This document shows, piece after piece, positions 1-64,000 of a DNA stretch of 64,000 nucleotides (the stretch's first letter is position 1; every line of letters begins with the position of its first letter). The translations under genes were made by a program, and so were the position numbers. The notes below the pieces were generated by a model that saw only the letters and a list, made by a program, of their open reading frames with translations, was not told the origin of the DNA and did no database searches. The stretch is from the IMG/VR virus record IMGVR_UViG_3300030032_000362, one strand, 5' to 3'. The stretch comes from a virus. Taxonomy: Duplodnaviria > Heunggongvirae > Uroviricota > Caudoviricetes.

Positions 1-417
1 GGACGAATTAGATGGGGTCTGCGATGTTGCCGGAGTTTTCTTTTCTTCTAGCGTACATACAATTGATGGGGCCGGAGAGTCGCTGGAAATATTAAACACA
101 GAAGCGCAGGTAACATTGTAATTTTTATCCGGATTATCAATTACCCGATAATTTCCATACGGAATTTCATATCTGCCCTCAAACTGATTAGACTGACTTA
201 ATGGGAAACGATATATTTTTCCGGCATCAATCTCTTGGATAAAAACATAGACACCATTTCCATCTTCTGACTCCATGCATTTTTTCAATGTGTTCTGGTC
301 ATATTTTTGTAACACAATTCCAATCGAGCCGGTATTTTCTGCTGCAGATGCTACAGAAACCGTTATTGGAAACATGAACAATGATAAAATTAACAATAAT
401 ATACTTACCTTTTTCAT
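1..417 (-). CDS. Secreted protein, partial; its C-terminus runs off the window start
   Basis: ATG at 415-417 overlaps the stop of the upstream gene (ATGA). The translation begins MKKVSILLLILSLFMFPITVSVASAAE, a typical signal peptide, and the frame stays open to position 1. It is absent from the ORF track because no stop codon lies inside the window. Confidence 0.5.
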   Translation of the reverse strand, partial: MKKVSILLLILSLFMFPITVSVASAAENTGSIGIVLQKYDQNTLKKCMESEDGNGVYVFIQEIDAGKIYRFPLSQSNQFEGRYEIPYGNYRVIDNPDKNYNVTCASVFNISSDSPAPSIVCTLEEKKTPATSQTPSNSS

Positions 418-1034
418 AAATAGCTCCTTCCTTGTGTAAATTTAGGGCCAAATTCAGCTTCATAAGCATCTCGTTTTCTTTTCTTTTCTTCTTCCCGCTC
501 GTAAAAAGCTTCTTGACGCTCTCTTGCTTTTATTTCTGCAACAATTGCATTGTAATTTAAGTCATGATTTTGAAATCCTAAAATATCATCAACCATGAAG
601 GTAATGCGGACCCTGGTTGGAAGTTCTTTTAAATTGTCGGAACATAATTCCCACGCAATAGGATTTGCCATTACAACATGATATTTTCCTTTTAATTCAA
701 TTGGAATAAATGAAAATTGAATTGTCGGATAAACATCGCTTTTTTCATTAAGCTGCTGTAACTTTTGTGTATTCTCTTGCAATAATTGATAGCATCGCAA
801 TAAGTTAGAATCGTTTGCGTTTTGAAAATATATGTCCACGGTTAATACATCTCCATATCTCTCAAACTTAAAATTAGCTCTCATAAAAGTGGCTTTTGTA
901 TCCAGCTGAATTGCTGTATCTTCTTTACATTCACCGGTAGAAATAATAACAGCAGTATTTGCTGTATGTTGATTATTTTCTTTTAAACAACACGCTGCTA
1001 ATATTTCTATAACAGAAAGTTCCTGTTCTGGCAT
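414..1034 (-). CDS. Hypothetical protein; start corrected from 1172 to the internal ATG at 1032-1034
   Basis: The ORF track extends to 1172, but the conserved promoter motif (1067-1080) and an AGGAGG RBS lie inside that extension. AGGAGG sits 8 nt before the ATG encoding MPEQELSV. Confidence 0.5.
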   Translation of the reverse strand: MPEQELSVIEILAACCLKENNQHTANTAVIISTGECKEDTAIQLDTKATFMRANFKFERYGDVLTVDIYFQNANDSNLLRCYQLLQENTQKLQQLNEKSDVYPTIQFSFIPIELKGKYHVVMANPIAWELCSDNLKELPTRVRITFMVDDILGFQNHDLNYNAIVAEIKARERQEAFYEREEEKKRKRDAYEAEFGPKFTQGRSYL

Positions 1035-1066
1035 AATAACGCCTCCTTTCAAAAAATCTTCTAAGT

Positions 1067-1080
1067 TTAATATGTCTGTC
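1067..1080 (-). promoter_or_regulatory. Conserved promoter-associated motif TTAATATGTCTGTC (functional orientation GACAGACATATTAA)
   Basis: One of at least 25 near-identical copies in the window. It lies 33 bp upstream of the ATG at 1034. Confidence 0.6.
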
Positions 1081-1154
1081 CGAAAGAGAAAATTCATACA
1101 AACATAAGTCTTCCTAGAAACAGTAATTAGTAGCTGCTCCTTGTGTCCCTCAGG

Positions 1155-1205
1155 TCTACAATACCTATACATATAGTCTGTGAAAAAATGAGGGTGGTAA
1201 TGAAA
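1155..1205 (-). promoter_or_regulatory. Long variant element (B-type), copy 1 of 3
   Basis: About 50 bp, CCCTCAGgtCTAcaATACCTATACATATAGTCTGTgAAAAAATGAGGGTGGTAA. It is nearly identical to the copies at 12395-12455 and 44005-44060 and contains AACAGACTATATG, which is related to the core motif. Confidence 0.5.
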
Positions 1206-1308
1206 TATATCATTTTTATCTTAAAATCAACGAGTTTTCGCCATTTTAAGGTTTATGTTGAAAAGAAAACAAAAATATTTTATAATAAAAAAGAAGGGAG
1301 GAATAAAA

Positions 1309-1656
1309 ATGACAATTAAAGAGGTAATCGCAAGGGAAAATGTTATTATAACCTTAGACGATGGCACGGAAATGGATTCAGAAAAAACTCCGGAAGAATT
1401 GCTGTTTATTCTTTCAAAAGGAAACACAATTAAAGATTTAGACCACGATGAATTAACAAAAGCTTTTGTTGATGGCTGTGAGAAAGACATGATGAAAGCA
1501 TTCGTTCAAAACTATGACTTTTGGTTAGGGCGATACGAAAGTGGTTATTGGGACAAAGAAACATTTGAAAAACGATTGGGTAAAACAAAAGACCATCCTT
1601 TCCGAAGAATTTCTGATGGAGAGGAAATGTGGGAAACATTAAAAAAGAGTTTATAA
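1309..1656 (+). CDS. Hypothetical small protein (115 aa), one of the few plus-strand genes
   Basis: GGAGG RBS then ATG at 1309 (MTIKEVIARENV). The track ORF 1255..1656 has been trimmed to this start. Confidence 0.5.
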   Translation: MTIKEVIARENVIITLDDGTEMDSEKTPEELLFILSKGNTIKDLDHDELTKAFVDGCEKDMMKAFVQNYDFWLGRYESGYWDKETFEKRLGKTKDHPFRRISDGEEMWETLKKSL

Positions 1657-1664
1657 CAAAAAAG

Positions 1665-1695
1665 AGTAGACATTATGCCTACTCTTTTCTTATTA
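1665..1695. terminator. Bidirectional rho-independent terminator
   Basis: AAAAGAGTAGacattatgCCTACTCTTTTCTT, a 7-bp stem flanked by an A-run and a T-run. It sits between convergent genes 1309..1656 (+) and 1706..2164 (-). Confidence 0.5.
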
Positions 1696-1705
1696 TGAGA
1701 AAAAT

Positions 1706-2164
1706 TTATTTTTCGCTCGGATATGCAGTTAGAATCTTCCAACCTCTTTCCGAATTGTCTTTGGCTAAAACAATGCTGGCATCCTCTACCATCATTGTTT
1801 TCCCACTTCTGAGCATCAATTTACCGGTAATTTCTTCACATTCTTCTGGCAAATTAAGTACCAGTTTAGTTCTTACTGGGCTCAACAACCATTCTGAAAT
1901 ATCACTTTGGTTTAACTCATCAGAAAGAACCATTGAAACATAGTTTTCAGCATCTTCTAAGGTGTAAAATGTAGATGCCATATTAACATCTCCATAAGAT
2001 AACCTCGCTGATAACTGCGCTTCACTCAAACCTACATGACACCATAAAGCATGACCATTATTGCTTTCTGCTTCTGCTAAAAACAATCCAACGGTCGACC
2101 TGATGTATGGTACTACATATTTTACTCTGTGTTCCTCGATTCTTGAATATATTGATTTTGACAT
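1706..2164 (-). CDS. Hypothetical protein (152 aa)
   Basis: Complete ORF with an RBS; no motif recognised. Confidence 0.45.
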   Translation of the reverse strand: MSKSIYSRIEEHRVKYVVPYIRSTVGLFLAEAESNNGHALWCHVGLSEAQLSARLSYGDVNMASTFYTLEDAENYVSMVLSDELNQSDISEWLLSPVRTKLVLNLPEECEEITGKLMLRSGKTMMVEDASIVLAKDNSERGWKILTAYPSEK

Positions 2165-2187
2165 AATTTGTGTCCTCCTTTAAATTT

Positions 2188-2601
2188 TTAATACTGTTTA
2201 ATTTTTCTTATCTCGTTTGCAGCAACTATATTGTAATTGCCGGCTCCTTTTGGGGAAAAACGATAATATATATTACCGTCAGTACCTTTTAATACTTCCG
2301 TAATCATGCCCTTAGAGCCTTTTTTGCTTCCAAGAGCTGCATATTCCCCTAAATCAGCAATAATTTGAACAAAATCACCTTTTTTAAACTTTTTCATTCG
2401 CTTAAAAAGATTAAAACTTGCGTCAATCAGGACATGCGCGCAAACTGTCCCACATAACACAATGTAAAAGAATCCAAACCCATGAAAAACACACTCTTCA
2501 TGAGCCGAATGAATAAGAAATGTCCAAATAAATGCGATAATCATACCGCAAACTAACGAAATACCTACAGTTACCACCTTTTTTGAATTAAATTTTGACA
2601 T
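2188..2601 (-). CDS. Small membrane protein (two N-terminal TM helices)
   Basis: Hydrophobic N-terminal segments VVTVGISLVCGMIIAFIWTFLI and FFYIVLCGTVCAHVLI. GGAGG RBS. Confidence 0.45.
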   Translation of the reverse strand: MSKFNSKKVVTVGISLVCGMIIAFIWTFLIHSAHEECVFHGFGFFYIVLCGTVCAHVLIDASFNLFKRMKKFKKGDFVQIIADLGEYAALGSKKGSKGMITEVLKGTDGNIYYRFSPKGAGNYNIVAANEIRKIKQY

Positions 2602-2629
2602 AATTTGTGTCCTCCTTTTAAATATTTAT

Positions 2630-3007
2630 TTAATTTTCATACCAGAGCTGTTTTGAGGCTTCATCCTCAAAATAAAGTTTACCAGACACTTTATTTGTAA
2701 AATAAGCCTTTACAAAATAATCCGGATACATCTCATTAGACATAGATGAAAATGCACGAATTGAGACATCATATCCTTTTTCAAGTAACAAATCAATTAT
2801 TTCATCACAAGGCTTTTCATCTGTTGTAATATAGCAACTTGTATTTCCGGATGAAATAGATTGGTTTACCTTTTCAATTGCCTTACGAATCTGTTCTGGC
2901 TTCATTGCTTTATATGCCTCTTTCGCTGGCAATAAGTCCATAGCAAGAAGTTCCTCCTGCTTAACTTCAATTATTTCTGTTCTTTTTGCTCTTTTAAATA
3001 ATTTCAT
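2630..3007 (-). CDS. Hypothetical protein (125 aa)
   Basis: Complete ORF; GGAGGACAC RBS upstream. Confidence 0.45.
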   Translation of the reverse strand: MKLFKRAKRTEIIEVKQEELLAMDLLPAKEAYKAMKPEQIRKAIEKVNQSISSGNTSCYITTDEKPCDEIIDLLLEKGYDVSIRAFSSMSNEMYPDYFVKAYFTNKVSGKLYFEDEASKQLWYEN

Positions 3008-3029
3008 AATTGTGTCCTCCTAAAAATTT

Positions 3030-3344
3030 TTACATGTTTCCAACCATATAATTACGGCTGGAATATTTTCTTTTCACTTTCTTTACCACTTCCGGACGCT
3101 CTGCCTGAGCTTTTGATAAAATTGGCATTGAAAGTTTGTTTTTCCTTTCTTCGCGAAGATTATAAGCTTCTACCACCTTCTGGTGATAGAGATTACCCGG
3201 AATCTCCTGTTCAAAAGAAATTGTAGCTTCCTTTTCGCCAATTTCAACGGAATAACAAATTGGTTCTCCGTCAAAACGGCTGCGATTCAACACCTCGCAG
3301 AGATACGGAATCATTTTTTTCTTTGTTTTGAATTTTTTTCTCAT
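3030..3344 (-). CDS. Hypothetical small protein, paralog of 9659..9895
   Basis: Both share the N-terminal pattern K-IPYL-VL-R---DG--I. AAGGAGGG RBS. Core promoter motif 34 bp upstream. Confidence 0.45.
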   Translation of the reverse strand: MRKKFKTKKKMIPYLCEVLNRSRFDGEPICYSVEIGEKEATISFEQEIPGNLYHQKVVEAYNLREERKNKLSMPILSKAQAERPEVVKKVKRKYSSRNYMVGNM

Positions 3345-3377
3345 TTTGTGCCCTCCTTATTGTTATAAATGATATTA

Positions 3378-3390
3378 TTAATATGTCTGC
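3378..3390 (-). promoter_or_regulatory. Conserved promoter motif copy (TTAATATGTCTGC)
   Basis: Lies upstream of the 3030..3344 operon, immediately after the VirB4 terminator. Confidence 0.6.
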
Positions 3391-3400
3391 TGAACTATAG

Positions 3401-3432
3401 CGACAAAAAAAAGAAGCCCCGAAGGGCCTCTC
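3401..3432 (-). terminator. Rho-independent terminator downstream of the VirB4 gene
   Basis: Minus-strand reading GAGAGGCCCTTCGGGGCTTCTTTTTTTT. Confidence 0.6.
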
Positions 3433-5853
3433 TTAATGTAAATCTGCTACAAAATCTTCCGGCTTTGTAGTCATTGCTTTATATAATTTCGTGTCTGACG
3501 GAAATTCATCAATAAATGGAATCATATTCTTTCCATCATAAATCAATCCTTGTCCATAACCACCATTTGTGATATACGAAAGCTGATTGTCGGAAATTGA
3601 ATAAATTTCCTGTAGTGTATCACGGTTAATCGGTGATTGTGATAATAAATATACAAAGGTGCAGTTATTAATTAATGCACGTGCTTTTTCGCTTGCTAAA
3701 AGGTCTTCCACATCTTGCGTAATACCGGTTGGAAGAGCTCCGTATTTACGTGCCATTTTGTACACTTTTTTTGTAAATTCAGCCGTACTGTCCAAATGTG
3801 TCAACAAATGGAATTCGTCCAAATAAATCCATGTTCGAATACCCTTTTTGTGATTTTCAATAATCTGGTTCCATAAGTTGTTAAAGCAAATAGTTAATCC
3901 CCATTCACGCATGTTGTCGCCGATGCCGGCAATATTATAACTTACAATACGCGAATTTGTATTTACGTTCGTCCGATGAGAAAACTTATCAAAGCTCGTA
4001 ATATACAATTCGAGAGCCGTTGCAATTTCCGTTGCTTCCATCTCTTCCTGCCCCATTAATATTTCATATAAATCTTGCAGCGTAGGCATTGCGTCTCTAT
4101 CAATTGTGATAGATGGGTCTTTTGCCCGTAGCTCCGTGATATGTTTCATATAATCACGATATACTAAACGTACACATCGGTTAATGATAGTTTTCTGAAT
4201 CGGGCTTAACCCATACATACCGCCTAGTGCAATTTCACAAATACTGCATATGTAATCTGATTTTACTGTAATCGGGTCGCCTTTTTCAGAATAACCTAAA
4301 TCCATATCCATTGGATTAAGATAATTGTCTTCATTAATATCAATCTTAACCTCTTCACCGCCAAGCAACTTCATCATTGGCGAGTACTCACCCTGCGGGT
4401 CAACGACATAAATACAATCATTTGTATTAAGTGCAACCTGATACATTTCTCGTTTAGCAGAAAAAGATTTACCGGTTCCCGGCATACCTAAAATAATGCC
4501 ATTACCATTAACCGAGAATTTACGATTATGGAAAATCATATTTCTGCTGACAGCATGTAAGCCATAATAAAATCCATCTTTTTGCATCAATTCTCGTGTT
4601 GAATATGGAACGAACGCACTGGTTTCTTCTGTCGTTGAAAGTTTGCTCATTTCGCTTGTGGACATAACGCATAACGGCAGAGAATCTTTAAAACCAAGTT
4701 CCTGTAAGGCATTCATGATACGAAACTTACATAAATGCTTTTCAACTACAGATTGAATTGTTTTAGTTTGTGAATCCAATTCCTCTTTTGAATCCGCATA
4801 GTGCATAACCAAAACATTTGTTAAAAACATTTTTTGGTCTTCTTCGGTGATGTCCGCCAACAAAAGGTCTGCATCTTTATATGCCTTTTTCACTTTTTCC
4901 GGAATTAATTCAGCAGAATAATTTCCTTTCACCGCCGTTTTTTGTGCTTCCATTACATCTTTTTTTGTTTTTGTCAATTGCCGCTCAACTAACTTTGTGG
5001 ACATTGCCGGGTCAAGAGGCTCAATATTGATTGTAGTAATCATATTAATCGGCAAATCCGTAATGTCCGAAATAATTTCCGGTGATAAACGAGTAACTGT
5101 TTCATAACGCAGTTTTAAAACACAGGCATATTTTTCATCCATTCTTATATAAGATGGGCGGAAAGAGAAAGACATTGGACCAATTAAGTCTTTCGTAGAA
5201 AGTCCATGCTTTTTCATATTCATATAATTAAATGTTTCTGCTTCTTTTCCATCAATATTTGCTCTGCGATAGAAATTACCCTCATCCCGATTCATAATGC
5301 TGTATAACAATTCAAGCCGTTCAATCAATGATAATTCAATCGTATCTTCATTTGATACATTCTTAATAGTCTTATTGATATTCGCTTTTAATGTATTAAA
5401 TCGAGATATAGCATCTTCTACGTTTTCTGCTTCAACGCTTAATGTCAAATATTTCAAATGCTGAATATTAGAACGTCCTTCTTTTGATTTTTCAATCAAA
5501 ATCTGATTATGTTCTTCACGATATTCGTCCAATGTATCGCCTTTCATCCGGCATAAAATATTTTTTTCAAATGTTTTTTTGCCCACTCGTTTATTATCAA
5601 TTGTTATCTGCATCAACATAGATGGGTCTAACAAATTAACTAAATCACGAAACATTTCCAAAATCTGTTCTGCATCTTCATCGGACGAAGTTTTCAAGTC
5701 AATATCTGTCAACCGAAAAGTTTTTGTAAAATATCCTTCCTCTGTTTCGATAATACCATCTTTATAAGCCCCTATATATGGTATTGTTTCCTGAACTGTT
5801 CGGCTGATTTTAAACTTTTTAGGACGTTTTTTTGTTACATTTTTCTGTTTCAT
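3433..5853 (-). CDS. virB4: Type IV secretion ATPase, VirB4 family (TcpF / Tn916 Orf16 / PrgJ-like)
   Basis: 806 aa. Walker A GILGMPGTGKSF. The N-terminus (ETIPYIGAYKDGIIETEEGYFTKTF) and overall length are typical of Gram-positive VirB4 homologs. Confidence 0.85.
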   Translation of the reverse strand: MKQKNVTKKRPKKFKISRTVQETIPYIGAYKDGIIETEEGYFTKTFRLTDIDLKTSSDEDAEQILEMFRDLVNLLDPSMLMQITIDNKRVGKKTFEKNILCRMKGDTLDEYREEHNQILIEKSKEGRSNIQHLKYLTLSVEAENVEDAISRFNTLKANINKTIKNVSNEDTIELSLIERLELLYSIMNRDEGNFYRRANIDGKEAETFNYMNMKKHGLSTKDLIGPMSFSFRPSYIRMDEKYACVLKLRYETVTRLSPEIISDITDLPINMITTINIEPLDPAMSTKLVERQLTKTKKDVMEAQKTAVKGNYSAELIPEKVKKAYKDADLLLADITEEDQKMFLTNVLVMHYADSKEELDSQTKTIQSVVEKHLCKFRIMNALQELGFKDSLPLCVMSTSEMSKLSTTEETSAFVPYSTRELMQKDGFYYGLHAVSRNMIFHNRKFSVNGNGIILGMPGTGKSFSAKREMYQVALNTNDCIYVVDPQGEYSPMMKLLGGEEVKIDINEDNYLNPMDMDLGYSEKGDPITVKSDYICSICEIALGGMYGLSPIQKTIINRCVRLVYRDYMKHITELRAKDPSITIDRDAMPTLQDLYEILMGQEEMEATEIATALELYITSFDKFSHRTNVNTNSRIVSYNIAGIGDNMREWGLTICFNNLWNQIIENHKKGIRTWIYLDEFHLLTHLDSTAEFTKKVYKMARKYGALPTGITQDVEDLLASEKARALINNCTFVYLLSQSPINRDTLQEIYSISDNQLSYITNGGYGQGLIYDGKNMIPFIDEFPSDTKLYKAMTTKPEDFVADLH

Positions 5854-5867
5854 AATAATACCCCTCC

Positions 5868-6236
5868 TTATTTAAAACGTTGCATTTCTTTGTCTTTTGA
5901 TTTTTTGGTTTTGATTACTTTTTTCTTGATTTTATAGCCGCACTTGTAAGTTCTTACTTTAGGCGATAACAAAGTTGGCAAAGCGCATTTTGCAAACTTT
6001 TCAATATGCATCCCATAAAATTTCCCCCAGCCAACAATAACAAAAGGAATCATTACAGCAATTAAAAGAAAGCCATTTTGGTCAGACATCATTTCAATAT
6101 CCGCAAAAAATATTGCTTTAATCAAATAAAAACACAAAAAACCTACGACAAGGCAGAATGCTTCTCGTGTAGAAAAAGGTCCAACTAATTTTTCTTTATA
6201 CTTGCGAACATCTCTATTTATATTTATCTTTTTCAT
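5868..6236 (-). CDS. Small T4SS membrane protein (VirB3 / PrgI / Orf17-like by position)
   Basis: 122 aa with two TM helices, immediately upstream of VirB4. That is the conserved position of VirB3-like genes in Firmicutes T4SS loci. Confidence 0.45.
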   Translation of the reverse strand: MKKININRDVRKYKEKLVGPFSTREAFCLVVGFLCFYLIKAIFFADIEMMSDQNGFLLIAVMIPFVIVGWGKFYGMHIEKFAKCALPTLLSPKVRTYKCGYKIKKKVIKTKKSKDKEMQRFK

Positions 6237-6275
6237 AAAAACTCCTTTCTTCCCCTGCCTAAACAGGGAACAATA

Positions 6276-7304
6276 CTATACTCCTGCAATGTCGTTCGCC
6301 AAACCTTGCGATTTCAATATCAACATCACTTCAGTAAAAATAACAATTAAGCAGGTAAATCCGGCGCCAATCATCGGTCCAATAACACTAGAACCATCTG
6401 TTCCGATTCCGTTTAATGCACCGCCAACAAGATTCGAGCAAACCATGCTGCCGGCATTTAAGATTCCGATAATTACAGCTCCTTGAATACAAGAGGCAAA
6501 AAATTTCTTTACATAAACCAATCCTCGGCCGGAAAATCCTTCTTGAACCATACTGATGCATCCAATAGGGGCCCATCCGCCGCGAACCATAATGTCAATA
6601 ATTCTTCCGTAGCATGTAGCATAAATAACTAGATTCAAAATTCGCGCAATAACATATGGGAAGAATGCTAAAAAAGTAATAACCCAGTCTGTAAGAGTGC
6701 CGGAATCCGACAAAACATAACCTAGCTTATTTAAGAAATCTATAATTCCTTTTGGGGCTGGAGCCGCGCTAACCGAGTCTGCTAAGGCATTTCCGATAGC
6801 AACAATTGCCTTTAAAATGTTATAACCGTTATCCATTAATGTTTTTGCGATAAAGAATTTAATTAAAAGACGAATTACTTGTTCAAAATCAAATCCATTG
6901 CGAGTTGCCTTGTCCAACAAATCCATTAAAAACATAACAACTAAAAGGGCTTCGCCCGCTAAAGCAACTGTGTCATAAGTTGTTTTTATCTGGTCATTGA
7001 TAGAGTTAATAAAATCACTTCCAGTTAAAGCGCTTTTCATATCATCCACTACACCATTCGCCACAATATACTTAAAAAAATCATATGGCGTTGTTTCACA
7101 GGCAGCATCAACACCGGTAGGATATTGACCATCCTGCTTGTAATTATCCGCTGTAACAGCCGGCTCCTTCATGTACTTTTCATACTCTTCATCAGCCGCA
7201 AATGCATGATTAACGGTTAATCCCGATAAAAAAATCGTATATATAAGAAAAGTCAGAAAAAACATTTTTATCTTTTTTCGTTGTTTACACATGCATAAAA
7301 ACAC
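6276..7304 (-). CDS. Polytopic membrane protein with signal peptide (VirB6 / PrgH / TcpH-like by position)
   Basis: 342 aa. N-terminal signal sequence then several TM segments. It occupies the VirB6-like slot upstream of VirB3/VirB4. Confidence 0.4.
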   Translation of the reverse strand: MFLCMCKQRKKIKMFFLTFLIYTIFLSGLTVNHAFAADEEYEKYMKEPAVTADNYKQDGQYPTGVDAACETTPYDFFKYIVANGVVDDMKSALTGSDFINSINDQIKTTYDTVALAGEALLVVMFLMDLLDKATRNGFDFEQVIRLLIKFFIAKTLMDNGYNILKAIVAIGNALADSVSAAPAPKGIIDFLNKLGYVLSDSGTLTDWVITFLAFFPYVIARILNLVIYATCYGRIIDIMVRGGWAPIGCISMVQEGFSGRGLVYVKKFFASCIQGAVIIGILNAGSMVCSNLVGGALNGIGTDGSSVIGPMIGAGFTCLIVIFTEVMLILKSQGLANDIAGV

Positions 7305-7316
7305 CTTCCTTTCTTG

Positions 7317-7826
7317 TTACGTTACTTTTACCCATTTCAAAATAGTTGTTACGCTAAAAGCAATTGCTCCGCCAAATAGCAGTTTGAGTCCTTTACTAAT
7401 TCCATCTGAGTTATCCTGCGCAAAGCCGAGGCCTGTAGAAAGACCACCATAAAGCGCAATAACAGCACCGATTACCTGTATAACAGATTCAATTGTTTTT
7501 AAAACATCTTTGAGCTGTGTTGAATCACCCATAAAAGTTCTTATATTTGCTAAAACCGCCCCTGCCGCTAATTCAGCAATGCCTTTTGAAAGCTGCTCTG
7601 CCTGGTCAGATGTCATAGCGATACCAAATTTCCATACACCAAGAACTAAAAAAACATCTCCAATCGTTTCTACGACTGGATATAAGTATTTGTTGCTCAA
7701 TACGCCAATTTTAGCGGCCGCTACTGCGCTGTCGGCGTAACCAACAGTAATGGATAAGGTTAAAATCGTAATCAAAAGAAGAAAAGAGAAAAAAAATTGT
7801 TTTTTTTGTTCATATGTTAATTTCAT
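7317..7826 (-). CDS. Pilin-like small membrane protein (VirB2/TrbC-like), paralog A
   Basis: Signal peptide plus two hydrophobic helices. The C-terminal half (IGAVIALYGGLSTGLGFAQDNSDGISKGLKLLFGGAIAFSVTTILKW) is about 70% identical to the neighbouring gene. Confidence 0.4.
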   Translation of the reverse strand: MKLTYEQKKQFFFSFLLLITILTLSITVGYADSAVAAAKIGVLSNKYLYPVVETIGDVFLVLGVWKFGIAMTSDQAEQLSKGIAELAAGAVLANIRTFMGDSTQLKDVLKTIESVIQVIGAVIALYGGLSTGLGFAQDNSDGISKGLKLLFGGAIAFSVTTILKWVKVT

Positions 7827-7892
7827 TCAATTTCCCCTTTCTATTGGGCGAAACTAATTTCCCGCCCAATAAGTTATTTTTTTAATAATTTT

Positions 7893-8285
7893 TTAGCCTT
7901 TAAAAGCAATCCATTTCAGAATGGTCGTGGTGCTAAACGCAATCGCTCCACCAATCAAAAATTTAAGTCCACGACTTTGTCCATCCGGATTATCTTGTGC
8001 ATACCCTAATCCTGCCGTTCCGCCGCCAAATAAGGCAACAACAGCGCCAATTACCTGAACAACAGTAGCTGCTATTTTAGGAAATTCATCAAGCCCAGTA
8101 ACTTTACTTTTTTCATTGATTTTTGTTACATTAATCGCTTCAGCACCGGATATTGATGATGCAACCATAAGCCCAACCATCATACAAAAAAGAGCTAAGC
8201 TGATTCCGTTTCTTTTGAACCATTCTTTTGCTCTTGTTTTGAATGGCTTTTTTTCTGTTACTTTTTGTTTACATGGTATTTTCAT
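7893..8285 (-). CDS. Pilin-like small membrane protein, paralog B
   Basis: The track ORF starts at TTG 8318. A better start is ATG 8283-8285 (MKIPCKQK), preceded by a GAGGA RBS. It has a long basic signal-peptide n-region and the conserved C-terminal block shared with 7317..7826. Confidence 0.4.
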   Translation of the reverse strand: MKIPCKQKVTEKKPFKTRAKEWFKRNGISLALFCMMVGLMVASSISGAEAINVTKINEKSKVTGLDEFPKIAATVVQVIGAVVALFGGGTAGLGYAQDNPDGQSRGLKFLIGGAIAFSTTTILKWIAFKG

Positions 8286-8332
8286 ATAAAAATTCCTCAC
8301 TTTCTCCCCGAAGGGCAATATTTTTTACAGAT

Positions 8333-8346
8333 TTAATATGTCTGTT
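8333..8346 (-). promoter_or_regulatory. Conserved promoter motif copy
   Basis: TTAATATGTCTGTT, about 48 bp upstream of ATG 8285. Confidence 0.6.
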
Positions 8347-8414
8347 TCGATAAGGAATTTTTAAATAACAAAAAAAAGACCCGGAAAACCGAGTCTCTTT
8401 CTGAGTATATTATA

Positions 8415-9344
8415 CTAATTATCCTTTGTTACAATAGAATTTGCGCCCTGAACCGTAATCCAACCATGAGATTTTCTAGCCTGTGCCAGCTCATAATCAA
8501 TCAGTTCTTTTGTCAAACTGTTAGAAATCTTTTTGTTCGCATTTGCTTCTGCATTGGACGAAATTTCCTTTGCTTTGGCATCTGCTTCTGCCTGCCGCTG
8601 CTTTACTTTGGCATCTGCTTCTGCTTTTTCAACAGATTTTTTGTTGTTAATCTGCTGCGTCTCGTATTCAATCTGCGCCTGCTGCTTTTTCGAAATGCGT
8701 TTATCATATTCTTTGTCAAATCCAATCTGGCTGATAACTACTTTGTTAATCTTAATTGTGTTTTCGCCGTATTTCCCATCAATAGACTCCTGCAATACTT
8801 TTAAAGTTTTTGGCTCAATCACGCTTCGATTTGTTACATCAACTGGATTTAATGTTTTAGATGCAGACTTAACAGCAGACGCTACTAACGTTTCCGGAAT
8901 CAAATTATCCGCATTTGTTACATTTGCGTAAATCCATGCAGAACGCTCCGGTAAAATCTGACAAGTTACGGTAATATCCGAAAACTGTACTGTGTTTCGT
9001 TCACTTGTTTCTGATTCAATAAGTGAATCTTCATAATATTTAACATCCTGCTGCTTGTTGTTAATCAATTCAATATGTTGCACAAAAGGCATTTTAAAAT
9101 TCAATCCATTCGATAATGGACGGTTATCAATCTGTCCAAATTTGGACGACACTCCGGTATAACCGGTTGGAATAATGGTAAATGACTGTCCGAGAACAAT
9201 AACTAAAATGCCTAATACAATTAAACTTGCCGGAATTGATTTTTTTACTTCTTCCTCTTCATAAGCTTTGTACATTATGTACCCAATTGAACTAAGTGCA
9301 ATCAGCACTCCAATAATAGTTACTACAATTTCCATTTCATTCAT
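8415..9344 (-). CDS. SPFH/band-7 family membrane protein with C-terminal coiled coil
   Basis: N-terminal TM helix. GYTGVSSKFGQIDNRPLSNGLNFKMPFVQ fits the prohibitin/stomatin core. The C-terminus is K/E/A-rich (AEADAKVKQRQAEADAKAKE). Confidence 0.5.
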   Translation of the reverse strand: MNEMEIVVTIIGVLIALSSIGYIMYKAYEEEEVKKSIPASLIVLGILVIVLGQSFTIIPTGYTGVSSKFGQIDNRPLSNGLNFKMPFVQHIELINNKQQDVKYYEDSLIESETSERNTVQFSDITVTCQILPERSAWIYANVTNADNLIPETLVASAVKSASKTLNPVDVTNRSVIEPKTLKVLQESIDGKYGENTIKINKVVISQIGFDKEYDKRISKKQQAQIEYETQQINNKKSVEKAEADAKVKQRQAEADAKAKEISSNAEANANKKISNSLTKELIDYELAQARKSHGWITVQGANSIVTKDN

Positions 9345-9549
9345 CCTTTCTTATTCATTTAACTTTACAGTTTCCTATTTTTCTTCTACATAATAATCTC
9401 CTTTCTACTAATCCCTGACGCACAAGGCCCAACGCAGTAATAGCAATTTAGTCAGGGAGTGCTGCGTTTTTTTCGAATCTCTTCGATTTGCTAACCTATC
9501 CATCCGCAGATGTAATAGGACCATATATGAATTAACTCTCTCTACATAC

Positions 9550-9614
9550 TTAATATGTCTGTTTTAAAATCAAATGAAAACCATATTATAAAGAAAATTT
9601 TCCTTACACATGTC
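9550..9614 (-). promoter_or_regulatory. Extended promoter/operator element (core motif plus inverted partner), copy 1 of 5
   Basis: TTAATATGTCTG then about 27 bp then CATATTATaAAG. It continues as AAAATTTTCCTTACACATGTC, which is shared with the 41499 copy. About 200 bp of structured leader separates it from the 8415..9344 start. Confidence 0.55.
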
Positions 9615-9658
9615 AAAAAGACAAAAGAAAAAGCCCCGGTTCTCCGAGGCTCTTTTCC

Positions 9659-9895
9659 TTATTTTTCAAAAATAACATCTTTCTTTTGTCTTTCTAACGC
9701 TTTCTTATATAAGCGATACGTAAAATTACCGACCATTTTCTGGTCATAAGTTACGATGGCAATTCCATCTTGTAAAGTAATTTTACAGTTTATAGATTTG
9801 CCATCATAGGTAGCTCTTTCCAATACCTTTGTCAAATACGGTACGAGAGTGCGCTTGTAATAAAAAGTCTTTCCATTATTTGTCTTTTTTTTCAT
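9659..9895 (-). CDS. Hypothetical small protein, paralog of 3030..3344
   Basis: Shares the N-terminal pattern with 3030..3344. Confidence 0.45.
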   Translation of the reverse strand: MKKKTNNGKTFYYKRTLVPYLTKVLERATYDGKSINCKITLQDGIAIVTYDQKMVGNFTYRLYKKALERQKKDVIFEK

Positions 9896-9898
9896 ACA

Positions 9899-10786
9899 CT
9901 ATTCTCCTTTTTCTTTTTTTAGAGTTTCAATGATTTCTTCAATTGTACTATATTTTTTCTTTGCGTGCATACGACTATACATTTTTTTTACATCAACACC
10001 ATAAGCATCGGCAATGGACTTAATTGTTGGATATTCTTTGTCATCCACAATATAATAATACGGTCTTTTTCCTAACATTCTTAAAACCACATCATCTAGA
10101 GATTTTTCCGGGTCTTTTATCAAATTTTCTTTTAACGTTGCCTCGGATAAATCATATTCTGCACATAACGCAGTTAAATTCTTCCATTTCTTACCTAAGC
10201 AATAAAAAGAAAAATCATATCTGGACTTTACCAGAGCAAACACGGCCTCTTCAATTGTCATGCCAGAATGCTTTACTCTGTATTGCAATGTTTGGCGAGA
10301 AATATTAAACACTTTAGATACCTCACCTAAACCATAATATTTTTTGCCTTGAATGGAATAAATTTCGGTTTTGTCCTTTTGGCGCACCGGAGTATTAATA
10401 ATTCTCTCAACGCTCCATTTACGGGTCAGCCTTTTTGTTACAAGGCTTTTTGAAAGCCCGGTCATTTTCACGATTTCCTCAATTGTAATAAATTTTCCTT
10501 TATAAGTTAAATCATATTTAAGAAAACTTTTTACAACTCCAGTAATTACTTTTTCTGATTTGCGCTTCTTTGTGTTAACCGCTTCTACCAACTGTTCATA
10601 ATTGATATTAAAATGGTCGGCCACTTCACGAAGCGTATTATAGCCTTTTCTAAAAGCTATCCATTTGTAAAAACTTAATGGCTGCTCATCCAAAGAAATT
10701 GGTGTTACTTTTGAATTTTTGTTCTGTCCCATCTGTTCAACATTGCATTGTTTATTAGACAATACAAATGGCCTTCCATCAGACAA
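9899..10786 (-). CDS. DNA-binding protein made of tandem helix-turn-helix-like repeats
   Basis: At least three roughly 45-aa repeats (e.g. ...GLSKSLVTKRLTRKWSVERII... and ...ISRQTLQYRVKHSGMTIEEAV...). They are homologous to 13766..14233. The annotated start is TTG; the true start may be the internal Met. Confidence 0.45.
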   Translation of the reverse strand: MSDGRPFVLSNKQCNVEQMGQNKNSKVTPISLDEQPLSFYKWIAFRKGYNTLREVADHFNINYEQLVEAVNTKKRKSEKVITGVVKSFLKYDLTYKGKFITIEEIVKMTGLSKSLVTKRLTRKWSVERIINTPVRQKDKTEIYSIQGKKYYGLGEVSKVFNISRQTLQYRVKHSGMTIEEAVFALVKSRYDFSFYCLGKKWKNLTALCAEYDLSEATLKENLIKDPEKSLDDVVLRMLGKRPYYYIVDDKEYPTIKSIADAYGVDVKKMYSRMHAKKKYSTIEEIIETLKKEKGE

Positions 10787-10875
10787 CTATAAAAACTACC
10801 TGTCTTTACAGTAAAATGTCTTTAGAAGACCTTTCTCCTTATTTTTATTTATTGCATAAAGCAAATTGTTATTAT

Positions 10876-10890
10876 TAATATGTCTGCTTA
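10876..10890 (-). promoter_or_regulatory. Conserved promoter motif copy (TTAATATGTCTGCTT)
   Basis: Upstream of 9899..10786 and adjacent to a hairpin terminator at about 10900-10935. Confidence 0.55.
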
Positions 10891-11305
10891 ACTATGATGA
10901 TAAAAAAAGAAGCCCTAATTTCTTAGGACTTCTTTGCTTTTTATAAATATGTATGATTTTATGGTTGAATCCCATCAGCTAAAGCTAATGGGATTTCTGA
11001 CTAATTATTTAAAGGAGAAAAAGAACTTAATGTTCTTGCTGTTGAAAACGATATTCAACCAAGTCTCCTCTGCAATTGGAAGAAAGAAAAGGGCAAGCAT
11101 TTCCGCAACACATCATCAGTGTGTCCATTTTTCGCTTTGCCCTTAATACCTTTTTCTGTGCCTTTCTCATTCACTCCGCAAAGTGCGAGCTTTCATCTTT
11201 TATAACTTCCCCAAATTTGAGGTTGCTATGGCTGTCCGCAAACACCGAAGGGCATTCTCATATCAGATAAATTTTTATAAAATTTATTAGGAAATATTGA
11301 TAATA

Positions 11306-11752
11306 TCATTTTGAAGCCTCCAATCTGCCAATCTGCCTATTGATTTTGAAATCCATTCTTCTCTCAACCACATCTTCGACTTGAAAAAGTAATTCCATCT
11401 GGCGGCACATGATTTTTACATCTGCCAATTCATCAATAATGTCCTCTCTTGCTTTATTTAAATTGATGATTTCAGATGTAGAATTTACATTTTCGCCTTT
11501 AGCAAGAGCAGATTTTCTCCTGTATTTAAGCAATGCTTTTGTCAGTTCTGACATCTCCTCGATGCACATATCGACCTGAGCCGGAGCCCCATATTCACAA
11601 ATACATCTTTTAAGTACATCATCTCTTTTGTTCGCATTATCCAATCTTTCTGCTGCTTCTTCTAATATTTCTACCGTTCCTTCAACTTCTCTTCCGAACG
11701 GTGGCGTTTTGTATGTATCAGCATATGCTCTAAGTTTTTCTGATATATTCAT
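11306..11752 (-). CDS. MazG-like nucleotide pyrophosphohydrolase (all-alpha NTP-PPase fold)
   Basis: EILEEAAERLDN and IIDELADVKIM resemble the paired EExxE/D metal-binding helices of MazG/HisE-type NTP-PPases. Confidence 0.45.
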   Translation of the reverse strand: MNISEKLRAYADTYKTPPFGREVEGTVEILEEAAERLDNANKRDDVLKRCICEYGAPAQVDMCIEEMSELTKALLKYRRKSALAKGENVNSTSEIINLNKAREDIIDELADVKIMCRQMELLFQVEDVVERRMDFKINRQIGRLEASK

Positions 11753-11772
11753 ATTTATTCCTCCTAATATTT

Positions 11773-12105
11773 CTAGTCTTGTTGTAACTGCTTCTTCACT
11801 TTAATCTCGTTAAAACCAGTTTCTGCCCGTCCAATAAAAAGCATGTCTTGCTGAATAAGCGGTATTGGTTTTTCAGAGATTTTCCCTACTCTTTTGCAAA
11901 AAGCTAAATATTCCGTTATTGTTGAACGAAAATCTGCTTCTGCTTTCTTTTTGGTATAGCCCATAATCGGCAAATAGTCTTGCTCAATGTTTATATGTCC
12001 TAAAAACACTTTGTCTTCCGCAGACCAATGAATTGCCGCTTTATACCCTTTGTATGGGCCTAATACTATCTGTTCAGTCATTTTCAATTTCCTTTCTTTA
12101 CGCAA
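11773..12105 (-). CDS. Hypothetical; possibly HicB-like antitoxin fold
   Basis: IEQDYLPIMGYTKKKAEADFRSTITEYL loosely fits HicB/UPF0150. No HicA partner was recognised. Confidence 0.3.
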   Translation of the reverse strand: MRKERKLKMTEQIVLGPYKGYKAAIHWSAEDKVFLGHINIEQDYLPIMGYTKKKAEADFRSTITEYLAFCKRVGKISEKPIPLIQQDMLFIGRAETGFNEIKVKKQLQQD

Positions 12106-12184
12106 ATATACAAGATATACTTACTATTTTTTGTCACCCTCCATATTTACCACCTCCTTTTGTTTTAAATTCTACTCTCTACAC

Positions 12185-12228
12185 TTAATATGTCTGTTTG
12201 AAATGAAAATCAAAATCATATTATGAAC
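12185..12228 (-). promoter_or_regulatory. Extended promoter/operator element, copy 2 of 5
   Basis: TTAATATGTCTGTTTGAAATGAAAATCAAAATCATATTATGAAC. Confidence 0.55.
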
Positions 12229-12394
12229 AAAAAATGTATAAGTAATGCTTGTAAGTCATAAATCAGTATGTTAAAATATTGATGACTAGGTTGCAGAAAC
12301 TTGTGATGCCTGTGACCGGAAGGGAGACCTAAGGGCCTCTCTTTTTTGTTCCCAAATGGGTAGTAGAAATAAAAGTTATATCTGCATCTCCTGT

Positions 12395-12455
12395 CCCCTC
12401 AGCCTTACACTACCTATACATATAGTCTGTTAAAAAAATGAGGGTGGTAAGAAAA
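12395..12455 (-). promoter_or_regulatory. Long variant element (B-type), copy 2 of 3
   Basis: CCCTCAGCCTTACACTACCTATACATATAGTCTGTTAAAAAAATGAGGGTGGTAA. Confidence 0.5.
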
Positions 12456-12578
12456 TGTATTGCTTTAGTCCCAAAGCCTACGTATTTTCGCTGTTTTTCT
12501 TTCTTGATTTTTCTTGTTTTTCAAAAATAGACAACTTTTTCCATTTGTGGTACAATAGAAAGAAAAAAGGGGGTTATT

Positions 12579-13088
12579 ATGGAAACTCAAAATTCAAATT
12601 TGGTTCAATCGAATAATATTTTCGAAAATGCTGAACCGTCCGACTTAAAATTTTTTGTCGTTACAACATTTTTGCCTTTCAGTCAATTCTTAGTCTCACA
12701 TCTTATGGAAAAATCATCTGAAATGAATAGTCTGAAAGAATGTAAAAAGGCGTTAAAGATTTACGCCATTGCCACTATTGTTATATTATCTCTTATAATA
12801 GGGATTGTTAGTGCAGTAACTAGTCCACCCGATTCATTAACTTCAAGATTTAAAACATCTTTAGAAATGAAAGTAGGTTATAGCGAAACACCTCTTCCAC
12901 GAATCAATGTACCAATACAAAAAGTGTATGCAGAAAATCCATCACTTATTGATATTGAAGAAAATGGGAGAATTACTGCAAAAAAGGCAGGAAGTACAAC
13001 TGTCACTTATCTTATTGATGGAAAAAAATTAACAACAGATGTTACGATAACAAAGGTAAAAAAGAAGAAAGGGAAAAAGAAAAAATGA
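12579..13088 (+). CDS. Membrane-anchored protein with C-terminal bacterial Ig-like (Big_2) domain and a lysine tail
   Basis: A TM helix (IYAIATIVILSLIIGIVSAV). IDIEENGRITAKKAGSTTVTYLIDGKKLTTDVTI is a Big_2-type strand pattern. The C-terminus is KKKKGKKKK. Confidence 0.45.
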   Translation: METQNSNLVQSNNIFENAEPSDLKFFVVTTFLPFSQFLVSHLMEKSSEMNSLKECKKALKIYAIATIVILSLIIGIVSAVTSPPDSLTSRFKTSLEMKVGYSETPLPRINVPIQKVYAENPSLIDIEENGRITAKKAGSTTVTYLIDGKKLTTDVTITKVKKKKGKKKK

Positions 13089-13741
13089 TGGATAAATCAA
13101 AATTAATGCAGGAGCGCGTTGTTTATCAAAGCAAAACAAGCAATATGCCATTGTTATATCAAATATTAGGCATTACTGGACGCGCCATATGGCCTGTAAT
13201 TTTTTATATTGCTATTTATTTTATCTGGACCCGCGTTTTTAATATCCGTTATATGCATCCGGATGATGTAAAAGCTGTTAAAGTGGTTGCAATTGTTCTT
13301 CTTGTTGGAGTTATATATTTAGTAATAAAACAAATAATTGTGGCATTGGATACCGTATCTTCATACCAACGATTTGATTTTATAATTACTACCAGCCGTA
13401 TAATCTTTTTTGATATAGATAGAATGCAAGAACAAAATCTTGACATTCAAAAGATATCAAATGTTGCAATTAATGCTTCCAGCCGGCAATATAATTATGC
13501 GACTATTTGTTTCTCCGTTGGAAGTGAAGAATACAATATATATGATGTTTTAGACCCGCAGTATGTAGTGGATATTTTCTACAAGGTAAAAGGAAAAGTC
13601 AAATTGGGCGACCAATTGCAAAACGCATATATAAATGATGTACTTACTCATCAGTCAGAAACAAACCAAGCAATCCTAAAAATGGGCGAGGCGATGGAGA
13701 AAATTGCAGCAACACAACAAAAGATACTGGAATCTAAATAA
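13085..13741 (+). CDS. Membrane protein (two TM helices, possible bPH-like domain)
   Basis: Overlaps the previous gene by 4 bp (ATGA). Two TM helices followed by a soluble domain. Confidence 0.4.
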   Translation: MMDKSKLMQERVVYQSKTSNMPLLYQILGITGRAIWPVIFYIAIYFIWTRVFNIRYMHPDDVKAVKVVAIVLLVGVIYLVIKQIIVALDTVSSYQRFDFIITTSRIIFFDIDRMQEQNLDIQKISNVAINASSRQYNYATICFSVGSEEYNIYDVLDPQYVVDIFYKVKGKVKLGDQLQNAYINDVLTHQSETNQAILKMGEAMEKIAATQQKILESK

Positions 13742-13785
13742 AAAAAGGCTTTGGGCTGAGATAGCTCAAAGCTTTTTGCTTTTAT
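13741..13785. terminator. Bidirectional terminator between convergent genes
   Basis: AAAAAAGGCTTTGGGCTGAGATAGCTCAAAGCTTTTTGCTTTT. It overlaps the 3' end of 13766..14233. Confidence 0.55.
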
Positions 13786-14233
13786 TATATTTCTCCATGT
13801 GAATTGCCTGCTCCGGAGTTAATCCTTTTTTCCTAACACGATATAAAAGTGTGCTAGTCGGCATATTATAATCTTTAGCAGCCTTTTGTAAACTATCATA
13901 CTCTTTCCCATCCACAGTAAAAGATTCCGTCTTTTCCATAGAGCGAATTGGTGTATCAATAATTCGACTTACTGGCCATTTTCGAGCAAGTCTTTTTTCT
14001 ATAATACTCTTTGATAGCCCTGACATATCCATAATTTGTTGTATCGTCAACACTTCTCCTTGATATGAGGAATCATACTTACGCATTTTCTTTATAATAC
14101 TGGTAAGATTTTTTTCGTTCTTTCGGGGAGTAATCTCGATATTTTTCTGTAATTCTTTTAAATTAAGTTTAAAATGTTCTGCTATTTGCTGTAAATCAGC
14201 ATATTCCTTATTATATACAATCCAATTTTCCAT
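13766..14233 (-). CDS. HTH-repeat DNA-binding protein (single-module paralog of 9899..10786)
   Basis: MDMSGLSKSIIEKRLARKWPVSRII and KEYDSLQKAAKDYNMPTSTLLYRVRKKGLTPEQA match the repeat units of 9899..10786. Confidence 0.45.
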   Translation of the reverse strand: MENWIVYNKEYADLQQIAEHFKLNLKELQKNIEITPRKNEKNLTSIIKKMRKYDSSYQGEVLTIQQIMDMSGLSKSIIEKRLARKWPVSRIIDTPIRSMEKTESFTVDGKEYDSLQKAAKDYNMPTSTLLYRVRKKGLTPEQAIHMEKYNKSKKL

Positions 14234-14374
14234 ATTTGTTCTCCATAATTTTTATATATTATAAGTATAGCCTATTTATTGAATAAATACAAGAAAAAGC
14301 CCATATTTCTGTATAGAACGTGAACTACTCGGATACAAGTAACCGAAAATCCCCGCCCTAAATACTTAAATTTC

Positions 14375-14581
14375 TCATTTATCGCTCTTTTTCGCTATTA
14401 CATATTTAAACTCTGTATTGCTAATATATTGAATTCCGGGAAGAGGCAGGCTATATTTGCCAATTAAATGATTGTATGTCTTTTTTATCAAAAAATAGTC
14501 TTCTCCCTGTGCGGCCATGGTTTCTATAATTTGAATTAGGCTTTTAGCCAGTTCCAATTTTTGTATTATTTCGGTGTTCAT
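14375..14581 (-). CDS. Hypothetical small protein (68 aa)
   Basis: Complete ORF with a GGAGAT RBS. Confidence 0.3.
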   Translation of the reverse strand: MNTEIIQKLELAKSLIQIIETMAAQGEDYFLIKKTYNHLIGKYSLPLPGIQYISNTEFKYVIAKKSDK

Positions 14582-14688
14582 ATTGATATCTCCTATTATG
14601 AAAATATTCTTATGATACCAAAAATACTGAATTTTATACTAAAAAAAAGAGCTAAAGCACAATAGTTTAGCTCTCTTTTCTTACAATA

Positions 14689-15045
14689 TTATTCAATTGG
14701 AACACTTAAATCTAAATAAAGTTTGTGAACGCTGCTTGGCTCTCCTTGCAAAACTCGCTGTAAATATGCTTTATATCCTATCATGTCTAGTTTTCCTGTA
14801 ACAAGCAATTTATCAATAACCATATCTAAAATAGCTAATGTATTTTCATCATATTGATGCGGCTTTTCAGAAAATGTAAAACAGCCACCTTTACCAAGAA
14901 CTTTATATTTTTTATCATATGGTGCATCAGAAAATTCATGCTGTAAAGTCGCTCGTTTTGATATTAACTCTCTTGTTTGCAAATCCACAACTTCCCATTG
15001 ACGAGGTCTAAAGATATAATATTCACCTAAAGAATTTTTTCCCAA
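14689..15045 (-). CDS. Hypothetical protein (118 aa), translationally coupled to the transglutaminase-like gene
   Basis: Overlaps 15027..15977 by 19 nt. Confidence 0.4.
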   Translation of the reverse strand: MGKNSLGEYYIFRPRQWEVVDLQTRELISKRATLQHEFSDAPYDKKYKVLGKGGCFTFSEKPHQYDENTLAILDMVIDKLLVTGKLDMIGYKAYLQRVLQGEPSSVHKLYLDLSVPIE

Positions 15046-15977
15046 AAGCTAGGAATGACAAATTGAGCAAGAAAATATTTTCCGTTTTCTTGATAAATTA
15101 CCGGCTTTGATACACCATTTTTTTCTATCCAGCAAGGGAAATTTCTTTTTGCTATATTAGGATATTCATTAAATATCTCTTTCTTTGATGCAGAAGTGGT
15201 ATCATAGCATAATTTTTCTATAGTATATTTATTTTGTATCGTCTCTTCGCCCTGTAAAAAATGAAGAAGCTTCTTTTTCTTTCCTAATTCAAATGGAGTT
15301 GCGTCCAATAAATACCATTTGCCATTGATTTGAACTTCATTCCACATATGGTCTTCGCTACAAACAATTACACATGGGATTTCATAATGATTACACAAAA
15401 CTTTAATTAAACTCGCTATCCCGGCGCAGCAGCCTTCTTTATGAGATAGAACATATCCAACATTTTGAGTTTCGCCTATGTCCTTTGCTTTATCAATATA
15501 ACTCCAACTTCGATATACAAATGTTCTTAATATAAATACAGTAATAGCGTAAATTTTGTATTGCGCCGGATAAGGTTCAATATATTTCAATTTTTCAAGT
15601 ATTTCATTATAACTTCTTTTGTATTCGAGTGCATCAGCATTAAAAATAACAGGATTATATAATTCATCTACATGCACTTCTATCATATATTTTCCATCTT
15701 CTTGTTTACTTAAAAGTCCTTGAAATTCTGCCCAAAAAATTTCAGGATGTTCAAGGGACAAAGTAATGCTCGCCCGATAAAGATTTTCTATTGTCATACA
15801 ATCCTTGCTCACAAGTATAATTGATTCTGTATTACATACCACATTTTCTATATCAAAGCAATATGTATGATATAATGTTGTATAAATTTGTTTCTCAATT
15901 TTTGTTAATTGCTTATAATAAAAATTGTTTGGTTCTTCTAAAACTGATTCCTTTAATTCTACATATTTGCTTGACAT
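15027..15977 (-). CDS. Cytoplasmic transglutaminase-like cysteine-protease-fold protein
   Basis: Cys-His-Asp core: HKEGCCAGIASLIKVLCNHYEIPCVIVCSEDHMWNEVQINGKWYLLDAT. No signal peptide. The whole protein is homologous to residues about 880-1180 of the 1312-aa surface protein. Confidence 0.6.
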   Translation of the reverse strand: MSSKYVELKESVLEEPNNFYYKQLTKIEKQIYTTLYHTYCFDIENVVCNTESIILVSKDCMTIENLYRASITLSLEHPEIFWAEFQGLLSKQEDGKYMIEVHVDELYNPVIFNADALEYKRSYNEILEKLKYIEPYPAQYKIYAITVFILRTFVYRSWSYIDKAKDIGETQNVGYVLSHKEGCCAGIASLIKVLCNHYEIPCVIVCSEDHMWNEVQINGKWYLLDATPFELGKKKKLLHFLQGEETIQNKYTIEKLCYDTTSASKKEIFNEYPNIAKRNFPCWIEKNGVSKPVIYQENGKYFLAQFVIPSFWEKIL

Positions 15978-16006
15978 ATCATTTCTCCTTCCAAAATTCT
16001 ATATTT

Positions 16007-16019
16007 TTAATATGTCTGC
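16007..16019 (-). promoter_or_regulatory. Conserved promoter motif copy (TTAATATGTCTGC)
   Basis: About 30 bp upstream of the ATG at 15977. Confidence 0.55.
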
Positions 16020-16212
16020 ACAAAAAGAAAAATTGAAATTAAACAGAGGATTCATTGACATTATGCTAAGTTTTTCGTACAATGATATTGAACCACTGAA
16101 CCCGCGAATGCGATGTAGGTGGTGTTTTTTTCTTAAATTACTTATAATAAAAAGGAAGACCTGAAATATTTTCAAGCCTTCCTAAACGAACATATTGATA
16201 ATTTTTCATTTT

Positions 16213-16629
16213 TTAAGCAGATTCTTCTTCCGCATTGCTTTCAGGTAATTCATCTATGTCATCTTGTAGTCCCATACACAAACCCATATATAATCTTGCA
16301 TCAACATCATCTAATACTTCTTTTGGTAATTTTCCTGCGCACCAAACTCCTTGTCTTTTAAATAATGATTTCAAAATAGTATATGGTTGTGCGCATATTA
16401 TGTATGATTCTTTCTCTAATTTCGTTGTTCCTAACTCAATAGTAACATTTGTTTCAAAATCTTTGCTTTCCGGGTCTGACGTTATCAGAAGAACTGTAAC
16501 GGCATCATAATTTTCAAAAATTGCACCCTCTTGTAATACTACTACAAATTTCCTTTTCCCCCTTGGAAAGTTTACATCAAAGGTATAAGGAAAATGTATA
16601 TAATAAATTTGCCCTCTTTCAAAATTCAT
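16213..16629 (-). CDS. mazF: MazF/PemK-family type II toxin (mRNA interferase fold)
   Basis: RGQIYYIHFPY...GKRKFVVVLQ...VLLITSDPESKDFE...SYIICAQPYTILKSLFKR follows the PemK/MazF pattern (RGdi--v-f-...RPvvVls...vvp-Ts...). Confidence 0.55.
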   Translation of the reverse strand: MNFERGQIYYIHFPYTFDVNFPRGKRKFVVVLQEGAIFENYDAVTVLLITSDPESKDFETNVTIELGTTKLEKESYIICAQPYTILKSLFKRQGVWCAGKLPKEVLDDVDARLYMGLCMGLQDDIDELPESNAEEESA

Positions 16630-16645
16630 AAATTAACCTTCTTTC

Positions 16646-16897
16646 TCACTTAATAGTTTTTTGCTGATGGATATGTAAGAGTTTTGTGTTTTCTGAACAT
16701 TTTTTGATATCATGTTCATTTGGTAAATGTCTTAAATTTTCATCCTTTAACACTTTACTGGCTCTTGTTTTTAATAATTCCATTTTTAATTTTATATTAC
16801 TTTGGGCTAAAACAGCTTGCATACCATCATCTCCTTTCGTTTTATCTTTTTTTCCCTTAAATAATTTAAACATAGAAAAACTCCTTTCATATTGCAA
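16646..16897 (-). CDS. Putative antitoxin partner of MazF (small, basic)
   Basis: Small ORF immediately upstream of the toxin with a 16-bp gap. The real start is probably an internal Met (MFKLFKGKKDK). Confidence 0.3.
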   Translation of the reverse strand: MQYERSFSMFKLFKGKKDKTKGDDGMQAVLAQSNIKLKMELLKTRASKVLKDENLRHLPNEHDIKKCSENTKLLHIHQQKTIK

Positions 16898-17036
16898 ATA
16901 TACAATACAAAAAGTGCAAAATTTGTAATTTTATATTTAAATCAATGGGATAATATTATTTTTTCTATATTATACAACAAAATTAGAGTAAAATCAACAA
17001 AGAAAAAAAAGAGGGAACTTATCGTCCCCTCTCTTA

Positions 17037-20000
17037 TCATTTCTTCACTTTCATTGTTTTCACAAATCCGGTCTTTTTCTTCTGAATCAGCTTTTTGTAC
17101 TTCTTCAACTGTTTCTTTGGCACCTTGAATGTAGCTTTCTTATAAATTCCTTTGAAAGCATTCTTTCCGATGCTCTTCAGCTTTGCTGCCTTAATAGTTA
17201 CTTTCTTCAGCTTCTTGCAGCCTTTGAAAGCATTTTTCGCAATCGAAGTTACGGTATACGTCTTTTTGCCAATCTTTACTTTATTCAAGATGGTAACGCT
17301 TTTCACTTTCTTCGATGTGCATTTCTTGACAACCGCATACTTTCCGGAAATAGCATATACCACTTTTCCTTTCGTTGCAGAAGTTACGGTTACTGCTTTT
17401 GGCTGCGCAGGTATAGGTTTTACGTTTGGCTGCGTAGGCATAGGCTTTACGTTTGGCTGCGGAACTGTTGGCTCTACATAATCATCATCAGACAACACCG
17501 GAACAGGATAGTCTGTTTCAATTTTATGATGTTCGTCTGTGACCGATTTTGCGCCCTTTAAAAAGTAATCATATCGAATCGGTTCTGTGTCATCCCATGT
17601 TGCATCTAGCAAATACCATTTTCCGTCAACCTGAATCTCATTCCACATATGGTCTACGCTGGACACGTTAATGCAAGGAATTTCATAATAATCGCATAAA
17701 ACTTTTATCATTTTTGCGTAAGATACGCAACATCCTTCTCCGTGTGTCATCATATAACCAATAGAACGAGTTTCATCCGTGCATACAGCGCCTAAAATAT
17801 TGGTTGAATTTCGATAACTATATGTGTTTACTACATAATCATGAATTAATTGTACTTTCCCTTTGATTGATGCTTGCTGAATTCCGGATTTGTCTAATGA
17901 TGAAATAATTCCATTAAAAAATCCTTTATATTCAAGAGCGTCTGCCTTAAAAGCAGTTTCATTATAAGCAGCTAAAGGCAAAACACCACTGGCATATCTT
18001 CCATCTACTTCTTTTACTCCGGAACCGTAAAAATAGAAAATCCAAAATATGGATGGATTATCCAAATATACGGCATAACTTGCATGCATCACATTTTTAT
18101 TTGTGATTTTATCAGTAGCGTAAAACATAATTTTTTTCATTTTACACTCGCCTTTATCCATGTCAAATTTATAATAATTATAAATTGTCGTATAGATTTT
18201 CTTCTCAACATCTGTGAGCTGGTTGTAATACCATTGATTGCTTTCCATCGGCTTTTCAGCATAAGGAATTTCTGTTTCAGTCCCATCAAGAGCCATTATT
18301 TGATTCGTTGGTCGTATCGTGTTGTTTGGATTCCACAAAGCCTTTAAATGGTAATCTGTAGCATTTTGAGGATTAATAATATCAACATAACCGTTTAGCT
18401 CCTCGCAGTACCATCCGGCAAAGGAATAGCCCTCTTTTGTCATGTATCTTGGTAAATCAATCGGGTCATCCTTATACTTATACTCTTTCGGGATTTCTGT
18501 TCCCTTCGGAAGAGTACCTCCATTTAAGTCAACAGAAATACGATAGGTTGTTCCTTCATATACCGCTTCCAAGGTCAAAGGACCGGAGGTATCTGCATCA
18601 ATTTTAGTAATAATCTTGTTGTTCAAGGTATTACGCCATCCGCAGACATAAAATCCCTTTCTCTTTACATTGGTCGGCAGGTCAAATTCATCACCGTAGG
18701 AGTAAGTTTTCGGGTATTCTCCAACAAACTCACCGCCAAGAGTATCATAAGTGATGCCGTAAATGCGGTTTGCTGCTTCCACATAGACTTTTAAGTTGTT
18801 CTTCAATGCATAATTGGACGGGAAAGGAATGGTTACGGTCGAATTCTTGTCTTCACAAGTTCCGGCACTTACCTCTGTTCCGTCTGCTGTTTCTACACGG
18901 TAGCTCTGAATATAACGGTTTGTATTGCACTTCATAATCAATGAATTGATTTTTTCGCCATACTCATACGTTACTTCGTTTGTTTTGTCCAGCTCACGGT
19001 CGCCAAGAAAAGCGGTTGTGTCACTGTACTTTGTACTGAATGTTACCGATGGCTTTTTATACCATGCGGCATAAAGCGTGGTGTCTTTTGCAATATCCCA
19101 CTTATTCTTTCCGGAACTGTAGTTGATTACAGCCGTTTCACGTTCCGTTACCGGAATCGTTTTTGTCCGGTCTGTTACCCATCCGGCAAAGTCATAAAAT
19201 TTGGAATACAGATATGGGAAGTCTTCCCATGCATCATAAGTAAACTCGTACTCTGTTTTCGACTGTGAATTCGTCACAAACGTTACTTTGTACGTGTTTG
19301 GTTTCCAAATAGCATATACAATTACAGTATCTACCTTTCCACTCAAATCGTCTACTACATCTCCATCTTTTGCATACGACCATCCGGTAAAGGAATAGCC
19401 GGTCTTCTCAAAACGGCATGTTGGATTGGCTTTTGTGTCATAGGTTACATCCAAGTCATCCATACTGCCGGAAGTGGCACCGTTCCCATCGAATACTACT
19501 TTGTGGGTTCTTGCCGTCCAATGTGCATAGAGCGTGTGGTTTTCCGCGCGGGTCATCTGTGTATCTTCCGTTACTTTTGTTCCACCTTTTTTTGCCGTGT
19601 ACCATCCGTCAAAGGTGTAACCGTATCGGGATGCCGTTGTTAAGGAATAATCCTTATCGAACGTGTTTGGCAATTCAGCGTCTTTCACTTCTCCTCCGTT
19701 AGCATCAAAAGATACTGTATAGGTGATTGGTTCCAGAATTGCCTTGAAAATAGAGTTGCAATCTACCGTCATGGTAGTTTCCGGTTCTAATTTCTCCGGC
19801 TCTCCTACTGCTTCTCCGTCTGCATTCATTGAATACTTTTCCCAACGAATCAGCTTATACCCTACGCTCGGATAAAAGTTTTCCGGCAGATTTGGTGAAA
19901 AAACTTCCTGATAGGAATGTTCTTCGTTCTGCACGTTGGTATTCTGATTGTTTCGGAAAGAAATCTGATAGACTTCCGGTGTCCATTTGGCATAGACATC

Positions 20001-20975
20001 TGTTCCATCCGGAACTTTCAATAAAACGCCGTCTTTGTCGAAAATCTGAGTGTTTTTCTCAAAATATCCTTCAAATACATAGTGGTCTTTCTTTGGTGGG
20101 TAGATGTTGCCGAAACTACGGCTTTTCTCATCCTCTTTACCCTCAAACACATATACCGAGTCATATTTCAGACCACTGCCCCCGCGGTTTACTTCACCGC
20201 CATCCGGAGCATCTGCATGAAGCGTAACTTCTTTTGCGGCCGCACCAATGTAAGGGAACTTGTCCGGGTCTTTTAAGATGGCCGGGATATTGGTTTTGTA
20301 CTTCGTTTTGTAAACAGTTTTTAATGTGTTTTCCGGAGTAGTTACTGGTCCGCGGAATACGAAACCGCTAGACGTATTATCTGTTCCGTCCAATGTAATA
20401 TTTGGAGAGTTGCAATAGACAAGATTTTGGTTAAAGCAGTTTTGTCCAATTTTTTCTAAAGAATCTGGCAAATAAATAGTTACATCTCCTCTATATCCTT
20501 CATCCTTGCTTCCATAACCATCCTGACTAAACGCCCAATCATTAACCGTTTTCAGCCCCGTACAAGCCGTGGCGTCAACGACAATGCCTGAACTGGTGAC
20601 GTTGAAGGAGCCGAGAAAAAACGAATCCTTGTTTTTCGCGTCTGCATCTCCTAATGATTCCACCTTGTGATAGGCGATGATTTTTCCATCTTCATTACAT
20701 TCCGGTACTTTATCCGGAATAATGATGTCTTTGGTGATTTTTTTTGAGAATTTTCCGTCCTGATATACTCCAATTATATGAACATTACGAGCTGCGCTGC
20801 TTTCATCGCCCGATACTGCATCATATTCCCAGATAATATCTCCCTGTTCTGTCCCTGCGTACCCACTCACCGCATTCTGTTTTCCCTCTTTAATATAACA
20901 AGAACCGACTAACAGGCCGGCAACAAACAATGTGCAGATAGCAAAGGATATAATATTTCTTTTTCTTGCTTTCAT
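17037..20975 (-). CDS. Giant secreted surface protein (1312 aa) with Listeria-Bacteroides repeats, a transglutaminase-like domain, a Pro-rich linker and a Lys-rich LRR-like C-terminal tail
   Basis: Signal peptide MKARKRNIISFAICTLFVAGLLVGSCY. Several GY-F-GW...LYA-W repeats. Cys-His-Asp core THGEGCCVSYAKMIKVLCDYYEIPCINVSSVDHMWNEIQVDGKWYLLDAT. Linker PTVPQPNVKPMPTQPNVKPIPAQP. The last roughly 110 aa are about 65% identical to the tail of the 1896-aa protein. Confidence 0.75.
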   Translation of the reverse strand: MKARKRNIISFAICTLFVAGLLVGSCYIKEGKQNAVSGYAGTEQGDIIWEYDAVSGDESSAARNVHIIGVYQDGKFSKKITKDIIIPDKVPECNEDGKIIAYHKVESLGDADAKNKDSFFLGSFNVTSSGIVVDATACTGLKTVNDWAFSQDGYGSKDEGYRGDVTIYLPDSLEKIGQNCFNQNLVYCNSPNITLDGTDNTSSGFVFRGPVTTPENTLKTVYKTKYKTNIPAILKDPDKFPYIGAAAKEVTLHADAPDGGEVNRGGSGLKYDSVYVFEGKEDEKSRSFGNIYPPKKDHYVFEGYFEKNTQIFDKDGVLLKVPDGTDVYAKWTPEVYQISFRNNQNTNVQNEEHSYQEVFSPNLPENFYPSVGYKLIRWEKYSMNADGEAVGEPEKLEPETTMTVDCNSIFKAILEPITYTVSFDANGGEVKDAELPNTFDKDYSLTTASRYGYTFDGWYTAKKGGTKVTEDTQMTRAENHTLYAHWTARTHKVVFDGNGATSGSMDDLDVTYDTKANPTCRFEKTGYSFTGWSYAKDGDVVDDLSGKVDTVIVYAIWKPNTYKVTFVTNSQSKTEYEFTYDAWEDFPYLYSKFYDFAGWVTDRTKTIPVTERETAVINYSSGKNKWDIAKDTTLYAAWYKKPSVTFSTKYSDTTAFLGDRELDKTNEVTYEYGEKINSLIMKCNTNRYIQSYRVETADGTEVSAGTCEDKNSTVTIPFPSNYALKNNLKVYVEAANRIYGITYDTLGGEFVGEYPKTYSYGDEFDLPTNVKRKGFYVCGWRNTLNNKIITKIDADTSGPLTLEAVYEGTTYRISVDLNGGTLPKGTEIPKEYKYKDDPIDLPRYMTKEGYSFAGWYCEELNGYVDIINPQNATDYHLKALWNPNNTIRPTNQIMALDGTETEIPYAEKPMESNQWYYNQLTDVEKKIYTTIYNYYKFDMDKGECKMKKIMFYATDKITNKNVMHASYAVYLDNPSIFWIFYFYGSGVKEVDGRYASGVLPLAAYNETAFKADALEYKGFFNGIISSLDKSGIQQASIKGKVQLIHDYVVNTYSYRNSTNILGAVCTDETRSIGYMMTHGEGCCVSYAKMIKVLCDYYEIPCINVSSVDHMWNEIQVDGKWYLLDATWDDTEPIRYDYFLKGAKSVTDEHHKIETDYPVPVLSDDDYVEPTVPQPNVKPMPTQPNVKPIPAQPKAVTVTSATKGKVVYAISGKYAVVKKCTSKKVKSVTILNKVKIGKKTYTVTSIAKNAFKGCKKLKKVTIKAAKLKSIGKNAFKGIYKKATFKVPKKQLKKYKKLIQKKKTGFVKTMKVKK

Positions 20976-21053
20976 AAATAATCTCCTTTCTTAAAGCGAT
21001 TCAGTTGTACGGCAGTTAGTTACTACCGGACTCCTGTTGTTTTTAGTATAGTA

Positions 21054-21067
21054 TTAATATGTCTGTT
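21054..21067 (-). promoter_or_regulatory. Conserved promoter motif copy
   Basis: TTAATATGTCTGTT upstream of the 17037..20975 gene. Confidence 0.6.
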
Positions 21068-21127
21068 AAGTAATTGATACAACTTAACATATGAAGGAGA
21101 AAGAGATAGCCCTCTATGAGATAGGGA

Positions 21128-21688
21128 CTATCCCTGTACGGTATCTTTTAAACTTATTTCAGATGGCTCCTTTATAGTATCTTTTATGTTTTGCCATTTA
21201 TCTGATATATCATCTGTTTGTTCTTCTTCTAATTTTTCATTAACATTATGTAGCATTGGATACATTCTAATATCATATTTTTGAATATTTTTCACAATAG
21301 CAACTGCGCTTTCATCTTCTTGTGGATTAAATAAGTACTTTGCTATAATTTCAGGCAACTTCAATAACGAAATTATAATTGTCCCAAAAGATGACACAAG
21401 CGGTGTTAACGTTGCGGTAATCATATTAAATGAAACATGATTTGATTTTATCATATTTTGTATCATACTGATTGTGTATGTAATTGTATAATGAAATGTA
21501 TACACCAATCCACTTAATATAAACATAACAATAGCAAAAAACAACATCTTCATTATAAACTTTGCCCATGTATTTCGCCGTATTCCATTTACATAATTGT
21601 CAATTAATTTTGTATATCCATCAGAACGAGCTTCATGTCCTTCTTTCTTTGAATCTTTAATCGTTATCATCGCAAAGTACTTCTCCAA
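21128..21688 (-). CDS. Membrane protein (186 aa)
   Basis: Hydrophobic segments (FFAIVMFILSGLVYTF; LTPLVSSFGTIIISLL). Overlaps the upstream peptidase gene by about 30 nt. Confidence 0.4.
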   Translation of the reverse strand: MEKYFAMITIKDSKKEGHEARSDGYTKLIDNYVNGIRRNTWAKFIMKMLFFAIVMFILSGLVYTFHYTITYTISMIQNMIKSNHVSFNMITATLTPLVSSFGTIIISLLKLPEIIAKYLFNPQEDESAVAIVKNIQKYDIRMYPMLHNVNEKLEEEQTDDISDKWQNIKDTIKEPSEISLKDTVQG

Positions 21689-22358
21689 TTCTTTTTATTA
21701 TAGATGATTTTTTTACCTTAAAGTATCTTGCAAGATATTCAATTACAAAAATTTGGCTTCCATCCGGATTATATCTTTTATCACAACAAGCATCTATGTA
21801 TTGTTTCATAAATAATTCACGTGGCATAAGCAATTCAGCTGCGAAACGGTCTGCCCGTATTTCTTTTTCAGAACAATGATTGTTTTTGGGATAAGTTTCC
21901 GTAAATAAATGATTTTTATTCCGATATTTAGGATTTCCCAAACAATCAAATAAATAATGACCAAGTTCATGAGCTGCTACAAAACGTTGATGTTCAAATG
22001 GTTCATTTTTATCTGTTGCAATTACTTTGTCATAATCAAGACATTTTTCTGTTGTTCCGTGAACATAAATTACACCAGATATTTTTTTTCTTAATTTTGA
22101 CACACCAAACACTTTTAAACCAAAAGCCTCTATTATTGGTTCAATTGGCGTTTCTCCACGATAATTATAACCAAGACATTTTGATATATCTAATATCTCA
22201 TGTGCAATTTCAGCCGCCTGCTTTGGCGTAAGATTTTGCAAAGACTCGCCTGGTTCTTTCGTGAGACGATTAATTAAATTTTCAAAGTCCTTTCGTGCTT
22301 TCATTGTCTTATCCTTTTCTTTTTGGTTTATCTTATTAAATCTGATTATATTTCCCAT
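21657..22358 (-). CDS. ImmA/IrrE-family zinc metallopeptidase (DUF955/COG2856)
   Basis: HEXXH motif AHELGHYLFDCLG. The start was moved to ATG 22356-22358 (MGNIIRF), which has an AAAGGGGG RBS; the track ORF extends to 22442. Confidence 0.55.
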   Translation of the reverse strand: MGNIIRFNKINQKEKDKTMKARKDFENLINRLTKEPGESLQNLTPKQAAEIAHEILDISKCLGYNYRGETPIEPIIEAFGLKVFGVSKLRKKISGVIYVHGTTEKCLDYDKVIATDKNEPFEHQRFVAAHELGHYLFDCLGNPKYRNKNHLFTETYPKNNHCSEKEIRADRFAAELLMPRELFMKQYIDACCDKRYNPDGSQIFVIEYLARYFKVKKSSIIKRIGEVLCDDND

Positions 22359-22569
22359 AGTACAACCCCCTTTTCTGTTACTGTAGTGTATCAGATAAGT
22401 TGTAGCTTGTCCCATGAAATTTGTCGAATAGATATTATTCATCTATTTGACACTTTTATTATAACAAAAAACTAATTATTTGACAAGTTTTGCAAATTAT
22501 ATTTTTGTCAATCATGTGAATGATTGAAAGTCACTGTATTATCTTTATAATAAAATCTTTCCCCATCTG

Positions 22570-23133
22570 TCATCTATTATATACCTCTGAAATACGCCTT
22601 TTAGCCGCAAGAAGAGGCACCCTAAAAATTTGTGATAGCATACTAATTATCATTTCCGGGTCACCAATTCGTTTAAACAATCCTTCATAAACATTTTTAA
22701 AATGTTCAGCAGGCATCAAGATGCAAGTAGCAAAATAATCCGCTTCTTGTTCTTCTTCTGATTTATCCTTATGAAAATCCACATGCAAAAAAGCAGTTTT
22801 TTTATTTATTCTGTTTTCATCATAATGTAATGCAAAATGTCCGAGTTCGTGTGCAACAATAAATCTTTGTTGGTAATCATCAAGGTTATCTTCAAATAAA
22901 ATTTCTTTTATTATAGTATCATTTTCTTTTCGGATTATAATTCCTCCATCTACATTTTCTTCATGAAAAGTAGCAGATGAGACTTCGAATCCTTTAGCTC
23001 TCGCTAAAATAATAGTATCAATAATTTCATTATCCATTCCCTGTCTAAACTTTTCCGCTTTTTGTTCAATTTCTTTTTTTCGTTCTAGTGTTAAGCGCAT
23101 ATATACCATACCCTCTATATTTGTTTTTTTCAT
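22570..23133 (-). CDS. ImmA/IrrE-family zinc metallopeptidase, second copy
   Basis: HEXXH motif VAHELGHFALHYDENR. 187 aa. Confidence 0.55.
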   Translation of the reverse strand: MKKTNIEGMVYMRLTLERKKEIEQKAEKFRQGMDNEIIDTIILARAKGFEVSSATFHEENVDGGIIIRKENDTIIKEILFEDNLDDYQQRFIVAHELGHFALHYDENRINKKTAFLHVDFHKDKSEEEQEADYFATCILMPAEHFKNVYEGLFKRIGDPEMIISMLSQIFRVPLLAAKRRISEVYNR

Positions 23134-23282
23134 GTAACTATCTCCTATTTTATCAATATATATTTCCTCTTGTCAACTATTATTATGCTCAAATAATAAG
23201 AAAATCCAATACACTATAATAGTAGTATTGTTTTCTAGCACCATATTGTTACAAAAGAATTGTTAAAATTACATTTCCCTTT

Positions 23283-23296
23283 TTAATATGTCTGTT
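23283..23296 (-). promoter_or_regulatory. Conserved promoter motif copy
   Basis: TTAATATGTCTGTT upstream of 22570..23133. Confidence 0.55.
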
Positions 23297-23603
23297 TGGC
23301 ATTAATTTAAATGCTCTATTGACAAAATTAGTGTTTAATCTCTATAATTTATGTATATTCTTAAGAAAGGAACGATATACAGTTGAACGATACATCAAAA
23401 TATGTCACATTATGTCACAACTTAATAGCAGAATACTTAGAAGACGATACCCCTAAGACGTTTAAGAATTATAAGCTGATAGTGAACTACTCGGAAATAA
23501 GTTACCGAGCTACTTGCTTCAACCACTGCTGCTTGGCTAATACGAAACAGTATATTAAAAAAAATAAGAGGGAGCATTTGCCCCCTCTTTTCTATTCCAG
23601 ATT

Positions 23604-26600
23604 TCATTTTCTGACTTTCATCGTCTTAACGAATCCGGTTTTCTTTGTGAACAGTTTCTTGTATTTCTTCAAATACTTCTTAGGCGCTTTAATCTTAGCC
23701 TTTTTACTGATACCCTTAATCGCGTTCTTTCCAATCTTTTTCAAGGAAACACTCTTAACGGTAATCGTTTTCAGTTTCTTGCAGCCCTTAAAGGCGTTTT
23801 TAGCGATTGCGGTTACTTTGTACTTTTTGCCGTTAATAGTTACTGTTTTCTGAATTGTTACCTTTTTCAGCTTTTTACTTGTAACCTTTTTAACGAAAGC
23901 ACTTTTACCGCTAACCTGGTATACTACCTTGCCTTTTGTTACCGTCTTAGCTTTTGTAGCAATCGTTTTTGATGGATTAAGCGATGGCGTCTGAATCGGT
24001 GATGGGTCTGAGCTCGGGCTAGGTGTTGGGTTTGGTTCCGGTCTAGGTGTTGGATTTGGCACCGGACTAGGAACAACAGGGTCAACAACATTACCCTTTG
24101 TTTTCCATACAGCATATACATCTGCGCCATTCACGCCCATAGTAACCTCTGTTACAATATCGCCATCTGTACCATCAGGCTCTTCCGCCCAACCAACGAA
24201 AGTATAACCAACACGTTCCGGCATTCGCATATTCAACACTGCTTTAGAACCCCAAATAAAGGTATCTTCGCTTTCCGTAAAGTCCGGTGCTCCTGCATAA
24301 TTCTGATGGAATCTTACTTTACCGTAGTCGCGGTCTAAGATAATCGTAAATGCAGCACCATCTTCTACTTTGTGTTTCAAAACAGAATCCGGATTTACAT
24401 GATAACCGTCCGGTACATGGAAGTCATAATTTGCTTCCAGTTTGAGGTCAGTGCCCTGTACAGCAGAGCCGGTAGCAACCGTTACTTCATATGTTTCGTC
24501 TGCTTTTTGAGTCTTTGTGGTGATTGTGTAACTTGTATCACCGGCAGTACCCCATACAGCATATAAAGTAATGCTTTCCTCTAAATCCGAAATCACATCA
24601 CCGGCTTTGTATTCCGGTTCTGTTGCCCCCTGAATGGTGGACCAACCAAGGAATACTCTTCCATCACGAGTTGTCTCGAATCCCGGCAAAGTAATTGTAT
24701 GACCCTCATAAACTGTCAACGTAGTAGCATCTGTTGTTCCACCATTGCCATTAAAAGCAATTTGATTTCCCTTTTGGTCATCGTCAACAGCCCAGATTGC
24801 ATACAAGTGAATCGTTTCTCCGGCAGATGCCAGATTGGTCGCTTTGTATTTATCATAATACTCAGCATTTGTTGCTTTTGCATCGCGGTTCCATCCAAGG
24901 AATTTGTAACCGGTACGTGTGAACGCGTTGGCGCTTAACTCCTGCTTAATATCAGAAGATAAAGTCTGTACATCCATCGTTCCGTTACCACCGTTTGCAT
25001 GATATGTGATAAAGTAATTTGCCGGTTTCCAAACAGCATACAAAGTTACTGTCTGATTCTTGCCCGCAAGGTCTTTTACGGTATCTTTGTCCGTATACAT
25101 TGCTTTCGTAGCATTTCTGTCGGTAGACCAACCGAGGAACTGATAACCTTTTCGGCCAAAAGCATTTTTCGTCAAATTGACGTTTGCTTTTGTATCAAAG
25201 GCATCTGCTTTCATAACGCCTTCTGTTGCTCCGTTGCCATTATAAGCAACTGTATACTGGTCATGTTTCCAAACAGCATACAAAGTAAGATTCATGGTTC
25301 CGTCCCATATTTTTGTAGACTTTCCGTTTTCGTCAAAGTATTGAACTCCGCCATTTTCGGAACTGAAATATCCTACAAAACTATAATCTTCTTTTTCCGG
25401 AATTACAATCGGAGGAATCGGTTTGCCGTTTACAACGTAAACTTTTTCATCTCCGTTAATACCGCCCATTGTGTTCAATTGAACAACATAAGCCGGTTTT
25501 CCGTAAGAAGTACAGGACTTATTCAAGTACGTCTGCGAATAAATATCCGCTGTAGAGTTGGTGTATCCTTTGATTTCTGCTTCATTCGGAACTAATGGAC
25601 CGGCCGGGAATTTACAATTTGGATTTTCTACACCCAAAACGTTAAGCATAGAATCTGCAAAAGCATTTTCCCCAAAGCTGATTAAGCTATCGCCGGTTGT
25701 GAACTCAGTAAGAGCGGTTCCGGCAAAAGCATTTTCACCAATTGTTTCAAACTGGTCCGTATCTTTTAAGGTTGTAAGAGAACTACAACCGTTAAATGCA
25801 TTGTTCGGGACATTCATTACTCCGCCAAAGGAAACACTGACTAAGCTTTCCGCTTCTTCAAATGCTCCTTCGCCCAATGTAATCCCCGTCTTTGGCAATT
25901 CAATTGCGGTAAGTCCAGAATTTGCAAATGCGCTTTCTCCGATTTCAGCCAAAATAGCTTCTTCATCGAACGAAATTGTTGTTAAATTCTTGCAGCCTTT
26001 AAAAGCGCCTGCATTGATTTTCTTTAACAACGGTCCAACGGTTACTTCAACAAGATGAGCCGGAGAATCCTGTACATAAGAATACTCTTCTGTCTTGTCT
26101 TTTTCATACCCAACCATAAGAGAAATCGGATATTCATGTGCCATAGCGAAGTCGTATGCTTTACTCTTGTAATAGCATTTAACAACTGTGCTGTTCGGGA
26201 ACACGGCGCTGATTTCATCATAAGTAAGGTTTGTACTCATTCCTTCAAAAGTTACTTCATTGAGAGTGAAACATCCATTAAATGCTCCTTTTCCAACTAA
26301 GACAACAGATTCCGGAATGGAAACTTCCGTTACGTTTGCCTTTGCAAAAGCAAATGCTCCAATATTAGATAAAACACTTTGGTCTTCAAATTCAATGGTC
26401 TCTAAAGCGGCAATACTGGAGAAAGCACGTTCTCCGATTGACTGTACTGTATTTGGAATTTCCAACTCAGCAATCTTTGTGTTATTGAATGCATAAGAAC
26501 CAATTGTCTGAACACGGCCCAGTGTAATATCTTTTAAGTTTACGCAGCTATCAAAAGCATTGTTTCCAATACTTGTGATATTAACCGGAATATCAAACGA

Positions 26601-29294
26601 TTCCATAGTTACTTCATCTTTGAAGAAATCATCCGGAATCGTTGTGAGAATTTCATAAGATTCACGGTTTGCGTTCTGGCAATAGCTTGCCACGCTTGAC
26701 CCCTGAAATCCAACCAATTTCTCTGTTGTATTCGGAATGGAATCTTTCTCCAAAGTAGTTCCCGGATTTTTCACCGTTACAGAATGTAAGTTTGTGTCAG
26801 CGAAAGCGTTTTTCTCAACCGTTTCTACCGAATACGGAATTGCTACATTTTTAACTGTGCAGCCGGCAAAAGCATTTGCCTGAATTGTTTCGCATACTTT
26901 GCTGATTTCCGGATTATCACTGTGCTTTTTCGGGCAGTAAACCAAAATGGATTTATCTTTATTGTAAAGCAATCCACCTTCTGATGCATAATCAGCATCT
27001 TTTGAGTTTACCGTAATGGATTCCAAGTTTGCAAATTTACTAAAATTCATGTCCGCAATATTATCTACATCAACGGCAAATGCAATTTTTTTAGCGTTTG
27101 CACATTCTGCATAAATAATAGAGCGAGTATTTTCTGAATTTTTGTAAATTGTTACGGTATCATCCGAAGTGTTGTAATCGTAAATATGAGTATAATTGGC
27201 TACATAATTGCGATTTCCAACAGAACCTTTTGTAATTACGACATCTTTTTCCGGAGTGTCACCGTTGCTGCCGGTCCATCCGTCAAATACATATCCCTGC
27301 TTTGTTGGTGTATTCAGATGAATATCATCATCCTCTACTGTATAATTGCTAACATTTGCAGCAGTTCCACCATTCAAATCATAAATGATTGAATAAGTGT
27401 TTTTGTCATAGACAGCAGACAATGATTTTGTTTCATTGATGGTATATGTTCCATTAAATCCATCCCAAGAAGAGAATGTATAACCTTTCTTTTCCGGAAC
27501 AGGCAAATTAATGGTTGTTCCACCGACTTTTACAATTGAAAAATCAGTTTCATAAATAGCTCCATCATAAGTTACTTTTCCACCATTTGAAGAGAGTTTT
27601 GTTTGATAACAAACAATTTTTTTAGCAGCGGATACATTTCCTGCGCTGTCTTTAGCGAAAAAGTAATAAGTTCCTGCAGCAGAAATTGTTTTATCTACCG
27701 AAAATGATTTTGTGGAAGCCACTTTGGTATAAGCAGAACTTACTGGACTAGCCGAAGTTCCAAAATAATAAGAAGTAACTCCTACATTATCACTAGCCTC
27801 TAACGTCACAGACTGATTTTTGCCCGCCGTAATATTAGAAGTAATACTTCCTTCCGGAGCAGTTTTATCCACAATTGCAAATATTTTTGTAACTGAACCG
27901 GAATAATTTCCTGTACCATTTATTACGGCAACGGCAGTTCCAACATTTGTATTGCTGCTGTAAGATACTGTATAGTCTCGTCCAAGCACCAAGGCCTTTT
28001 TAGTATAAGGATTTTTTGCCGTTACGCTATTGGTGATTGCACTTCCGATGTAAGGAACAGACGAATTCATCAAAGCAACCGAACAATCTGTTATCGGGCA
28101 TTTATCAACCATTAAAGTCCCCTCTATGAGGTTACTGTTTTTGGTTGATTTAATTGCCTTTGTATAATTGCCGGCATCCAAAACATCATCTTTTGTGTAG
28201 CCGGATAAGCCACTACCCATTGCATACCGTAAAGACTGATTTGCATTTGGCGCAACGAAATAATATCCTTTAGATGTTTGTTTCGTGTAATTGTAGCCAA
28301 CAAACCCACTTTCTGTCATAGCAGAATCAAGAGCGTCTGAAACAGTCTGTCCATAAGTAATAGATGATGCAATTGACTGATAATCACCATTTGCCTTCTT
28401 GTAAGATACATTTTTGGTAGTATCTAATGCTGCCTTGTAAATATTTAATGAAGCAGAGTTCGATGCATCAAGATAATTAAGGCAACATCCTGTTTCTGCA
28501 GAAGTATAGATTTTATCTTTTGCTGCGCTGTTTTCTCCATAGACAGTAAGCCATAACTTATCACTTTCGTCACAATCTGAACCCGTCTTATTAAAGGTCT
28601 TGTCATCTAACGAAATACTTGATGCAATGTTTCCAAACAGCAAATAACCATGTAAACTTGTGCAGTTATCAAATGCTGCTTGTAAATCACAAACATCATG
28701 ATTTGCGTCTCCCATTGGACACCAAATATGCTCTAATTTTCCACAATTCTGAAAAATACCTTTTGCATACTCTACCGGCGGAAGACGAAATACTTCAACC
28801 AAATTTACACAATTAGCAAAAGCATATTCCAAAACGCCATCTCCGTCCAATTTCATGCCGGAATTCAGCCCACCAATAACATACTTGATTTTCTTTTTAG
28901 CAGCAGTTGACATGTTAGTCAAACAATTGCCCATAACATAATAACCGGCATCATCCATTTTCGCAGACGGACGGTTATTTTCCATCTTGTAAAAAGCAAA
29001 AACGCCATTTTTATCAATGCCCCAATAGGTAATTAATGCGTTATTCACATAAGAATAACCAGCGGTTCCACTTTCAACAATGGAGTTGACATCAAAAGAG
29101 ACATTCGAAAGATTGCGTTTTTCTGCGCTTTCTTCATATTCGGCAACAGACCCGGTTGCTACACTTTGCACAGCGGCTTTGCTTCGGATTGAACCGATAT
29201 TACCGCTTAAAAGCATTGCTAAAGCCAAAACTCCGGCTACCGAACGTTTAAAGATTTTTCTTTTTCTCATGAAAATAAAATCTCTCCTTTCCAA
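23604..29294 (-). CDS. Giant secreted surface protein (1896 aa) with BspA-type leucine-rich repeats, Listeria-Bacteroides repeats, Ig-like regions, a Pro-rich linker and a Lys-rich LRR-like C-terminal tail
   Basis: Signal peptide (KRSVAGVLALAMLLSGNIGSIRSKAA). Many NAF-GC--L--V-IP-SV--IG--AF units. GY-F-GW...LYAVW repeats. Linker PVVPSPVPNPTPRPEPNPTPSPSSDPSP. The tail KGKVVYQVSGKSAFVKK...GFVKTMKVRK is shared with 17037..20975. Confidence 0.8.
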   Translation of the reverse strand: MERRDFIFMRKRKIFKRSVAGVLALAMLLSGNIGSIRSKAAVQSVATGSVAEYEESAEKRNLSNVSFDVNSIVESGTAGYSYVNNALITYWGIDKNGVFAFYKMENNRPSAKMDDAGYYVMGNCLTNMSTAAKKKIKYVIGGLNSGMKLDGDGVLEYAFANCVNLVEVFRLPPVEYAKGIFQNCGKLEHIWCPMGDANHDVCDLQAAFDNCTSLHGYLLFGNIASSISLDDKTFNKTGSDCDESDKLWLTVYGENSAAKDKIYTSAETGCCLNYLDASNSASLNIYKAALDTTKNVSYKKANGDYQSIASSITYGQTVSDALDSAMTESGFVGYNYTKQTSKGYYFVAPNANQSLRYAMGSGLSGYTKDDVLDAGNYTKAIKSTKNSNLIEGTLMVDKCPITDCSVALMNSSVPYIGSAITNSVTAKNPYTKKALVLGRDYTVSYSSNTNVGTAVAVINGTGNYSGSVTKIFAIVDKTAPEGSITSNITAGKNQSVTLEASDNVGVTSYYFGTSASPVSSAYTKVASTKSFSVDKTISAAGTYYFFAKDSAGNVSAAKKIVCYQTKLSSNGGKVTYDGAIYETDFSIVKVGGTTINLPVPEKKGYTFSSWDGFNGTYTINETKSLSAVYDKNTYSIIYDLNGGTAANVSNYTVEDDDIHLNTPTKQGYVFDGWTGSNGDTPEKDVVITKGSVGNRNYVANYTHIYDYNTSDDTVTIYKNSENTRSIIYAECANAKKIAFAVDVDNIADMNFSKFANLESITVNSKDADYASEGGLLYNKDKSILVYCPKKHSDNPEISKVCETIQANAFAGCTVKNVAIPYSVETVEKNAFADTNLHSVTVKNPGTTLEKDSIPNTTEKLVGFQGSSVASYCQNANRESYEILTTIPDDFFKDEVTMESFDIPVNITSIGNNAFDSCVNLKDITLGRVQTIGSYAFNNTKIAELEIPNTVQSIGERAFSSIAALETIEFEDQSVLSNIGAFAFAKANVTEVSIPESVVLVGKGAFNGCFTLNEVTFEGMSTNLTYDEISAVFPNSTVVKCYYKSKAYDFAMAHEYPISLMVGYEKDKTEEYSYVQDSPAHLVEVTVGPLLKKINAGAFKGCKNLTTISFDEEAILAEIGESAFANSGLTAIELPKTGITLGEGAFEEAESLVSVSFGGVMNVPNNAFNGCSSLTTLKDTDQFETIGENAFAGTALTEFTTGDSLISFGENAFADSMLNVLGVENPNCKFPAGPLVPNEAEIKGYTNSTADIYSQTYLNKSCTSYGKPAYVVQLNTMGGINGDEKVYVVNGKPIPPIVIPEKEDYSFVGYFSSENGGVQYFDENGKSTKIWDGTMNLTLYAVWKHDQYTVAYNGNGATEGVMKADAFDTKANVNLTKNAFGRKGYQFLGWSTDRNATKAMYTDKDTVKDLAGKNQTVTLYAVWKPANYFITYHANGGNGTMDVQTLSSDIKQELSANAFTRTGYKFLGWNRDAKATNAEYYDKYKATNLASAGETIHLYAIWAVDDDQKGNQIAFNGNGGTTDATTLTVYEGHTITLPGFETTRDGRVFLGWSTIQGATEPEYKAGDVISDLEESITLYAVWGTAGDTSYTITTKTQKADETYEVTVATGSAVQGTDLKLEANYDFHVPDGYHVNPDSVLKHKVEDGAAFTIILDRDYGKVRFHQNYAGAPDFTESEDTFIWGSKAVLNMRMPERVGYTFVGWAEEPDGTDGDIVTEVTMGVNGADVYAVWKTKGNVVDPVVPSPVPNPTPRPEPNPTPSPSSDPSPIQTPSLNPSKTIATKAKTVTKGKVVYQVSGKSAFVKKVTSKKLKKVTIQKTVTINGKKYKVTAIAKNAFKGCKKLKTITVKSVSLKKIGKNAIKGISKKAKIKAPKKYLKKYKKLFTKKTGFVKTMKVRK

Positions 29295-29346
29295 TAAAAA
29301 AATTAACAGTTACTCATGTAATGCTCTCTTCTCCATTACACTTATA

Positions 29347-29360
29347 TTAATATGTCTGTT
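29347..29360 (-). promoter_or_regulatory. Conserved promoter motif copy
   Basis: TTAATATGTCTGTT 27 bp upstream of the 23604..29294 start region. Confidence 0.6.
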
Positions 29361-29415
29361 AGCCCACCCTAAAAACAAACAAGAAAAAAAGAGCCCTTTT
29401 CAGGCTCTTTACATT

Positions 29416-30402
29416 TTATAATTCTATATCATCATCTTGCGGTATTATCTTATTTTCCAATTCAATATTTTTTAAATATTCTGGATAAATCATTTTATCA
29501 AAACGAGTTTCTACACTTTCCATTATATATTGTTTTCTTTCTTTTGAACATATCTCCCAATCTCCTACCTTCTCTGGAATAGCAGAAATAAATTGTCTAA
29601 TATCTGGCAATTTCTCTTTTATAATAGGCGACAAACGCTTTATTGCTTCCTTTAACTCTAAATCATCATATTGAATCATTTTTTTTGCCGAAAGTATATG
29701 CCCATCTACTTCATAAGCAGTACGAGACCCAATATATAAATCACTTTTATTTTTATCATGTATTATTTTATTTATCCTTTCGTCACTCGATTTATTAGAA
29801 AAAGAATTGCCATTATCATATACCGGAGCAACATTATATGTTTTATTCTTTTCATTATATAAGAGTCCCCAATTGCCGTTATTTCTATCTGTATTATCAA
29901 TAAGTATATCAACAACCACCATATTCCAAAATCTTGAAATTGCGTCAGGACATTTTTTTACAATAGGATTATATTGTAAATGCAATAATAATTCTTTGAG
30001 ATTGACTCTATCTCCTGTTCCAGAATAATGCATTTGTTCATCTAATGTTTTTGACAATTCTTTATTTGCTGCATTTTTTAAGCTTCTCATTTCCATAAGA
30101 GAGCCTCTTGTTTTGCAAAAATCTTTACAAGCAACTACTACTTTATTGTTTCTAACTCCAAGTGCCGTTTCGTGAACAGGAATACCTAACATATCATATA
30201 TATGGCTTCCAACAAATTCAGATAATGGAGAGGTTGTATAAGACATGCCTAAAGGTGTTTTAAACGCTCGTTCTGTTTTAGGATATTTTATAATCCAATA
30301 ACTATTTCCCATCATAATACCATCTTTGTCCCCAGCCATGCCAGCATAAGAACCATGCCGGTCACTATATTCACAATTTTCAAAATTATAAATATTAATC
30401 AT
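29416..30402 (-). CDS. HipA-like serine/threonine kinase domain protein
   Basis: VVVDILIDNTDRNNGNWGLL and NVAPVYDNGNSF resemble the HipA C-terminal catalytic-loop and activation segments (D-H-KN-S...aP-YD). Confidence 0.45.
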   Translation of the reverse strand: MINIYNFENCEYSDRHGSYAGMAGDKDGIMMGNSYWIIKYPKTERAFKTPLGMSYTTSPLSEFVGSHIYDMLGIPVHETALGVRNNKVVVACKDFCKTRGSLMEMRSLKNAANKELSKTLDEQMHYSGTGDRVNLKELLLHLQYNPIVKKCPDAISRFWNMVVVDILIDNTDRNNGNWGLLYNEKNKTYNVAPVYDNGNSFSNKSSDERINKIIHDKNKSDLYIGSRTAYEVDGHILSAKKMIQYDDLELKEAIKRLSPIIKEKLPDIRQFISAIPEKVGDWEICSKERKQYIMESVETRFDKMIYPEYLKNIELENKIIPQDDDIEL

Positions 30403-30406
30403 ATTA

Positions 30407-30697
30407 TCAATCCTTTCCGTTCACCGAATATTTCCATGTAACAATATCCCATTGTTCCATTGTCATTACTCCACTGGCAACATAATTTTTACACAAAACA
30501 TCTATTGCATCTGCAACACACATGTACTCGATATTATTTTTTCTATCCAGCTCTTCCGCTTCTTCTATTGTGTTTTGCAACAATTTAGGAAGTGGGAAAT
30601 CTATTACCACATCTTCACGTATAAAATTAAATGTTTCTTTTTTTTCCATAATTATTTTCCTCCTCATAAAAACACATAGTACGCAGAGGCCCACCAT
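30407..30697 (-). CDS. Small hypothetical protein upstream of the HipA-like gene (possible partner)
   Basis: 4-bp gap to the kinase gene. The likely start is the internal MEKKETF. No HTH recognised. Confidence 0.35.
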   Translation of the reverse strand: MVGLCVLCVFMRRKIIMEKKETFNFIREDVVIDFPLPKLLQNTIEEAEELDRKNNIEYMCVADAIDVLCKNYVASGVMTMEQWDIVTWKYSVNGKD

Positions 30698-30780
30698 TTT
30701 AGTGGTGGGCTATTGAAAATGTCACCCCTTTAAAAAATATTGTATATTTTTTCTTTATTATAGCATATCCTGATGTATTT

Positions 30781-33069
30781 TTACAGCATAATGTCCCACA
30801 AATTTGCATCCTGTTCCTGCATAGCAATTTTAAGTTTCTCTGATTTTTCTTTTTCTTCTTTTGCTATCTTCTTTTCAGTTTCCGTTTTCGCAACCTTTTC
30901 GTTTTCATGTTCCAATTCCAAACATTCTTTTAATTGCTCCGGATTTCCATTACAGACCTTGTTCAAAATTGACTCAGTTTCATAACTAGGCCCATTAATT
31001 ACTTTTTTCTCATCTCGCGCAATTTCTTTCTTGTAGCGAGCAACCTTATCATCATGTGATTGTTTTTTGTCTATCTTAGAATCAATTACACGTTGACTAT
31101 TATATGGAATTTCATAACGAAGTGCTTTATCAGCGTCCCCAGTTAAATGATATTTTGGATGTTCTGTGTAATTGTATTTTGTTGTATAAAAAGGTTTTTC
31201 TCCTCGAATAAATACAATACAATCATTATCCGCCATTTCACGAATCTGGTTAAAATCTAACAAATCCGTTCCAGTATAATTATAAGACTCGTTTCCTCCG
31301 CCTTTTCCACCAATAGAAGTTCCCTGCTGACGTTTCGTTGTTTTACCAAGCATAGCCTGAATATATTCAATCATGTCTTTTTCCTGACTGCCAAGGAAAA
31401 TCATAGTATCGCAGTTTCCAATAATAGTACTCATATCATCATCCCACATTTTTTTCAACTGACTTTGATTCTGCAAGATAATGGTACACCACATTTTATA
31501 AGAACGCATCGTTGCAATTTTTTCAACAAATCCGGGAATTTTACCAACATTCGCAAATTCGTCCAATAGAAAACGTATATTATATGGTAACGTTCGGTCG
31601 CCGGGAACAATTTTTCCTCCGGCATTGGCTAAAAACCATTCTGCTGCTTTCTTATTAAGGAAGCGTTCAATAAAAATATCTTCTTTACTGACAATTTCAT
31701 AATGATTTTCTTTTTCGACAATCTTTGCGCTCTGAAGCATTTTCTTCTTTGCTTTTACTTCTTCAATCGTTTCACCCCATAAGAAAGTTTCCGTCAATCC
31801 ATTTACTTCCTTTTGTAAAAAATAACTATGAGGATATATATTTTCTACTAAATAATACAAATATTCAAACAACTGCGTATACAAACAAGCAGCAATAAAG
31901 TTAAATGCCTTATCCGCAGTAGGAATAATAATAAACAAAACCTGTTTTTTTCTTCCCAATTCTTCTAAATGCAATTCATCTCTTTTTAATAAACTAGCTA
32001 CATTGCTATAATCAAATGCGCTCAATCGAGTCATTGTTGTAATCAACACAGATTTCAATGTCTTACCGGATGCAATACGAAATTCCTTATAACATTTCGT
32101 TGCCATACTTTCCGGGTTACCGGCTTCTTTATTTGCTTTTTCGTAATTATCAAACAATATATCCAATTCGGATTTCGCAGAGGAATTATTTTCATCCACC
32201 TCTGCCAAACGAATCAATTTCATCGCTGTCGATAAATTACACTCTTCTTTTGGCAGCTTTTCCATCATGTAAAAAGAAATTGCCTGTAATAATACCGTCA
32301 TGGAATCATCCCATATCTGGTCTCCTCCGGAAGTGCCTTCTTTTCGTGTATTTTCTACAATACAATTTACCATAGAGCGAACACCATTTTCATCTCGAAT
32401 ATAAGCATACGGGTTATAGCATAGAGAATCTGACATTTTACTAAGGTTAAAAATTTTAATTTCATAACCGGCATCTTCCAATGGTCCAGCTAAAGCTTCC
32501 GTTAATTCTCCTTTTGGGTCAGTAAATACATAGGAGCTATTCATCTGCAACCCATTTGGCTTAACAAGCGAAAATGATTTGCCAGTACCGGACCCTCCGA
32601 AAACAATCTGATGGCAGTTTCTTCGTGTTTTACTACCATTCATGGACATATACAAATCTTTTGCCAAAATTATATTATCTGCTCCATTTGTTTTAATCGA
32701 ACGAAATGGCGTATTATACTTTTTGTTATATGCCTTCATATCCGTATTCCACTTAGCAGAACCTCCGGCATCCTTATCTGTATCTCTTCTTATTACCATT
32801 AAATACGCATATAACATTATAATACCAAAGATACAAGTCCCAACCATTGGATAAACAAATGAATATGACGTAAATGGCAAAATAGCAAGCGGCTTTTCCT
32901 GTATGTGTTCCATTGCTAATTGCATAATCTTTATCGGATTGTTTTCATACTCCGGTTTGATACAACCCATATGTAAGGTGAATAATAAAAGCAATAAATA
33001 AAGGATTCCTCCGCAAAATATAAACATTTTCCGGATTCCGCGTAATCTTTCTTCCTTATTATTAGGCAT
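30781..33069 (-). CDS. virD4: Type IV coupling protein, VirD4/TraG family
   Basis: 762 aa. N-terminal TM helices. Walker A VFGGSGTGKSF and TDPKGE motif as in TraG/VirD4 T4CPs. Confidence 0.85.
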   Translation of the reverse strand: MPNNKEERLRGIRKMFIFCGGILYLLLLLFTLHMGCIKPEYENNPIKIMQLAMEHIQEKPLAILPFTSYSFVYPMVGTCIFGIIMLYAYLMVIRRDTDKDAGGSAKWNTDMKAYNKKYNTPFRSIKTNGADNIILAKDLYMSMNGSKTRRNCHQIVFGGSGTGKSFSLVKPNGLQMNSSYVFTDPKGELTEALAGPLEDAGYEIKIFNLSKMSDSLCYNPYAYIRDENGVRSMVNCIVENTRKEGTSGGDQIWDDSMTVLLQAISFYMMEKLPKEECNLSTAMKLIRLAEVDENNSSAKSELDILFDNYEKANKEAGNPESMATKCYKEFRIASGKTLKSVLITTMTRLSAFDYSNVASLLKRDELHLEELGRKKQVLFIIIPTADKAFNFIAACLYTQLFEYLYYLVENIYPHSYFLQKEVNGLTETFLWGETIEEVKAKKKMLQSAKIVEKENHYEIVSKEDIFIERFLNKKAAEWFLANAGGKIVPGDRTLPYNIRFLLDEFANVGKIPGFVEKIATMRSYKMWCTIILQNQSQLKKMWDDDMSTIIGNCDTMIFLGSQEKDMIEYIQAMLGKTTKRQQGTSIGGKGGGNESYNYTGTDLLDFNQIREMADNDCIVFIRGEKPFYTTKYNYTEHPKYHLTGDADKALRYEIPYNSQRVIDSKIDKKQSHDDKVARYKKEIARDEKKVINGPSYETESILNKVCNGNPEQLKECLELEHENEKVAKTETEKKIAKEEKEKSEKLKIAMQEQDANLWDIML

Positions 33070-33071
33070 GA

Positions 33072-34520
33072 TTAATCACCCACTTCCGGCTCAGCTTCAG
33101 GCAATGCATGTGTTGCATTTGTTGTCTGAATATCATTCAGCATATCATCAAGACTTGCTTTGTAATCAAGGTCTTCAATGTCTACTTCTTTATCAATAAT
33201 CTGTTCCGTAACATGCTCATAACGTTCAATATATCCTTTAATCAAATCAGCTGCTTGACTTTTTTCTTCCTCGCTCCATTTTGCGATATCTGCATCTGGG
33301 TCTGTATTTGTCCCTGAAACTAAATAATTCTCTAATGTCATATCACCATTCATGACATCCTGCAGCATCATTTTATCCACGATGGCATCATATGGCTGCA
33401 CTAATTGCGTCATAGATACTTTTCGTATATAAGCATTTTTTACTTCTTTTTCAAATAAAATCTGCGCCTTTTCTTCCAGACTGGCATACATCGGGAACTT
33501 TCTTTTTCCCTGCACTAATTTTTCTAACGCTTCTTTGTCATCTTTAACAGCTTCGTATTCGTCCTTCTCCAAAACAACCGGAGCCCTCATAGAAGACACT
33601 TCCTGTTTATATACTCTAGCAAGATTGCTGAAATCTTCCTGCCCTTTAACTTTTCTCATAATTTGCGGAGTACCATCTTTTCGAATCGTTTGATGATTTA
33701 AATTATCTCCGCTTACTTCAATTACATTGCTGGTGCACGTGCCGGATACAACATAAAAATTTCGAGTAGCCTTATTAGCCCCAATATAATTCATTGATTT
33801 TGTAATGGCATCTACTTCATTTTGACGAATCATATGCTGCCGTGTTCCGGAAATTCCATCAAATTCGACCTCTGTTCTTGCCAGACAAGATTCAACTTTT
33901 TTACGGTCTTTCGGGTTGCAGTAAAAAGCCTGCCTTGTTTCACCGGCATCTCCTTCCTGCTCTACTTTGCTGAACATAACACCATTTACTCTAAATTGCT
34001 CTGACAACATGTTCGCCTTTACTTCATCCATCGCCGGCAATTGCATAAGTGTTGGATATCCATTTTTGCTTGCGCTGTATTTTAACGTAGGAAGGCTAAC
34101 TTCAACCGAATTTGACAAAACATTTCCTAATTCATCCATTCGCGTCTGTCCAATAGAAAGCGCCCTTTCCTTTGCAATCTGTGCTAAAAGCATATCTTCT
34201 TCTCGTACAAAAGCTACAACCGTACCGGTGTACGGCCCTTTTACAACTCGACCGGAAACCATGCCTTTTCCGCCCAATGCATGAAATTCATCTTCGAAAT
34301 CTTTGAGTGCGAAATCTTTTGGTACAAAACATGGCGGCAGATAGTTCGGGTTATCTACTAAATGTTCATTCATAGATTTCATTAATGCATGATAATCTGC
34401 TTTTTGTCCCCATTTTTGAGACACAGACTGCAAGATTTCTCCAAATACTTTTGGCATATCGGTAGCTATATCTGCAAATCGGGCAAAACCTTGTAATGTA
34501 TCTTGTTCTACAGTTCCCAT
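33072..34520 (-). CDS. Hypothetical acidic protein co-transcribed with the coupling protein (conjugation accessory candidate)
   Basis: 482 aa. The stop overlaps the VirD4 start region (2-bp gap). No catalytic motif recognised. It occupies the position of PcfB-like accessory genes in Firmicutes transfer loci. Confidence 0.4.
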   Translation of the reverse strand: MGTVEQDTLQGFARFADIATDMPKVFGEILQSVSQKWGQKADYHALMKSMNEHLVDNPNYLPPCFVPKDFALKDFEDEFHALGGKGMVSGRVVKGPYTGTVVAFVREEDMLLAQIAKERALSIGQTRMDELGNVLSNSVEVSLPTLKYSASKNGYPTLMQLPAMDEVKANMLSEQFRVNGVMFSKVEQEGDAGETRQAFYCNPKDRKKVESCLARTEVEFDGISGTRQHMIRQNEVDAITKSMNYIGANKATRNFYVVSGTCTSNVIEVSGDNLNHQTIRKDGTPQIMRKVKGQEDFSNLARVYKQEVSSMRAPVVLEKDEYEAVKDDKEALEKLVQGKRKFPMYASLEEKAQILFEKEVKNAYIRKVSMTQLVQPYDAIVDKMMLQDVMNGDMTLENYLVSGTNTDPDADIAKWSEEEKSQAADLIKGYIERYEHVTEQIIDKEVDIEDLDYKASLDDMLNDIQTTNATHALPEAEPEVGD

Positions 34521-34551
34521 TCTTCATCATCCTTTCTTATTAATTCTTTCT

Positions 34552-34565
34552 TTTAATATGTCTGT
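34552..34565 (-). promoter_or_regulatory. Conserved promoter motif copy
   Basis: TTAATATGTCTGTT about 32 bp upstream of ATG 34520. Confidence 0.6.
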
Positions 34566-34638
34566 TTGCCTTTGTTTTTTTCTGCTATAACAAAAAAGAC
34601 ATATTATAAATATCAATCAAATAAAAGGAGGGTTAGAT

Positions 34639-35340
34639 ATGGCATACTTCAATCGTGACAAAATTTACGAAACATTGGACGGGATAACCGTTGCAGAAAA
34701 GCTTGGCCTTGATGTTTCAAATCATGGCCGGCTTGAAATTTTGTGTACAAATTTAGACCATGATGACACACACAAAAATAACTGTGTTTTAAACAAAAGA
34801 GGACATTATTGTTTTGTGTGTGACCGGCAGACCAACTTAGAGGGCATGGTAATGAATGTTTGCGGAATTGATTATCAAAAAGCCCTTGAAACACTCGCCG
34901 GATGGGCCGGCATTGCTCCGGAGAAAAAGGCTACTGATATTAAGCCTGTAAACAAACCGCCTTTATCCCAAAAAGAGATTGAGGAATTAAATCTTGACCT
35001 TGAAACGCCTCATGCCGTAGCAGATATTACTTCTTATGGAAATTATCGGACAAAAGAAACACGAGAACGTGATATCGCCGGTTATTATCTGAATGGCGAA
35101 AATCGTAACTTTTCCTTAAAACGACTATGGGAAGAAGACCCGGATACTTACCGGGTTATCATGAACGGGAAAATTATGGAACGGCTACATGCAATTGTAG
35201 AAAGCGGTTATTTGTATTCTTCCAAAGAAGGAAAAGAATTTTTGAAAATGACCGGAACCAGTTATTCAGCAATGAAACGTGTATTAAATCAAGAAGCGGC
35301 TCAGCTAATTGCAGCTAGGAAAAAATTGTATGCTATGTAA
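34639..35340 (+). CDS. CHC2-type zinc-finger protein (DNA-primase N-terminal-like)
   Basis: CTNLDHDDTHKNNCVLNKRGHYCFVCDRQTNLEGMVMNVCGIDYQKALETLAGWAGI matches the DnaG/TraC zf-CHC2 pattern (C--H--TPSF-V....YHCFGCG-GG-VI-FV). No TOPRIM domain. Confidence 0.5.
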   Translation: MAYFNRDKIYETLDGITVAEKLGLDVSNHGRLEILCTNLDHDDTHKNNCVLNKRGHYCFVCDRQTNLEGMVMNVCGIDYQKALETLAGWAGIAPEKKATDIKPVNKPPLSQKEIEELNLDLETPHAVADITSYGNYRTKETRERDIAGYYLNGENRNFSLKRLWEEDPDTYRVIMNGKIMERLHAIVESGYLYSSKEGKEFLKMTGTSYSAMKRVLNQEAAQLIAARKKLYAM

Positions 35341-35442
35341 AAAAAAGGTCACTCGGCGTTAAAACCGAGTGATTTTTTTCTTTTCTCTAGAAATATAAGA
35401 TTTTTTGTGATACTAGAAGTTGCCATGCGAACACCTCTTTAG

Positions 35443-36405
35443 CTATTGCTCGTATAAGTACTGGTCTTTATCATCTTTTGTAACAAGAAAACCATTTTCT
35501 TCCTTTTTAAAGTATCTTTTGTTGTAATCAATTTTAGTTATATCAATGTCTTTTGAATATGGACGGTCAATATAACGAAACAGTCCGCTGTTTTCCACTT
35601 TATAATATCCAGAAATAAAGGATTTCGAAGTAGTTATTTCAGCAAATCCGGACTGATACTGGATTGTTTTCGTCCAATAATTCTCAATATTGCTAAATAC
35701 ACGCACATCTGCTTTGGTCTTAATTGTATAGGGGGTTGTGCCAGCATAAATTTGAACCTTTAATTCTGTATCTGTATTAAGATTCTTAATGCAGCCGTTT
35801 TCTCCTAAATCTTTTTGAGAAAGTTTCTTTCCGTTAATGGAATCAATTGTAAATGTTTGGTAATATTCATTATCGGTTTCCTCAACACGATGCATTACTT
35901 TGTCAAATGGACCATTTTCCAAAAGATTGGCTATATAATTTGATGTAATCAACTTACCGTTTTCTGATAAATTAATTCCTCGTAGACCGATTGTATAACC
36001 ATCATCTGAAAATCGTTCCCATTCAAATACATTGTTAATTGTTTCTGATGTTTTGTATACAATACTGTCATCTTGATACATGGTAGGAATGATTAACTCA
36101 TCTTTTCCCTTTTTGTAAAACCAGTTTCTTGTTGGCTCCGGTTCATCATCTTGCGCCAAAACATACTCTGCATCTGTTTCTTCATTTTTATAGAAACTTT
36201 GCTCCCCGTATGGGATTTCGTAAAATTCATCACCATGCTTAATATAATAGCAGTCATCCTGTAAATCATCTTTTGTATGAATCTGTATCGCATAAGGGTC
36301 CGGGGTATTGGACGGCGTATCAATAAATGGATTTTCGCAGCCGGTATTCGTCAGCATAACAACACAAACCATAGTTACCGCTAGTATTTTCTTAATAACT
36401 TTCAT
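35443..36405 (-). CDS. Lipoprotein (320 aa)
   Basis: Signal peptide with lipobox (MLTNTGC). Tyr- and Asp-rich soluble domain. Confidence 0.45.
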   Translation of the reverse strand: MKVIKKILAVTMVCVVMLTNTGCENPFIDTPSNTPDPYAIQIHTKDDLQDDCYYIKHGDEFYEIPYGEQSFYKNEETDAEYVLAQDDEPEPTRNWFYKKGKDELIIPTMYQDDSIVYKTSETINNVFEWERFSDDGYTIGLRGINLSENGKLITSNYIANLLENGPFDKVMHRVEETDNEYYQTFTIDSINGKKLSQKDLGENGCIKNLNTDTELKVQIYAGTTPYTIKTKADVRVFSNIENYWTKTIQYQSGFAEITTSKSFISGYYKVENSGLFRYIDRPYSKDIDITKIDYNKRYFKKEENGFLVTKDDKDQYLYEQ

Positions 36406-36427
36406 AACAATCTCCTTTCTACTACTT

Positions 36428-36441
36428 TTAATATGTCTGTT
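36428..36441 (-). promoter_or_regulatory. Conserved promoter motif copy
   Basis: TTAATATGTCTGTT 23 bp upstream of ATG 36405. Confidence 0.6.
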
Positions 36442-36657
36442 ATATCTCTTTTTCTTCTACAAAATCCTGACAATTTGTTCGCGCAGGCAAATAGAAAAAA
36501 AAGAAGCCTTAGCCTCTCTTTAATTAAATACTTGTAATTTTTTGTGCTTATATTTCACGAAACATAAGCTTTAGCGAGTAGTATAACACCCTCACCATTC
36601 GACTGCAAAATCAACCGTTACCGGTAGCAGGCTTAAAGCCTGTATATATGCCGTTTT

Positions 36658-37122
36658 TTATTCCGGATAAGATATATCATATGTATCAATTACAGTTCCT
36701 TTAGGAACATACAATTCCGCGCTATCAATCGAGCCACCTCTTTTTTTAATAATTATATGAGGTGTTTCTGATTTACTTAATGTATCGTAAACTGTAGCCC
36801 ACTGCATAGGAACACGGTCAATAGATTTCCCGCCCTTTTTGTTGATTCGGTAAAAGTAATAATAATCATCTTTTTCTGCTCCACCGGTTCCTAAAAAGAA
36901 ACAAGAAGAATATTCTGATTGAGTTTTCACACTACATATATCATATTTTTCTGTTGATGTCGTCAACGATGACATCAATAAAGCTACAAGTAAAGCAATA
37001 AAGCCACTAATAACAAAAATCATTCCAACTTCGCTTTCTAAAGGGAAAGATATAAATAAACCAACTAGTACTAAAGCAGCTCCGACTATTGAAATTATTG
37101 TTGATATTGTTCCTAAATCCAT
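36658..37122 (-). CDS. Membrane-anchored protein (154 aa)
   Basis: Two N-terminal TM helices, then a soluble domain. Confidence 0.4.
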   Translation of the reverse strand: MDLGTISTIISIVGAALVLVGLFISFPLESEVGMIFVISGFIALLVALLMSSLTTSTEKYDICSVKTQSEYSSCFFLGTGGAEKDDYYYFYRINKKGGKSIDRVPMQWATVYDTLSKSETPHIIIKKRGGSIDSAELYVPKGTVIDTYDISYPE

Positions 37123-37871
37123 TTCTCATTCCTTCTATCTCATATTCTTCTATTAATAACTCTACATTGACGTAATCATAGCTATAATCCAAAATACTTT
37201 AGCACTTTAGTTATTAAAAAAATAATAAATATTGCTAATATAGTAATTTGATTTATTTTAACGGCTTTTTCTGCGTCTCCGTGTCGTATAATTATATTGT
37301 ATCCATAAATGGCACAAACACCAAAAACACAATAGGGAATTATTGTACTTATCATTGGCTCACATCCTCTCGTTCCCTCTTAAAAGAGAATTAACATGCT
37401 GAATTCATACAATCGTATTCAAAGGAATTCATGTTGTCATCCCAACTGCTAATTTCGAAAATTTTTATTGCAACTTTTACATTGCTTTTCATAAATACAC
37501 AAAAGCTAAAAGAATTAAAGCACTTACTATTTTTACGGCGGGGCTTGTAAATGCATGTAATTCGCCACTATCAATTTTATATGAATAAAGATTCAAGGAA
37601 CAAAAAACCAAAAAAATAACAAATAATGCATTCCTTATAATAATTAGTGCCATTATCGCATCCTCCTTTTCCCCTCCTAAGCAGGAATTAGCATACTTTT
37701 TTAATGTCTCTTGAAAACTGCTCGCATCCGGTCACCAGATGCTTTGTCCTATTACTCCGAGACATGCAACTGCCTATATGCCTTACTCGTAATTATCATA
37801 TAGTTAGTCACAGTTACAGTTTTTCCAACTATTCATCGTACGAGATTACCAAAATAGTCTAAGCAGAAAAA

Positions 37872-37944
37872 TGAAAGAGTCCGGAATCGAACCGAAACTA
37901 CAGTGTGGCCGACTGTTGTGCTTAACCTTTACACTACTCTTTCA
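37872..37944 (-). tRNA. tRNA-like element with non-canonical anticodon loop (reads as GCC/Gly but lacks U33)
   Basis: Acceptor GAAAGAG/CTCTTTC. D-arm GTGT-AAAGGTTAA-GCAC. T-arm TTCGG-TTCGATT-CCGGA. The anticodon loop is CGGCCAC (G at position 33) and the variable loop is only 3 nt. Possibly a pseudo-tRNA. Confidence 0.35.
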
Positions 37945-37949
37945 AAAAA

Positions 37950-38025
37950 GGGCGTTGGCCGGACTCGAACCGGCACCTCTTAATGTATTTCACTAAGCGA
38001 GCTACCAATCGCTCTCCACCGCCAC
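37950..38025 (-). tRNA. tRNA-like element; anticodon arm is aberrant
   Basis: Good D-arm (GAGC-GATTGGTA-GCTC) and T-arm (GCCGG-TTCGAGT-CCGGC). The acceptor has one mismatch and there is an extra nucleotide before the anticodon stem. The loop is GAAATAC (A33). Confidence 0.3.
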
Positions 38026-38219
38026 GCCTGTCACGTATTGCATATGCAAGGTTGAATTTCACATTCGTTCATTAATCTATGAACGATAATAAAGACATTT
38101 ATCTACAAATTAAGCTTTTTCCTTTATACATCCACGCGCGTTAAGTAACGCTTTACAAAAAATTATTTCATATTTTTACATTTTAGTCTCGTCTCTAATC
38201 CGATTCATACAATCACCTC

Positions 38220-39317
38220 CTATCTTGAAATATCTTCATTTAACTCAGACGATGTTTTTGCGTTTGACTCAGCAGCCTTTAATGTGATTTCATTAGTTTC
38301 TAAATCATATACGCAAGAATCTTTTTCTAATTTCTCATTTGCTTTCGCCTGAATCCGGCTTTCTCTCAGCTGTTCTCTTGATACATCAGACGTTTTCTGC
38401 TCTGCCGTACCAAGCATATCTCCTAAAATACCCATAGAAGCGATGCTTTGGCTTAAATCTGTCGGGATAAAGATTTTTGTAGCCTGTCCATCCGCAACAT
38501 CTTTCATTGCTTCAATGGATTTCAAACGCAGCACGTTGTCATTCATCTGCGAATTAGCCAACATGCGAATACCATCTGCCTCTGCCTCATACACAAGCTT
38601 AATTGACTTGGCCTTGCCTTCTGCCAGTGCAATTGCGGCATCCTTTTCCGCCTCCGCAGCTAACACTTTAGCCTGACGGTCTCCTTCTGCCATTGCCACT
38701 ACAGATTCTTTGTGTGCCTGAGCCTGAAGCAATGTCTCTCTTCGCTCGCGTTCTGCACGCATCTGTTTTGTCATAACTTCTTCGATTTCAGCCGGAGGAA
38801 TAATATTTTTGATTTCTACACGACTGACGCGAATTCCCCAAGCATCTGTTGCTTCATCCAAAATCTTCTGCATTTTAGCGTTAATAACTTCTCTGGACGA
38901 GAGCGTTTCGTCCAATTCCATTTCTCCGATAATGCTTCGGAGTGTTGTTGCCGTCAGATTTCGTAATCCGGAAGATGGGTCTTCTGCACCATATGTAAAT
39001 TTCTTAGGGTCAAAAATAGTTGCATAAACAACCGAATCAATCTGCATCGTTACATTATCTTTTGTGATAACATTCTGCGGCGGATAATCCAAAACCTGCT
39101 CTTTTAAGGTAATATACCGCACTACGTTATCAATAAATGGGACTTTTACATGAAGTCCGGCCTGCCAAGTTGCCTTATATTTTCCTAATCGTTCAATAAT
39201 CCGACAGGAAGATTGAGGAACCACCTGCACATTTTTTGCAATAATACCGATTACAACCAAAACAATAACTGCTAAAATAATCATACCGATACTAATACTT
39301 ACATCCATAATAATCAC
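38220..39317 (-). CDS. SPFH/band-7 (stomatin/QmcA-YqiK-like) membrane protein
   Basis: N-terminal TM helix then QVVPQSSCRIIERLGKYKATWQAGLHVKVPFIDNVVRYITLKEQVLD and the A/E-rich coiled coil QAKVLAAEAEKDAAIALAEGKAKSIKLVYEAEADG. Confidence 0.75.
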   Translation of the reverse strand: MIIMDVSISIGMIILAVIVLVVIGIIAKNVQVVPQSSCRIIERLGKYKATWQAGLHVKVPFIDNVVRYITLKEQVLDYPPQNVITKDNVTMQIDSVVYATIFDPKKFTYGAEDPSSGLRNLTATTLRSIIGEMELDETLSSREVINAKMQKILDEATDAWGIRVSRVEIKNIIPPAEIEEVMTKQMRAERERRETLLQAQAHKESVVAMAEGDRQAKVLAAEAEKDAAIALAEGKAKSIKLVYEAEADGIRMLANSQMNDNVLRLKSIEAMKDVADGQATKIFIPTDLSQSIASMGILGDMLGTAEQKTSDVSREQLRESRIQAKANEKLEKDSCVYDLETNEITLKAAESNAKTSSELNEDISR

Positions 39318-39419
39318 CTTTTTGCGAAAACTTTTTCGCTATCCTTTCTTAAAATTCATTGTTGCTTTGTCCATTTTATTATTGGACGAACAAAACCTTT
39401 GACCTCCTTTTCGCTATTG

Positions 39420-39700
39420 TTTCCTACGGTTTCCCGCGTTGGATATTCTTCCAACGCAGGCATTTTAATTATTTCAGCAGGGACTACCGTAACGCCTGCC
39501 TTATCCGGTAATGAACCGGAATCTTGATGTGGAGAGGAATCGAACCTCACATGATGCCTTTGTCCATATCCTTTCGGCTCACTTTGGCATCGTACTTGTG
39601 GTTTCCTGCGTCTCCCTTTCCGCCACACATCAACTTGTTATTGGATGGATTCAGAGAGACCTTACGCTTCCGGAAGCGCCCCTTGCTCTAAACTAAGTTC
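39420..39700 (-). ncRNA. Structured non-coding region (unidentified RNA; several long inverted repeats and a tRNA-like T-arm)
   Basis: GCGTTGGA-tattct-TCCAACGC (8-bp stem) and GCAGGC...GCCTGC. GAGGTTCGATTCCTC is a T-arm-like motif but no acceptor stem follows it. The region carries no convincing protein-coding signal. Confidence 0.2.
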
Positions 39701-39778
39701 TGGTAAAACAACCAAATTATTACAATCTTTATCCATCTAAGATTAAAACGGTCTATTACATCACTATTGTGATGCAAA

Positions 39779-39867
39779 CGCAGACAATAGGATTTGAACC
39801 TATACACCGTTGCCAGTTACTAACGCTTTAGCAAAGCGCCGCCTTACCAATTAGGCTTATATCTGCA
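39779..39867 (-). tRNA. tRNA-Ser(GCT)
   Basis: Acceptor GCAGATA/TGTCTGC. 3-bp D-stem. Anticodon loop TTGCTAA. Long variable arm. T-arm ATAGG-TTCAAAT-CCTAT. Confidence 0.7.
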
Positions 39868-40432
39868 AAAAATAAACATGATTAAGGTTTCCCTTTATCC
39901 ATTATAAACTCAGTCATATTCGGCCACCGTGATGATAAGTCTGAGCGTTCAGGAGCGACCCTTGGCTTCTTACCACTGTCTAAGCACGAGTGGGAATGAT
40001 GCCCACAAATTTCACGGTTCTTTCAGAGAATGTTATATTTTCTATTTGCTCCGCAAAGCAAAAGATAATTTTAATTATAATTCTGCCATACCGCTACTTT
40101 AACGAATTTCTTGTGTTATACCCTGATTTCTCAGGTTTAAGGCAAACTGACTTGTTGAGATTTCCGTTTAGTCCGTGGTCTCTCACACCTCTCACATCAA
40201 CGGATTATTCCCGAACATCGGGCGTCTATTATGTCAGCCACAAGGATTCTGCTTTTGACCTCTTTATAATGATACACCACACAGCGTTGTTGACAGTTTC
40301 TGTCTTCATATCAAGAATCACTTCTTAATAAAAGTTGTTAATCAATTCAATATCTCATAATTGATTCAACTCATTACCATGCGTCTCAGCAGGATTGAAA
40401 ACTCCTTCTTCACTGAGGTAATCATGTTTAAA

Positions 40433-40503
40433 TGACGGCTGCGGGACTCGAACCCACACTTATAGGATGAAAACCTATTGTCTTACCTTTTGACTAAGCC
40501 GCC
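40433..40503 (-). tRNA. tRNA-Glu(TTC)
   Basis: Acceptor GGCGGCT/AGCCGTC. Anticodon stem ATAGG/CCTAT with loop TTTTCAT. T-arm GTGGG-TTCGAGT-CCCGC. 71 nt. Confidence 0.75.
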
Positions 40504-40774
40504 ATTCCCCTCTCTCGCAAAAAGAGAGGAGGCCAACCCAAAAAATAAAGAAAACCATAACATCTTTGAAACTCCCCGACTTGCTTTTTGCAAGTTCTCA
40601 TAACTACTAAAGATGTCTATAACTGCCAGCAAAAACCTGGTCGCAATATCTTTGTTTTGCTCTCTACAGTTACAGTTTTTTGCCAAGACCCAACCTGCGA
40701 CTGGTTAAGCCATTTTGGCTTCAGGAAGTTTGTCCTATGCGTTCCTATCCTCCCTCGCTAGAGAAAGTGAAACG

Positions 40775-40903
40775 CAAATCTGACGGTAAGGATTCGAACC
40801 TTACAAATTCGGGCAGTTCATGAAGAAAGTTTCAAATGGGAAAAAAACAAACTCTTGCAACTTATTCTTCTCGCCCGATGCATTTCCATAAATGCTAACG
40901 TCA
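40775..40903 (-). tRNA. tRNA-like gene whose anticodon stem is interrupted by about 60 nt (intron-like insertion or disrupted tRNA)
   Basis: 5' acceptor CTGACGT, D-arm GCAT-TTATGGAA-ATGC, 5' anticodon stem TCGGG; then about 60 nt; then CCCGA, ATTTG, T-arm TAAGG-TTCGAAT-CCTTA, and 3' acceptor CCGTCAG-A. Confidence 0.3.
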
Positions 40904-40950
40904 GAGCCAAGGTTCACATATGTCAAAATTTTGTCCATTATCATGGACAG

Positions 40951-41022
40951 CAGCGGTAGCAGGATTCGAACCTGCGAATACAGGAGTCAAAGTCCTGTGC
41001 CTTACCACTTGGCGATACCGCT
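40951..41022 (-). tRNA. tRNA-Gln(TTG)
   Basis: Acceptor AGCGGTA/TACCGCT. D-arm GCC-AAGTGGTAA-GGC. Anticodon loop CTTTGAC. T-arm GCAGG-TTCGAAT-CCTGC. Confidence 0.75.
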
Positions 41023-41157
41023 AGGTTTTGTCAAGGTGCTTGCTTTTCCGCCTTGACATAACAGAATAAACTATCCGAAAGAGGTGGATTATTAGTTCCA
41101 AACGCATATCATGATACATTGGAAAAATGTTTCACGATACATGCAAGCATTAAGGAG

Positions 41158-41229
41158 AGGAAGATATGGGATTTGAACCCATGACCATTCGGTTAACAGC
41201 CGAACGCTCTGCCGCTGAGCTAATCTTCC
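41158..41229 (-). tRNA. tRNA-Asn(GTT)
   Basis: Acceptor GGAAGAT/ATCTTCC. D-arm GCTC-AGCGGCA-GAGC. Anticodon loop CTGTTAA. T-arm ATGGG-TTCAAAT-CCCAT. Confidence 0.75.
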
Positions 41230-41325
41230 TTTTGCCCGAAGCGTTTGCGGTTATCACTCCGGACTTTGGGGGATTTTCTATAAATTCGATACATACGAAA
41301 AAGGTTTTCCGCAAACTTTAAGAAA

Positions 41326-41399
41326 TGGGGAGCGTGGGACTCGAACCCACGACCAACTGTGTATAAGACAGACACTCTAACCAACTGAGTTAGCTCCCT
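41326..41399 (-). tRNA. tRNA-Ile-like with UAU anticodon (reads AUA)
   Basis: D-arm ACTC-AGTTGGTTA-GAGT. Anticodon stem CTGT/ACAG with loop CTTATAC. T-arm GTGGG-TTCGAGT-CCCAC. The acceptor has 6 bp plus one A-C mismatch. Confidence 0.5.
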
Positions 41400-41498
41400 A
41401 TTTTATTGGCTGTGTTCTCCAAAAATGTGTTCTCCGCTATGTGCCCTCCTTTAATGTGTTCTCCATGTAAGAATGTTTTTTTAATCATCCTTACACTA

Positions 41499-41573
41499 CT
41501 AATATGTCTGTTTTGAATTGAAATGAAAACGATATTATGAGCAAAATTTTCCTTACACATGTCGTTACTCATT
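41499..41573 (-). promoter_or_regulatory. Extended promoter/operator element, copy 3 of 5
   Basis: CTAATATGTCTGTTTTGAATTGAAATGAAAACGATATTATGAGCAAAATTTTCCTTACACATGTC. Confidence 0.55.
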
Positions 41574-41586
41574 TGTTCTCACATTC

Positions 41587-41600
41587 TTAATATGTCTGTT
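41587..41600 (-). promoter_or_regulatory. Conserved promoter motif copy
   Basis: TTAATATGTCTGTT, followed by a GCTCCCCGAAGGGAGC hairpin terminator at about 41610-41640. Confidence 0.55.
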
Positions 41601-41657
41601 CAGAATTAAAAAATCATACAAAAAAGCTCCCCGAAGGGAGCCTTTTACAAAATCAAA

Positions 41658-42014
41658 TTAAAAATTATTTTCCCAACGCCAATTATGTTCCGGGTCCTCG
41701 TCCAATTCCTTGATTCGCTGAATTAGCGTTTCGATGCTATAACCACATGCTCCTATAAGCATATTGTTGGCAATCTGGAACTCTTTTTCTGTTTCGCAAT
41801 CAGAAAAGGCATATAAAATACCTCTCGCCATATCAATGGTAAGATTATCATCTTCCTGAATAGCGTCATAAAAATTCTCGCCCAATTTGTCCTCAAAGTT
41901 TTCAATTTCTTTTTTTGCATTTGCAATAATATTATTTTTCTTCTGCATATTATCAGCATTTAAATATTTTGACAAGATTTTCTTTTGCTTATCCGTCATA
42001 ACTATCTTACTCAT
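41658..42014 (-). CDS. Hypothetical protein (118 aa)
   Basis: Complete ORF with RBS AAGGAGGA. Confidence 0.45.
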   Translation of the reverse strand: MSKIVMTDKQKKILSKYLNADNMQKKNNIIANAKKEIENFEDKLGENFYDAIQEDDNLTIDMARGILYAFSDCETEKEFQIANNMLIGACGYSIETLIQRIKELDEDPEHNWRWENNF

Positions 42015-42038
42015 AATTAGTCCTCCTTGTTATTTAAT

Positions 42039-42338
42039 TTATTTACTGCATTTTTCATTATTTGCATACCAATTGCGTAGATTGCGGTTTATTGCATCAA
42101 TCTCATTCATTCTTTTGTTTTCGTCCACAGATGTTTTTCTTACACCATTTTCTGTGTACGCAAATTCTACTGGCAATTTGTTTTTTGTCATATGTCGGAT
42201 TCTATCTGCGTTAGTAAATTCCTTCTCTTCCTCCTTAGCCATTGTTTCTTCCTCTTTACGTCTTTTTTCTAACTCTAGCTCCTCTTCTTCTAATATTTGA
42301 GCAAAACAGAAGTAATTCTGTATAAACTGTCTACCCAT
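42039..42338 (-). CDS. Hypothetical K/E-rich protein (99 aa)
   Basis: Complete ORF. Confidence 0.4.
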   Translation of the reverse strand: MGRQFIQNYFCFAQILEEEELELEKRRKEEETMAKEEEKEFTNADRIRHMTKNKLPVEFAYTENGVRKTSVDENKRMNEIDAINRNLRNWYANNEKCSK

Positions 42339-42353
42339 TTGTATTCTCCTTTC

Positions 42354-42632
42354 TTATCTTAAAATAACCCCGCGTCTTTTCAACTCTTTTTCCATTGCCT
42401 TGATATTGGCATAACGCCAACTGTTGTCTCCGGAAACGTTATTTTGTTTTTTTAAGAATTTAATTGTGTTATCCAAATGAAGCGTAGTCATATCTTTTAT
42501 AGCAATCACTTTTCCATTCCACGTTTTCCAATGAGTTATTGGACGGGATGGACGAGAATCATACGCCTCATGCGGCTCATCGCCTAAGTATTCATCAGGC
42601 ATCGCAGCCATCATTTCAAATCCTAACGACAT
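42354..42632 (-). CDS. Hypothetical protein (92 aa)
   Basis: Complete ORF with RBS GAAGGAGG. Confidence 0.4.
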   Translation of the reverse strand: MSLGFEMMAAMPDEYLGDEPHEAYDSRPSRPITHWKTWNGKVIAIKDMTTLHLDNTIKFLKKQNNVSGDNSWRYANIKAMEKELKRRGVILR

Positions 42633-42716
42633 TTTAATTACCTCCTTCTAAGTATTCCTTTTTTCTTTTGAACTGAATCGTTCAAGATTAATTGGATATT
42701 ATCTAAGGACAAGATG

Positions 42717-43096
42717 ATTTAGCAAAAATCACTTTCATCCATACCATAATACTGTTGCGCATCAATATAATATTGGTCATCATGTAATGGAGTTCTCTTA
42801 GCTCTTTCAAAATACTTGCCAATATCTAACCAACATTGATGTTTCGTAAGAGGTTGAATATCCATGTCTAAGTGATTGTTGATGAATAATATTGTCTTTT
42901 CCTGTTTTTTCGTTGGTTTATATTTCTCAGGAATCTTCCATTCATCATCTAAATATGTAATTTTACAGGACTTACAAACAAATTTTTTATGTTCAACTTT
43001 CTGATAATAAGTCTATTCATCTTCCCAATGATAAAACCCTTCCATTTTGCAATAGGTTTTATTATCCATTTCTTTATTGCAATTAGGGCACTTCAT
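42717..43096 (-). pseudogene. Zinc-ribbon protein gene interrupted by a single in-frame TAG (nonsense pseudogene or stop-codon readthrough)
   Basis: AGGAGG RBS, then ATG at 43094-43096. The translation MKCPNCNKEMDNKTYCKMEGFYHWEDE reaches TAG at 43013-43015. The same frame stays open for another 98 codons (TYYQKVEHKKFVCKSCKITYLDDEW... to TAA 42717). The two CxxC pairs lie on opposite sides of the TAG. Confidence 0.5.
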
Positions 43097-43262
43097 ATTC
43101 TCGCCTCCTAAAAAATCAATACCTTTCTCACTATCGTTTGTAAAACATTAATATCTGTAATCTGCTTTACCATTTTAAGCTGTACGCTCATATCATCTTC
43201 CTTTTTAATTTCTTTTATCAATCTATCTGCTTGTTTATTTATTTCTATTGTTTTTGTAAAAC

Positions 43263-43859
43263 TCATACTTCATTGCCTCCTTTATCATCCAATTGTTTCT
43301 TTGCCAGTTTAAATGCAAACATGTAAATATCAAGAATATCGGTTTCTTCCCGACCAATATTTTTTACAATTTCATACGCATCCTCTTCTAGTGCGGCTAA
43401 TGAATCATATCCTTTATTTCCGATGCCTTTTCCGTCATCAAAATCTATTAAGATATTATCCATAACAACATCAAGTTCATTTGAATCAACGCATAAATAA
43501 CCCAACCAATCATTTTTTTCTGCCAGTTCTTTCAACTGTTCTTTGGCTTTTTCCATATCATAATTGTAAATCGGCCTGCTGTGACAAAGTATCTTTTCCT
43601 TAAAATAGTCGATGTTATTTACATAATCAGAAAATTTGTCAAAGGTCATATTATCAAAATTTGCAGCAATTAACTCGCCTAAATCCCCACTAATATGCAA
43701 TCGGCAATAATCTTCTTCAAAAAGAAACCGAATTCGATAAATATTTGTATCCGGCGCTTTAAAGTCCAATACTTTAATGTTTCCATAGTCAGCAAAAGCT
43801 GCTACATGGTTTTCAAAAATTTCCTTCCATAATTCTGAATTGAATTTTCTTTTATGCAT
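43263..43859 (-). CDS. Hypothetical protein (198 aa)
   Basis: Complete ORF with RBS AAGGAGGAAT. Confidence 0.45.
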   Translation of the reverse strand: MHKRKFNSELWKEIFENHVAAFADYGNIKVLDFKAPDTNIYRIRFLFEEDYCRLHISGDLGELIAANFDNMTFDKFSDYVNNIDYFKEKILCHSRPIYNYDMEKAKEQLKELAEKNDWLGYLCVDSNELDVVMDNILIDFDDGKGIGNKGYDSLAALEEDAYEIVKNIGREETDILDIYMFAFKLAKKQLDDKGGNEV

Positions 43860-43916
43860 AGAATTCCTCCTTTTTTAATTTGATTGTTAATACCTCCATG
43901 ATGTTTGCTGTATAAT

Positions 43917-43930
43917 AATAATATGTCTGT
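43917..43930 (-). promoter_or_regulatory. Conserved promoter motif copy (ATAATATGTCTGTT)
   Basis: About 58 bp upstream of ATG 43859. Confidence 0.55.
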
Positions 43931-44004
43931 TTATCCGGCAAGATAAAATCCCAATATAAAGAAAACTGGTAGGGAAACCAGAAATTGTAACTGTAAGCAG
44001 CTAA

Positions 44005-44060
44005 CCCTCAGCTCTATATTACCTATACATATAGTCTGTGAAAAAAATGAGGGTAGTAAT
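44005..44060 (-). promoter_or_regulatory. Long variant element (B-type), copy 3 of 3
   Basis: CCCTCAGCTCTATATTACCTATACATATAGTCTGTGAAAAAAATGAGGGTAGTAA. Confidence 0.5.
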
Positions 44061-44157
44061 ATTATATATTAAACACTCTCTGTAACATACCATTTTCCGT
44101 TGTTTTTCACAAAAAAAAGACTTCCTAAATTATAGAAAGCCTCTTTTCGTACTTAAA

Positions 44158-44697
44158 TCAATCAAGTGGTAGATTTTTTATCTGCTTTTCCGTCATGACT
44201 TTGTATTTTAGCAAAAGATTTACCATAATCTCTGCATCATTATCACAAAGGTCATGTTTTGGATGATAAGCCATCGCATCTGCGATTTCCTGCATTCCTT
44301 CTTTAACAGAAATATGTTTGTTTCCGTCATAATCAATAAATCTCTTATTGGACACAACATCAAGCACTTCATCAAGCTTAACGCTATGCGTCCACGTTGC
44401 AATTGCTGAAAATTCTTCATCGGTCAAAGTATCTTCGTCAGTCTCTAATGCTTGAATATCGACTAACTCGATGTATTCTACGGAATCTTCATCACAGTTA
44501 AATTCCGGACACAAAGAACACCAAAGTTCTTCTAAGTCGGATAAATTAATTGCATCCAGTTCTGTTTCGTCCAATGTATCATCCTTATTGATAAATCCGA
44601 TTCGATAAACATGAGTTGAATCGGAACCAGACGGAATAACAACATTTTTCCCTGCTTCTAAAATTGTCATATAACTTCCTCCTAATCTACAAACCAC
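44158..44697 (-). CDS. Hypothetical acidic protein (179 aa)
   Basis: Complete ORF. Confidence 0.4.
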   Translation of the reverse strand: MVCRLGGSYMTILEAGKNVVIPSGSDSTHVYRIGFINKDDTLDETELDAINLSDLEELWCSLCPEFNCDEDSVEYIELVDIQALETDEDTLTDEEFSAIATWTHSVKLDEVLDVVSNKRFIDYDGNKHISVKEGMQEIADAMAYHPKHDLCDNDAEIMVNLLLKYKVMTEKQIKNLPLD

Positions 44698-44860
44698 TCA
44701 CCGACTTTATTACCGTTGATGTCCATAATGCTGCCATTATTACGACCATCAGCAAGGTCTCTTGAAATTTCGGTAAGATTTCTCTGCAATTCACAGCGTC
44801 CGGCAAATGTAAGTCCATCACCGTCATTATATGCGGCTCCGCCTGTTTTAATCTTAATGT

Positions 44861-45133
44861 CTAACATAATTTAACCTCCCTTTCAATTGTGAGTTTGGTA
44901 TTTCCTGGGTAAGTTTCATAAAGCGATTTACACCACGCCTCATCATAAATTTTCTCCTCCAAGAATAAAATATCCTGAGCACGATGAGTTGTCTTAAAAT
45001 AAAATGTTTTACGCCCATCTTCAGAATCTTTTGCATCATTTTTCCATTTGGCAATAATTACAATAAGACTTTTTTCGTCTTCTTTTGTCATTTCTCCGGC
45101 TAAAAAACCGGTATATAATTTGTAATTACTCAT
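44861..45133 (-). CDS. Hypothetical protein (90 aa)
   Basis: Complete ORF with RBS AGGAGG. Confidence 0.4.
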   Translation of the reverse strand: MSNYKLYTGFLAGEMTKEDEKSLIVIIAKWKNDAKDSEDGRKTFYFKTTHRAQDILFLEEKIYDEAWCKSLYETYPGNTKLTIEREVKLC

Positions 45134-45331
45134 TTTTTTACCTCCTTAATTCCCTAAGCAGGAATTTTTTCTCTCCATTTTCTGATTCGAACAGGATATG
45201 TTACATTTTCTCTGTATGTTTTTAACTGTACTTTTGCATCTGCAAGGTTTTCACAGTTAACTTCAATATCCCATCCATAGCCACAATTTCCTTCGATTAC
45301 ATAGCAATCTTTTGTCTTTCTCTTATACATA

Positions 45332-45574
45332 TTAATTCTCCTTTCCGTTAAGCCGGAACCAAAGGGCTCCCTGCATGAACTGCACCAATCCTTCTACACT
45401 TTTACTATGACAAAGCATATTTTCAAATGTCATTGGACGGTCAGCCTTGTAAATGTAATAACCATCCGGTGCTTTATAAAAAGAAACCGGAGTTACACAG
45501 TTTTCAAAACCAATTAACACCCCTTTTCCAATGGGGTTACTTGTGATTTTTTCTCTGATTTTAGTTTCTGTCAT
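45332..45574 (-). CDS. Hypothetical protein (80 aa)
   Basis: Complete ORF with RBS AGGAGGAC. Confidence 0.4.
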   Translation of the reverse strand: MTETKIREKITSNPIGKGVLIGFENCVTPVSFYKAPDGYYIYKADRPMTFENMLCHSKSVEGLVQFMQGALWFRLNGKEN

Positions 45575-45592
45575 AATATTGTCCTCCTTAAA

Positions 45593-45928
45593 TTAGCTTG
45601 CCATACTTAAAGATTTCCACCAAGCCTTGCCACCGCCGGGAATATCATAGAATCTCAAAAATGCGTTAATATGGCGCATTGTAGTTGCGCTATACTCATC
45701 CCACAGTTTCTCAAATTTACCATTTCGAATTCGGCAAACGGTTGTAGCGTAACTCATTAATTCCACATCTCCGTTGTCGTATTCCGTTACAATAGCTTTG
45801 TTGTAAAAACTTTTTCTTGCATCGCCGATTGCCGGCAGTTCAAATCTCTTCATATCCATACCTCCTTGATTTTTACGTCTCCGTATTGTTTTATTGATAC
45901 TATTAATATGTCTGTCAGATAGGCGCAT
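45593..45928 (-). CDS. Hypothetical protein (about 90-111 aa)
   Basis: Complete ORF. The likely start is internal (MDMKRFEL), preceded by GGAGG. Confidence 0.4.
   Translation of the reverse strand: MRLSDRHINSINKTIRRRKNQGGMDMKRFELPAIGDARKSFYNKAIVTEYDNGDVELMSYATTVCRIRNGKFEKLWDEYSATTMRHINAFLRFYDIPGGGKAWWKSLSMAS
45903..45916 (-). promoter_or_regulatory. Conserved promoter motif copy (TTAATATGTCTGTC)
   Basis: Upstream of the 45593..45928 coding start; it overlaps only the annotated N-terminal extension. Confidence 0.5.
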
Positions 45929-45970
45929 AAAAAAAAGACTCTCCGAAGAGAGCCTTATTAAATAACAAAA

Positions 45971-46606
45971 TTAGCATACTTTTTTCCAGTTAATAGTTTG
46001 TATGTAGCCATCTGCCTGATAAATATGAAGTTCTTCATCGGCCGGAATATCATACTCTTTTCTACAATATTCTTCCAGACCGGACTGTGATGCCTTCCAT
46101 AAAGTGTCATCTGTAATTACATCATCATAAGATTCTGTGTCTGTAACAATTGTAACGCAAGACACTCTGTTGAAATAAAAAGCTTCAAGCAGCTTTACAT
46201 CAACATCTCCTTTAATAATATAATTTTGCCATTCACGCTGACAAGCACCCCGGATAGTGCCGGTAGTAAATGTATCTTTCGGATATAATACACGAAGTAC
46301 AGCCATAAAAATATCCTCTGTGCATCTGCAATTCTCATACAATTCTTTAAGTTTTGCATTTGCTTCATCGGATAAATCTTCTGGATATTCACCCCAAGCA
46401 TCAATATCATCCAAAACTTCTTTTGTTCTTTGATACCATGATGCCTCTGAGAAATTGTTGTAATCCCGATTTCCAGTTAATACAACTTCTTCATCAAAAT
46501 TTTCACAATCAACATAATCTCTCCACATAGCACTTTTGGTATATAAATAATCTGTGCTACTTCCAGTGTTATCAATTCTAATTTCTGTCATAATATTATC
46601 CTCCAA
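45971..46606 (-). CDS. Hypothetical acidic protein (211 aa)
   Basis: Complete ORF with RBS GGAGGA. A hairpin terminator (GGCTCTCTTCGGAGAGTCTTTTTTTT, minus-strand reading) follows at about 45930-45965. Confidence 0.45.
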   Translation of the reverse strand: MEDNIMTEIRIDNTGSSTDYLYTKSAMWRDYVDCENFDEEVVLTGNRDYNNFSEASWYQRTKEVLDDIDAWGEYPEDLSDEANAKLKELYENCRCTEDIFMAVLRVLYPKDTFTTGTIRGACQREWQNYIIKGDVDVKLLEAFYFNRVSCVTIVTDTESYDDVITDDTLWKASQSGLEEYCRKEYDIPADEELHIYQADGYIQTINWKKVC

Positions 46607-46950
46607 TCTTTTAAGTAAATTATTGTTTCACTACTTGCTATCCTAAAGAAATACCACCTGGAAACCTATACAGTGGAAGTGGTTCTTCGCCTTGATTCGT
46701 TTTTTGCACTCCGCATAAAACACCTTTGTATTCACCATGCCAAACTTCTAATTTCCAGTTATACTTCTTTGCTATTTTTTTCAGTTCTTCATTCATTTTA
46801 ATTTCCTCCATTTCTTTGTTTAATTATTTCAACATGTGCATCTCCACGACCAATGGCCGCGCCAAAATACTTTTTCATAATACTTGCAGCCTTTACAGCC
46901 AACATTTTTTCTTTTAGATTTACTAGTCTTTCTTTTGCAAAAAAATGCCA

Positions 46951-47550
46951 TTATTTTGCCTCCAATTCTTTTAAAATTTTTATAACCTCTTTATCTCGCT
47001 CATTTAATTCAAGCCCTTTTTCTACATGATTTAACCAATTTGCCAAAGGGCTAATAGATTCAAGTTCAAGATAATATCCAACAAACTCTTCTATATTTGC
47101 AGTCTTAGTAAATAATACTGATGCATCAAATCTAGGGTCTTTACTTCCATCACTGGACACTTCATCAAAACATTTTTTCCATCTTTCATTATATCTCGCA
47201 ATATAATACTGTTTTGTTTTCATGTAGTCCTCACATAATTCTTTATAGGCTTTTTTAGCAGCTTCTTTTAACTTTGCTTCCCAATCGTTGTCCGCAAAAT
47301 CAATTTCATATTCGTACCATTCCTGGTCATCATCATGTTGCCAACAACCTTCCTTATTTTTTAATAAGCCATAAAAGGCGCTACAATATATCGTTTTTTC
47401 TGTTGTATTATCAATACAAATATTGTACTCAACCGCTCGTTCATCGTTTCCATACTGGACTTCTCCCCATGAATCATAACATTCATGGTTTTGAATCGCT
47501 TTTAAAATTTTGTCTTTTCTCACATTACTTATATAAATAAATTTGCTCAT
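46951..47550 (-). CDS. Hypothetical protein (199 aa)
   Basis: Complete ORF with RBS GGAGGAAAAT. Confidence 0.45.
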   Translation of the reverse strand: MSKFIYISNVRKDKILKAIQNHECYDSWGEVQYGNDERAVEYNICIDNTTEKTIYCSAFYGLLKNKEGCWQHDDDQEWYEYEIDFADNDWEAKLKEAAKKAYKELCEDYMKTKQYYIARYNERWKKCFDEVSSDGSKDPRFDASVLFTKTANIEEFVGYYLELESISPLANWLNHVEKGLELNERDKEVIKILKELEAK

Positions 47551-47573
47551 ATATTTTCCTCCATTTCTTTTTC

Positions 47574-47900
47574 TTAAACCATAAATTCTCCTGCAATATA
47601 CAGTCTGGCAAGATTCAGTCCCTCTTTTAAATATCTTGAAGTCATGTGCGTGATATTCGTAAATTCATCATCTTTGTTTCGAATATAAATTTCAGGAATT
47701 TCTTTCTCTACATTCCATGCATACCGGTTACTAAATGCCATAAGTGAGTTTGTGTAAACAACACAATCTTTTTGCCTCTCCAACAACTCATCAAGAAAAG
47801 CAATATTGGACGAAACGCCACTGGCGGCGTCAACAATATAATAAAAGCTTTCCTTTAGTTTCGGTGTTCTTAGGCAGGAATCTTCAAAATATATTTTCAT
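47574..47900 (-). CDS. Hypothetical protein (108 aa)
   Basis: Complete ORF with RBS AAAGGAGAT. Confidence 0.4.
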   Translation of the reverse strand: MKIYFEDSCLRTPKLKESFYYIVDAASGVSSNIAFLDELLERQKDCVVYTNSLMAFSNRYAWNVEKEIPEIYIRNKDDEFTNITHMTSRYLKEGLNLARLYIAGEFMV

Positions 47901-47962
47901 AAACTATATCTCCTTTCCTTTTTTGTTATTTAATTTCAACTCCTCTTGTTTTTAATATAGTA

Positions 47963-47976
47963 TTAATATGTCTGTT
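47963..47976 (-). promoter_or_regulatory. Conserved promoter motif copy
   Basis: TTAATATGTCTGTT, followed by the GCCCCCGAAGGGGC hairpin terminator (about 47995-48020) of the upstream unit. Confidence 0.55.
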
Positions 47977-48019
47977 TTAAGAAATAAACAAAAGAAAAAG
48001 CCCCCGAAGGGGCTTCATG

Positions 48020-48561
48020 GAATTACAATAAATTTTGAACTGCACCAACAAGATTAAAATATTCCATACCGTATAATCTAGCAACATTTCCGCCATCATA
48101 GCGGGATTCCTGTTCTTCCTTGTCGGAACACGGGATATCAATGCCCTTTTCGTCCAATAATTCCTCAAACAACTCTACAATTTCTGTTGCATGAGCATTT
48201 TTTGTGCTTCAACATCATCACAATTTTTAACTCCCGGAAAATTGAGAGCCTCGTCAGGCAATTGAGGCAATGGCATCCAAAATAATACTTCTTTTGTTAC
48301 ATCAGCTTCTGCTTTTGAGTCAACGTATTTTCCTAAACACCATATTTTTTCTGGTTCGATAAATCGTGCTTTCCTTGTGTAAATTTCATCAAACTTAGGT
48401 AAATATTCTCCCTTTGACTTGCGGTGTTCGATGATTAGATAATAACCACTTTCTGATGGAGATTTTAATGCCGCCGGAATCCATGTCCGAGCAGCATTAT
48501 AACCATCATGAAAACCATTCTCATAGGTTGATTTCATAAAAAGTCCTCCTTTTAGCAGCAA
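48020..48561 (-). pseudogene. DUF551-like protein gene split by a frameshift at an A-run near 48170-48180
   Basis: The 128-aa ORF (48175..48561) ends ...VLFWMPLPQLPDEALNF...MLMQQKL*. A shift of 1 nt at GCACAAAAAATGC opens a clean extension (...ATEIVELFEELLDEKGIDIPCSDKEEQESRYDGGNVARLYGMEYFNLVGAVQNLL*) that runs to about 48020. Confidence 0.45.
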
Positions 48562-48833
48562 ACGCCAAGCCAGCCGTGATATTCTTCTTTAATATATTTG
48601 TTATATAAGAAGTCACACGCCTTTTCTCTGGCTTCCTTATTGATTTTCCATGAATTGCAAACGCAGATTTTATGTACCAATCTCTGCAACAACATAATTG
48701 GACATGCCGTTTTTCTTAATCTCTGCAATTCGTCTCCGAAAACCTCTTCTACTTTTGCTGCCACGATTTTTTCTGCTGAATTTTTACTCATATCTGTCCT
48801 CCTGTTTGTTTTAATCTTTTTTGTTACATTCAA
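48552..48833 (-). CDS. Hypothetical protein (about 79-93 aa)
   Basis: Complete ORF; overlaps the downstream gene by 10 nt. Confidence 0.35.
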   Translation of the reverse strand: MNVTKKIKTNRRTDMSKNSAEKIVAAKVEEVFGDELQRLRKTACPIMLLQRLVHKICVCNSWKINKEAREKACDFLYNKYIKEEYHGWLGVCC

Positions 48834-48906
48834 TTTTTTTAAAAAATGTGTTCAAAATCTTCTGGTATTCCCATAATATTCTCCTTTCTTGTTAATAAAA
48901 TCATTT

Positions 48907-48920
48907 TTAATATGTCTGTT
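48907..48920 (-). promoter_or_regulatory. Conserved promoter motif copy
   Basis: TTAATATGTCTGTT. Confidence 0.55.
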
Positions 48921-48981
48921 TTCTTTATATACAAAAAACCACCATGATAAATCATGATGGCTTTTGTGAGAGCAAAAAGTA

Positions 48982-49566
48982 TTAATTGTCTAATTCCTGC
49001 CAAGGTCCATAAAATCCGTATTCTCCAAAACCTTGAACAACTTCGTCATCTTCGTCTGCTTTAACGCCATACCATGGAAGAATTGCAACAACCGGTTCTG
49101 GGTTGGTGCTCCAAGGGGAGCGTTCTGTCTCATCCAAAATACGTATATCTTTTTGTGTATACGCAATGCCGGCTTCGGCTTTTTTCATTGCATCTTCTAA
49201 AGAATAAGCTGTCTCGCTTCCGGTTCCAGTTCCAAAATCTACTGTATAACGGCCTTCAGCAAAATCAAATCCAAATTTTTCTAACAAGTTTCCATTTTCA
49301 TCAACATCAAGAGCTTCAATAAACCATTCTTTTACTTTAACAGTTCCATCATCTTGATGAATTGCGGAACAAAATTTTTCATCCAATTTTTTTGCTTTAT
49401 CCACAAATTCTGTGTAAGTTGCAAAATCATTTTCGTCCCATATTTCTACACATTTTATGGTATTTGGAAAATCAAATGCCCCACAAATTGTATCACCCTT
49501 TTGAAAATTTGAGTATTCTGCCTCCGGCATAATCTTTTCTGCATATCCAAATCTACATAACTGCAT
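48982..49566 (-). CDS. Hypothetical acidic protein (194 aa)
   Basis: Complete ORF with RBS AAGGAGGAT. Confidence 0.45.
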   Translation of the reverse strand: MQLCRFGYAEKIMPEAEYSNFQKGDTICGAFDFPNTIKCVEIWDENDFATYTEFVDKAKKLDEKFCSAIHQDDGTVKVKEWFIEALDVDENGNLLEKFGFDFAEGRYTVDFGTGTGSETAYSLEDAMKKAEAGIAYTQKDIRILDETERSPWSTNPEPVVAILPWYGVKADEDDEVVQGFGEYGFYGPWQELDN

Positions 49567-49578
49567 ATTAAATCCTCC

Positions 49579-49788
49579 TTATCTTAAATACCAATCTGCG
49601 GCTTTGCATTCAAAACCAACAATATTGTTAGAATTGAAGCGGGTTTTCTTTTTTCCCTGATAAACCTCAACGTACTTATCGCCGTCATTATCAGCCTGAA
49701 AACGAATTTTTGTTACTCCGCGTAATGTTTTTACATCTCCATTTGTAATAATAATAATCTGATTCATAATAATCCTCCTTTTACACAT
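49579..49788 (-). CDS. Hypothetical small protein (about 63-69 aa)
   Basis: Complete ORF with RBS AAGGAGGAT. Confidence 0.35.
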   Translation of the reverse strand: MCKRRIIMNQIIIITNGDVKTLRGVTKIRFQADNDGDKYVEVYQGKKKTRFNSNNIVGFECKAADWYLR

Positions 49789-49987
49789 ATGCTTTTCTTA
49801 CAAGTTCTCCGTTTTCTGTCACTTGCATAAATTCGTCATCACCAGACCATAGCAGTAATTCTCTTTTTTGAGAAACGGTTAGTTCATCATGCATTCGAAG
49901 CAATTCGCTCATACAAATATCATTTCTCATGTATTGCTTTTTTACTATGGTTACAAAATCTAAACTAGTGAAAAAATATTTACTCAT
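49781..49987 (-). CDS. Hypothetical small protein (68 aa)
   Basis: Complete ORF with RBS AGGAGG. Confidence 0.35.
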   Translation of the reverse strand: MSKYFFTSLDFVTIVKKQYMRNDICMSELLRMHDELTVSQKRELLLWSGDDEFMQVTENGELVRKAYV

Positions 49988-50204
49988 AATAACAACCTCC
50001 TATGGATATACACAGCCGATGTTAAAATTTTCTTCAAACCAACAATGGTCTGACACTTCCGGAACATCCACAATGATATGGTCATCATGCACTTCTGTTA
50101 CTGTGCCGGAATAGAATTTTTCGTCCAATCGGCAATCTACTTTTTGCCCTACATGAAATAAATTTTTAATCATGCCCTACCTCCTAATGTTTTTTTAGAT
50201 ACAT

Positions 50205-50218
50205 TTAATATGTCTGTT
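50205..50218 (-). promoter_or_regulatory. Conserved promoter motif copy
   Basis: TTAATATGTCTGTT, 32 bp upstream of a 58-aa ORF (about 49996-50172) that is too short for the track. Confidence 0.5.
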
Positions 50219-50519
50219 GATTAAACTTCTTAATTAATGCGTAATTACGGCAGCCTTTTTACTTTTAAGTTATTATTATTTGAAAGCTAATTAGCGCTTG
50301 AAAAATACAAAATCCACCTACTCCAATAACAACAAAGCCAAAATATACAAATACAAATTTATCCAGAAACAAAGAGAAATAAAGAATTATAATTCCAACT
50401 ATTACTAAAATAATTCCAATTATTAAAAGTATCATTCCTAAATCCATATCTAAATCCTCCTTTATTAAATTTCACAAACGGCCATGTTTTCAATATGCAA
50501 CCATAATTTCATTTCTCCC

Positions 50520-50715
50520 CCAAACTTTAGCCTAAGTCTTTAATTAAGGTCGGTTTTCCAACATACTTGTTAGATGCAAATATATCATAGACATATCTTT
50601 GGACTTATACCAACTTTCCGTATCTGTTACCTTAATTTAGCCTGTGCTTTTATTCCACATGTGTGCAGTGCTTTCTTGAGAACTAGTTTTTCATCCTAGC
50701 GACTTAGGCTTAACG
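50520..50715. repeat. About 180-bp non-coding segment bounded by 12-bp inverted repeats (TTAGCCTAAGTC ... GACTTAGGCTAA)
   Basis: TTAGCCTAAGTC at about 50527-50538 and its reverse complement at about 50700-50712. A third partial copy (TAATTTAGCCTG) lies at about 50636. Confidence 0.3.
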
Positions 50716-50765
50716 CGAAGTGGTGGAATTGAACCACGCTTAGTATAAAAGACACCTACTTGTCT
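50690..50765 (-). ncRNA. Truncated tRNA-like element (acceptor, D-arm and T-arm present; anticodon arm replaced by about 12 nt)
   Basis: Reverse complement reads GCGGAGT-TA-AGAC-AAGTAGGT-GTCT-TTTTATACTAAG-CGTGG-TTCAATT-CCACC-ACTTCGC-G. Total length about 60 nt. Confidence 0.25.
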
Positions 50766-50814
50766 TAACTCCGCCAAATTACTATATTCAACTCCTTAAC
50801 AAATCTTCTATTCT

Positions 50815-51294
50815 CTACAATAATATTTGCAATTCAATTAACGCATGAAAAACACAAAGCGTACCAACCATGCAAAGGCCCCAGCCAATCATTGGCTTTT
50901 TTAAACTTTCCGCCTCAAAAAACCAATAAAGAATCTTAACCCCTATAAAAATGCAAATAATTCCAACAATTGCATATATAATTCCCGGCAAATTCCATAT
51001 AGGTGCATTTAATTTGTGTGAATCACGGTGCGCCTTTTCAGCTCTCCATTCTTGAAACCCTGCTTCCTTGTGGTAATCTTCTTGTGCCTTTTGATACCCC
51101 TGTTCTTCTGCCCGCTGAATAGGGTCTGCTGTTGCAGATGGATAAGAGGTGTCATAATTTTGGTGATTATCATTGCAACAGCAACATGCTTTTGCTGACA
51201 TTGGAATAGTTGCACCTAATACAGTACATAAAAGCAATGTTAAAAATAATATCTTTTTCATGTCTAACCCCTCCCTAATATCGAACTTTTCCAA
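50815..51294 (-). CDS. Secreted or membrane protein with Cys cluster (signal peptide, two C-terminal TM helices)
   Basis: MKKILFLTLLLCTVLGATIPMSAKACCCCND... Two C-terminal hydrophobic helices. Confidence 0.4.
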   Translation of the reverse strand: MEKFDIREGLDMKKILFLTLLLCTVLGATIPMSAKACCCCNDNHQNYDTSYPSATADPIQRAEEQGYQKAQEDYHKEAGFQEWRAEKAHRDSHKLNAPIWNLPGIIYAIVGIICIFIGVKILYWFFEAESLKKPMIGWGLCMVGTLCVFHALIELQILL

Positions 51295-51910
51295 TCCATT
51301 CTTCTATTTCTTTTTTAAGAGCTGACATATCTTCTTTCGAAATCATTCGTCTTTTTAGTGATAGGTGGTTATTAATGTATACATTACTCATACAATTAAT
51401 TGTGTCTTTATATCTTTGAGCACGAGTATTCGTAAATAGCGGCTCTCCTGCTGCTTTATTAGATATAAAATAGAGCACTCCAATAAGTAACATAATGCAT
51501 GAAGGCACGGTAACAATAAAGCGTATAAAATCGTTCATAAAGAGAAATGGGGAAATCAGTAATAATGCAGAAGCAATAACAAGTCCCCAATATATGTATG
51601 TAACGGCATTAAGCATTTTTTGTTTTGGATGCCCTAAACAAGTAGCGCCATCAATATACCATTTTTCTGGACTCTTTTTGCATGATGAATATTTGAATTC
51701 CACATTTATCGGAGCATCTTTATCCAAAATGCTAATAAGCTTCTTTTTGATTAAATATAGGCCGACGTAAAATCCGATAACAATAAGTACCGGTCCAATA
51801 ACCAATCCAATCAATTGCAGGATTAGCGACAAACAAGCGAAATAATCAGTTGTTACACTTTTGCGCTGTAACTGGTTTACAATATTAGTTAATTTTTCTA
51901 CTGGAAACAT
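51275..51910 (-). CDS. Polytopic membrane protein (211 aa)
   Basis: About four TM helices. Confidence 0.4.
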   Translation of the reverse strand: MFPVEKLTNIVNQLQRKSVTTDYFACLSLILQLIGLVIGPVLIVIGFYVGLYLIKKKLISILDKDAPINVEFKYSSCKKSPEKWYIDGATCLGHPKQKMLNAVTYIYWGLVIASALLLISPFLFMNDFIRFIVTVPSCIMLLIGVLYFISNKAAGEPLFTNTRAQRYKDTINCMSNVYINNHLSLKRRMISKEDMSALKKEIEEWIGKVRY

Positions 51911-52012
51911 ATCAATTCCTCCTTATTTATTATCAATAAAAAATTACAAACCAAAGAAGAACAAGCACTAAAAGAGTTAAAAATACTATAATAATTGACA
52001 TAAGCAAATCGT

Positions 52013-52264
52013 TTACAGCTTCTTCTGCTTCTTCTGCTTCTTTTTTCTTTTTTTCTTCTGTTCTTTTTTAAAGCGCTTATATGCTCTTTCCTCTGCTTCT
52101 TTAAGAATATCCGGCGTTGCCGTTGGACCGGCGGTGATTAAAGCGCTTTGATTTTGACATTGTTCACAGGTACACTCTTTCGCAGATACTATAGAAGCAC
52201 TGCACATCATAAGACAAATAGCGGTAACGCTAAATAAAATTGCCTTCTTTACTTTTTTCAACAT
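52013..52264 (-). CDS. Small secreted Cys-rich protein with lysine-rich tail
   Basis: Signal peptide, then CTCEQCQ, then KKEQKKKRKKKQKKQKKL. Confidence 0.35.
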   Translation of the reverse strand: MLKKVKKAILFSVTAICLMMCSASIVSAKECTCEQCQNQSALITAGPTATPDILKEAEERAYKRFKKEQKKKRKKKQKKQKKL

Positions 52265-52328
52265 AATAATATCCTTCCTTTCTCTTTTTTAGCAATGTGC
52301 TCTCCGTTATTGTGTTCTCCTTATATAT

Positions 52329-52372
52329 CTAATATGTCTGTTTTGAATTAAAACGAAAATCATATTATGAGC
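52329..52372 (-). promoter_or_regulatory. Extended promoter/operator element, copy 4 of 5
   Basis: CTAATATGTCTGTTTTGAATTAAAACGAAAATCATATTATGAGC. Confidence 0.55.
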
Positions 52373-52462
52373 GTTTTTTTGAAATAAGATTTCTTGAAAT
52401 GTTTGATGGAGTATGTTAAGATGCCGATATACGATAGCAATTAGTAAAAGAAAGGAAATATT

Positions 52463-52651
52463 ATGTTTGTAAAACCGATAAAAATTGAGTTGATTACATC
52501 GGACGATTCAAAAGTTGTTATAAGCCTGCATCCTAGTCAAAAATGGGAATTAACAAGAAAAGATTCCTATTTTATAGTATCACGAAAGAATATTATGCTT
52601 TTTCTAACGGAAGAAGAATTTCATAAATCTTTTCAAGAAAAAAGACCGTAG
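52463..52651 (+). CDS. Small plus-strand ORF (62 aa), hypothetical
   Basis: AAAGGAAAT RBS and ATG at 52463, followed by a bidirectional hairpin terminator (AGACCGTAGGAATTATCCTATCGGTCTCTTTCTTTTT) at about 52640-52680. Confidence 0.3.
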   Translation: MFVKPIKIELITSDDSKVVISLHPSQKWELTRKDSYFIVSRKNIMLFLTEEEFHKSFQEKRP

Positions 52652-52680
52652 GAATTATCCTATCGGTCTCTTTCTTTTTA

Positions 52681-53163
52681 TTATGAAAAAATATTTGGTT
52701 CGTGTTCTCTCATTGAAAAATATGGATGTGAATTATCTCCAATCACAATATGGTCTTCTAACTTAATATCCATAACTTTCCCGGCTTCAATAAGTCGATT
52801 GGTTATTTCATAATCAGCATTGGACGGAATTGGATTACCGCTTGGATGATTATGTACGATTACAAAATGATTTCCTCCGGATAGTAATAATCTGGTAAAA
52901 ATTTCCTGTATCCCGATTAAAGATTGGTTTATTTTCCCATGGCTTACTTCAAATATCCCCTTTGGTTTTAATTTAGTGTTCATGGAGATAAGCCATGCTC
53001 GTTCTTCCGCGAGCCGGTCCGCATGAAAAACTTCGCTCATCATTTTATAGATACTCTCTGGGTCCGGATGCATTACAACATAATCACACATGAACTCCTT
53101 TACAAGCATTGGTTTTCTCTCTTCATCCAATTCTAAGTTATACGAAATAATTTTCATGTTCAT
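52681..53163 (-). CDS. radC: RadC-like JAB/MPN-domain protein (DUF2466)
   Basis: The HNHPSGNPIPSNADYEITNRL motif (HNHPSG...PS--D) is diagnostic of RadC-type JAB domains. Confidence 0.7.
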   Translation of the reverse strand: MNMKIISYNLELDEERKPMLVKEFMCDYVVMHPDPESIYKMMSEVFHADRLAEERAWLISMNTKLKPKGIFEVSHGKINQSLIGIQEIFTRLLLSGGNHFVIVHNHPSGNPIPSNADYEITNRLIEAGKVMDIKLEDHIVIGDNSHPYFSMREHEPNIFS

Positions 53164-53684
53164 TCCTCCTTTCCGGCAGCAGTTTCTTCTTTCGGAACGG
53201 AAGGAAGTATTGGGTCAAGCCATTTTTTAGGATAAAAAATATCCTTACATCCTTTAAGATAATAATATTTTTTGGAATTAAGGGAAAAACTGCCTTCTAT
53301 AATGTCTTCTTTATTTACCTGTTTTTTCATCTCTGAAAGCAATATTTCTGTTGGAAGTGATTTTTTCTTTCTGAGTTTCTTAATTATTCCTTCTCGGAGT
53401 CGTACTTTGTCACCGACTTCAAATTTTATTACTTTTTTGAGTGGGACTGTCTTTTGAGGATTTATTGAGTACATTGGTGTCCTCGTCATTGTCCCAGCAG
53501 CGGGTAATAGTTCAATTGCTTTTGTCTGGTAGCAAAATTCTTCTACATCATTAAACCGAGTTGGCTCGTTAAGGGTCCCGGCCCATATATAACCGGCTTT
53601 CTCCGCTAGTTCCATCAGAAGCCAATACTCTCCAACGTTTTTGATTTCTATTTCTGTGGTTTTTCTTAGTCTTTTTAATCTCAT
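53160..53684 (-). CDS. Hypothetical protein (174 aa), translationally coupled to radC-like
   Basis: 4-bp overlap (ATGA) with the downstream gene. Confidence 0.4.
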   Translation of the reverse strand: MRLKRLRKTTEIEIKNVGEYWLLMELAEKAGYIWAGTLNEPTRFNDVEEFCYQTKAIELLPAAGTMTRTPMYSINPQKTVPLKKVIKFEVGDKVRLREGIIKKLRKKKSLPTEILLSEMKKQVNKEDIIEGSFSLNSKKYYYLKGCKDIFYPKKWLDPILPSVPKEETAAGKEE

Positions 53685-53695
53685 ATTTATTCCTC

Positions 53696-54016
53696 CTATT
53701 TTTTAATCTCTTTCCAACCGGATATATCTCGATAGTAAAATCGAGTACCGTTTTTTCGTTCAATAGCAACAACATCACTGACGGATAATGTATGCCCGCT
53801 TCGATTTTGCGGTTTACTAAATCGGGCAGCTACATCTTCTAATATCGCTAAATCATCCTGATTTATTAATGTTATTTCTTTACAATATTGAATTTCATCA
53901 ATGATTACTTCGCAATACACCGCCCGGTAATCATTTAATGAGTAATTGTTTTTTGCTATCTCCCATGGGGCGGAATAATACTCCGCATTTGTTTGAAAAA
54001 TAATAAATCTACTCAT
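53696..54016 (-). CDS. Hypothetical protein (106 aa)
   Basis: Complete ORF with RBS AGGAG. Confidence 0.4.
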   Translation of the reverse strand: MSRFIIFQTNAEYYSAPWEIAKNNYSLNDYRAVYCEVIIDEIQYCKEITLINQDDLAILEDVAARFSKPQNRSGHTLSVSDVVAIERKNGTRFYYRDISGWKEIKK

Positions 54017-54491
54017 TCTTCGTCTCCTAATTTTAATTTCTTAAGTGCGCATATAGCCATTGCTCTATATTTCAATTTCTTTATTTTAGCAGCTTTGACA
54101 TTTTCTTCACATGTTGGCAGACGACATATCATTCTGTCTCTTTTATTTTCTGTTTTAAGAAATTCTATTGCATCAGATATTTCATCTGTGTTGTAAAACT
54201 TTTTCTTTGCATCTTTCATTATTGCTCTTCCTTTCCATGCTCGCCCATGAGATAACCCACGGGCGAGATGCTTTTACTGTAAGCTATACAAGCCTGACCT
54301 CCGAAAAGTATCTGCTTTAACTTCTCCGCTTACATTATCACAGCCTCCATATATTGTATTACAACGATATGGATAAGCGGTTACGCTTTCTCCGTTATGG
54401 TCTTCTTTGATGCCATACATTACCATGTTGTTTTCTACGTATACTTCATAGCCTTTTAGTATATGCCATCCATCTTTCATATTCATACCTC

Positions 54492-55037
54492 CTACATAAT
54501 GTTAAAATCATCGAGCGAGAAATATATATTTCCGCCGTCTGCCTCTGCCATAATCTGCTCTTTTGAATAATTTGGCGGATAGGCAAAGATTTGATTTCCT
54601 TCTACACTTATTGCGACATATCCTTTTTTCGAAAATTTTTTGAACTGCTTTTCTGCATCAAATAATTTAAGAAAATCAGAGACGATATATACAATGGAAT
54701 TGGACGCCATAGTCTCCTTGGTGATGTCCTCTTCCGGAATGTATGGATGGGTTTTACGAAACCATTCACATTCTTTTTTGTATTGCTCCGGACGTTCCTG
54801 ATACAAATTTATAACAAATTCGTTCGGAACTTTCTTTGCATAGGCAATAATAGTTTTCATCATTGCTTCTTCCGCTTCTTTGGAAATATATTCAACATCT
54901 TCCGGACCACCATCTGCATAATCCGCATAAGTACCAATACGTTTTCCATCTAAGTAAAGACTGGCTGTGCAGCCATATCCTTCTCTTCCGGTCAATCTTT
55001 TAATATTCTTCATTTGAAAATTCATAATTTTAGCCAT
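54492..55037 (-). CDS. Hypothetical protein (181 aa)
   Basis: Complete ORF with RBS GGAGG. Confidence 0.4.
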   Translation of the reverse strand: MAKIMNFQMKNIKRLTGREGYGCTASLYLDGKRIGTYADYADGGPEDVEYISKEAEEAMMKTIIAYAKKVPNEFVINLYQERPEQYKKECEWFRKTHPYIPEEDITKETMASNSIVYIVSDFLKLFDAEKQFKKFSKKGYVAISVEGNQIFAYPPNYSKEQIMAEADGGNIYFSLDDFNIM

Positions 55038-55046
55038 AATTACCTC

Positions 55047-55358
55047 CTATTCCGGCAGCAGTTGGATAATGCATCCATACTCACCTGCTCGATACACGTT
55101 AATTTTTTCTGCGTAATATTTTTTACACAATCCATCATCATCATAAACCTCCATCCATTTACAAAATTCAGTTATTTTCTTATAATGATTTGGAATCTCA
55201 ACTTCCGGGTCGTCTACAATGTACGCACTGTAACAACCATCTTCGCCAAAGTTAAGAATCTGTGCACGAAGTCCTTCTTTTGGTTTTGGTCCTATAAGCG
55301 CTAAAGCGGCTACATCTGACGAACCAATATCTTCTTTTCGGTCTTTGTAAAATTTCAT
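55047..55358 (-). CDS. Hypothetical protein (103 aa)
   Basis: Complete ORF with RBS AGGAGG. Confidence 0.4.
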   Translation of the reverse strand: MKFYKDRKEDIGSSDVAALALIGPKPKEGLRAQILNFGEDGCYSAYIVDDPEVEIPNHYKKITEFCKWMEVYDDDGLCKKYYAEKINVYRAGEYGCIIQLLPE

Positions 55359-55389
55359 AACGAATTACCTCCTTGATTAAAATAAATTT

Positions 55390-55857
55390 TTACTGACAGC
55401 GAATAATTCCGCCACAAGTTTCCATTACTCCAATTTCGCCGATTTCCTGTTCTCCGGTTGTGAGATTGCAGCAGTTAGATAAGACATAATAAACACCGTT
55501 GTTTACATACATAGGCATCGCTTCATTTCCCGGCAAGTCTTCTTCTGATACAAACAGCAAATCTGCTAATGTTCCGAAAGTTGTCTCTGAAACAACAACG
55601 TGATACACATGACAGTTATAAGCTTCTTCTGTCTCCTTTATCAGACGTTCAATATCATCACCACTTGAAAACTCCGACAAATGATATACAACTCCAATTG
55701 CTGAAGTTCCTCCAACATATTGAGGAACAAGAGCTCTCCTTTTAGACAAAAGAATTTCTCCCGGCTCTATTTGCAAAAAATCAGAAAAATTTACGCCTAT
55801 TTTTGCTAATCGCCGTTCTCCTATTTTTGTAAGTTCTTCATAAACTTCTTTTTTCAT
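55390..55857 (-). CDS. Hypothetical protein (155 aa)
   Basis: Complete ORF; a promoter motif at 55888-55900 is about 30 bp upstream. Confidence 0.4.
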   Translation of the reverse strand: MKKEVYEELTKIGERRLAKIGVNFSDFLQIEPGEILLSKRRALVPQYVGGTSAIGVVYHLSEFSSGDDIERLIKETEEAYNCHVYHVVVSETTFGTLADLLFVSEEDLPGNEAMPMYVNNGVYYVLSNCCNLTTGEQEIGEIGVMETCGGIIRCQ

Positions 55858-55887
55858 AAAATCTTCCTTTTATTATTTTTGATATTA

Positions 55888-55900
55888 TTAATATGTCTGT
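55888..55900 (-). promoter_or_regulatory. Conserved promoter motif copy (TTAATATGTCTGT)
   Basis: Upstream of the 55390..55857 operon. Confidence 0.55.
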
Positions 55901-56328
55901 AATAATGAGCAATAAAAAAACAGCCTTGTATATAAGACTGTTTTTTGTCCTGCGAAAATTCCCATCCAAAATTCTTAAATTTCAAATAATTCATTGCCCG
56001 AAAAGTTGCTCATGTCTTGTAATACTGCATGAGCAAATTCCTTTGAGTAGTTATTCCACAATTCGTCTTGTAATTTTTCGGAATCATGAATGTGTTCTAA
56101 CTCATTGTCTTTTATAAATTTTTTCATTAAATTTTTCATTCTGTATTCATAATTTTCTTCAATTGTTGGTATGTACATAGTTATCACTCCTTATTATTAT
56201 GCAATATTTCTTTTAGCTTAGGTTTAATATACTCATCAAAAATGTACCATCGCCGATAAGATTATCTTCTTTTTGATAATACCATCCGTAGATATTATTG
56301 TCAATGTATGCTAACACTTTATACCTCC

Positions 56329-56790
56329 TCAACTATGTAGACTATTTTGCTGCCTTTTCGGTAATATTGTGCGTGATTCTTTCGTAGGATATGGTTCTGA
56401 TAGTGGCTGCCATGCCGTTACAATTCCATATTCCAGTGGCACTCTTACAACTTTCGGAATATCTCCTCTTTCCATATCAATTTCGCTTTCCAGATATCTT
56501 GCAGTCATATACCATACCAAAACAAACCAACTATCGTAATCCGGGTTAAACCACCCGACCGTCTGTCCGTATATCGTTATAACATGATATCTAGGGCAGA
56601 TACTTCCTTTATGCTCCGCATTATCTGGCAACCTCTCACCGCATGGAATCCAACCGTTGTTGTATTCTTCTGCTACTTTCTGCACGATTGAATATGCTCT
56701 ATTGATTCCATTGTTGTACTCCTCCGGAGTAGGTTTTCCTGCAATTTCTCTTTCCAATCGCTCCAAAATCTTCTTAAATGCTTTTTTCAT
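56329..56790 (-). CDS. DUF551-like protein (paralog of the frameshifted 48020..48561 gene)
   Basis: GWIPCGERLP ... VVRVPLEYGIVTAWQPLSEPY. The W-P--ERLP and aW-PLPePY blocks are shared with 48175..48561 (TWIPAALKSP ... VLFWMPLPQLP). Confidence 0.4.
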   Translation of the reverse strand: MKKAFKKILERLEREIAGKPTPEEYNNGINRAYSIVQKVAEEYNNGWIPCGERLPDNAEHKGSICPRYHVITIYGQTVGWFNPDYDSWFVLVWYMTARYLESEIDMERGDIPKVVRVPLEYGIVTAWQPLSEPYPTKESRTILPKRQQNSLHS

Positions 56791-56877
56791 TTTGATTCAC
56801 CTTCCTTTAACCGTTTCAACTTTTCCAATGCTTCTATTCGATAATTTCCCTTTACAATTCATCTGCATCAATCAATC

Positions 56878-57267
56878 TCATTCTTCATCACTCCAATCAA
56901 ACTTGCATCCGCAATTGCTGCAATAATTCGGTGCATCGTTGTTATCAAGAACCCCTGGGTCGTGACTTACTAACATCACTTTACCACAAGAACAATGATA
57001 TTTACTTACCTCATCGCCAAAATTAAGCTCAAATATAGGTTTTACTAATCTGGCCTCCTTTTCTGCTCTTTTGCCCTCTTGTTCCATTCCATTTTCTTTT
57101 ACTATTTCGATTGCTCGCTCTATCATTCTTCTTTGGGTGCAATCACGGCATGGGATATCTCCAACAGGACAATTATCAAAGTCACACGCATCAAGTTCGC
57201 ACAGTTCTTTCAACTGTTCCAAGATTGACATATCAGATGCTTTTTTGTTGTTTGTTAATCTCTCCAT
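56878..57267 (-). CDS. Cys-rich putative zinc-binding protein (129 aa)
   Basis: CDFDNCPVGDIPCRDCTQRR and YHCSCGKV...YCSNCGCKF provide several CxxC pairs. Confidence 0.35.
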   Translation of the reverse strand: MERLTNNKKASDMSILEQLKELCELDACDFDNCPVGDIPCRDCTQRRMIERAIEIVKENGMEQEGKRAEKEARLVKPIFELNFGDEVSKYHCSCGKVMLVSHDPGVLDNNDAPNYCSNCGCKFDWSDEE

Positions 57268-57303
57268 TTCTACTTTCCTCCTTATTGTTTATATATTATA
57301 TTC

Positions 57304-57317
57304 TTAATATGTCTGTT
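57304..57317 (-). promoter_or_regulatory. Conserved promoter motif copy
   Basis: TTAATATGTCTGTT about 37 bp upstream of ATG 57267. Confidence 0.55.
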
Positions 57318-57402
57318 TTACACAAAAACTGAATCGTCATTATAAGAAAAAATATTTTATTTTGGTATAAAAAAGCCTAACCGTTTGGTCAGGCTTTCTT
57401 CG

Positions 57403-58380
57403 TTACTGTACAGAAGCATTATCTTCTTGCAGTTTTTTCATTAAACGATAACCGATATCCGCTATTTTATACGCCCATGTATCACCTACACAATACATAG
57501 TATTGATACCGACAAGGCTTGGGCCGTTATCATATCTGGCTCCTTTGGTAAGATATTTGGAGCGGATATGTTTTGCTGTCATCAAAAGGTTCTCCTCTCC
57601 ACTGGCAGCGTTAATACCCTCTGCTTCATCGGAATATACACCAAAGCCGGTGTAGTTATGGTCTTCTTTTGCGCGCTTAGAAGTTCCCCATCCGCTTTCT
57701 AATGCAGAAAGTGCACATATGGCAATTGCGTTAATATGTAATTCTCTTTCGATTTTTACATAAACCGGAGCAAACTCCTGCAAGTCGGTATCCTGCAAAA
57801 TCTGCCGCATCTGTTTAACTGAAATATTGCTGACTTCCGTAACATCATTCGGATTGAATACAACGCCATCAAGAGAATTCAATTCTCGCAAGTCAATCTT
57901 CATCTGAGAAAGTATCTGTTTTTCCATATCGACATTCTGGCTTAATTTTTTCTTTTCAGCCTCTAATGTTTTAATCCGTTCACTAATCTTCTTTTCTTTT
58001 AAGATTTTCTTAACAGCATTTGTGTCAATTTCTCGATATGCGAAATTCTGCGTTTCCCATAGTCCATCTTGCAAATTATCAACAAATGGTGATTTTCGCT
58101 CTTCCATTAGCTGATTTTGCACATTTGCATCTTTTTGAGATTTCTGTAATTTAATCTCAGATGCAACATCTCTCTTTTTTTCTCTAAATGTTTTTACCAC
58201 TTTGGACTGACGCTTCATATCCTCTTTAAGCTCTTCTACTTTTGAAGTGACCTCTGGAGAAACATATACGACTCGCTTCATTTCAACCTCTTTAACGTCC
58301 TTTTCTACGGCTGATGCATTATGAAACATTCCACCAACAATACTTAATGTAGCTGCTACTGCAATAATCATTCTTTTCAT
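57403..58380 (-). CDS. Secreted peptidoglycan hydrolase with glucosaminidase (FlgJ-like) domain and N-terminal coiled coil
   Basis: Signal peptide. A long K/E-rich coiled coil. C-terminal AICALSALESGWGTSKRAKEDHNYTGFGVY matches the mannosyl-glycoprotein endo-beta-N-acetylglucosaminidase signature (AALESGWG-S). VirB1-like role in a T4SS context. Confidence 0.6.
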   Translation of the reverse strand: MKRMIIAVAATLSIVGGMFHNASAVEKDVKEVEMKRVVYVSPEVTSKVEELKEDMKRQSKVVKTFREKKRDVASEIKLQKSQKDANVQNQLMEERKSPFVDNLQDGLWETQNFAYREIDTNAVKKILKEKKISERIKTLEAEKKKLSQNVDMEKQILSQMKIDLRELNSLDGVVFNPNDVTEVSNISVKQMRQILQDTDLQEFAPVYVKIERELHINAIAICALSALESGWGTSKRAKEDHNYTGFGVYSDEAEGINAASGEENLLMTAKHIRSKYLTKGARYDNGPSLVGINTMYCVGDTWAYKIADIGYRLMKKLQEDNASVQ

Positions 58381-58426
58381 ATGAAAATTCCTCCTTATTA
58401 TTTAATGATTACATTCTTAATATGTC

Positions 58427-58439
58427 TGTAAGGCAAAGC
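58427..58439 (-). promoter_or_regulatory. Conserved promoter motif copy (TTAATATGTCTGT)
   Basis: About 47 bp upstream of ATG 58380. Confidence 0.55.
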
Positions 58440-58459
58440 ATTTTGAAAAGAGCAGCTAT

Positions 58460-58830
58460 ATTACCCCACCATAATGGTTATATATAAATTTGTTATATAT
58501 GAAATCTATCCCGCTATGATGATATAAAAATTAAAAACTATTCCCACTATGATGTTTATTGTTATTCCCGACATACTGGGTATTTTTTGTCATATATGAA
58601 AACGTATTATAATGTTTTTGCTATTAAAAAGGGGAATGTCCCCACCATAGAGGAATCCCCACTGTTCCACTATACAGAGAAAGTTTATTTTCCCCACTAT
58701 AGAGTGGTTCATCTTCAAAGCGGGTACCGGAATTCTAATTTCCTTACCCCACCATAGCGGTATTACATCGTTTCCCACCATGACGGCAGTTCCGATTACG
58801 ATTTACCGTCTACATAGAGGGATGATTTAT
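58460..58830. repeat. Iteron array: about 10 copies of an imperfectly palindromic 14-16-bp motif (consensus tCCCCACyATAGAGG)
   Basis: Copies at about 58463, 58508, 58542, 58565, 58638, 58656, 58691, 58746, 58771 and 58805 (the last reversed). Examples: CCCCACCATAGAGG, CCCCACTATAGAGTGG, CCCCACCATAGCGG, TCCCACCATGACGG. The array is flanked by two copies of TTTTTGTCATATAT-GAAAAC-ATTATA (58584 and 58866). It sits in an 860-bp gap with no ORF. Confidence 0.6.
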
Positions 58831-59244
58831 TATCGTGGGAGGGCAATCCAATACAAGGAAATATTTTTTTGTCATATATAGAAAAACATTATATCAATTA
58901 TTTCACAAAGAGTTTAAGCCGGTCTTCCTCGTCCAATGATTTTATTTATTCCTACTACATCTCCGGATACTCTTCTTCCTTAGTGGCAGCAGTTATTTCT
59001 TATGCGAGTACATCTGATTATGGTATAATTTGATGTGAGAAAATAGGTTAAGTATAAACCTAATATACAATTGCGTAGAAAGTATATATACTTTTTTCTT
59101 TTTGAACAGGAAAAAATAATACTATATAACACAAAAGACGCCTGCTTAATGCAAGCGTCTTCGCTACTCTTTCTTCCTATAAATGGTAGACGAGCTATAA
59201 TATCACTAATTATAATTTCGTATTTTATACTCCAATCATTTCCA

Positions 59245-61113
59245 TCACTCCTTTTCGTTTAAAAGTGCTTTGTTTGTAATTTGCTTATCCATAACAGTGG
59301 CCAATTCAGTTACAAATCTTGATTCTCGCATCTTCTTTCCTCTTGAACGGTTTGTATACGAGATATGTAAAAAATCTTTTGCCCTTGTCATAGCTACATA
59401 GAACATCCGGCGTTCCTCTTCAATGTCATTAATCTCGCCCTTGTGTGAATATGGCGTAAAACCTTCATTAGCGTTAATAATGAATACATGTTTAAATTCT
59501 AAACCTTTAGAGCCATGCATTGTCATCAAATAGATGCCCTCTTTTGTCTCGTCAATACTCTTTTTTAGAGTAAACGTATAATCTTTTGCATATTCAACCC
59601 ATTCATCGAAAGAATCAAATGTTTTTGATGTATCAACAATCTCATCCAGAATATCAATTAATTCCTGAGGATTCATCCTGTTGTAATCCGCAAAATCAAG
59701 CAAGGCCTTTTTATAATCCATGTGATTGATTAAATAATCCAAAAAGCTTTGTAATTTCATACGGCTCATGGTTTTTATATCCTGTTTAAACCGAAAAATA
59801 TTTCTTGCAATGTATGGTTTACGATGCATAACGCCCCATTCAACTAAATCATCTAAGCTCTTGCTCTGCTGCAAGGCTTCATTAGGAATATATCGCGTTG
59901 GACGCTTTAAAGCTTTTTTGATTTCACCAAACGGAGCAGTATTTATACTTTTTCCGAGTTCATGAAAGCGAACAATGTCTTTAAAAATCCAATGTTCAAA
60001 CAAATTGACAACACCTTCTGTTTTTGCGACAAACGGAATGTCAGCATCCATTAAAACAGATGCGATTTTAGGGCATTCTTTATTTGTGCGATAGATAATA
60101 GCAATATCGTCTAGTGAGGTGCCTTTATTAAGCAGTTTTTTAATATCGCCTATAACGCCTATAGCTTGGAGTTCCGGCGTGCGGTATGGCTTAATCTCAA
60201 TAGAACCCTTTTCACGAACTGATTTGAAATCTTTATCAAATCGCTTCGAATTTGATTTAATGAATTCAGAAGCAGCACTTACAATTTTTTCTCCGGAACG
60301 ATAATTCGTATCAAGTGTAATCCTTTTTGCATTTGCTTTTTTTTCAAATGCTAACATAATTTCCGGTTTTGCTCCTCTGAACTGATAAAGTGATTGGTCA
60401 TCATCTCCAACAATACATAAATTATTGCGAGGGTTCGCTAATAATTCGATTAATTCCATTTGTGTATGACATACATCTTGACACTCATCTACCTGGATGT
60501 ATTGATATCGGTCACGCCAACAATCCAATATGTCCTTATTTTTTTTTAGTAGTTTTAAGCATTCAATCTGCATATCATCATAATCAATTTTTTTATTTTG
60601 CTTACAATAATTACAGTACTCATTGAAAATCAACTGTAATTGCTCTTCCCGGCAACCGCATTCGATGTCATAGGGCGGTTTAAGCATTCCGGATTTAATA
60701 TTACTGATAGCGCTTACCAAATCCTTGATTAAAGTATTAATGTCTTCTGTGTAAATTTTGTTGTTCTTTATGATTTCGCGCAAAACATTCCATTCATCTC
60801 TTTCTGTTAACACATTCTCATATGTATAATCAAAAGAAGTTGTTAATATAGCCAATGCAACAGAATGAATTGTGCCAAAAGTAACACCCGGTGTCTCGCA
60901 TTGAGTTAAAGCCTCATATCTCATCTGCATTTCTTTAGCAGCAGCTTTTGTAAATGTAATGACCAATATGTTGTATGGATTTACACCTTTTTCAATTAAT
61001 TTAGCCGTTCGATTTACTACAACTGTGGTTTTTCCAGAACCCGGTCCGGCCACTACAATTAACGGGCCATCTTTATGATTGATAGCCGCTTTTTGTTCTT
61101 TATTAAAACTCAT
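59245..61113 (-). CDS. UvrD/Rep/PcrA-family superfamily-1 DNA helicase
   Basis: 622 aa. Walker A AGPGSGKTT. TIHSVA. DExx block QVDECQDV. IVGDDDQSLYQFRGA. TNYRSG. MTMHGSKGLEFKHVFI. YVAMTRAK. Confidence 0.85.
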   Translation of the reverse strand: MSFNKEQKAAINHKDGPLIVVAGPGSGKTTVVVNRTAKLIEKGVNPYNILVITFTKAAAKEMQMRYEALTQCETPGVTFGTIHSVALAILTTSFDYTYENVLTERDEWNVLREIIKNNKIYTEDINTLIKDLVSAISNIKSGMLKPPYDIECGCREEQLQLIFNEYCNYCKQNKKIDYDDMQIECLKLLKKNKDILDCWRDRYQYIQVDECQDVCHTQMELIELLANPRNNLCIVGDDDQSLYQFRGAKPEIMLAFEKKANAKRITLDTNYRSGEKIVSAASEFIKSNSKRFDKDFKSVREKGSIEIKPYRTPELQAIGVIGDIKKLLNKGTSLDDIAIIYRTNKECPKIASVLMDADIPFVAKTEGVVNLFEHWIFKDIVRFHELGKSINTAPFGEIKKALKRPTRYIPNEALQQSKSLDDLVEWGVMHRKPYIARNIFRFKQDIKTMSRMKLQSFLDYLINHMDYKKALLDFADYNRMNPQELIDILDEIVDTSKTFDSFDEWVEYAKDYTFTLKKSIDETKEGIYLMTMHGSKGLEFKHVFIINANEGFTPYSHKGEINDIEEERRMFYVAMTRAKDFLHISYTNRSRGKKMRESRFVTELATVMDKQITNKALLNEKE

Positions 61114-61120
61114 ATTTTAC

Positions 61121-61423
61121 CTACTTTCTTTTTTTGATTTTGTTGTTTTTAATCACAATAGCTGCCAACGCAACAAATAAAACAATAAGAACTAATGCAT
61201 TATATTTATTGTTTTTTGCCACATCAGTCCCAATTTCTTTAAATTCTTCTTCAGGACTTAAAGTTGCTTTTGGCGTTGGGCTCGCAATCGTTGCGGCACT
61301 ATTTGTTGCGCTTTCAACATTGTATTCATATTGACTTGCAGGTTGCATTGTAGTTTCTGCCTTTGCATAATTAAATGGCAATGCCATAATTACAAGAGCT
61401 ATCATTAAAATATATTTTTTCAT
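61121..61423 (-). CDS. Small secreted/membrane-anchored protein (signal peptide plus C-terminal TM)
   Basis: MKKYILMIALVIMALPFNYAKAE and a C-terminal LVLIVLFVALAAIVI. Stop and start are 7 bp from the helicase gene. Confidence 0.4.
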   Translation of the reverse strand: MKKYILMIALVIMALPFNYAKAETTMQPASQYEYNVESATNSAATIASPTPKATLSPEEEFKEIGTDVAKNNKYNALVLIVLFVALAAIVIKNNKIKKRK

Positions 61424-61484
61424 AAAAATCCTCCTTTTGTTATTGTGATATTATTAATAGTCTCCTTTTATTATCGTGACACTA

Positions 61485-61528
61485 TTAATATGTCTGTTTT
61501 TAGATGAAATAAAAATCATATTATGAGA
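61485..61528 (-). promoter_or_regulatory. Extended promoter/operator element, copy 5 of 5 (plus a degenerate core copy at about 61451-61464)
   Basis: TTAATATGTCTGTTTTTAGATGAAATAAAAATCATATTATGAGA. Confidence 0.55.
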
Positions 61529-61552
61529 AAAAAGGCTTCATTAGAAGCCTCT

Positions 61553-62146
61553 TTAACAACATTCAGTTAATATATCAACTGCAACTTGGTTCAGCCCTTT
61601 ATCCGACTTCATAATTTTAAGAGCTTCTTCTTTTGACCGTTTTTTATGATATACGCGGTCTGCGGTCAACGCTTCATAGACATCAGCTACGCTCACTATT
61701 TGAGTTAATATATCAATTTTATGTCCTCGTAATTTTTGTGGATATCCACTTCCATCTAGCCGTTCATGATGATGATATACAATATCTACAACTGTACGAT
61801 TAAAATCCAATTGCTTTAATACCCAAAAGCCGTACTGGGGATGACACTCAATTAAGGTTCTATCATCCTGAGTTAATTTTTTGGCTTTATTAAGCACGTC
61901 TTGATTTACATAAGATTTTCCAATATCATGTAATAAAGCTCCTACTGCTAAATCAATTTTTTGTTGCAAATTAAATCCATACACTTCGGCTATTTGCAAA
62001 GCAATATCACACGTCCGGCTGCAATGCTCAAATACATCTTCACCTAATGAATATTGAAAATCTTTTGTATATTTATCCTTAATAATATTTAATGCAATAT
62101 CTTTAATATTTTTCATGCATAATTTGCACCTCCTTAACATAATCAT
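61553..62146 (-). CDS. HD-GYP domain protein (putative c-di-GMP phosphodiesterase or signalling HD hydrolase)
   Basis: HDIGK then HHHERLDGSGYPQ: the HD plus GYP signature. Confidence 0.65.
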   Translation of the reverse strand: MIMLRRCKLCMKNIKDIALNIIKDKYTKDFQYSLGEDVFEHCSRTCDIALQIAEVYGFNLQQKIDLAVGALLHDIGKSYVNQDVLNKAKKLTQDDRTLIECHPQYGFWVLKQLDFNRTVVDIVYHHHERLDGSGYPQKLRGHKIDILTQIVSVADVYEALTADRVYHKKRSKEEALKIMKSDKGLNQVAVDILTECC

Positions 62147-62147
62147 T

Positions 62148-62161
62148 TTTAATATGTCTGT
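62148..62161 (-). promoter_or_regulatory. Conserved promoter motif copy
   Basis: TTAATATGTCTGTT upstream of 61553..62146. A related TTAATATGATGC lies at about 62189. Confidence 0.5.
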
Positions 62162-62175
62162 TAAAACCTAAAAAA

Positions 62176-62751
62176 TTATATAAGAATACTTAATATGATG
62201 CAGCAGCTAATATATAAATAGGGAATTAGGGCCTTAGATTTGTCACTTTTCCTCATATAACAAACAATACTATATAAGAAAAAACAAACACACGCTGTCA
62301 ATATAGTTATAAGCAATATAAAATAATAAATTTTACCAAAGACCGCCAAATAATGAATAGCAACCCCTACACAAAGGAATGAGGCTTTTTTATTCCATTT
62401 TCGAAATCGGCCTAGAAGCATAATGCCTAAAAAGAAAAATACCATGGAAAAAGTTTCTTCTTGCACATCCGCAAAAGATGTCTTCATCACAATAATTCGA
62501 ATTGTGTATAAAATAATGCCTATGCAAATAAATAAAATTCCTTGCCAATTTGCAATTTCTTTCTTATACACATCTTTTATTGATGCATAAATTAAAAACC
62601 CAAAGATTGAAATTATTGGACAAATCAATAGCATTTTTGTTACTAAAGGCATACTAATTGGAAGTATATGTATACCTATACTAATCAGGCTAATTAAACA
62701 TAAACATACTGAAAATATAAAATATCGACTATTTTTTTTTATAAATATCAT
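62176..62751 (-). CDS. Polytopic membrane protein (191 aa)
   Basis: About five TM helices. Confidence 0.4.
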   Translation of the reverse strand: MIFIKKNSRYFIFSVCLCLISLISIGIHILPISMPLVTKMLLICPIISIFGFLIYASIKDVYKKEIANWQGILFICIGIILYTIRIIVMKTSFADVQEETFSMVFFFLGIMLLGRFRKWNKKASFLCVGVAIHYLAVFGKIYYFILLITILTACVCFFLYSIVCYMRKSDKSKALIPYLYISCCIILSILI

Positions 62752-62806
62752 ACATTGTTCCTCTCTTTCTTGATTAACTTTATATACCTATTTTGAACAT
62801 TTATTT

Positions 62807-64000
62807 TCACGACCGGCACTTATCAGCATAATTATCATATCGTTTTGCTATATAATAATAATACAAACCTCTGAGTCCGAAATCAATTGTGCAGGCAAGT
62901 CCAAAACCAATTAAACTAAATCCGCATTTCCACATCACAAATGTAACCGGGACGCGAATAAAAATGCCAATAACACCGCCATACCGTAAATATTCTGTTC
63001 GTCCATAACAACTAAGAACTGACTTGTACACCTCATAGAATAACAGACTAATACAATCTGTCATATACACGGCTAACCATATCAAACAGTTCAATAACGG
63101 TACCGCGCCATGATAAAATAGTAAAAGCACATATGCAAAACTGTATTCAATCCCTAATAACAGTAATCCATATTTCTTTATTAAAATTTTTGCACCTGTT
63201 ATTAGCTTTCGGTTCATCAATTTCAACCGAGCCAAACAATACACACCAAAATTATTTGTAAATTCTTCGCTATTACAAATAATGCCATATACAACACAGT
63301 GAATGGCATATAATCGTGTATCTAACCTTGCAGCCATCGCTCCATATGACAGAGTAGCAACTTTACCCATCAATCGGTCAATCACAATATCCTTCCCCTT
63401 TGAAAATGCCTCTTTCATAAATCCTATATTAACTTTTTTGTGTAATATTCGAGAACGATATAATAAAAACGCATCATAAACAAAATAAGCAATTCCGGTT
63501 GTTATGACCAAATAATATACTGGGTATCTATTGACGTAGACTAACACATCTAACGTAATTGCAATTATCCAATACATAATATCTGCAATAAATACCGCTT
63601 TGTTCTCAAACTGATACATTAAATAAGTATTTAAATAATCACCAATCTGCCGAAACGGTATTGTGAACAAATAACACAACATCAATTTATTAAAAATATC
63701 TATTTGTGGAACCGTTAGATGATAAATGATATGTATACTACGATAAATTAACAATCCAAGTATCAACATGAAAATACTGGACAAAAATCCAAGCAGCATA
63801 CAAGTCTTTTCCTCTTTTTGTGTATTTATATACGCATATTTACCAATGTTGTAAACGCTTTGAAACGCCCAAATCATCGGAATATAACTACCATAAGCAA
63901 TGACAGAATCAATGCTAACTTTATTAGCAAATCCATCATCAATAACATTTGCTAATATCGTATACACTGCTTGAAATACAAAAAATAAAAACTGTCTCAT
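62807..64000 (-). CDS. Polytopic membrane protein (at least 397 aa); may extend beyond the window end
   Basis: About 10-12 TM helices, a polysaccharide-flippase/MATE-like architecture with no firm motif. ATG falls exactly at the window edge (63998-64000), so the true 5' end is uncertain. Confidence 0.4.
   Translation of the reverse strand: MRQFLFFVFQAVYTILANVIDDGFANKVSIDSVIAYGSYIPMIWAFQSVYNIGKYAYINTQKEEKTCMLLGFLSSIFMLILGLLIYRSIHIIYHLTVPQIDIFNKLMLCYLFTIPFRQIGDYLNTYLMYQFENKAVFIADIMYWIIAITLDVLVYVNRYPVYYLVITTGIAYFVYDAFLLYRSRILHKKVNIGFMKEAFSKGKDIVIDRLMGKVATLSYGAMAARLDTRLYAIHCVVYGIICNSEEFTNNFGVYCLARLKLMNRKLITGAKILIKKYGLLLLGIEYSFAYVLLLFYHGAVPLLNCLIWLAVYMTDCISLLFYEVYKSVLSCYGRTEYLRYGGVIGIFIRVPVTFVMWKCGFSLIGFGLACTIDFGLRGLYYYYIAKRYDNYADKCRS

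Follow-up and report, generated by a model that had tools for sequence, protein, structure and literature searches.

M78 proteases such as ImmA (ICEBs1), IrrE (Deinococcus) and CapP (CBASS) act by cleavage of an HTH repressor, and proteases of this type are typically activated by a signal (e.g. CapP, IrrE). In the corresponding ImmA-ImmR, IrrE-DdrO and CapP-CapH systems, the repressor that serves as substrate is encoded next to the protease. A different arrangement is found in canonical RosmerTA, where the M78 domain forms the antitoxin side of cassettes of two genes whose toxins vary (PMC10440598). The RosmerTA pair of phage Kita is a membrane-depolarising, anti-phage toxin-antitoxin system in which the M78 protein neutralises the toxin (Ernits et al. 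2023, PMC10440598). Membrane-depolarising toxins are also known in PanTA, where PanT is associated with a Panacea/DUF4065 antitoxin (Kurata 2022, Ernits 2023).

The locus described here lies in a 64,000-nucleotide stretch of DNA (IMG/VR record IMGVR_UViG_3300030032_000362, hereafter referred to as the window), which is a conjugative element. It comprises, all on the minus strand, pepA (22570..23133), encoding a 187-aa M78 peptidase without HTH; pepB (21657..22358), encoding a 233-aa HTH-less zinc peptidase of the ImmA/IrrE type, a putative antitoxin resembling RmrA; and 2TM-B (21128..21670), encoding a 180-aa two-pass membrane protein, a putative membrane toxin. Together, pepB and 2TM-B probably constitute a RosmerTA-type module, either a toxin-antitoxin or an abortive-infection system, located beside a leftover peptidase, pepA. 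The two peptidases share family and fold with ImmA, IrrE and CapP, and are likewise carried by a conjugative element, but their neighbour is a membrane protein instead of an HTH repressor.

The closest comparison is with gp32 and gp33 of Gordonia phage Kita, which presumably correspond to the published RmrA_D25/RmrT_D5 pair. These are a 178-aa HTH-less M78 protein and a 119-aa 2TM protein whose genes overlap by 4 nt. As in Kita, a stand-alone HTH-less M78 gene is followed here by an overlapping gene for a two-pass protein, on a mobile element and outside the lysogeny switch, and Kita gp32 and pepB are homologous (hhalign 97.8%, E 1e-12). The two loci differ in the length of the membrane protein (119 aa in Kita, 180 aa here, with an N-terminal helix and a PEIIAKYLFN motif), in host (Actinobacteria for Kita, Clostridia here) and in the presence of a second, orphan M78 gene in the window. 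The 2TM protein aligned to Kita RmrT_D5 with an hhalign probability of 0.5%, over only a 16-residue stretch after TM2, and matched none of the PADLOC RmrT models. This lack of detectable homology between 2TM-B and RmrT_D5 counts against the RosmerTA reading.

Canonical RmrA/XRE-COG2856 proteins, of about 360-400 aa, have an HTH at the N-terminus and an extension at the C-terminus. The PADLOC RmrA models (E down to 5e-13 for pepA, 6e-9 for pepB) and the NCBIfam spr1629 repressor/antitoxin model match the M78 part of pepA and pepB, the latter with 42 bits, far below its equivalog cut-off of 335. The alignments cover only profile positions ~120-290 and include no HTH. An N-terminal HTH is not a strict requirement of RosmerTA, since the validated 178-aa Kita RmrA also has none.

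Two M78 peptidases without HTH

Both peptidase genes are intact, and their products match PF06114 (Peptidase_M78; gathering cut-off 22) with 61.5 bits for pepA (E 9e-17) and 56.4 bits for pepB (E 3e-15, ORF 21657-22442), confirming the two head-to-tail HEXXH genes reported in a preliminary description of this DNA. They share 32% identity over 105 aa, and each carries HEXXH and the downstream Glu in an E..A..FA..LLMP motif. The start of pepB at ATG 22358 given in that description (233 aa) is likewise upheld by a GGGGG ribosome-binding site 7 nt upstream and by the MGxII N-terminus that it produces, which is kept in homologues; use of the longer ORF from ATG 22442 is unlikely. The possibility, also raised there, that the HEXXH motifs are degenerate in orthologues does not apply to the close subfamily, in which H130, E131, H134 and E166 of pepB are invariant in 35/35 homologues. 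Among the distinct M78 partners of 2TM genes, 62/66 have HEXXH. Opposite the invariant catalytic site of the close subfamily stand a few distant M78 partners (L135 and 2-3 of the 66 distinct partner sequences) that have a dead active site beside an intact 2TM gene.

The AlphaFold2 model of pepB (pLDDT 90) consists of one long N-terminal helix (residues 8-32) followed by the M78 core. Its fold is IrrE-like, the top Foldseek matches in the PDB being IrrE (3dte/3dti) and PprI (8sln), with probability 1.00 and E 2e-4. The best PADLOC match of both peptidases is capP (4e-22 for pepA, 1e-17 for pepB), and a tblastn search of pepB against phages returned only three weak M78 matches. The N-terminus of pepB had been proposed as the place of a fused HTH; Pfam detects no HTH fused to either peptidase, and the model of pepB shows only the single helix in this region. 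The reported absence of an adjacent XRE gene holds for the flanks and for the intergenic ORFs (>=20 aa), none of which is HTH-like, and HTH_3 (Pfam) has no match among the 65 other ORFs of the window. Sister alleles of the locus encode an 82-aa and a 238-aa protein with no match in any library (Pfam, PHROGs, PADLOC, NCBIfam); these were considered as hidden HTH partners and rejected, as far as HMMs can tell.

A two-pass membrane protein family coupled to M78 genes

The start of 2TM-B overlaps the stop of pepB by 14 nt, so that the small membrane protein noted earlier as overlapping a peptidase gene is indeed present. Its length of 180 aa is counted from ATG, and a TTG at 21688 is also a possible start. 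The protein has two hydrophobic helices, probably with an N-in/C-in topology, and its AlphaFold2 model is a three-helix hairpin (pLDDT 70). Right after TM2 lies a juxtamembrane motif, KLPEIIAKYLFNPQED, which is extremely well conserved in the family alignments. Features of the protein are a helix conserved at the N-terminus and the motif PEIIAKYLFN. Its family has 1332 cluster representatives at E<=1e-3; the clusters, made at 50% identity, thus number >1300, and most of them come from gut Clostridia.

No family model of Pfam, PHROG, PADLOC or NCBIfam fits the 2TM protein; tblastn against phages gave no match, and a Foldseek search of viral structures had none with E below 1. SpoIIGA, ExcA, SLATT_1 and "Cyclase" were rejected as family assignments, their matches being sub-threshold and driven by hydrophobicity. 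The SLATT match concerns only the paralogue 2TM-A (NCBIfam SLATT_1, E 0.054, 13 bits against a cut-off of 41), with no Pfam SLATT match at E<=1, and that to IncI1 ExcA (NF033891) again only 2TM-A (E 7e-5, 22 bits against a cut-off of 100). The RosmerTA architecture is one already known; the putative toxin family is large and, as far as these four libraries go, unannotated.

An M78 gene was found immediately upstream, on the same strand, for 116/138 ORFs of the 2TM family (129 sequences), and 36/40 clusters at 90% identity have an M78-only partner. In 30 non-redundant pairs, the 2TM gene starts at distances of -70 to +40 nt from the stop of the M78 gene. The conserved unit is this pair, an HTH-less M78 gene followed by an overlapping gene for a 2TM protein. 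Its genomic contexts are unrelated and mostly mobile (conjugative elements, prophages, other islands, plain chromosomal sites), with integrase, resolvase, Bro-N or HicA among the neighbours; in L051 and L056 the pair occupies a moron position in the tail module of a P2-like prophage. In L040 and L123, which stand for one lineage, a SocA/Panacea antitoxin (Pfam 2e-12) replaces the M78 protein upstream of a 2TM relative with the motif KIPEIIAKYLF, in the same gene order and with overlap. This is the arrangement of PanTA, with which the locus of the window does not agree in that its partner is M78 and not Panacea.

These data bear on the regulatory relay suggested in the preliminary description, which was to act possibly on the HTH-repeat proteins at 9899 and 13766 and on a promoter motif. 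In an anti-repressor relay of the ImmA type, the peptidase(s) would cleave an HTH repressor of the element (e.g. one of the HTH-like proteins at 9899-10786 and 13766-14233) and switch on transfer, the membrane protein being an accessory. In its favour are the precedents of ImmA, IrrE and CapP, all cleavers of HTH repressors, the rank of capP as best PADLOC match, the location on a conjugative element and an inverted repeat overlapping the predicted pepB promoter. Against this, neither the neighbourhood of the peptidases nor the rest of the 64-kb window shows an XRE/ImmR-like gene, an XRE HTH (HTH_3) is found in only 1/31 flanking proteins of non-redundant pairs, the same pair occurs in the tail modules of prophages and on chromosomes, remote from any lifecycle switch, and the invariant partner is the 2TM protein, beside which a Panacea antitoxin can take the place of M78. 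Because a substrate gene with HTH is missing and the pair is conserved in unrelated contexts, the relay is not supported, and we hold it to be very improbable. The other suggestion made there, an unusual protease-based module, comes closer, since what is conserved beside the peptidase is the membrane protein; the word "unusual" does not stand, given the precedent of RosmerTA in phage Kita.

The 2TM protein could also be an entry, surface or superinfection exclusion protein of the element or prophage, with M78 as its processing or regulatory protease. Small membrane proteins beside M78 genes in the lysogeny modules of temperate phages are often Sie proteins, the pair is found on conjugative elements and prophages, and 2TM-A gives the weak ExcA match mentioned above; this match lies far below the curated cut-off and extends over hydrophobic helices. 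An exclusion protein would have no need of an antitoxin-like partner, yet coupling to M78 or Panacea is near-universal; the pair is also present at non-mobile chromosomal sites, and the repeated internal deletions described below suggest that the 2TM gene has a cost. We hold this reading, too, to be very improbable.

The assignment proposed here turns the "ImmA without ImmR" puzzle into a testable annotation, and defines a large 2TM family, without a model in the libraries, whose members nearly always accompany an HTH-less M78 gene. Should these members prove to be toxins with a defensive role, many genes of gut mobile elements annotated as "ImmA/IrrE family metallo-endopeptidase" would encode antitoxins and not anti-repressors. 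The family would also offer a compact system for studying the control of a membrane toxin by an M78 protease.

Deletions in 2TM genes and the orphan pepA

Between pepA and pepB lies a 21-codon in-frame ORF (22508..22573, minus strand), the relic of 2TM-A. Comparison of the window with L053 and L012 (blastn and direct sequence comparison) identifies it as MTDGERFY|YKDNTVTFNHSHD, that is, the first 8 and last ~13 codons of a 178-aa partner gene of pepA, still overlapping the stop of pepA through ATGA. The pepA orthologue of L052-L055 and L012/13/16 is indeed followed by an overlapping 2TM gene of 173-178 aa. The internal in-frame deletion is directly visible in these alignments, and pepA would be the putative orphan antitoxin left by the loss of its own toxin gene. 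Read in this way, the tandem M78 arrangement of the window is the product of deletion of the presumed toxin gene from a second pair. The dN/dS ratio between pepA and its paired orthologue is 0.33, and the orphan pepA allele is widely spread.

Decay of the pairs is asymmetric. The 2TM gene is lost or broken with M78 kept in the window (the relic of 2TM-A), in L047-49 (a 574-bp internal deletion relative to L050), in L008 (truncation) and in L076/77, L118, L119 and L125 (frameshifts), and the repeated internal deletions suggest that this gene is costly. The reverse was observed in three loci only, in which an intact 2TM gene has no adjacent M78: L073 and L100 (each with an IS element inserted upstream) and L004 (a 1-nt slip in an A8 tract). 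These three loci count against the RosmerTA reading. L004, where pepB is broken and 2TM intact, is a weak counter-example, because its lesion amounts to one changed base within the A8 homopolymer, seen in a single metagenome assembly. Also to be set against the RosmerTA reading is one lineage (L110, L111, L114, L122) that stably retains a tandem of M78 genes ahead of a single 2TM gene; a second M78 gene need not be mere debris.

Taken with the replacement of M78 by Panacea, this asymmetry gives indirect support to a toxin role of the 2TM partner. In the RosmerTA-type module that we favour, pepB and 2TM-B would be bicistronic and probably translationally coupled. By analogy with the described systems, 2TM-B would act as a toxin that depolarises or permeabilises the membrane, and the genomic arrangement points to the cytoplasmic pepB, encoded just upstream, as its neutralising partner. 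More speculatively, M78 could also sense phage infection or the loss of the element and then set the toxin free. A second, paralogous module occupying the same hotspot would have had pepA as its antitoxin; the toxin gene of that module was deleted in frame, and as an orphan pepA might conceivably provide residual cross-protection. A module at this place may stabilise the element, defend the host against phages, or both.

The catalytic site, invariant in the close subfamily, counts against this RosmerTA-type reading, because an antitoxin acting purely by binding would not require one. It would be explained if M78 were an enzymatic antitoxin that continuously clips the toxin in its cytoplasmic juxtamembrane region, an orphan M78 such as pepA then giving "anti-addiction" immunity against the related toxins of competing elements. 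This reading would also account for the strong conservation of the PEIIAKYLFN segment, for the stability of the operons with two M78 genes and one 2TM gene, and for how widespread the orphan pepA allele is. We regard an enzymatic antitoxin as a possibility, although a rather doubtful one; if true, it would add a protease-based mode of neutralisation to toxin-antitoxin biology.

Conversely, M78 could be the activator of a gasdermin-like pore, the 2TM protein being an inactive pro-effector that M78, once activated by a signal of infection or DNA damage, would cleave, with damage to the membrane as a result. The invariant catalytic residues of the close subfamily, the signal activation typical of M78 proteases, the PprI-ssDNA complex among the fold matches of pepB and the mobile and prophage-moron contexts, which fit defence, are all consistent with such a role, and the conserved motif after TM2 could be a processing or gating site. 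If M78 served only for activation, however, its loss would do no harm, and 2TM genes without M78 would be expected as often as orphan M78 genes; the opposite is observed. Panacea, a non-protease antitoxin domain, replaces M78 while the motif is retained; dead-site partners are found beside intact 2TM genes; and the validated M78 protein of Kita neutralises its toxin (PMC10440598). An activated pore is on these grounds unlikely.

Promoters, flanks and alleles of the hotspot

Sigma-70-like promoters are predicted, by consensus match only, upstream of pepA (23147..23176, minus strand; TTGACA-18-TAAAAT with extended -10 TG) and upstream of pepB/2TM-B (22458..22486, minus strand; TTGTCA-17-TATAAT with extended -10 TG); such sites are no more numerous in this region than in shuffled sequences. 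An inverted repeat, TTGACAA-N18-TTGTCAA (22480..22511, no strand), spans the -35 region of the predicted pepB promoter and occurs once in the window, against 0.04 expected by chance; it is a possible operator. A scan of 20800-23800 with Rfam gave nothing near any gathering score, and the locus had no match by blastn among GenBank phages or PLSDB plasmids.

On the plus strand, the 5' relic of a divergent gene for the 238-aa protein lies at 23383..23480, next to a predicted perfect consensus promoter (23319-23348). About 610 bp of the gene body are deleted in the window, and the gene is intact in L012, L014, L027 and L052.

The flanks of the locus are two giant LRR_5/Flg_new surface-protein genes, and other TA-like pairs (MazF, HipA-like kinase) lie next to it in the window, in keeping with the RosmerTA reading. 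The best explanation places the module in a TA-rich accessory hotspot flanked by two giant adhesin genes, within a conjugative element of the Lachnospiraceae type. The alleles found at this hotspot carry two pairs, one pair, or a pair and an orphan, and thereby constitute a clean natural allele series at a single site of a conjugative element widespread in the human gut.

The peptidase genes and their surroundings

The window covers part of a conjugative element that comes from a low-GC gut Firmicute, and its genes lie almost all on the minus strand. Among their products are a coupling protein of VirD4/TraG type (30781-33069), a VirB4-like ATPase (3433-5853), and members of the PrgI and Maff2 families. 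The peptidase locus fills a 2.6-kb gap separating two giant LRR_5/Flg_new surface-protein genes (17037-20975 and 23604-29294, both minus strand). Many contigs of up to 446 kb from human-gut metagenomes encode proteins identical to those of the window, and Clostridium sp. AF37-5 carries a 98%-identical locus.

The arrangement reported in the preliminary description, two tandem M78 (ImmA/IrrE-type) peptidases with an overlapping membrane protein, was confirmed. Both pepA (187 aa; 22570-23133, minus strand) and pepB (233 aa; 21657-22358, minus strand) match Pfam Peptidase_M78 well over threshold, contain HEXXH plus an E..A..FA..LLMP motif, and share 32% identity across the catalytic half. Translation of pepB from 22358 is backed by a strong ribosome-binding site and by an N-terminus, MGxII, that is kept in homologues. 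The stop of pepB is overlapped on 14 nt by 2TM-B (180 aa; 21128-21670, minus strand), which has two hydrophobic helices; since a basic stretch precedes TM1 and the C-terminal tail is acidic, its topology is probably N-in/C-in. Each peptidase gene has a separate good sigma-70-like promoter, and the stretch between the two genes showed no terminator-like site. The -35 of the pepB promoter is overlapped by a perfect inverted repeat, TTGACAA-N18-TTGTCAA (22480-22511), which occurs once in the window (chance expectation 0.04) and could be an operator for some regulator. pepB also contains an A8 homopolymer (22082-22089), which is A7 in a single metagenome assembly (L004), where pepB is cut off at codon 95 and 2TM-B is intact; either slip-strand variation or a mistake in the assembly could account for this.

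Distribution of the M78-2TM pair and its flanking genes

Members of the pepB subfamily, a tight group of >60 clusters, are 195-250 aa long and consist of the M78 domain alone. Degeneration of HEXXH in orthologues, envisaged in the preliminary description, was not observed in this close subfamily, residues H130, E131, H134, E166 and RADRFAAELLMP being invariant in 35/35 aligned sequences. Pfam, PHROGs, PADLOC and NCBIfam all lack a model for the 2TM family. It is large, however: among 1.84 billion representatives its profile matched 1332 proteins at E<=1e-3, of which 1036 reached E<=1e-10, and every match is 140-250 aa long. Loci were collected by searching the 2TM profile against GTDB genomes, IMG/VR and metagenomes, and by exact-protein look-ups, and all ORFs of the fetched loci (numbered with the prefix L) were scored with locally built HMMs. 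An M78 gene lies directly upstream on the same strand for 116 of the 138 2TM-family ORFs (129 sequences), and the linkage holds throughout 36 of 40 clusters of full-length 2TM proteins at 90% identity; in 30 non-redundant pairs the 2TM start lies at -70 to +40 nt relative to the M78 stop. Hosts include Lachnospiraceae, Oscillospiraceae, Butyrivibrio, Roseburia and Phascolarctobacterium. Contexts of the pair vary widely: an adhesin-flanked hotspot as in the window (L021, L042), a P2-like prophage tail module between the tape-measure and baseplate genes and beside Bro-N/ANT genes (L051, L056), an integrase-bounded island (L135), and plain chromosomal sites beside ribosomal-protein or sugar-metabolism genes (L029, L041).

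The lack of an adjacent XRE-family HTH gene also held on closer inspection. The neighbours of the peptidases are the two adhesin genes, with no XRE/ImmR gene adjoining; no intergenic ORF of 20 aa or more at the locus is HTH-like, and HTH_3 matched 0/65 other window ORFs by Pfam, a scan whose matches included RadC, HD/HD_5, a CdiA-CT RNase A-like toxin domain, YodL and glucosaminidase. A fused HTH, which the preliminary description proposed to look for at the N-terminus of pepB, was found in neither peptidase by Pfam; the AlphaFold2 model of pepB (pLDDT 90, pTM 0.87) places a single long helix (residues 8-32) ahead of the M78 core and shows no HTH, and IrrE/PprI match it best in the PDB. Among proteins flanking the non-redundant M78-2TM pairs, HTH_3 was detected in 1/31 (Pfam scan), the others being mixed (integrase, resolvase, SSB, Bro-N, HicA, amidase, TnpB, epimerase); lack of an XRE partner thus characterises the M78-2TM family as a whole and is no accident of the window. 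The proposal that the peptidases act as ImmA/ImmR-type regulators of the element is not supported, as the pair recurs in unrelated contexts with an XRE domain in only 1/31 flanking proteins.

Proposed assignment of toxin and antitoxin sides

The observed set comprises a conserved overlapping M78-then-2TM operon, replacement of M78 by Panacea, and recurrent loss of the toxin-like gene with M78 kept. pepA and pepB are most likely the putative antitoxin side of RosmerTA-like modules, whose putative toxin would be the previously unannotated two-pass membrane family; as the window peptidases would not be ImmA/ImmR-type regulators, this would explain the missing XRE partner. Three lines of evidence (partner swap, asymmetric decay and literature) point to the 2TM protein as the putative toxin. 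At L040 and L123, a SocA/Panacea-domain protein (Pfam 2e-12) occupies the place of M78, upstream with overlap, and the 2TM member contains KIPEIIAKYLF; Panacea is a hyperpromiscuous antitoxin domain that is also a partner of membrane toxins (PMC10440598). The 2TM gene has been lost repeatedly with an intact HEXXH M78 retained, as in the window, where a relic is left. An independent 574-bp internal deletion (L047-49 versus L050) again left just head and tail codons, and the gene is truncated in L008 and frameshifted in L076/77, L118, L119 and L125, M78 with HEXXH being intact in each. L117 carries a 77-aa fragment of the 2TM gene immediately preceded by an IS200-family transposase gene, and an M78 gene was not detected there. 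The reverse decay, with 2TM intact and M78 lost or broken, is rare (L073, L100, L004); in L073 and L100 IS elements are inserted immediately upstream of the 2TM gene and probably silence it. In the literature, the ImmA-protease domain is the hub antitoxin (node D25) of RosmerTA with diverse toxin partners, and the Gordonia phage Kita pair is a validated toxin-antitoxin system, membrane-depolarising and anti-phage (PMC10440598); rmrA is essential by Tn-seq when the system is carried (bioRxiv 10.64898/2025.12.09.693261).

Kita gp32 and gp33, taken as the published pair by gene position, order and domain content, have the same architecture as pepB/2TM-B: gp32 is a 178-aa M78 without HTH, and gp33 (119 aa, two C-terminal TM helices) overlaps it on 4 nt. 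pepB and the Kita M78 are homologous (hhalign 97.8%, E 1e-12), whereas the Kita toxin has no detectable homology with the 2TM family, the alignment being limited to 16 residues just after TM2 (hhalign E 0.12). The kind of system is already known; new are the 2TM toxin-like family, its tight tie to HTH-less M78 in gut Clostridia, and the hotspot allelic series.

The 2TM protein would damage the membrane unless restrained by the cytoplasmic M78, which could have access to the conserved 2TM N-terminal helix (H..YT..L..Y) and the juxtamembrane KLPEIIAKYLFNxxED, both expected to be cytoplasmic. The restraint may act by binding or by cleavage, and candidate triggers are phage infection, loss of the element and DNA damage. 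Since PEIIAKYLF is retained in the Panacea-paired lineage, the motif would serve toxin function rather than as a protease site. HEXXH is present in 62 of 66 distinct M78 partners, with single-ligand losses in two of the others. In a distant lineage (L135/L136), an intact 2TM gene is overlapped by an upstream M78-like gene in which HELGH has become CALGL (hhalign 64%, E 6.5e-5; L135 2331-3747, adjoining integrase and Fic genes), which looks like a pseudo-protease antitoxin lineage.

Hotspot alleles and the orphan pepA

Sister loci of the hotspot carry either pepA', an overlapping 173-aa 2TM gene, an 82-aa gene, then pepB with 2TM-B (L012, L013, L016), or pepA with an overlapping 178-aa 2TM gene only (L052-L055), or the pepB pair only (L019, L020). 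The 173- and 178-aa proteins are 2TM-B paralogues with topology and post-TM2 motif in common. Compared with L053 and L012 by blastn, the window is homologous through pepA and 21 nt into its partner gene; homology resumes in the final ~40 nt of that partner, leaving 21 codons in frame, MTDGERFY|YKDNTVTFNHSHD (22508-22573, minus strand). These are the head and tail of a deleted toxin-like gene, 2TM-A, so that the tandem peptidases of the window are one pair plus the survivor of a second. Upstream of pepA, a perfect consensus promoter (TTGACA-18-TATAAT) precedes the first ~30 codons of a divergent 238-aa gene (23319-23480, plus strand), the body of which is deleted in the window; L012, L014, L027 and L052 have the whole gene, likewise divergent from pepA.

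Within the window element, pepA is a leftover. Even so, its active site is intact, it has its own promoter, its dN/dS is 0.33 against the paired orthologue, and the exact allele is widespread. A conserved operon of short M78, long M78 and 2TM genes (L110, L111, L114, L122; e.g. L111 2651-4393), an independent and stable two-tandem-peptidase architecture in an unrelated lineage, is kept across 37-62% protein identity; its short M78s have a mutual identity of just 37-47% and all retain HEXXH, so that long-term upkeep of an extra M78 is possible. Cross-neutralisation or anti-addiction would be a reasonable putative role for orphan pepA.

Nearly identical C-terminal basic stretches of ~110 aa occur in both giant surface proteins (17037-17400 and 23604-23970, minus strand), and such direct repeats flanking the cassette site could drive allele exchange. 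Each giant gene also adjoins another TA-like pair on the minus strand: a MazF/PemK toxin preceded by an 83-aa ORF (16213-16897) and a HipA_C-like kinase preceded by a 96-aa ORF (29416-30697). The MazF pair is missing in some sister loci or has a group II intron reverse transcriptase in its place (L012). A transglutaminase-like gene, split into 316 + 118 aa in the window (14689-15045 and 15027-15977, minus strand) and likewise in L001, looks like a frameshift or pseudogene; most sister loci (L002, L003, L005 and others) have it as a single ORF of 429 aa.

Follow-up and report, generated by a model that had tools for sequence, protein, structure and literature searches.

The interval from 37,872 to 41,399 in the window (the whole 64,000-nt stretch of DNA analysed here) is a non-coding RNA (ncRNA) island organized around a ROOL RNA and belongs to a known class, the ROOL/tRNA islands. 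Taken as a whole, it is probably an ncRNA operon on a type IV secretion system (T4SS) conjugative element, in which tRNA mimics would punctuate transcript processing; these mimics may be a new component of such islands. The initial annotation pictured the interval as a tRNA array interleaved with an SPFH gene. The gene is real, but this picture omits the largest feature, a complete ROOL RNA, and misses the organization around it.

Layout of the island

The features are listed below from 5' to 3' on the minus strand, with one element outside the island placed last, and with bit scores from the Rfam tRNA model and ARAGORN coordinates in brackets where they differ.

41621-41646, minus strand: intrinsic-terminator-like hairpin (11-bp stem with 5 GC pairs, then TTTTT), closing the upstream operon
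41588-41600, minus strand: promoter-like motif AACAGACATATTA, copy 1 upstream of the island (motif scan)
41500-41512, minus strand: promoter-like motif, copy 2 (repeat families D2/D4), probable start of the island transcript
41411-41464, minus strand: leader with four GGAG(A/G)(A/G)CACA repeats (family D5), between promoter motif and first tRNA
41326-41399, minus strand: tRNA-Ile(UAU), 62.4 bits (41325-41400)
41158-41229, minus strand: tRNA-Asn(GUU), 73.4 bits (41157-41229)
40951-41022, minus strand: tRNA-Gln(UUG), 69.5 bits (40950-41022)
40779-40905, minus strand: tRNA-like 1, 127 nt (T-arm box; cloverleaf-like minimum free energy (MFE) fold, z -2.8)
40505-40778, minus strand: structured spacer, 274 nt (MFE -86.2 vs. 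-71.5 for shuffles, z -3.0)
40433-40503, minus strand: tRNA-Glu(UUC), 66.5 bits (40432-40504)
39867-40432, minus strand: ROOL RNA (Rfam RF03087), ~566 nt, between tRNA-Glu and tRNA-Ser
39779-39866, minus strand: tRNA-Ser(GCU) with long variable arm, 56.3 bits (39778-39867)
39524-39633, minus strand: tRNA-like 2, 110 nt (T-arm box and fold)
39309-39523, minus strand: structured leader of the SPFH mRNA, 215 nt (z -3.8; 0 of 200 shuffles fold as well)
38220-39308, minus strand: SPFH/Band-7 gene, 362 aa (Pfam Band_7 PF01145, 3.9e-37)
37950-38023, minus strand: aberrant tRNA-like gene, "Ile-AAU" in ARAGORN
37872-37943, minus strand: aberrant Gly-GCC-like tRNA with G33, 48.3 bits (37871-37944)
36429-36441, minus strand: nearest promoter-like motif 3' of the island, marking where the following transcription unit begins
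50715-50774, minus strand: mini tRNA-like element, 60 nt, a fifth such element outside the island (T-arm box and fold)

The motif AACAGACATATTA has 32 matches in the window vs. 3.8 expected, and the best 24 copies all lie on the minus strand, mostly ~20-45 nt 5' of a ribosome-binding-site-like sequence where one is present. The island is bracketed by this motif, as had been claimed, with copies at 41588-41600 and 41500-41512 upstream and at 36429-36441 downstream, and no copy was found between 41499 and 36442. Together with the terminator at 41646-41621, the two motifs just 5' of the island give the layout of a single unit. A pair of repeats like those of the leader also follows a motif copy at 52342. 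The window contains 10 copies of the T-arm box GGTTCRANTCC, where 0.04 are expected, and each is on the minus strand. None of the nine tRNA-shaped units of the island encodes CCA, and a T follows most of them. The spacer at 40505-40778 has no Rfam match and no homolog in the other loci. Island order is retained in all 13 other metagenome copies, and T4SS genes adjoin it wherever the contig extends that far; the metagenome collection has 92 blocks that list the exact SPFH protein.

The ROOL RNA and its tRNA neighbours

The Rfam match to ROOL spans 39864-40441 and covers the entire model (positions 1-574 of 574; 368.3 bits, cut-off 99.1, E = 1e-85), overlapping both flanking tRNA ends by a few nucleotides. 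The RNA occupies the entire gap between the two tRNAs: its 5' end lies directly after the discriminator base of tRNA-Glu, and tRNA-Ser begins directly after its 3' U-run. Its extreme ends build the P1 helix (AAACAUGAUU/AAUCAUGUUU), and its sequence is ~77% identical to ROOLs of gut viral contigs in IMG/VR. ROOL RNAs have been described as "often near tRNA islands" and possibly co-transcribed with them, and they form nanocages, although their function is not known (PMC5737381, PMC12286853, PMC12990946).

Such junctions are general among 84 ROOL loci surveyed on viral contigs, many of which stem from a single metagenome project and may be interrelated. In 51 of the 75 loci with sufficient flank, the ROOL core motif is preceded by a same-strand tRNA whose end lies 299-306 nt away (299 nt in the window), or in 53 of 75 when any T-arm-bearing element is counted; about 70% of the 84-locus set have a tRNA 3' end located exactly at the start of ROOL. 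On the 3' side, 38 of 80 loci have a tRNA that begins 214-320 nt downstream (246 nt in the window). The tRNA repertoire of the 84 islands includes Ser-gct (n = 55), Gln-ttg (n = 42), Asn-gtt (n = 23), Ile-tat (n = 15), and "Ile-aat" (n = 11), and tRNA-Glu(UUC) as the 5' neighbour of ROOL is rare (1 of 84).

ARAGORN called seven minus-strand tRNA genes in the interval, five canonical and two aberrant. The canonical genes for Ser(GCU), Glu(UUC), Gln(UUG), and Asn(GUU) and the Ile(UAU) gene, all previously proposed from the sequence, are borne out by both ARAGORN and Rfam (56-73 bits). tRNA-Ile(UAU) has a canonical loop (CUUAUAC) with mismatches at A1·C72 and U27·U43. These five are read as working decoders of the repertoire that generally accompanies ROOL islands.

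tRNA mimics and their constraint

Two tRNA-like genes had been noted as non-standard at 37872-37944 and 37950-38025, which ARAGORN, Rfam, and the predicted folds support, one having G33 and the other a pentaloop anticodon arm. Of the three aberrant genes then counted, these two had been given coordinates and both are real, but the island total is four, comprising the two odd genes and tRNA-like 1 and 2. The four cannot decode because a usable anticodon loop has been lost. In the Gly-GCC-like gene, the anticodon loop is C-G-G-C-C-A-C, with G33 instead of U33, and the gene also has A73, A2-U71, and A3-U70; G33 is invariant across all copies, the anticodon toggles between GCC and ACC, and U55 is replaced by C in five copies. 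The "Ile-AAU" gene has a good T-arm and D-arm, G8, and a G5·A68 mismatch, and its anticodon arm folds into a stem of 6-7 bp capped by the pentaloop AAAUA. It lies below the Rfam tRNA cut-off, with tRNA-Sec as best match (20 bits, cut-off 47, E = 2.1), and ARAGORN calls it only when allowing a 9-nt loop, losing the call in three copies (L008, L223, L224) that differ by one or two substitutions.

tRNA-like 1, called by neither ARAGORN nor Rfam, combines a 7-bp acceptor stem, a D-like hairpin with a GG loop, and a 6-bp T-stem with a UUCGAAU loop with a branched insert of ~70 nt that replaces the anticodon arm. tRNA-like 2 has an 8-bp acceptor stem, a GCG/CGC D-like stem with a GGG-containing loop, a T-arm with a UUCGAUU loop, and an expanded, aberrant central domain instead of the anticodon arm. 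The mini element outside the island has a 7-bp acceptor, a D-like hairpin, and a T-arm, lacks an anticodon arm, and lies 40 nt past the stop codon of ORF 50815-51294. Placement at module boundaries is also seen within the island, where tRNA-like 2 lies 215 nt before the SPFH start codon and the odd pair follows the SPFH stop codon at a distance of 196 nt; in a related element (L013), four mimics of the tRNA top half follow the SPFH operon. In the viral islands, the ROOL strand carries 50 strict top-half structures uncalled by ARAGORN, in addition to 196 that match called tRNAs, vs. 3 in total on the opposite strand. Two further families recur in these islands, one with G33 but separate from the gene described here (loop CGAAUGG, 12 copies) and one with a 6-nt loop. 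Anticodon-disabled tRNA mimics are common in viral ROOL islands.

Nucleotide diversity (π), estimated from a sample of few independent haplotypes with evident recombination, is 0.54% in the odd-Ile gene, 1.79% in the odd-Gly gene, 1.17% in tRNA-like 2, and 1.01% in ROOL, vs. 3.41% at SPFH third codon positions; two plain spacers reach 4.4-5.0%, and both kinds of site served as near-neutral references. tRNA-like 1 is weakly constrained (π 2.2-3.2%); its substitutions are confined to loops, junctions, and the insert, with none in stems, and its D-like loop varies at the bases adjoining the GG but not at the GG itself. Substitutions in the odd genes (G10 to A, G12 to A, U55 to C) break pairs or affect normally invariant tRNA positions, and the T-stem pair 50:64 of tRNA-like 2 is broken in three haplotypes. 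The odd pair is missing from three of 14 copies, with another cassette in its place in L009 and L010 and an IS605 TnpB gene at the site in L099, where a 122-nt deletion also ends exactly at the 5' edge of tRNA-like 2. Recombination is visible in L101, whose SPFH gene is 92% identical and whose odd pair is identical, and tRNA content differs widely in the related elements L013 and L102.

A conjugative carrier

Judged by its gene content, the carrier is a T4SS conjugative element and not a phage. It encodes a VirD4/TraG coupling protein (PF02534, 2e-61) and a VirB4-like ATPase, both 5-8 kb downstream of the island, as well as LRR/Flg_new surface proteins of 1,312 and 1,896 aa, UvrD, RadC, and an IrrE-like peptidase. 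The larger ORFs that were scanned include no member of a capsid, terminase, or integrase family. The element is found in many human-gut metagenome assemblies, and searches of INPHARED phages, PLSDB plasmids, and all GTDB species genomes did not find the island. The host is probably an uncultured human-gut Firmicute from the Clostridia. As the initial annotation held, the array belongs to the element and not to a host tRNA site: it lies on the same strand as the adjoining genes, with the promoter-like motif on both sides and a conserved order, and the check for att-like direct repeats flanking the island found none. The carrier also encodes one endolysin-like glucosaminidase with PHROG matches.

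Proposed processing of the island transcript

Based on the layout and general enzymology, we propose that the island is co-transcribed and cut into its parts. The minus-strand transcript would start at the promoter-like motif at 41512 and/or 41600 and run through tRNA-Ile(UAU), tRNA-Asn, tRNA-Gln, tRNA-like 1, the 274-nt spacer, tRNA-Glu, ROOL, and tRNA-Ser, continuing with tRNA-like 2, the structured leader, the SPFH mRNA, and an optional cassette with the two aberrant tRNAs. Since the nine units lack CCA, excision by RNase P at the 5' ends and RNase Z at the 3' ends is expected. These cuts would free ROOL with exact ends, after the tRNA-Glu discriminator and before G1 of tRNA-Ser, as a 566-nt RNA with termini pairing as helix P1, and this RNA would presumably form the homo-oligomeric nanocage known from the family. 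What the four mimics retain of a tRNA is its top half (acceptor stem, T-arm, and the GG in the D-like loop), the portion recognized by the CCA-adding enzyme as well as by RNase P and RNase Z. In our preferred reading, they would act as processing punctuation that separates the ncRNAs from the SPFH mRNA and sets its 5' and 3' ends, with small stable tRNA-shaped RNAs as by-products. The loss of the odd pair from some copies speaks against punctuation everywhere, as this role is not required in each.

Alternative explanations

The array could instead be a host chromosomal tRNA cluster used for integration, or the carrier a phage, since ROOL is usually reported from phages and prophages (PMC12286853), the glucosaminidase is endolysin-like, and some contigs with the element reach 353 kb, compatible with chromosomal integration of an integrative and conjugative element. 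We consider this very improbable given that no att-like repeats flank the island and no integrase, capsid, or terminase family turned up among the ORFs scanned, and given the position of the island in a same-strand gene run with T4SS genes nearby, and its absence from the three databases. Another explanation is that the array compensates for the AT-rich codons of a 35%-GC element in a higher-GC host, with the odd genes as degenerate by-products. The comparison was made with Clostridia and Lachnospiraceae loci (44-46% GC). As the element is missing from every GTDB species genome, these loci stand in for the actual host, and they are a weak proxy whichever way the comparison points. The proposed match to AT-rich codons holds for GAA (58 vs. 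35-40 per 1000), AAT (AAY, 55 vs. 40-45), and CAA (14.5 vs. 3-9), but ATA (17.6 vs. 18.7-22.8) and AGY (20.6 vs. 19.9-22.4) show no excess over the proxy, and the codons with the largest excesses (AAA, TTA, TAT, and ATT) have no tRNA in the array. Moreover, Ser-gct, Gln-ttg, Asn-gtt, Ile-tat, and "Ile-aat" recur in viral ROOL islands with almost no protein homology to the element, which indicates that the set accompanies ROOL and has not been fitted to the element. Codon compensation, which also leaves ROOL out of account, is only partly supported and seems unlikely.

Anticodon nucleases are known to target Gln-UUG, Glu-UUC, Asn-GUU, and Ser tRNAs. The island might serve anti-defence, its canonical tRNAs replacing host tRNAs destroyed upon entry by such nucleases or other tRNA-targeting immunity and its mimics acting as decoys or sponges. 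Phage tRNAs evade tRNA-targeting defences, partly by anticodon-loop changes (PMC10264068, PMC11555353), and the invariance of G33 while the anticodon varies, like the G33 and 6-nt-loop families in viral ROOL islands, would fit this role. However, PADLOC finds no tRNA-targeting system beside the island (its one candidate, of the HipA-like family PDC-M03A, is 8 kb distant), the canonical tRNAs have ordinary anticodon loops, and no decoy tRNA was found in the literature searched, so that we regard this role as doubtful. The aberrant elements may also be tRNA pseudogenes in decay, left over from turnover within the array and functionless in themselves, as suggested by the dispensable odd pair, the changes at universally conserved positions (U55 to C, G10 to A, and G34 to A), the broken T-stem of tRNA-like 2, and the varying tRNA content of related elements. 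Decay, too, is a tentative explanation that we do not favour: polymorphism is 2- to 9-fold below that of near-neutral sites, the acceptor and T-arm are selectively spared, with the stems of tRNA-like 1 unchanged, and the top-half-only design recurs strand-specifically in unrelated sequence families (50 uncalled structures vs. 3 in total on the opposite strand).

Relation to known systems

ROOL (RF03087) islands of phages and prophages, Ligilactobacillus salivarius megaplasmids, and Enterococcus faecalis chromosomes likewise give full-length model matches inside a same-strand tRNA array on a Firmicute mobile element, and the Ser-gct, Gln-ttg, Asn-gtt, and Ile-tat tRNAs flanking ROOL here are also typical there. 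The present island differs in its T4SS conjugative carrier, in which no phage structural genes were found, its tRNA-Glu(UUC) 5' neighbour, its coupling to SPFH, and its element-specific tRNA mimics. GOLLD, found in tRNA arrays of Mycobacterium, phages, and Lactobacillales, is, like ROOL, a large, ornate, cage-forming RNA of horizontally transferred tRNA arrays, and tRNAs can be covalently contiguous with it (PMC12286853, PMC12990946, PMC9569102). It is a separate family with no Rfam match in the interval, where the tRNAs abut the RNA ends and do not lie inside a linker. The arrays of T4, T5, mycobacteriophages, and other mobile elements are similarly clustered, same-strand, CCA-less sets to which both the codon-compensation and the anti-defence readings apply (PMC10264068, PMC11555353), whereas the present island has only five decoders, partially matching the codon excess, and mixes them with a 566-nt ncRNA, non-decoding mimics, and a protein gene.

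Non-decoding tRNA-shaped modules that RNase P and RNase Z can cut, thereby setting the ends of adjacent RNAs, are known from mitochondrial tRNA punctuation, the MALAT1 mascRNA, and the species 1 and 2 RNAs of phage T4. The mimics also sit at mRNA/ncRNA boundaries, although they have no sequence relationship to these modules and their cleavage is predicted; the literature searched yielded no bacterial examples flanking a protein-coding gene of a conjugative element. For the tRNA-Sec, allo-tRNA, and YrlA families, Rfam reports a single match, the weak one of the odd-Ile gene to tRNA-Sec. tRNA-like 1 and 2 nevertheless resemble allo-tRNAs and tRNA-Sec (PMC5389517) in departing from the 7/5 cloverleaf, as their 6-bp T-stems give a 13-14-bp coaxial stack, but unlike allo-tRNAs they have no functional anticodon. 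They also share with the Y RNA-like YrlA tRNA mimics (PMC4201824) the mimicry of T- and D-arms without an anticodon.

A full-length ROOL RNA within the tRNA island

The island, a minus-strand interval of the window from about 41600 to 37872, holds more than the tRNA array described in the initial annotation, which overlooked a complete ROOL RNA (RF03087) filling the entire 566-nt gap between tRNA-Glu and tRNA-Ser. The Rfam match, which overlaps each flanking tRNA by a few bases, covers positions 1-574 of the 574-position model without truncation and scores 368.3 bits against a gathering cut-off of 99.1 (E = 1.1e-85); the ROOL RNAs of the other island copies score 371-392 bits. Aligned to the consensus structure, with its conserved multi-junction and pseudoknot architecture, the full-length RNA shows no more than about 25 non-canonical positions (v marks). 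The closing helix P1 (AAACAUGAUU/AAUCAUGUUU), made by the two ends of the RNA, is intact, with one strand directly after the discriminator base of tRNA-Glu and the other directly before G1 of tRNA-Ser, and ROOL is thereby butt-joined to a tRNA on both sides. By score, architecture and genomic context, the RNA is a member of the ROOL family. Few bacterial RNAs are as large and elaborate as ROOL, whose cage structure was solved only recently. The Efa, Lsa and env-120 representatives form a homo-oligomeric (hexamer or octamer) nanocage by cryo-EM (PMC12286853, PMC12990946), and the ROOL of the window presumably forms the published nanocage as well.

ARAGORN calls seven tRNA genes in the island, all on the minus strand, and the five canonical ones carry exactly the anticodons claimed initially.

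Features of the island, 5' to 3' on the minus strand, and one distant tRNA-like element (window coordinates)
41326-41399, minus, tRNA-Ile(UAU), loop CUUAUAC; ARAGORN and Rfam
41158-41229, minus, tRNA-Asn(GUU), loop CUGUUAA; ARAGORN and Rfam
40951-41022, minus, tRNA-Gln(UUG), loop CUUUGAC; ARAGORN and Rfam
40905-40779, minus, tRNA-like 1, 127 nt; fold z = -2.8
40433-40503, minus, tRNA-Glu(UUC), loop UUUUCAU; ARAGORN and Rfam
39864-40441, minus, ROOL RNA; Rfam match
39779-39866, minus, tRNA-Ser(GCU), loop UUGCUAA; ARAGORN and Rfam
39633-39524, minus, tRNA-like 2, 110 nt; T-arm box and fold
38220-39308, minus, SPFH gene
37950-38023, minus, odd-Ile, the aberrant "Ile-AAU" gene
37872-37943, minus, odd-Gly, the aberrant "Gly-GCC" gene
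50774-50715, minus, mini tRNA-like element, 60 nt; T-arm box

The canonical genes score 56.3-73.4 bits (RF00005 cut-off 29) and have normal 7-nt anticodon loops with U33. Taking a canonical elongator tRNA to be one with more than 29 bits, a 7-nt loop, U33, a purine at position 37 and a GTTCRA T-loop, the Ile-UAU, Asn, Gln, Glu and Ser genes show every one of these properties. None of the nine tRNA-shaped units of the island encodes CCA. No tmRNA was found by ARAGORN, nor any match to the tmRNA clan in Rfam at E up to 5.

The carrier element and its transcription

Two type IV secretion genes were identified in the window, one for a VirB4-like ATPase and one for a VirD4/TraG coupling protein (PF02534, 2e-61) that has CD1115-family homologs on conjugative Firmicute plasmids. 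Other products are two giant surface proteins with LRR/Listeria-Bacteroides repeats, a glucosaminidase, UvrD, RadC, an IrrE-like peptidase and a HipA-like kinase. Capsid, terminase and integrase families were absent among the larger ORFs scanned, nor did the ORFs scanned across the 64 kb include a recognisable relaxase. Because type IV secretion genes are present and no capsid, terminase or integrase was found among the larger ORFs, the carrier is, judging from its gene content, a putative conjugative plasmid or ICE and not a phage. Genes for tRNA ligase, CCA addition, tRNA modification or aminoacyl-tRNA synthetases were not found in the window (Pfam, 30 ORFs), and PADLOC identified no tRNA-targeting system among the 10 proteins around the island, returning only the HipA-like PDC-M03A and weak partial matches. 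The former is a HipA_C-domain kinase-like protein (29416-30402, minus strand) assigned to the candidate defence family PDC-M03A at 1.6e-27; HipA-type kinases target aminoacyl-tRNA synthetases, and this protein may be relevant to the tRNA theme.

The motif AACAGACATATTA occurs in 32 copies (up to 2 mismatches; 3.8 expected), nearly all of them on the minus strand (e.g. 62150-62162, 57305-57317, 48908-48920, 36429-36441, 21055-21067 and 8334-8346), as are all of the 24 best. It lies about 20-45 nt before the RBS where a gene follows, and several copies directly follow terminators. Two copies, at 41600 and 41512, are located just upstream of tRNA-Ile and after a strong terminator (41646-41621), and the next is found at 36441, with none between 41512 and 36441; the island thus looks like one transcription unit of the element. 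The motif copies bracket the island and no direct, att-like repeats flank it, which sets aside an integration-site reading and bears out the earlier view of the array as borne by the element and not as a host tRNA site. The motif does not appear to be plainly sigma-70-like and may be read by a sigma factor or regulator specific to the element. In a subset of the copies, a further conserved box, TTTGCTCATAATATGATTTTCATTT, lies about 25 nt upstream. Tandem GGAG(A/G)(A/G)CACA repeats directly follow two of the motif copies on the minus strand, with four units before tRNA-Ile (41411-41464) and two after the motif copy at 52342 (about 52290-52330), and could represent a leader that binds protein or RNA.

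An SPFH protein of exactly this sequence is listed in 92 metagenome-collection blocks, on contigs of up to 353 kb, and the samples are from human gut wherever their name states the source. The order Ile, Asn, Gln, tRNA-like 1, Glu, ROOL, Ser, tRNA-like 2, SPFH is constant in all 13 other fetched copies. Searches of INPHARED and PLSDB with the island (blastn) gave only tRNA-sized or SPFH-only matches, and the two plasmid SPFH matches are ordinary loci with no annotated tRNAs. The element is thus missing from both collections, and also from all GTDB species genomes, where the nearest SPFH proteins (59-61% identical) belong to Clostridia and Lachnospiraceae MAGs. Because nearby tRNAs are rare at chromosomal SPFH loci (14 of 80), the pairing of tRNAs with SPFH, which is seen throughout the element family (the window and the related loci L013 and L102), is specific to this family. 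The finding is real and belongs to the element: it is a ROOL/tRNA island whose carrier is less usual. The locus offers a prevalent human-gut example of ROOL on a presumed conjugative element instead of a phage, and combines tRNA-defined ROOL ends with a fixed SPFH partner gene and adjoining non-decoding tRNA mimics.

ROOL and tRNAs in viral loci

ROOL has been described as "often near tRNA islands" and possibly co-transcribed with them, and the literature goes no further (PMC5737381, PMC12286853, PMC12990946). From an IMG/VR search for a conserved core motif of ROOL, we retained 84 loci with further ROOL motifs; Rfam identified ROOL in all 18 loci checked, 16 of them full length (354-383 bits). 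Of the 75 loci whose flank was long enough, 51 have a same-strand tRNA with its end 299-306 nt ahead of the core motif (299 in the window). If any T-arm-bearing element is counted, the 5' junction is occupied in 53 of 75, and the remainder have a gap of about 70-100 nt. By these junction counts, a ROOL 5' end butted to a tRNA 3' end is the rule (about 70% of loci). Downstream, a tRNA starts at the matching distance in 38 of 80 ROOL loci.

The commonest tRNAs on the ROOL strand of the viral islands are Met-cat (64), Ser-gct (55), Gln-ttg (42) and Arg-acg (38), followed by Tyr-gta (28), Asn-gtt (23), Trp-cca (16), Ile-tat (15) and "Ile-aat" (11). This recurrent set includes four of the five decoders of the window, the exception being Glu-UUC (1 of 84). 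The ROOL of the window is about 77% identical to several viral ROOLs, and the remainder of its element has almost no protein homology to the viral ROOL contigs. Since the tRNA repertoire and ROOL are similar and the proteins are almost without homology, the island is a module common to gut phages and this putative conjugative element. A second, divergent SPFH/Band-7 paralog is encoded in the window (8415-9344, minus strand), and its homologs (28% identity) occur on five ROOL-island viral contigs (L106, L116, L125, L157 and L228), which hints at a wider SPFH-ROOL association. A skipping-rope RNA (RF02924) adjoins ROOL in the viral locus L149.

Codon usage

The element (69 predicted genes, about 16,500 codons) uses the served codons at 58 (GAA), 55 (AAY), 21 (AGY), 18 (ATA) and 14.5 (CAA) per thousand. 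For comparison we used chromosomal loci of Clostridia and Lachnospiraceae (about 82,000 codons), a weak proxy for the host. The initial emphasis on AT-rich codons survives in part against this proxy: GAA, AAT and CAA are in excess, so that three of the five anticodons match excess codons, but ATA and AGY are not, and the four largest excesses of the element (AAA, TTA, TAT and ATT) have no tRNA in the array. Given this mismatch and the tRNA repertoire shared with viral ROOL islands, element-specific codon tuning is at best a partial explanation.

Aberrant tRNA genes and tRNA-like elements

The two genes at the 3' end of the island (the odd pair) had been described as degenerate or non-standard, and this is confirmed. 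Odd-Gly is accepted by the Rfam tRNA model (48.3 bits), with the anticodon loop CGGCCAC carrying G33 in place of the near-universal U33. The identity set of bacterial tRNA-Gly comprises U73, G1-C72, C2-G71, G3-C70, C35 and C36. Odd-Gly has A73, A2-U71 (or G2·U71) and A3-U70 and thus does not carry this set, which leaves its "Gly" label as a mere reading of three bases. Odd-Ile fails the Rfam tRNA model (cut-off 29 bits), with no RF00005 match at E up to 5; Rfam matches it best to tRNA-Sec, with 20 bits (cut-off 47) and E 2.1. The gene carries G8 and a G·A mismatch within its acceptor stem, and its anticodon arm consists of a 6-7-bp stem under the pentaloop AAAUA. ARAGORN calls it "Ile-AAU" only if a 9-nt loop is allowed, and the call is lost after one or two substitutions in three other copies.

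The T-arm box GGTTCRANTCC has 10 matches in the window, all on the minus strand (0.04 expected): seven in the ARAGORN genes, two in spacers (tRNA-like 1 and 2) and the tenth in the mini element. The aberrant class proposed initially therefore stands but its size does not, as there are more such elements than had been stated, two of them in spacers. TRNA-like 1 folds into a 7-bp acceptor stem, a D-like hairpin with a loop-terminal GG, and a 6-bp T-stem with a UUCGAAU loop, and has a branched insert of about 70 nt at the position of the anticodon arm. The second of these elements, tRNA-like 2, combines an 8-bp acceptor and a T-arm with a D-like GCG/CGC stem, whose loop contains GGG, and its centre is expanded and irregular. 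The mini element, 40 nt past the stop of ORF 50815-51294 and far from the main island, retains an acceptor (GCGGAGU/ACUUCGC), a GG D-like hairpin and a T-arm without an anticodon arm. A 64-aa ORF called over tRNA-like 2 (39550-39356) was treated as non-coding because it is dissimilar to the small ORFs at the same position in related elements.

Searches of the aberrant elements and spacers against every Rfam family at E up to 5 yielded nothing credible. An identity as tRNA-Sec or allo-tRNA does not fit, the single tRNA-Sec match being the sub-threshold one to odd-Ile: those tRNAs have a working anticodon loop and an acceptor/T branch of the 8/5, 9/4, 8/4 or 9/3 type, whereas tRNA-like 1 and 2 have 7/6 and 8/6 stacks and no anticodon loop. 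Exact-pattern scans of IMG/VR with the odd-Gly anticodon arm and the tRNA-like 1 T-arm/acceptor gave no matches, and blastn of the four aberrant elements (the odd pair and tRNA-like 1 and 2) and spacers against about 200 fetched loci gave no homologs.

Two further minus-strand stretches, the spacer 40505-40778 (z -3.0) and 39309-39523 (z -3.8), fold far better than shuffled sequences; they matched no Rfam family and no other fetched locus, and may be further structured RNAs or an SPFH regulatory leader. An exact 15-nt repeat, AAAAACTGTAACTGT (minus strand), is found at 40666-40680, in the spacer after tRNA-like 1, and at 37810-37824, about 50 nt after odd-Gly; by a rough estimate, such a repeat within 8 kb is improbable by chance.

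Anticodon-disabled mimics in other islands

In a related element, L013 (SPFH 77% identical; stretches 4921-5413 and 7320-7910), another tRNA array precedes SPFH and includes Met, a tRNA with an 8-nt loop and the four-base anticodon "ccta", Leu-taa and Leu-tag. After its SPFH operon follow a tRNA-Pro and four acceptor plus T-arm structures not called by ARAGORN, one with a tetraloop-capped "anticodon" stem. ROOL is absent from this 8.8-kb contig.

A strict scan of the viral islands (T-arm box, 5-bp T-stem and 7-bp acceptor stem within 260 nt) recovered, on the ROOL strand, 196 structures corresponding to ARAGORN tRNAs and 50 uncalled ones, in 43 of 85 sequences, against three structures in total on the opposite strand. 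By sequence, the uncalled mimics group into recurrent families of 52 nt (a mini form, 8 loci), 68 nt, 79 nt, 83/84 nt (with 18-nt loops) and 96 nt; the 79-nt form has a C-rich loop of 16 nt and is often the unit butted to the ROOL 5' end. Among the ARAGORN-called genes, one odd family has G33 (12 identical copies, loop CGAAUGG) and another has a 6-nt loop (GCGAGA/GCAAGA). Some of the odd viral families score 41-55 bits with the Rfam tRNA model and others have no match. The mimics comprise G33 loops, anticodon stems capped by a pentaloop or 6-nt loop, loop expansions of 16-25 nt, giant inserts, and minis of 52-60 nt with only the acceptor stem, T-arm and GG loop.

The four aberrant elements of the window share their design, not their sequence, with these viral families, and are element-specific in sequence only. 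The design keeps the half of the tRNA recognised by RNase P, RNase Z and the CCA-adding enzyme and disables the anticodon loop. Such a class of mimics is undescribed in the literature searched, and it is this recurrent class that might be new. Together, the 5' abutment in about 70% of loci and the recurrent top-half mimics on the ROOL strand point to production of ROOL by tRNA-processing enzymes and to a possible tie between tRNA-shaped RNAs and ROOL function. For annotation, odd tRNAs within a tRNA array of a gut mobile element are a reason to search for ROOL or GOLLD, and the anticodon labels of the odd genes (Gly-GCC, Ile-AAU) are unreliable. The sequence CTACCCCTAC occurs in the expanded "anticodon" loops of two unrelated mimic families from viral ROOL loci; examples of mimic-bearing viral loci are L120 (535-613), L181 (6094-6189) and L149 (7136-7217).

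Possible roles of the aberrant elements

Beside the parts themselves, whose identities, order and conservation are observed, we infer a single transcript starting from the promoter motif of the element and its subsequent cleavage. Every tRNA-shaped unit would be cut at its 5' end by RNase P and behind its CCA-less discriminator base by RNase Z, which would release the five decoders together with a ROOL whose ends are exact and whose P1 helix is closed, and cuts at tRNA-like 2 and the odd pair would give the SPFH mRNA defined 5' and 3' ends. The mimics would then act as processing punctuation, which as a selected role we put at slightly under an even chance, the remainder being taken up by a decoy or cargo role and by slow decay.

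In favour of dispensability or decay of the aberrant elements, the odd pair is an optional cassette, replaced by a cassette with a 90-aa ORF in L009 and L010 and by an IS605 TnpB gene in L099. Decay is also favoured by substitutions at normally invariant positions, both in odd-Gly (U55 to C in five copies, G34 to A in two) and in odd-Ile (G10 to A or G12 to A), and by the broken T-stem pair 50:64 in three haplotypes of tRNA-like 2. However, pi computed across 13 copies, with few haplotypes and evident recombination, is lower in odd-Ile, odd-Gly and tRNA-like 2 than in SPFH third-codon positions or plain spacers.

Values of pi across 13 copies (few haplotypes, recombination evident)
odd-Ile, 0.54%
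odd-Gly, 1.79%
tRNA-like 2, 1.17%
ROOL, 1.01%
canonical tRNAs, 0.43-2.33%
SPFH third-codon positions, 3.41%
two plain intergenic spacers, 4.4-5.0%

Simple decay also fits poorly with G33, which is constant in all 11 copies with odd-Gly although the anticodon alternates between GCC and ACC, and with tRNA-like 1, where all substitutions and a 6-nt indel lie in loops, junctions or the insert, leaving the stems unchanged, and where the GG of the D-like loop is fixed next to two variable bases. Furthermore, a 122-nt deletion in L099 stops exactly at the 5' edge of tRNA-like 2. Going beyond punctuation, ROOL/tRNA islands might systematically encode anticodon-disabled mimics as functional partners of ROOL, neither pseudogenes nor mere cleavage sites, for example as nanocage cargo or docking clients or as decoys for tRNA-targeting enzymes. 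We consider this broader proposal unlikely; were it true, the four aberrant elements of the window would be members of the class and the island a compact test system for ROOL.

The stretch 3' of SPFH is a hot spot for cassette exchange. In two copies, IS605-family TnpB with its HEARO/omega RNA (L099 5227-6324 and L223 1747-1961) has inserted immediately 3' of either SPFH or the odd pair. Recombination is visible in the relative L101, where the SPFH is 92% identical, yet the odd pair 3' of it is identical to that of the window. The upstream context of this locus differs, with a YbaK-type tRNA_edit gene (PF04073) and NfeD preceding SPFH (111-2268), and the tRNA_edit gene is a protein link to tRNA charging within the module.

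Follow-up and report, generated by a model that had tools for sequence, protein, structure and literature searches.

The DNA analysed here, a stretch of 64,000 nt (64 kb) referred to as the window, is a Clostridia conjugative element and not clearly a phage. This assignment rests on the Pfam and NCBIfam matches of the window proteins, which include a VirD4-like coupling protein (CD1115 family, 413.8 bits with a cut-off of 250), a VirB4-like ATPase (CD1110 family, 773 bits), RadC, two IrrE/M78 proteins, a HipA-like kinase, a CdiA-CT RNase A-like domain and a peptidoglycan hydrolase. Giant LRR/Listeria-Bacteroides-repeat surface proteins are also encoded. A phage identity had been suggested by a PHROG helicase and an endolysin-like protein and was dropped on these matches. 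The minus strand carries a co-oriented array composed of tRNA-Ile(UAU), tRNA-Asn, tRNA-Gln, a tRNA-like gene, a spacer of 273 nt, tRNA-Glu, ROOL RNA and tRNA-Ser, followed by an SPFH gene, tRNA-Ile(AAU) and tRNA-Gly. The tRNA-like gene, which is the subject of this work, lies 337 nt upstream of ROOL (Table 1). None of the array tRNAs (0 of 7) encodes CCA and their trailers start with U; both traits are common to the tRNA-like gene. In Firmicutes the combination of no encoded CCA and a U-starting trailer marks tRNAs that mature by RNase Z cleavage followed by addition of CCA. ROOL itself has been described from megaplasmids, from chromosomes and from prophages, in most cases close to tRNAs, and assembles into a nanocage made of RNA only, to which no function is assigned (PMC5737381, PMC5643018, PMC12286853, PMC12990946).

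Table 1. Features of the tRNA-like gene and its neighbours in the window. Element position p equals 40906 minus the coordinate; the first acceptor base is 40905 and the discriminator 40778.
Feature	Coordinates	Strand	Remarks
Whole tRNA-shaped gene	40778..40905	-	128 nt; from ARAGORN -i, cloverleaf MFE and six sequence variants
Acceptor stem, 5' strand UCUGACG	40899..40905	-	positions 1-7; pairs with 40779-40785; invariant in variants
Connector UUA	40896-40898	-	directly after acceptor 5' strand
D arm GCAU(UU)/(AA)AUGC	40880..40895	-	positions 11-26; loop with G19 G20
Anticodon-stem-like helix, 5' strand UCGGGC	40873..40878	-	positions 28-33; pairs with 40809-40814
58-nt insert in place of anticodon loop	40815..40872	-	positions 34-91; irregular hairpin in RNAalifold consensus
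Variable hairpin tip	40832..40858	-	positions 48-74; holds U7 run 40841-40847 (A7 on the plus strand)
Anticodon-stem-like helix, 3' strand GCCCGA	40809..40814	-	positions 92-97; from fold and RNAalifold
Variable loop AUUU(G)	40805-40808	-	directly after GCCCGA
T arm (G)UAAGG-UUCGAAU-CCUUA(C)	40786..40804	-	positions 102-120; canonical T loop; invariant in variants
Acceptor 3' strand CGUCAGA and next base U	40778..40785	-	CCA not encoded; trailer starts UUGCG
tRNA-Gln(UUG)	40950..41022	-	upstream neighbour; ARAGORN and Rfam
273-nt structured spacer	40505..40777	-	from tRNA-like gene to tRNA-Glu; possible separate ncRNA
tRNA-Glu(UUC)	40432..40504	-	adjoins ROOL 5' end
ROOL RNA (RF03087)	39864..40441	-	368 bits; directly flanked by tRNA-Glu and tRNA-Ser
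tRNA-Ser	39778-39867	-	directly flanks ROOL

The gene reads, as the reverse complement of the window, UCUGACG-UUA-GCAUUU-AUGG-AAAUGC-A-UCGGGC-(58 nt)-GCCCGA-AUUU-GUAAGG-UUCGAAU-CCUUAC-CGUCAGA-U. It has an acceptor stem of 7 bp (UCUGACG/CGUCAGA), a D arm with G18 G19, and a 5-bp T stem with a UUCRANY-type loop, as in canonical tRNAs. What departs from a canonical tRNA is the anticodon loop: the stem halves enclose 58 nt, where a loop of 7 nt with U33 and a purine in position 37 would be canonical. The frame can be drawn in two ways. Starting from C40904, a canonical 7/5 frame is obtained with U8, A9, G18 G19, the loop UUCGAAU, discriminator A and a single U7.C66 mismatch; starting from U40905, the acceptor/T junction gains one nucleotide on either side. 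The sole irregularity of the frame is either a U.C mismatch at the base of the acceptor stem or the extra nucleotides at this junction. A preliminary description of the locus had placed the feature at 40775-40903; the feature exists, with ends that differ by 2-3 nt from those found here. Its account of the arms agrees with ours, since the acceptor, D, long and T stems all pair apart from the one irregularity, and the T7 run that it placed in the intervening segment is present as an A7 on the plus strand.

The stem UCGGGC/GCCCGA (6 bp) encloses the 58 nt; TCGGG and CCCGA, described earlier as about 60 nt apart, are separated by exactly 60 nt (positions 33-92). In the RNAalifold consensus of the six variants, the equivalent of the anticodon stem, UCGGG/CCCGA, is prolonged by a C-G and a G.U pair and then by an irregular hairpin. 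The latter opens with an internal loop of 1 nt versus 6 nt (A / AUGAAC), continues with the helix GAAGAA/UUCUUC, a 2-nt bulge and the helix AGUU/AACU, and ends in an ill-defined tip with the U run. The two insert helices can also be given as GAAGA(A)/(U)UCUUC and AAGUU/AACUU, with a 3' internal loop AUGAAC(U) of 6-7 nt. As a whole, the long arm comprises about 23 bp and is irregular, with a conserved asymmetric internal loop; the insert segment includes CCCAUUUGAAACUUUCUUCAUGAA. The 3' part also holds a short open reading frame of 6 codons (AUG AAC UGC CCG AAU UUG UAA), which we judged to be a chance occurrence.

The tRNA frame was assessed by gene prediction, by folding and by removal of the insert in silico. 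Default ARAGORN does not report the gene in the 64-kb window, and a segment of 143 nt gave no match to the Rfam tRNA model (RF00005) at the gathering score or at E <= 10. With introns allowed and the default score threshold, ARAGORN makes one call in the 64 kb, which is the tRNA-like gene, and none in 40 dinucleotide-preserving shuffles of the same 64 kb. The minimum free energy (MFE) fold of 131 nt is a cloverleaf with one long arm (z = -4.15) that was equalled in 0 of 200 shuffles. When the insert is cut out, the remaining body passes ARAGORN at a raised threshold (-ps110), as do tRNA-Gly, tRNA-Ser and tRNA-Ile(tat) of the array. On the basis of these three results the tRNA frame is a respectable one and no chance match. 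Folded by itself, the insert is no more stable than its shuffles (z = -0.08). The acceptor/T-arm half and the elbow are intact and the 3' trailer is U-rich and of the array type, which is what the sequence of a scaffold or punctuation element should look like.

Human-gut metagenome contigs of 20-350 kb carry identical or near-identical DNA, and so does Clostridium sp. AF37-5 (contig NZ_QUDR01000018), a cultured gut isolate; in total, about 30 human-gut contigs and this one isolate carry the tRNA-like gene. The array is syntenic in all of them. A pattern for the last 22 nt, from the T loop to the acceptor 3' strand, that also allowed a canonical insert-free variant, was found in a single species of the 185,579 GTDB representatives and in six contigs of human-gut metagenomes; the insert is present in all. 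Thus, among the sequences in the GTDB representatives and the JGI/ENA metagenomes that share the 3' end, no insert-free allele was found, and an N{1,2} version of the pattern, run on GTDB and the metagenomes, returned only insert-bearing copies plus two unrelated chance matches. Exact 26-27-mers from both halves had no match in IMG/VR, and the region and the element, compared by megablast and blastn with GenBank phages and PLSDB plasmids, had no match other than one to tRNA-Gln. A covariance model of the element, run over 100 ROOL-anchored IMG/VR loci, retrieved only ordinary tRNAs (<= 26 bits). Anchoring on the SPFH protein (IMG/VR and a large protein collection) led to different arrays or to none, with no orthologue of the gene, and no array adjoins the genes for the more distant homologues (61-67%) of the 118-aa protein encoded upstream. 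Overall, no homologue was seen outside one element lineage in the collections searched.

Conservation was followed in a comparison set of 24 loci and the window, which together hold six distinct sequences of the element. In one group of lineages (L133, L149 and L153) the whole gene is 97-98% identical to the window and the true tRNAs are 96-100% identical. In the same lineages the spacer that adjoins the gene upstream is 53% (replaced) or 84% identical and the spacer sp1 84-92%. In L149 the ROOL sequence falls to 81% identity and the tRNA-like gene is still kept, as it is in every carrier. In the L009 and L150 lineages the gene is about 90% identical, with nearly all differences within the hairpin tip, where GAGUUUGUUUUUUU is changed to GAAAUCUU (L009, L150, L152, L154 and L155). 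L013 and L016 differ by a 1-nt indel in the U run. Indels and replacements are limited to the tip; the helices of the insert are invariant.

The 12 point substitutions among the six variants break no pair (0 of 12), whereas 2.9-3.4 broken pairs are expected for the same substitution types at random positions. The probability of observing no break is 0.019 with an a-priori model of 35 pairs and 0.006 with the RNAalifold model. Five of the substitutions are pair-preserving transitions (C26U, A97G, G34A, C49U and G54A), three of which lie in the long arm. The C26U change, seen in L149, converts a G-C into a G.U pair in the D arm, and A17G and U18C fall in the D loop; in L009 and L154 the U28-A97 pair becomes U.G. 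Compensatory double changes were found in none of the pairs across the six variants, so that support from covariation is nil. All known copies are 90-100% identical, and with no compensatory change among them the conservation could in part reflect the youth of the gene. What the variants point to is purifying selection on pairing over a short span of time, and no more than that.

The best explanation of these observations, to which we give about even chances, is that the gene derives from a tRNA and that its product is a non-decoding, tRNA-shaped RNA, which would be freed by RNase P and RNase Z. The tRNA array would be transcribed as a single precursor, with an RNase P cut at 40905/40906 and an RNase Z cut after 40778 or 40779. 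Both cuts are expected because the two enzymes recognise the acceptor/T-arm half, which is intact here. After addition of CCA, a stable L-shaped RNA of about 131 nt would result, in which the tRNA body would serve for processing and stability and display the extended arm; such an RNA would be unable to read codons in the ordinary way. The same two cuts would release the 5' end of the conserved 273-nt downstream RNA, and the gene may therefore also act as punctuation. The 273-nt spacer is 94-98% identical among relatives, compared with 53-85% for the spacers sp3 and sp1, has an MFE z of -3.2 and shows two compensatory pairs in 10 variants. Conceivable partners of the arm are a protein, the cage formed by ROOL, or a tRNA-directed enzyme of a defence or toxin kind. 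A role of the arm as a decoy or as a partner of ROOL is speculation; predicted duplexes of the insert with ROOL or with the 273-nt spacer were no better than those of shuffles.

The strongest competitor of a functional, non-decoding RNA is a young tRNA pseudogene, that is, a tRNA of the array that was hit in its anticodon loop by an insertion of about 52-58 nt, whose arms have not yet decayed and whose transcript, if processed, would have no function of its own. We regard this as possible but rather unlikely. The narrow distribution, the 90-100% identity of the copies and the lack of compensatory changes speak for it; against it, the substitutions break no pair (0 of 12, P of about 0.006-0.02). 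An insert without a thermodynamic signal of its own (z = -0.08), with a tip that is freely replaced, also fits a pseudogene, as do the U.C mismatch or extra nucleotide at the acceptor/T junction and the failure of the Rfam tRNA model to score the gene. The gene as a whole, on the other hand, is conserved at the level of the true tRNAs while the adjoining upstream spacer has been replaced and sp1 is down to about 84%, and it is retained in every carrier, even in the lineage in which ROOL has dropped to 81% identity. The preliminary description had pointed out that a second intact copy would mark the gene as a dead duplicate. No such copy was found in the window, and neither the GTDB representatives nor the JGI/ENA metagenomes contain an intact parent or twin that shares its T arm and acceptor; a half-by-half comparison with 569 predicted tRNAs also gave nothing close to a parent. 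Finally, and again unfavourable to a pseudogene, related arrays nest a bona fide structured RNA in the same manner (see below).

Far less probable, in our estimate, is an intron-containing tRNA, from which a segment of about 51 nt would be removed by an endonuclease and a ligase, or by self-cleavage and RtcB-type ligation, to give a spliced product of 72-77 nt with a junction such as GGGCG joined to UGAACUGCCC. ARAGORN -i does model the gene as a tRNA-Phe(GAA) with a 51-nt intron in the anticodon loop (45 nt in the variants with a short tip), the GAA is invariant across the variants, and the insert folds back on itself, as many introns do. The loop that splicing would restore is not that of a canonical tRNA, however. 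With the stem UCGGG/CCCGA, enumeration of all junctions puts G or A at position 33; the shifted stem CGGGC/GCCCG, which provides the sole frame with U33, gives A/G-U-GAA-C/U-U, with a purine at 32 and a pyrimidine at 37 that varies between C and U. The intron-like arrangement proposed in the preliminary description thus finds no junction that yields a 7-nt loop with U33 and purine 37, and neither the GTDB representatives nor the metagenomes contain the insert-free allele. Its two structural remarks, on a length below that of group I introns and on the lack of a bulge-helix-bulge, are borne out: an insert of 51-58 nt rules out group I (more than about 200 nt, with a P3-P9 core), no Rfam intron or ribozyme matches at E <= 10, and the junction loop of 1 nt versus 6 nt in the consensus fold is not the pair of 3-nt bulges 4 bp apart that defines the bulge-helix-bulge. 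The window proteins that were scanned, about 45 from 64 kb of the element, included neither an RNA ligase nor a splicing endonuclease. Bacterial tRNA introns of this size class are not known. A 2026 survey reports group I only (PMC13011429).

Halves of tRNAs at the 3' side are common integration targets, and the host element is mobile, but the idea, also raised in the preliminary description, that the 3' half is an att core and the gene was split by an old integration or excision is hardly credible: the 35-nt 3' half is single-copy in the window (up to 3 mismatches) and the complete genome sequence of AF37-5 has a single match to the 22-nt T-arm/acceptor pattern, the 58-nt insert is too small for an element, the array sequence on either side is syntenic in every carrier, and no integrase is encoded nearby in the window.

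A number of known identities were tried and rejected. The earlier suggestion of a small insertion element is right in that there is an insertion in the anticodon loop, and wrong as to a repeated or mobile one (MITE/REP-like), the insert occurring once in the window (up to 3 mismatches) and not at all in IMG/VR. For tmRNA, base pair 3:70 is U-A rather than G3.U70 and there is no Rfam tmRNA match; the tmRNA output of ARAGORN consists of one call only, at a relaxed threshold, which is permuted, spans several genes and is spurious. A drawing like that of tRNA-Sec is feasible, with a 13-bp stack and a 6-bp D stem. This identity was dropped because a 7/5 frame accommodates these bases at the cost of a single U.C mismatch and the long variable arm is absent (the variable loop is 4-5 nt); there is also no UCA loop and no match of the element to RF01852. 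Skipping-rope RNA (RF02924) has no match in the window at E <= 10, and YrlA (RF02553) has none on the element, the acceptor stem of which is open.

With a conserved segment of ROOL as anchor, 115 IMG/VR loci were collected. Six IMG/VR contigs (L055, L075, L111, L116, L276 and L277) have, directly adjoining the 5' end of ROOL, a 149-nt gene in which skipping-rope RNA is combined with a tRNA; a loose search pattern gave noise only, and a stricter one retrieved these loci. The acceptor, D and T arms of the 149-nt gene are nearly identical to those of a canonical tRNA-Arg(ACG) at another locus, and in place of the anticodon loop there is a 13-bp helix that leads into the skipping-rope RNA. The insert scores 63.4 bits with RF02924 (gathering score 36.7) and the whole gene scores 38.6 bits as an Rfam tRNA. 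Skipping-rope is an orphan structured RNA from the same survey as ROOL (PMC5737381). Other ROOL arrays contain recurrent, conserved tRNA-like families with loops of 15-26 nt in the position of the anticodon loop, one of which has a covarying stem (UUCAU/GUGAA versus UUCGU/ACGAA). Since both the skipping-rope chimeras and these families occur in other ROOL arrays, the exchange of the anticodon loop of a tRNA frame for other RNA is a recurring design in these arrays and no one-off accident. In the literature we found no account of tRNA-like genes whose anticodon arm is expanded, be it in arrays with ROOL or in those of phages or plasmids.

A wider reading, which we put forward as doubtful, is that conjugative elements and prophages of gut Firmicutes may use tRNA frames as cassettes for the expression and processing of modules other than tRNAs, and that the ROOL nanocage RNA may be co-produced with such chimeras, which would be its cargo or its partners, or else tRNA-shaped decoys against tRNA-directed host defences. 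The modules covered would be the 58-nt hairpin of the window, the skipping-rope RNA of its relatives and the conserved 15-26-nt loops of other relatives. If true, nature would have its own version of the engineered tRNA scaffold, and there would be a clue to the function of two orphan RNA classes. For the gene in the window, the consequences depend on which explanation holds: if the RNA is made and stable, a natural tRNA body serves as a processing and stability frame for another RNA module, whereas a gene that is only a young pseudogene would be a minor finding. The value lies mostly in the wider pattern of RNA modules nested in tRNA frames beside ROOL. An RNA that is made and stable would, along with the skipping-rope chimeras, supply concrete candidate partners of ROOL and of skipping-rope, two conserved RNAs whose structures have been solved or predicted. 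The gene is missed by default ARAGORN and by Rfam, and such elements are therefore probably undercounted in the tRNA arrays of mobile elements.

Among the closest known systems is the skipping-rope RNA in its tRNA-Arg frame. Both genes lie in a tRNA/ROOL array of a Firmicutes mobile element and have intact arms, with the module at the site of the anticodon loop and a basal helix that prolongs the anticodon stem. The skipping-rope module, however, is known and widely distributed and has a significant Rfam score, whereas the 58-nt insert of the window belongs to no family and is a simple irregular hairpin. The skipping-rope scaffold moreover adjoins ROOL and is scored by the Rfam tRNA model (38.6 bits), while the window gene lies 337 nt upstream and is unscored. 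In the engineered tRNA scaffolds of Ponchon and Dardel, the RNA of interest is said to replace the anticodon loop or stem, the tRNA body providing processing and nuclease resistance. These scaffolds are a laboratory design that relies on RNase P and 3'-end processing; the gene described here is natural, and its stability and processing are predicted from sequence. tmRNA shares with the window gene a tRNA-like acceptor/T-arm domain and a large insertion that replaces the anticodon arm, but it is about 360 nt long and has pseudoknots, a tag reading frame and G3.U70, in contrast to 128 nt, no pseudoknots and U-A at 3:70.

YrlA (RF02553) is likewise non-decoding and combines a tRNA-like module with a long helix that takes the anticodon position. 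Its topology is permuted, with a closed acceptor and with the RNA ends in the long, Ro-binding helix; no Rsr gene was seen in the window. The mascRNA and the tRNA-miRNA units of gammaherpesviruses are examples of tRNA-like punctuation by RNase P and RNase Z. In the same way, the t-elements of plant mitochondria (PMC1920247) are non-decoding tRNA-like structures that recruit RNase P and RNase Z to set the ends of their neighbours. These punctuation systems are eukaryotic or organellar, whereas here both the 273-nt RNA and its ends are predicted. The bacterial tRNAs of Patescibacteria that are interrupted by group I introns (PMC13011429) resemble the window gene in that the anticodon loop is interrupted and standard tools miss them; their introns exceed 200 nt, have a catalytic core and leave a canonical loop restored, whereas the insert of 51-58 nt in the window has no such core and restores no such loop. 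GOLLD RNAs with embedded tRNAs (PMC12286853, PMC12990946), finally, are also fusions of a tRNA to a structured RNA in the tRNA arrays of phages and plasmids, but with the nesting reversed: there, the tRNA sits inside the large RNA.

The ends of the ROOL RNA are closely associated with tRNAs. At most of the ~115 loci compared, and in the window, a tRNA or tRNA-like gene directly adjoins the 5′ side of ROOL or overlaps it by a few nucleotides; the 3′ side is often flanked in the same way. Because these genes abut ROOL, the sequences suggest that its ends would be defined by RNase P and RNase Z.

Modified tRNA frames were found in such arrays. In recurrent tRNA-like families (L018-L132, ROOL arrays of related loci), loops of 15–26 nt replace the anticodon loops (for example UCUACCCCUACCCAAG, AAGCGCGCGACAACAAGG and UAAAAAUUCACCUCGUCU), and one of the large-loop families adjoins ROOL and has a covarying stem. 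In L055 and five further loci, a skipping-rope RNA (63.4 bits) occupies the anticodon position of a frame derived from tRNA-Arg(ACG), located immediately against the ROOL 5′ end. This nested form was present in all true skipping-rope matches (6/6) obtained from IMG/VR with a strict pattern.

In the window, the tRNA-like gene and tRNA-Glu are separated by a 273-nt spacer. It is 94–98% conserved, on par with the tRNAs, and its predicted fold has a z of −3.2. Comparison of 10 variants revealed two compensatory pairs: in the first hairpin a U-A pair is replaced by C-G, and the terminal hairpin, which adjoins tRNA-Glu, shows a change from C-G to U-A. The spacer had no match in Rfam and was not found at other ROOL loci. 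With predicted tRNA-type processing sites at both ends, it is a candidate for a new ncRNA.

The window is a conjugative element and not clearly a phage. VirD4-like (CD1115 family) and VirB4-like (CD1110 family) proteins are encoded. The element also codes for a protein with a CdiA-CT RNase A-like domain, RadC, two IrrE/M78 proteins, a HipA-like kinase and two giant LRR/Listeria-Bacteroides-repeat surface proteins. Numerous small ORFs, all in one direction, surround the tRNA/ROOL array. Two SPFH/Band 7 proteins are encoded as well, one of them by a gene enclosed in the tRNA array.

Coordinates of RNA and protein genes in the window and in related loci (L numbers)
Feature	Locus	Position	Strand
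ROOL	window	39864-40441	minus
273-nt spacer	window	40505-40777	minus
Unusual tRNA-Ile genes (anticodons AAU and UAU)	window	37950-38023 and 41325-41400	
SPFH/Band 7 genes	window	8415-9344 and 38220-39317	
Noted protein genes	window	30781-33069, 3433-5853, 1706-2164, 52681-53163, 17037-20975, 23604-29294	
Skipping-rope in tRNA frame (RF02924)	L055	7100-7248	minus
Same (RF02924)	L075	454-602	
Same (RF02924)	L111	3995-4143	
Same (RF02924)	L116	2326-2474	
Skipping-rope in tRNA frame	L276, L277		
tRNA-like, 15–26-nt loop	L032	535-613	
Same	L021	9690-9772	
Same (two genes)	L060	878-960 and 1060-1141	
Same	L076	6094-6189	
tRNA, 8-nt anticodon loop (ARAGORN calls in the two loci: cccc and ccta)	L082	5104-5175	
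Same	L279	5129-5200	
105-nt tRNA-like gene	L279	7921-8025	
109–111-nt tRNA-like gene	L055	7461-7569	minus
Same	L111	4546-4656	
Same	L116	1816-1924	

The unusual tRNAs of the table belong to the arrays, both the two tRNA-Ile genes of the window and those with 8-nt anticodon loops at related loci. Other atypical genes were observed in the related loci. The 105-nt gene comes from an element with an SPFH protein of 77% identity and has an acceptor and T arm; its expanded D loop contains a hairpin, and a 7-bp stem capped by a 5-nt loop stands at the anticodon position. The 109–111-nt gene combines an 8-bp acceptor stem and a 5-bp T stem with a long extra arm, and is possibly of the tRNA-Sec or allo-tRNA type.
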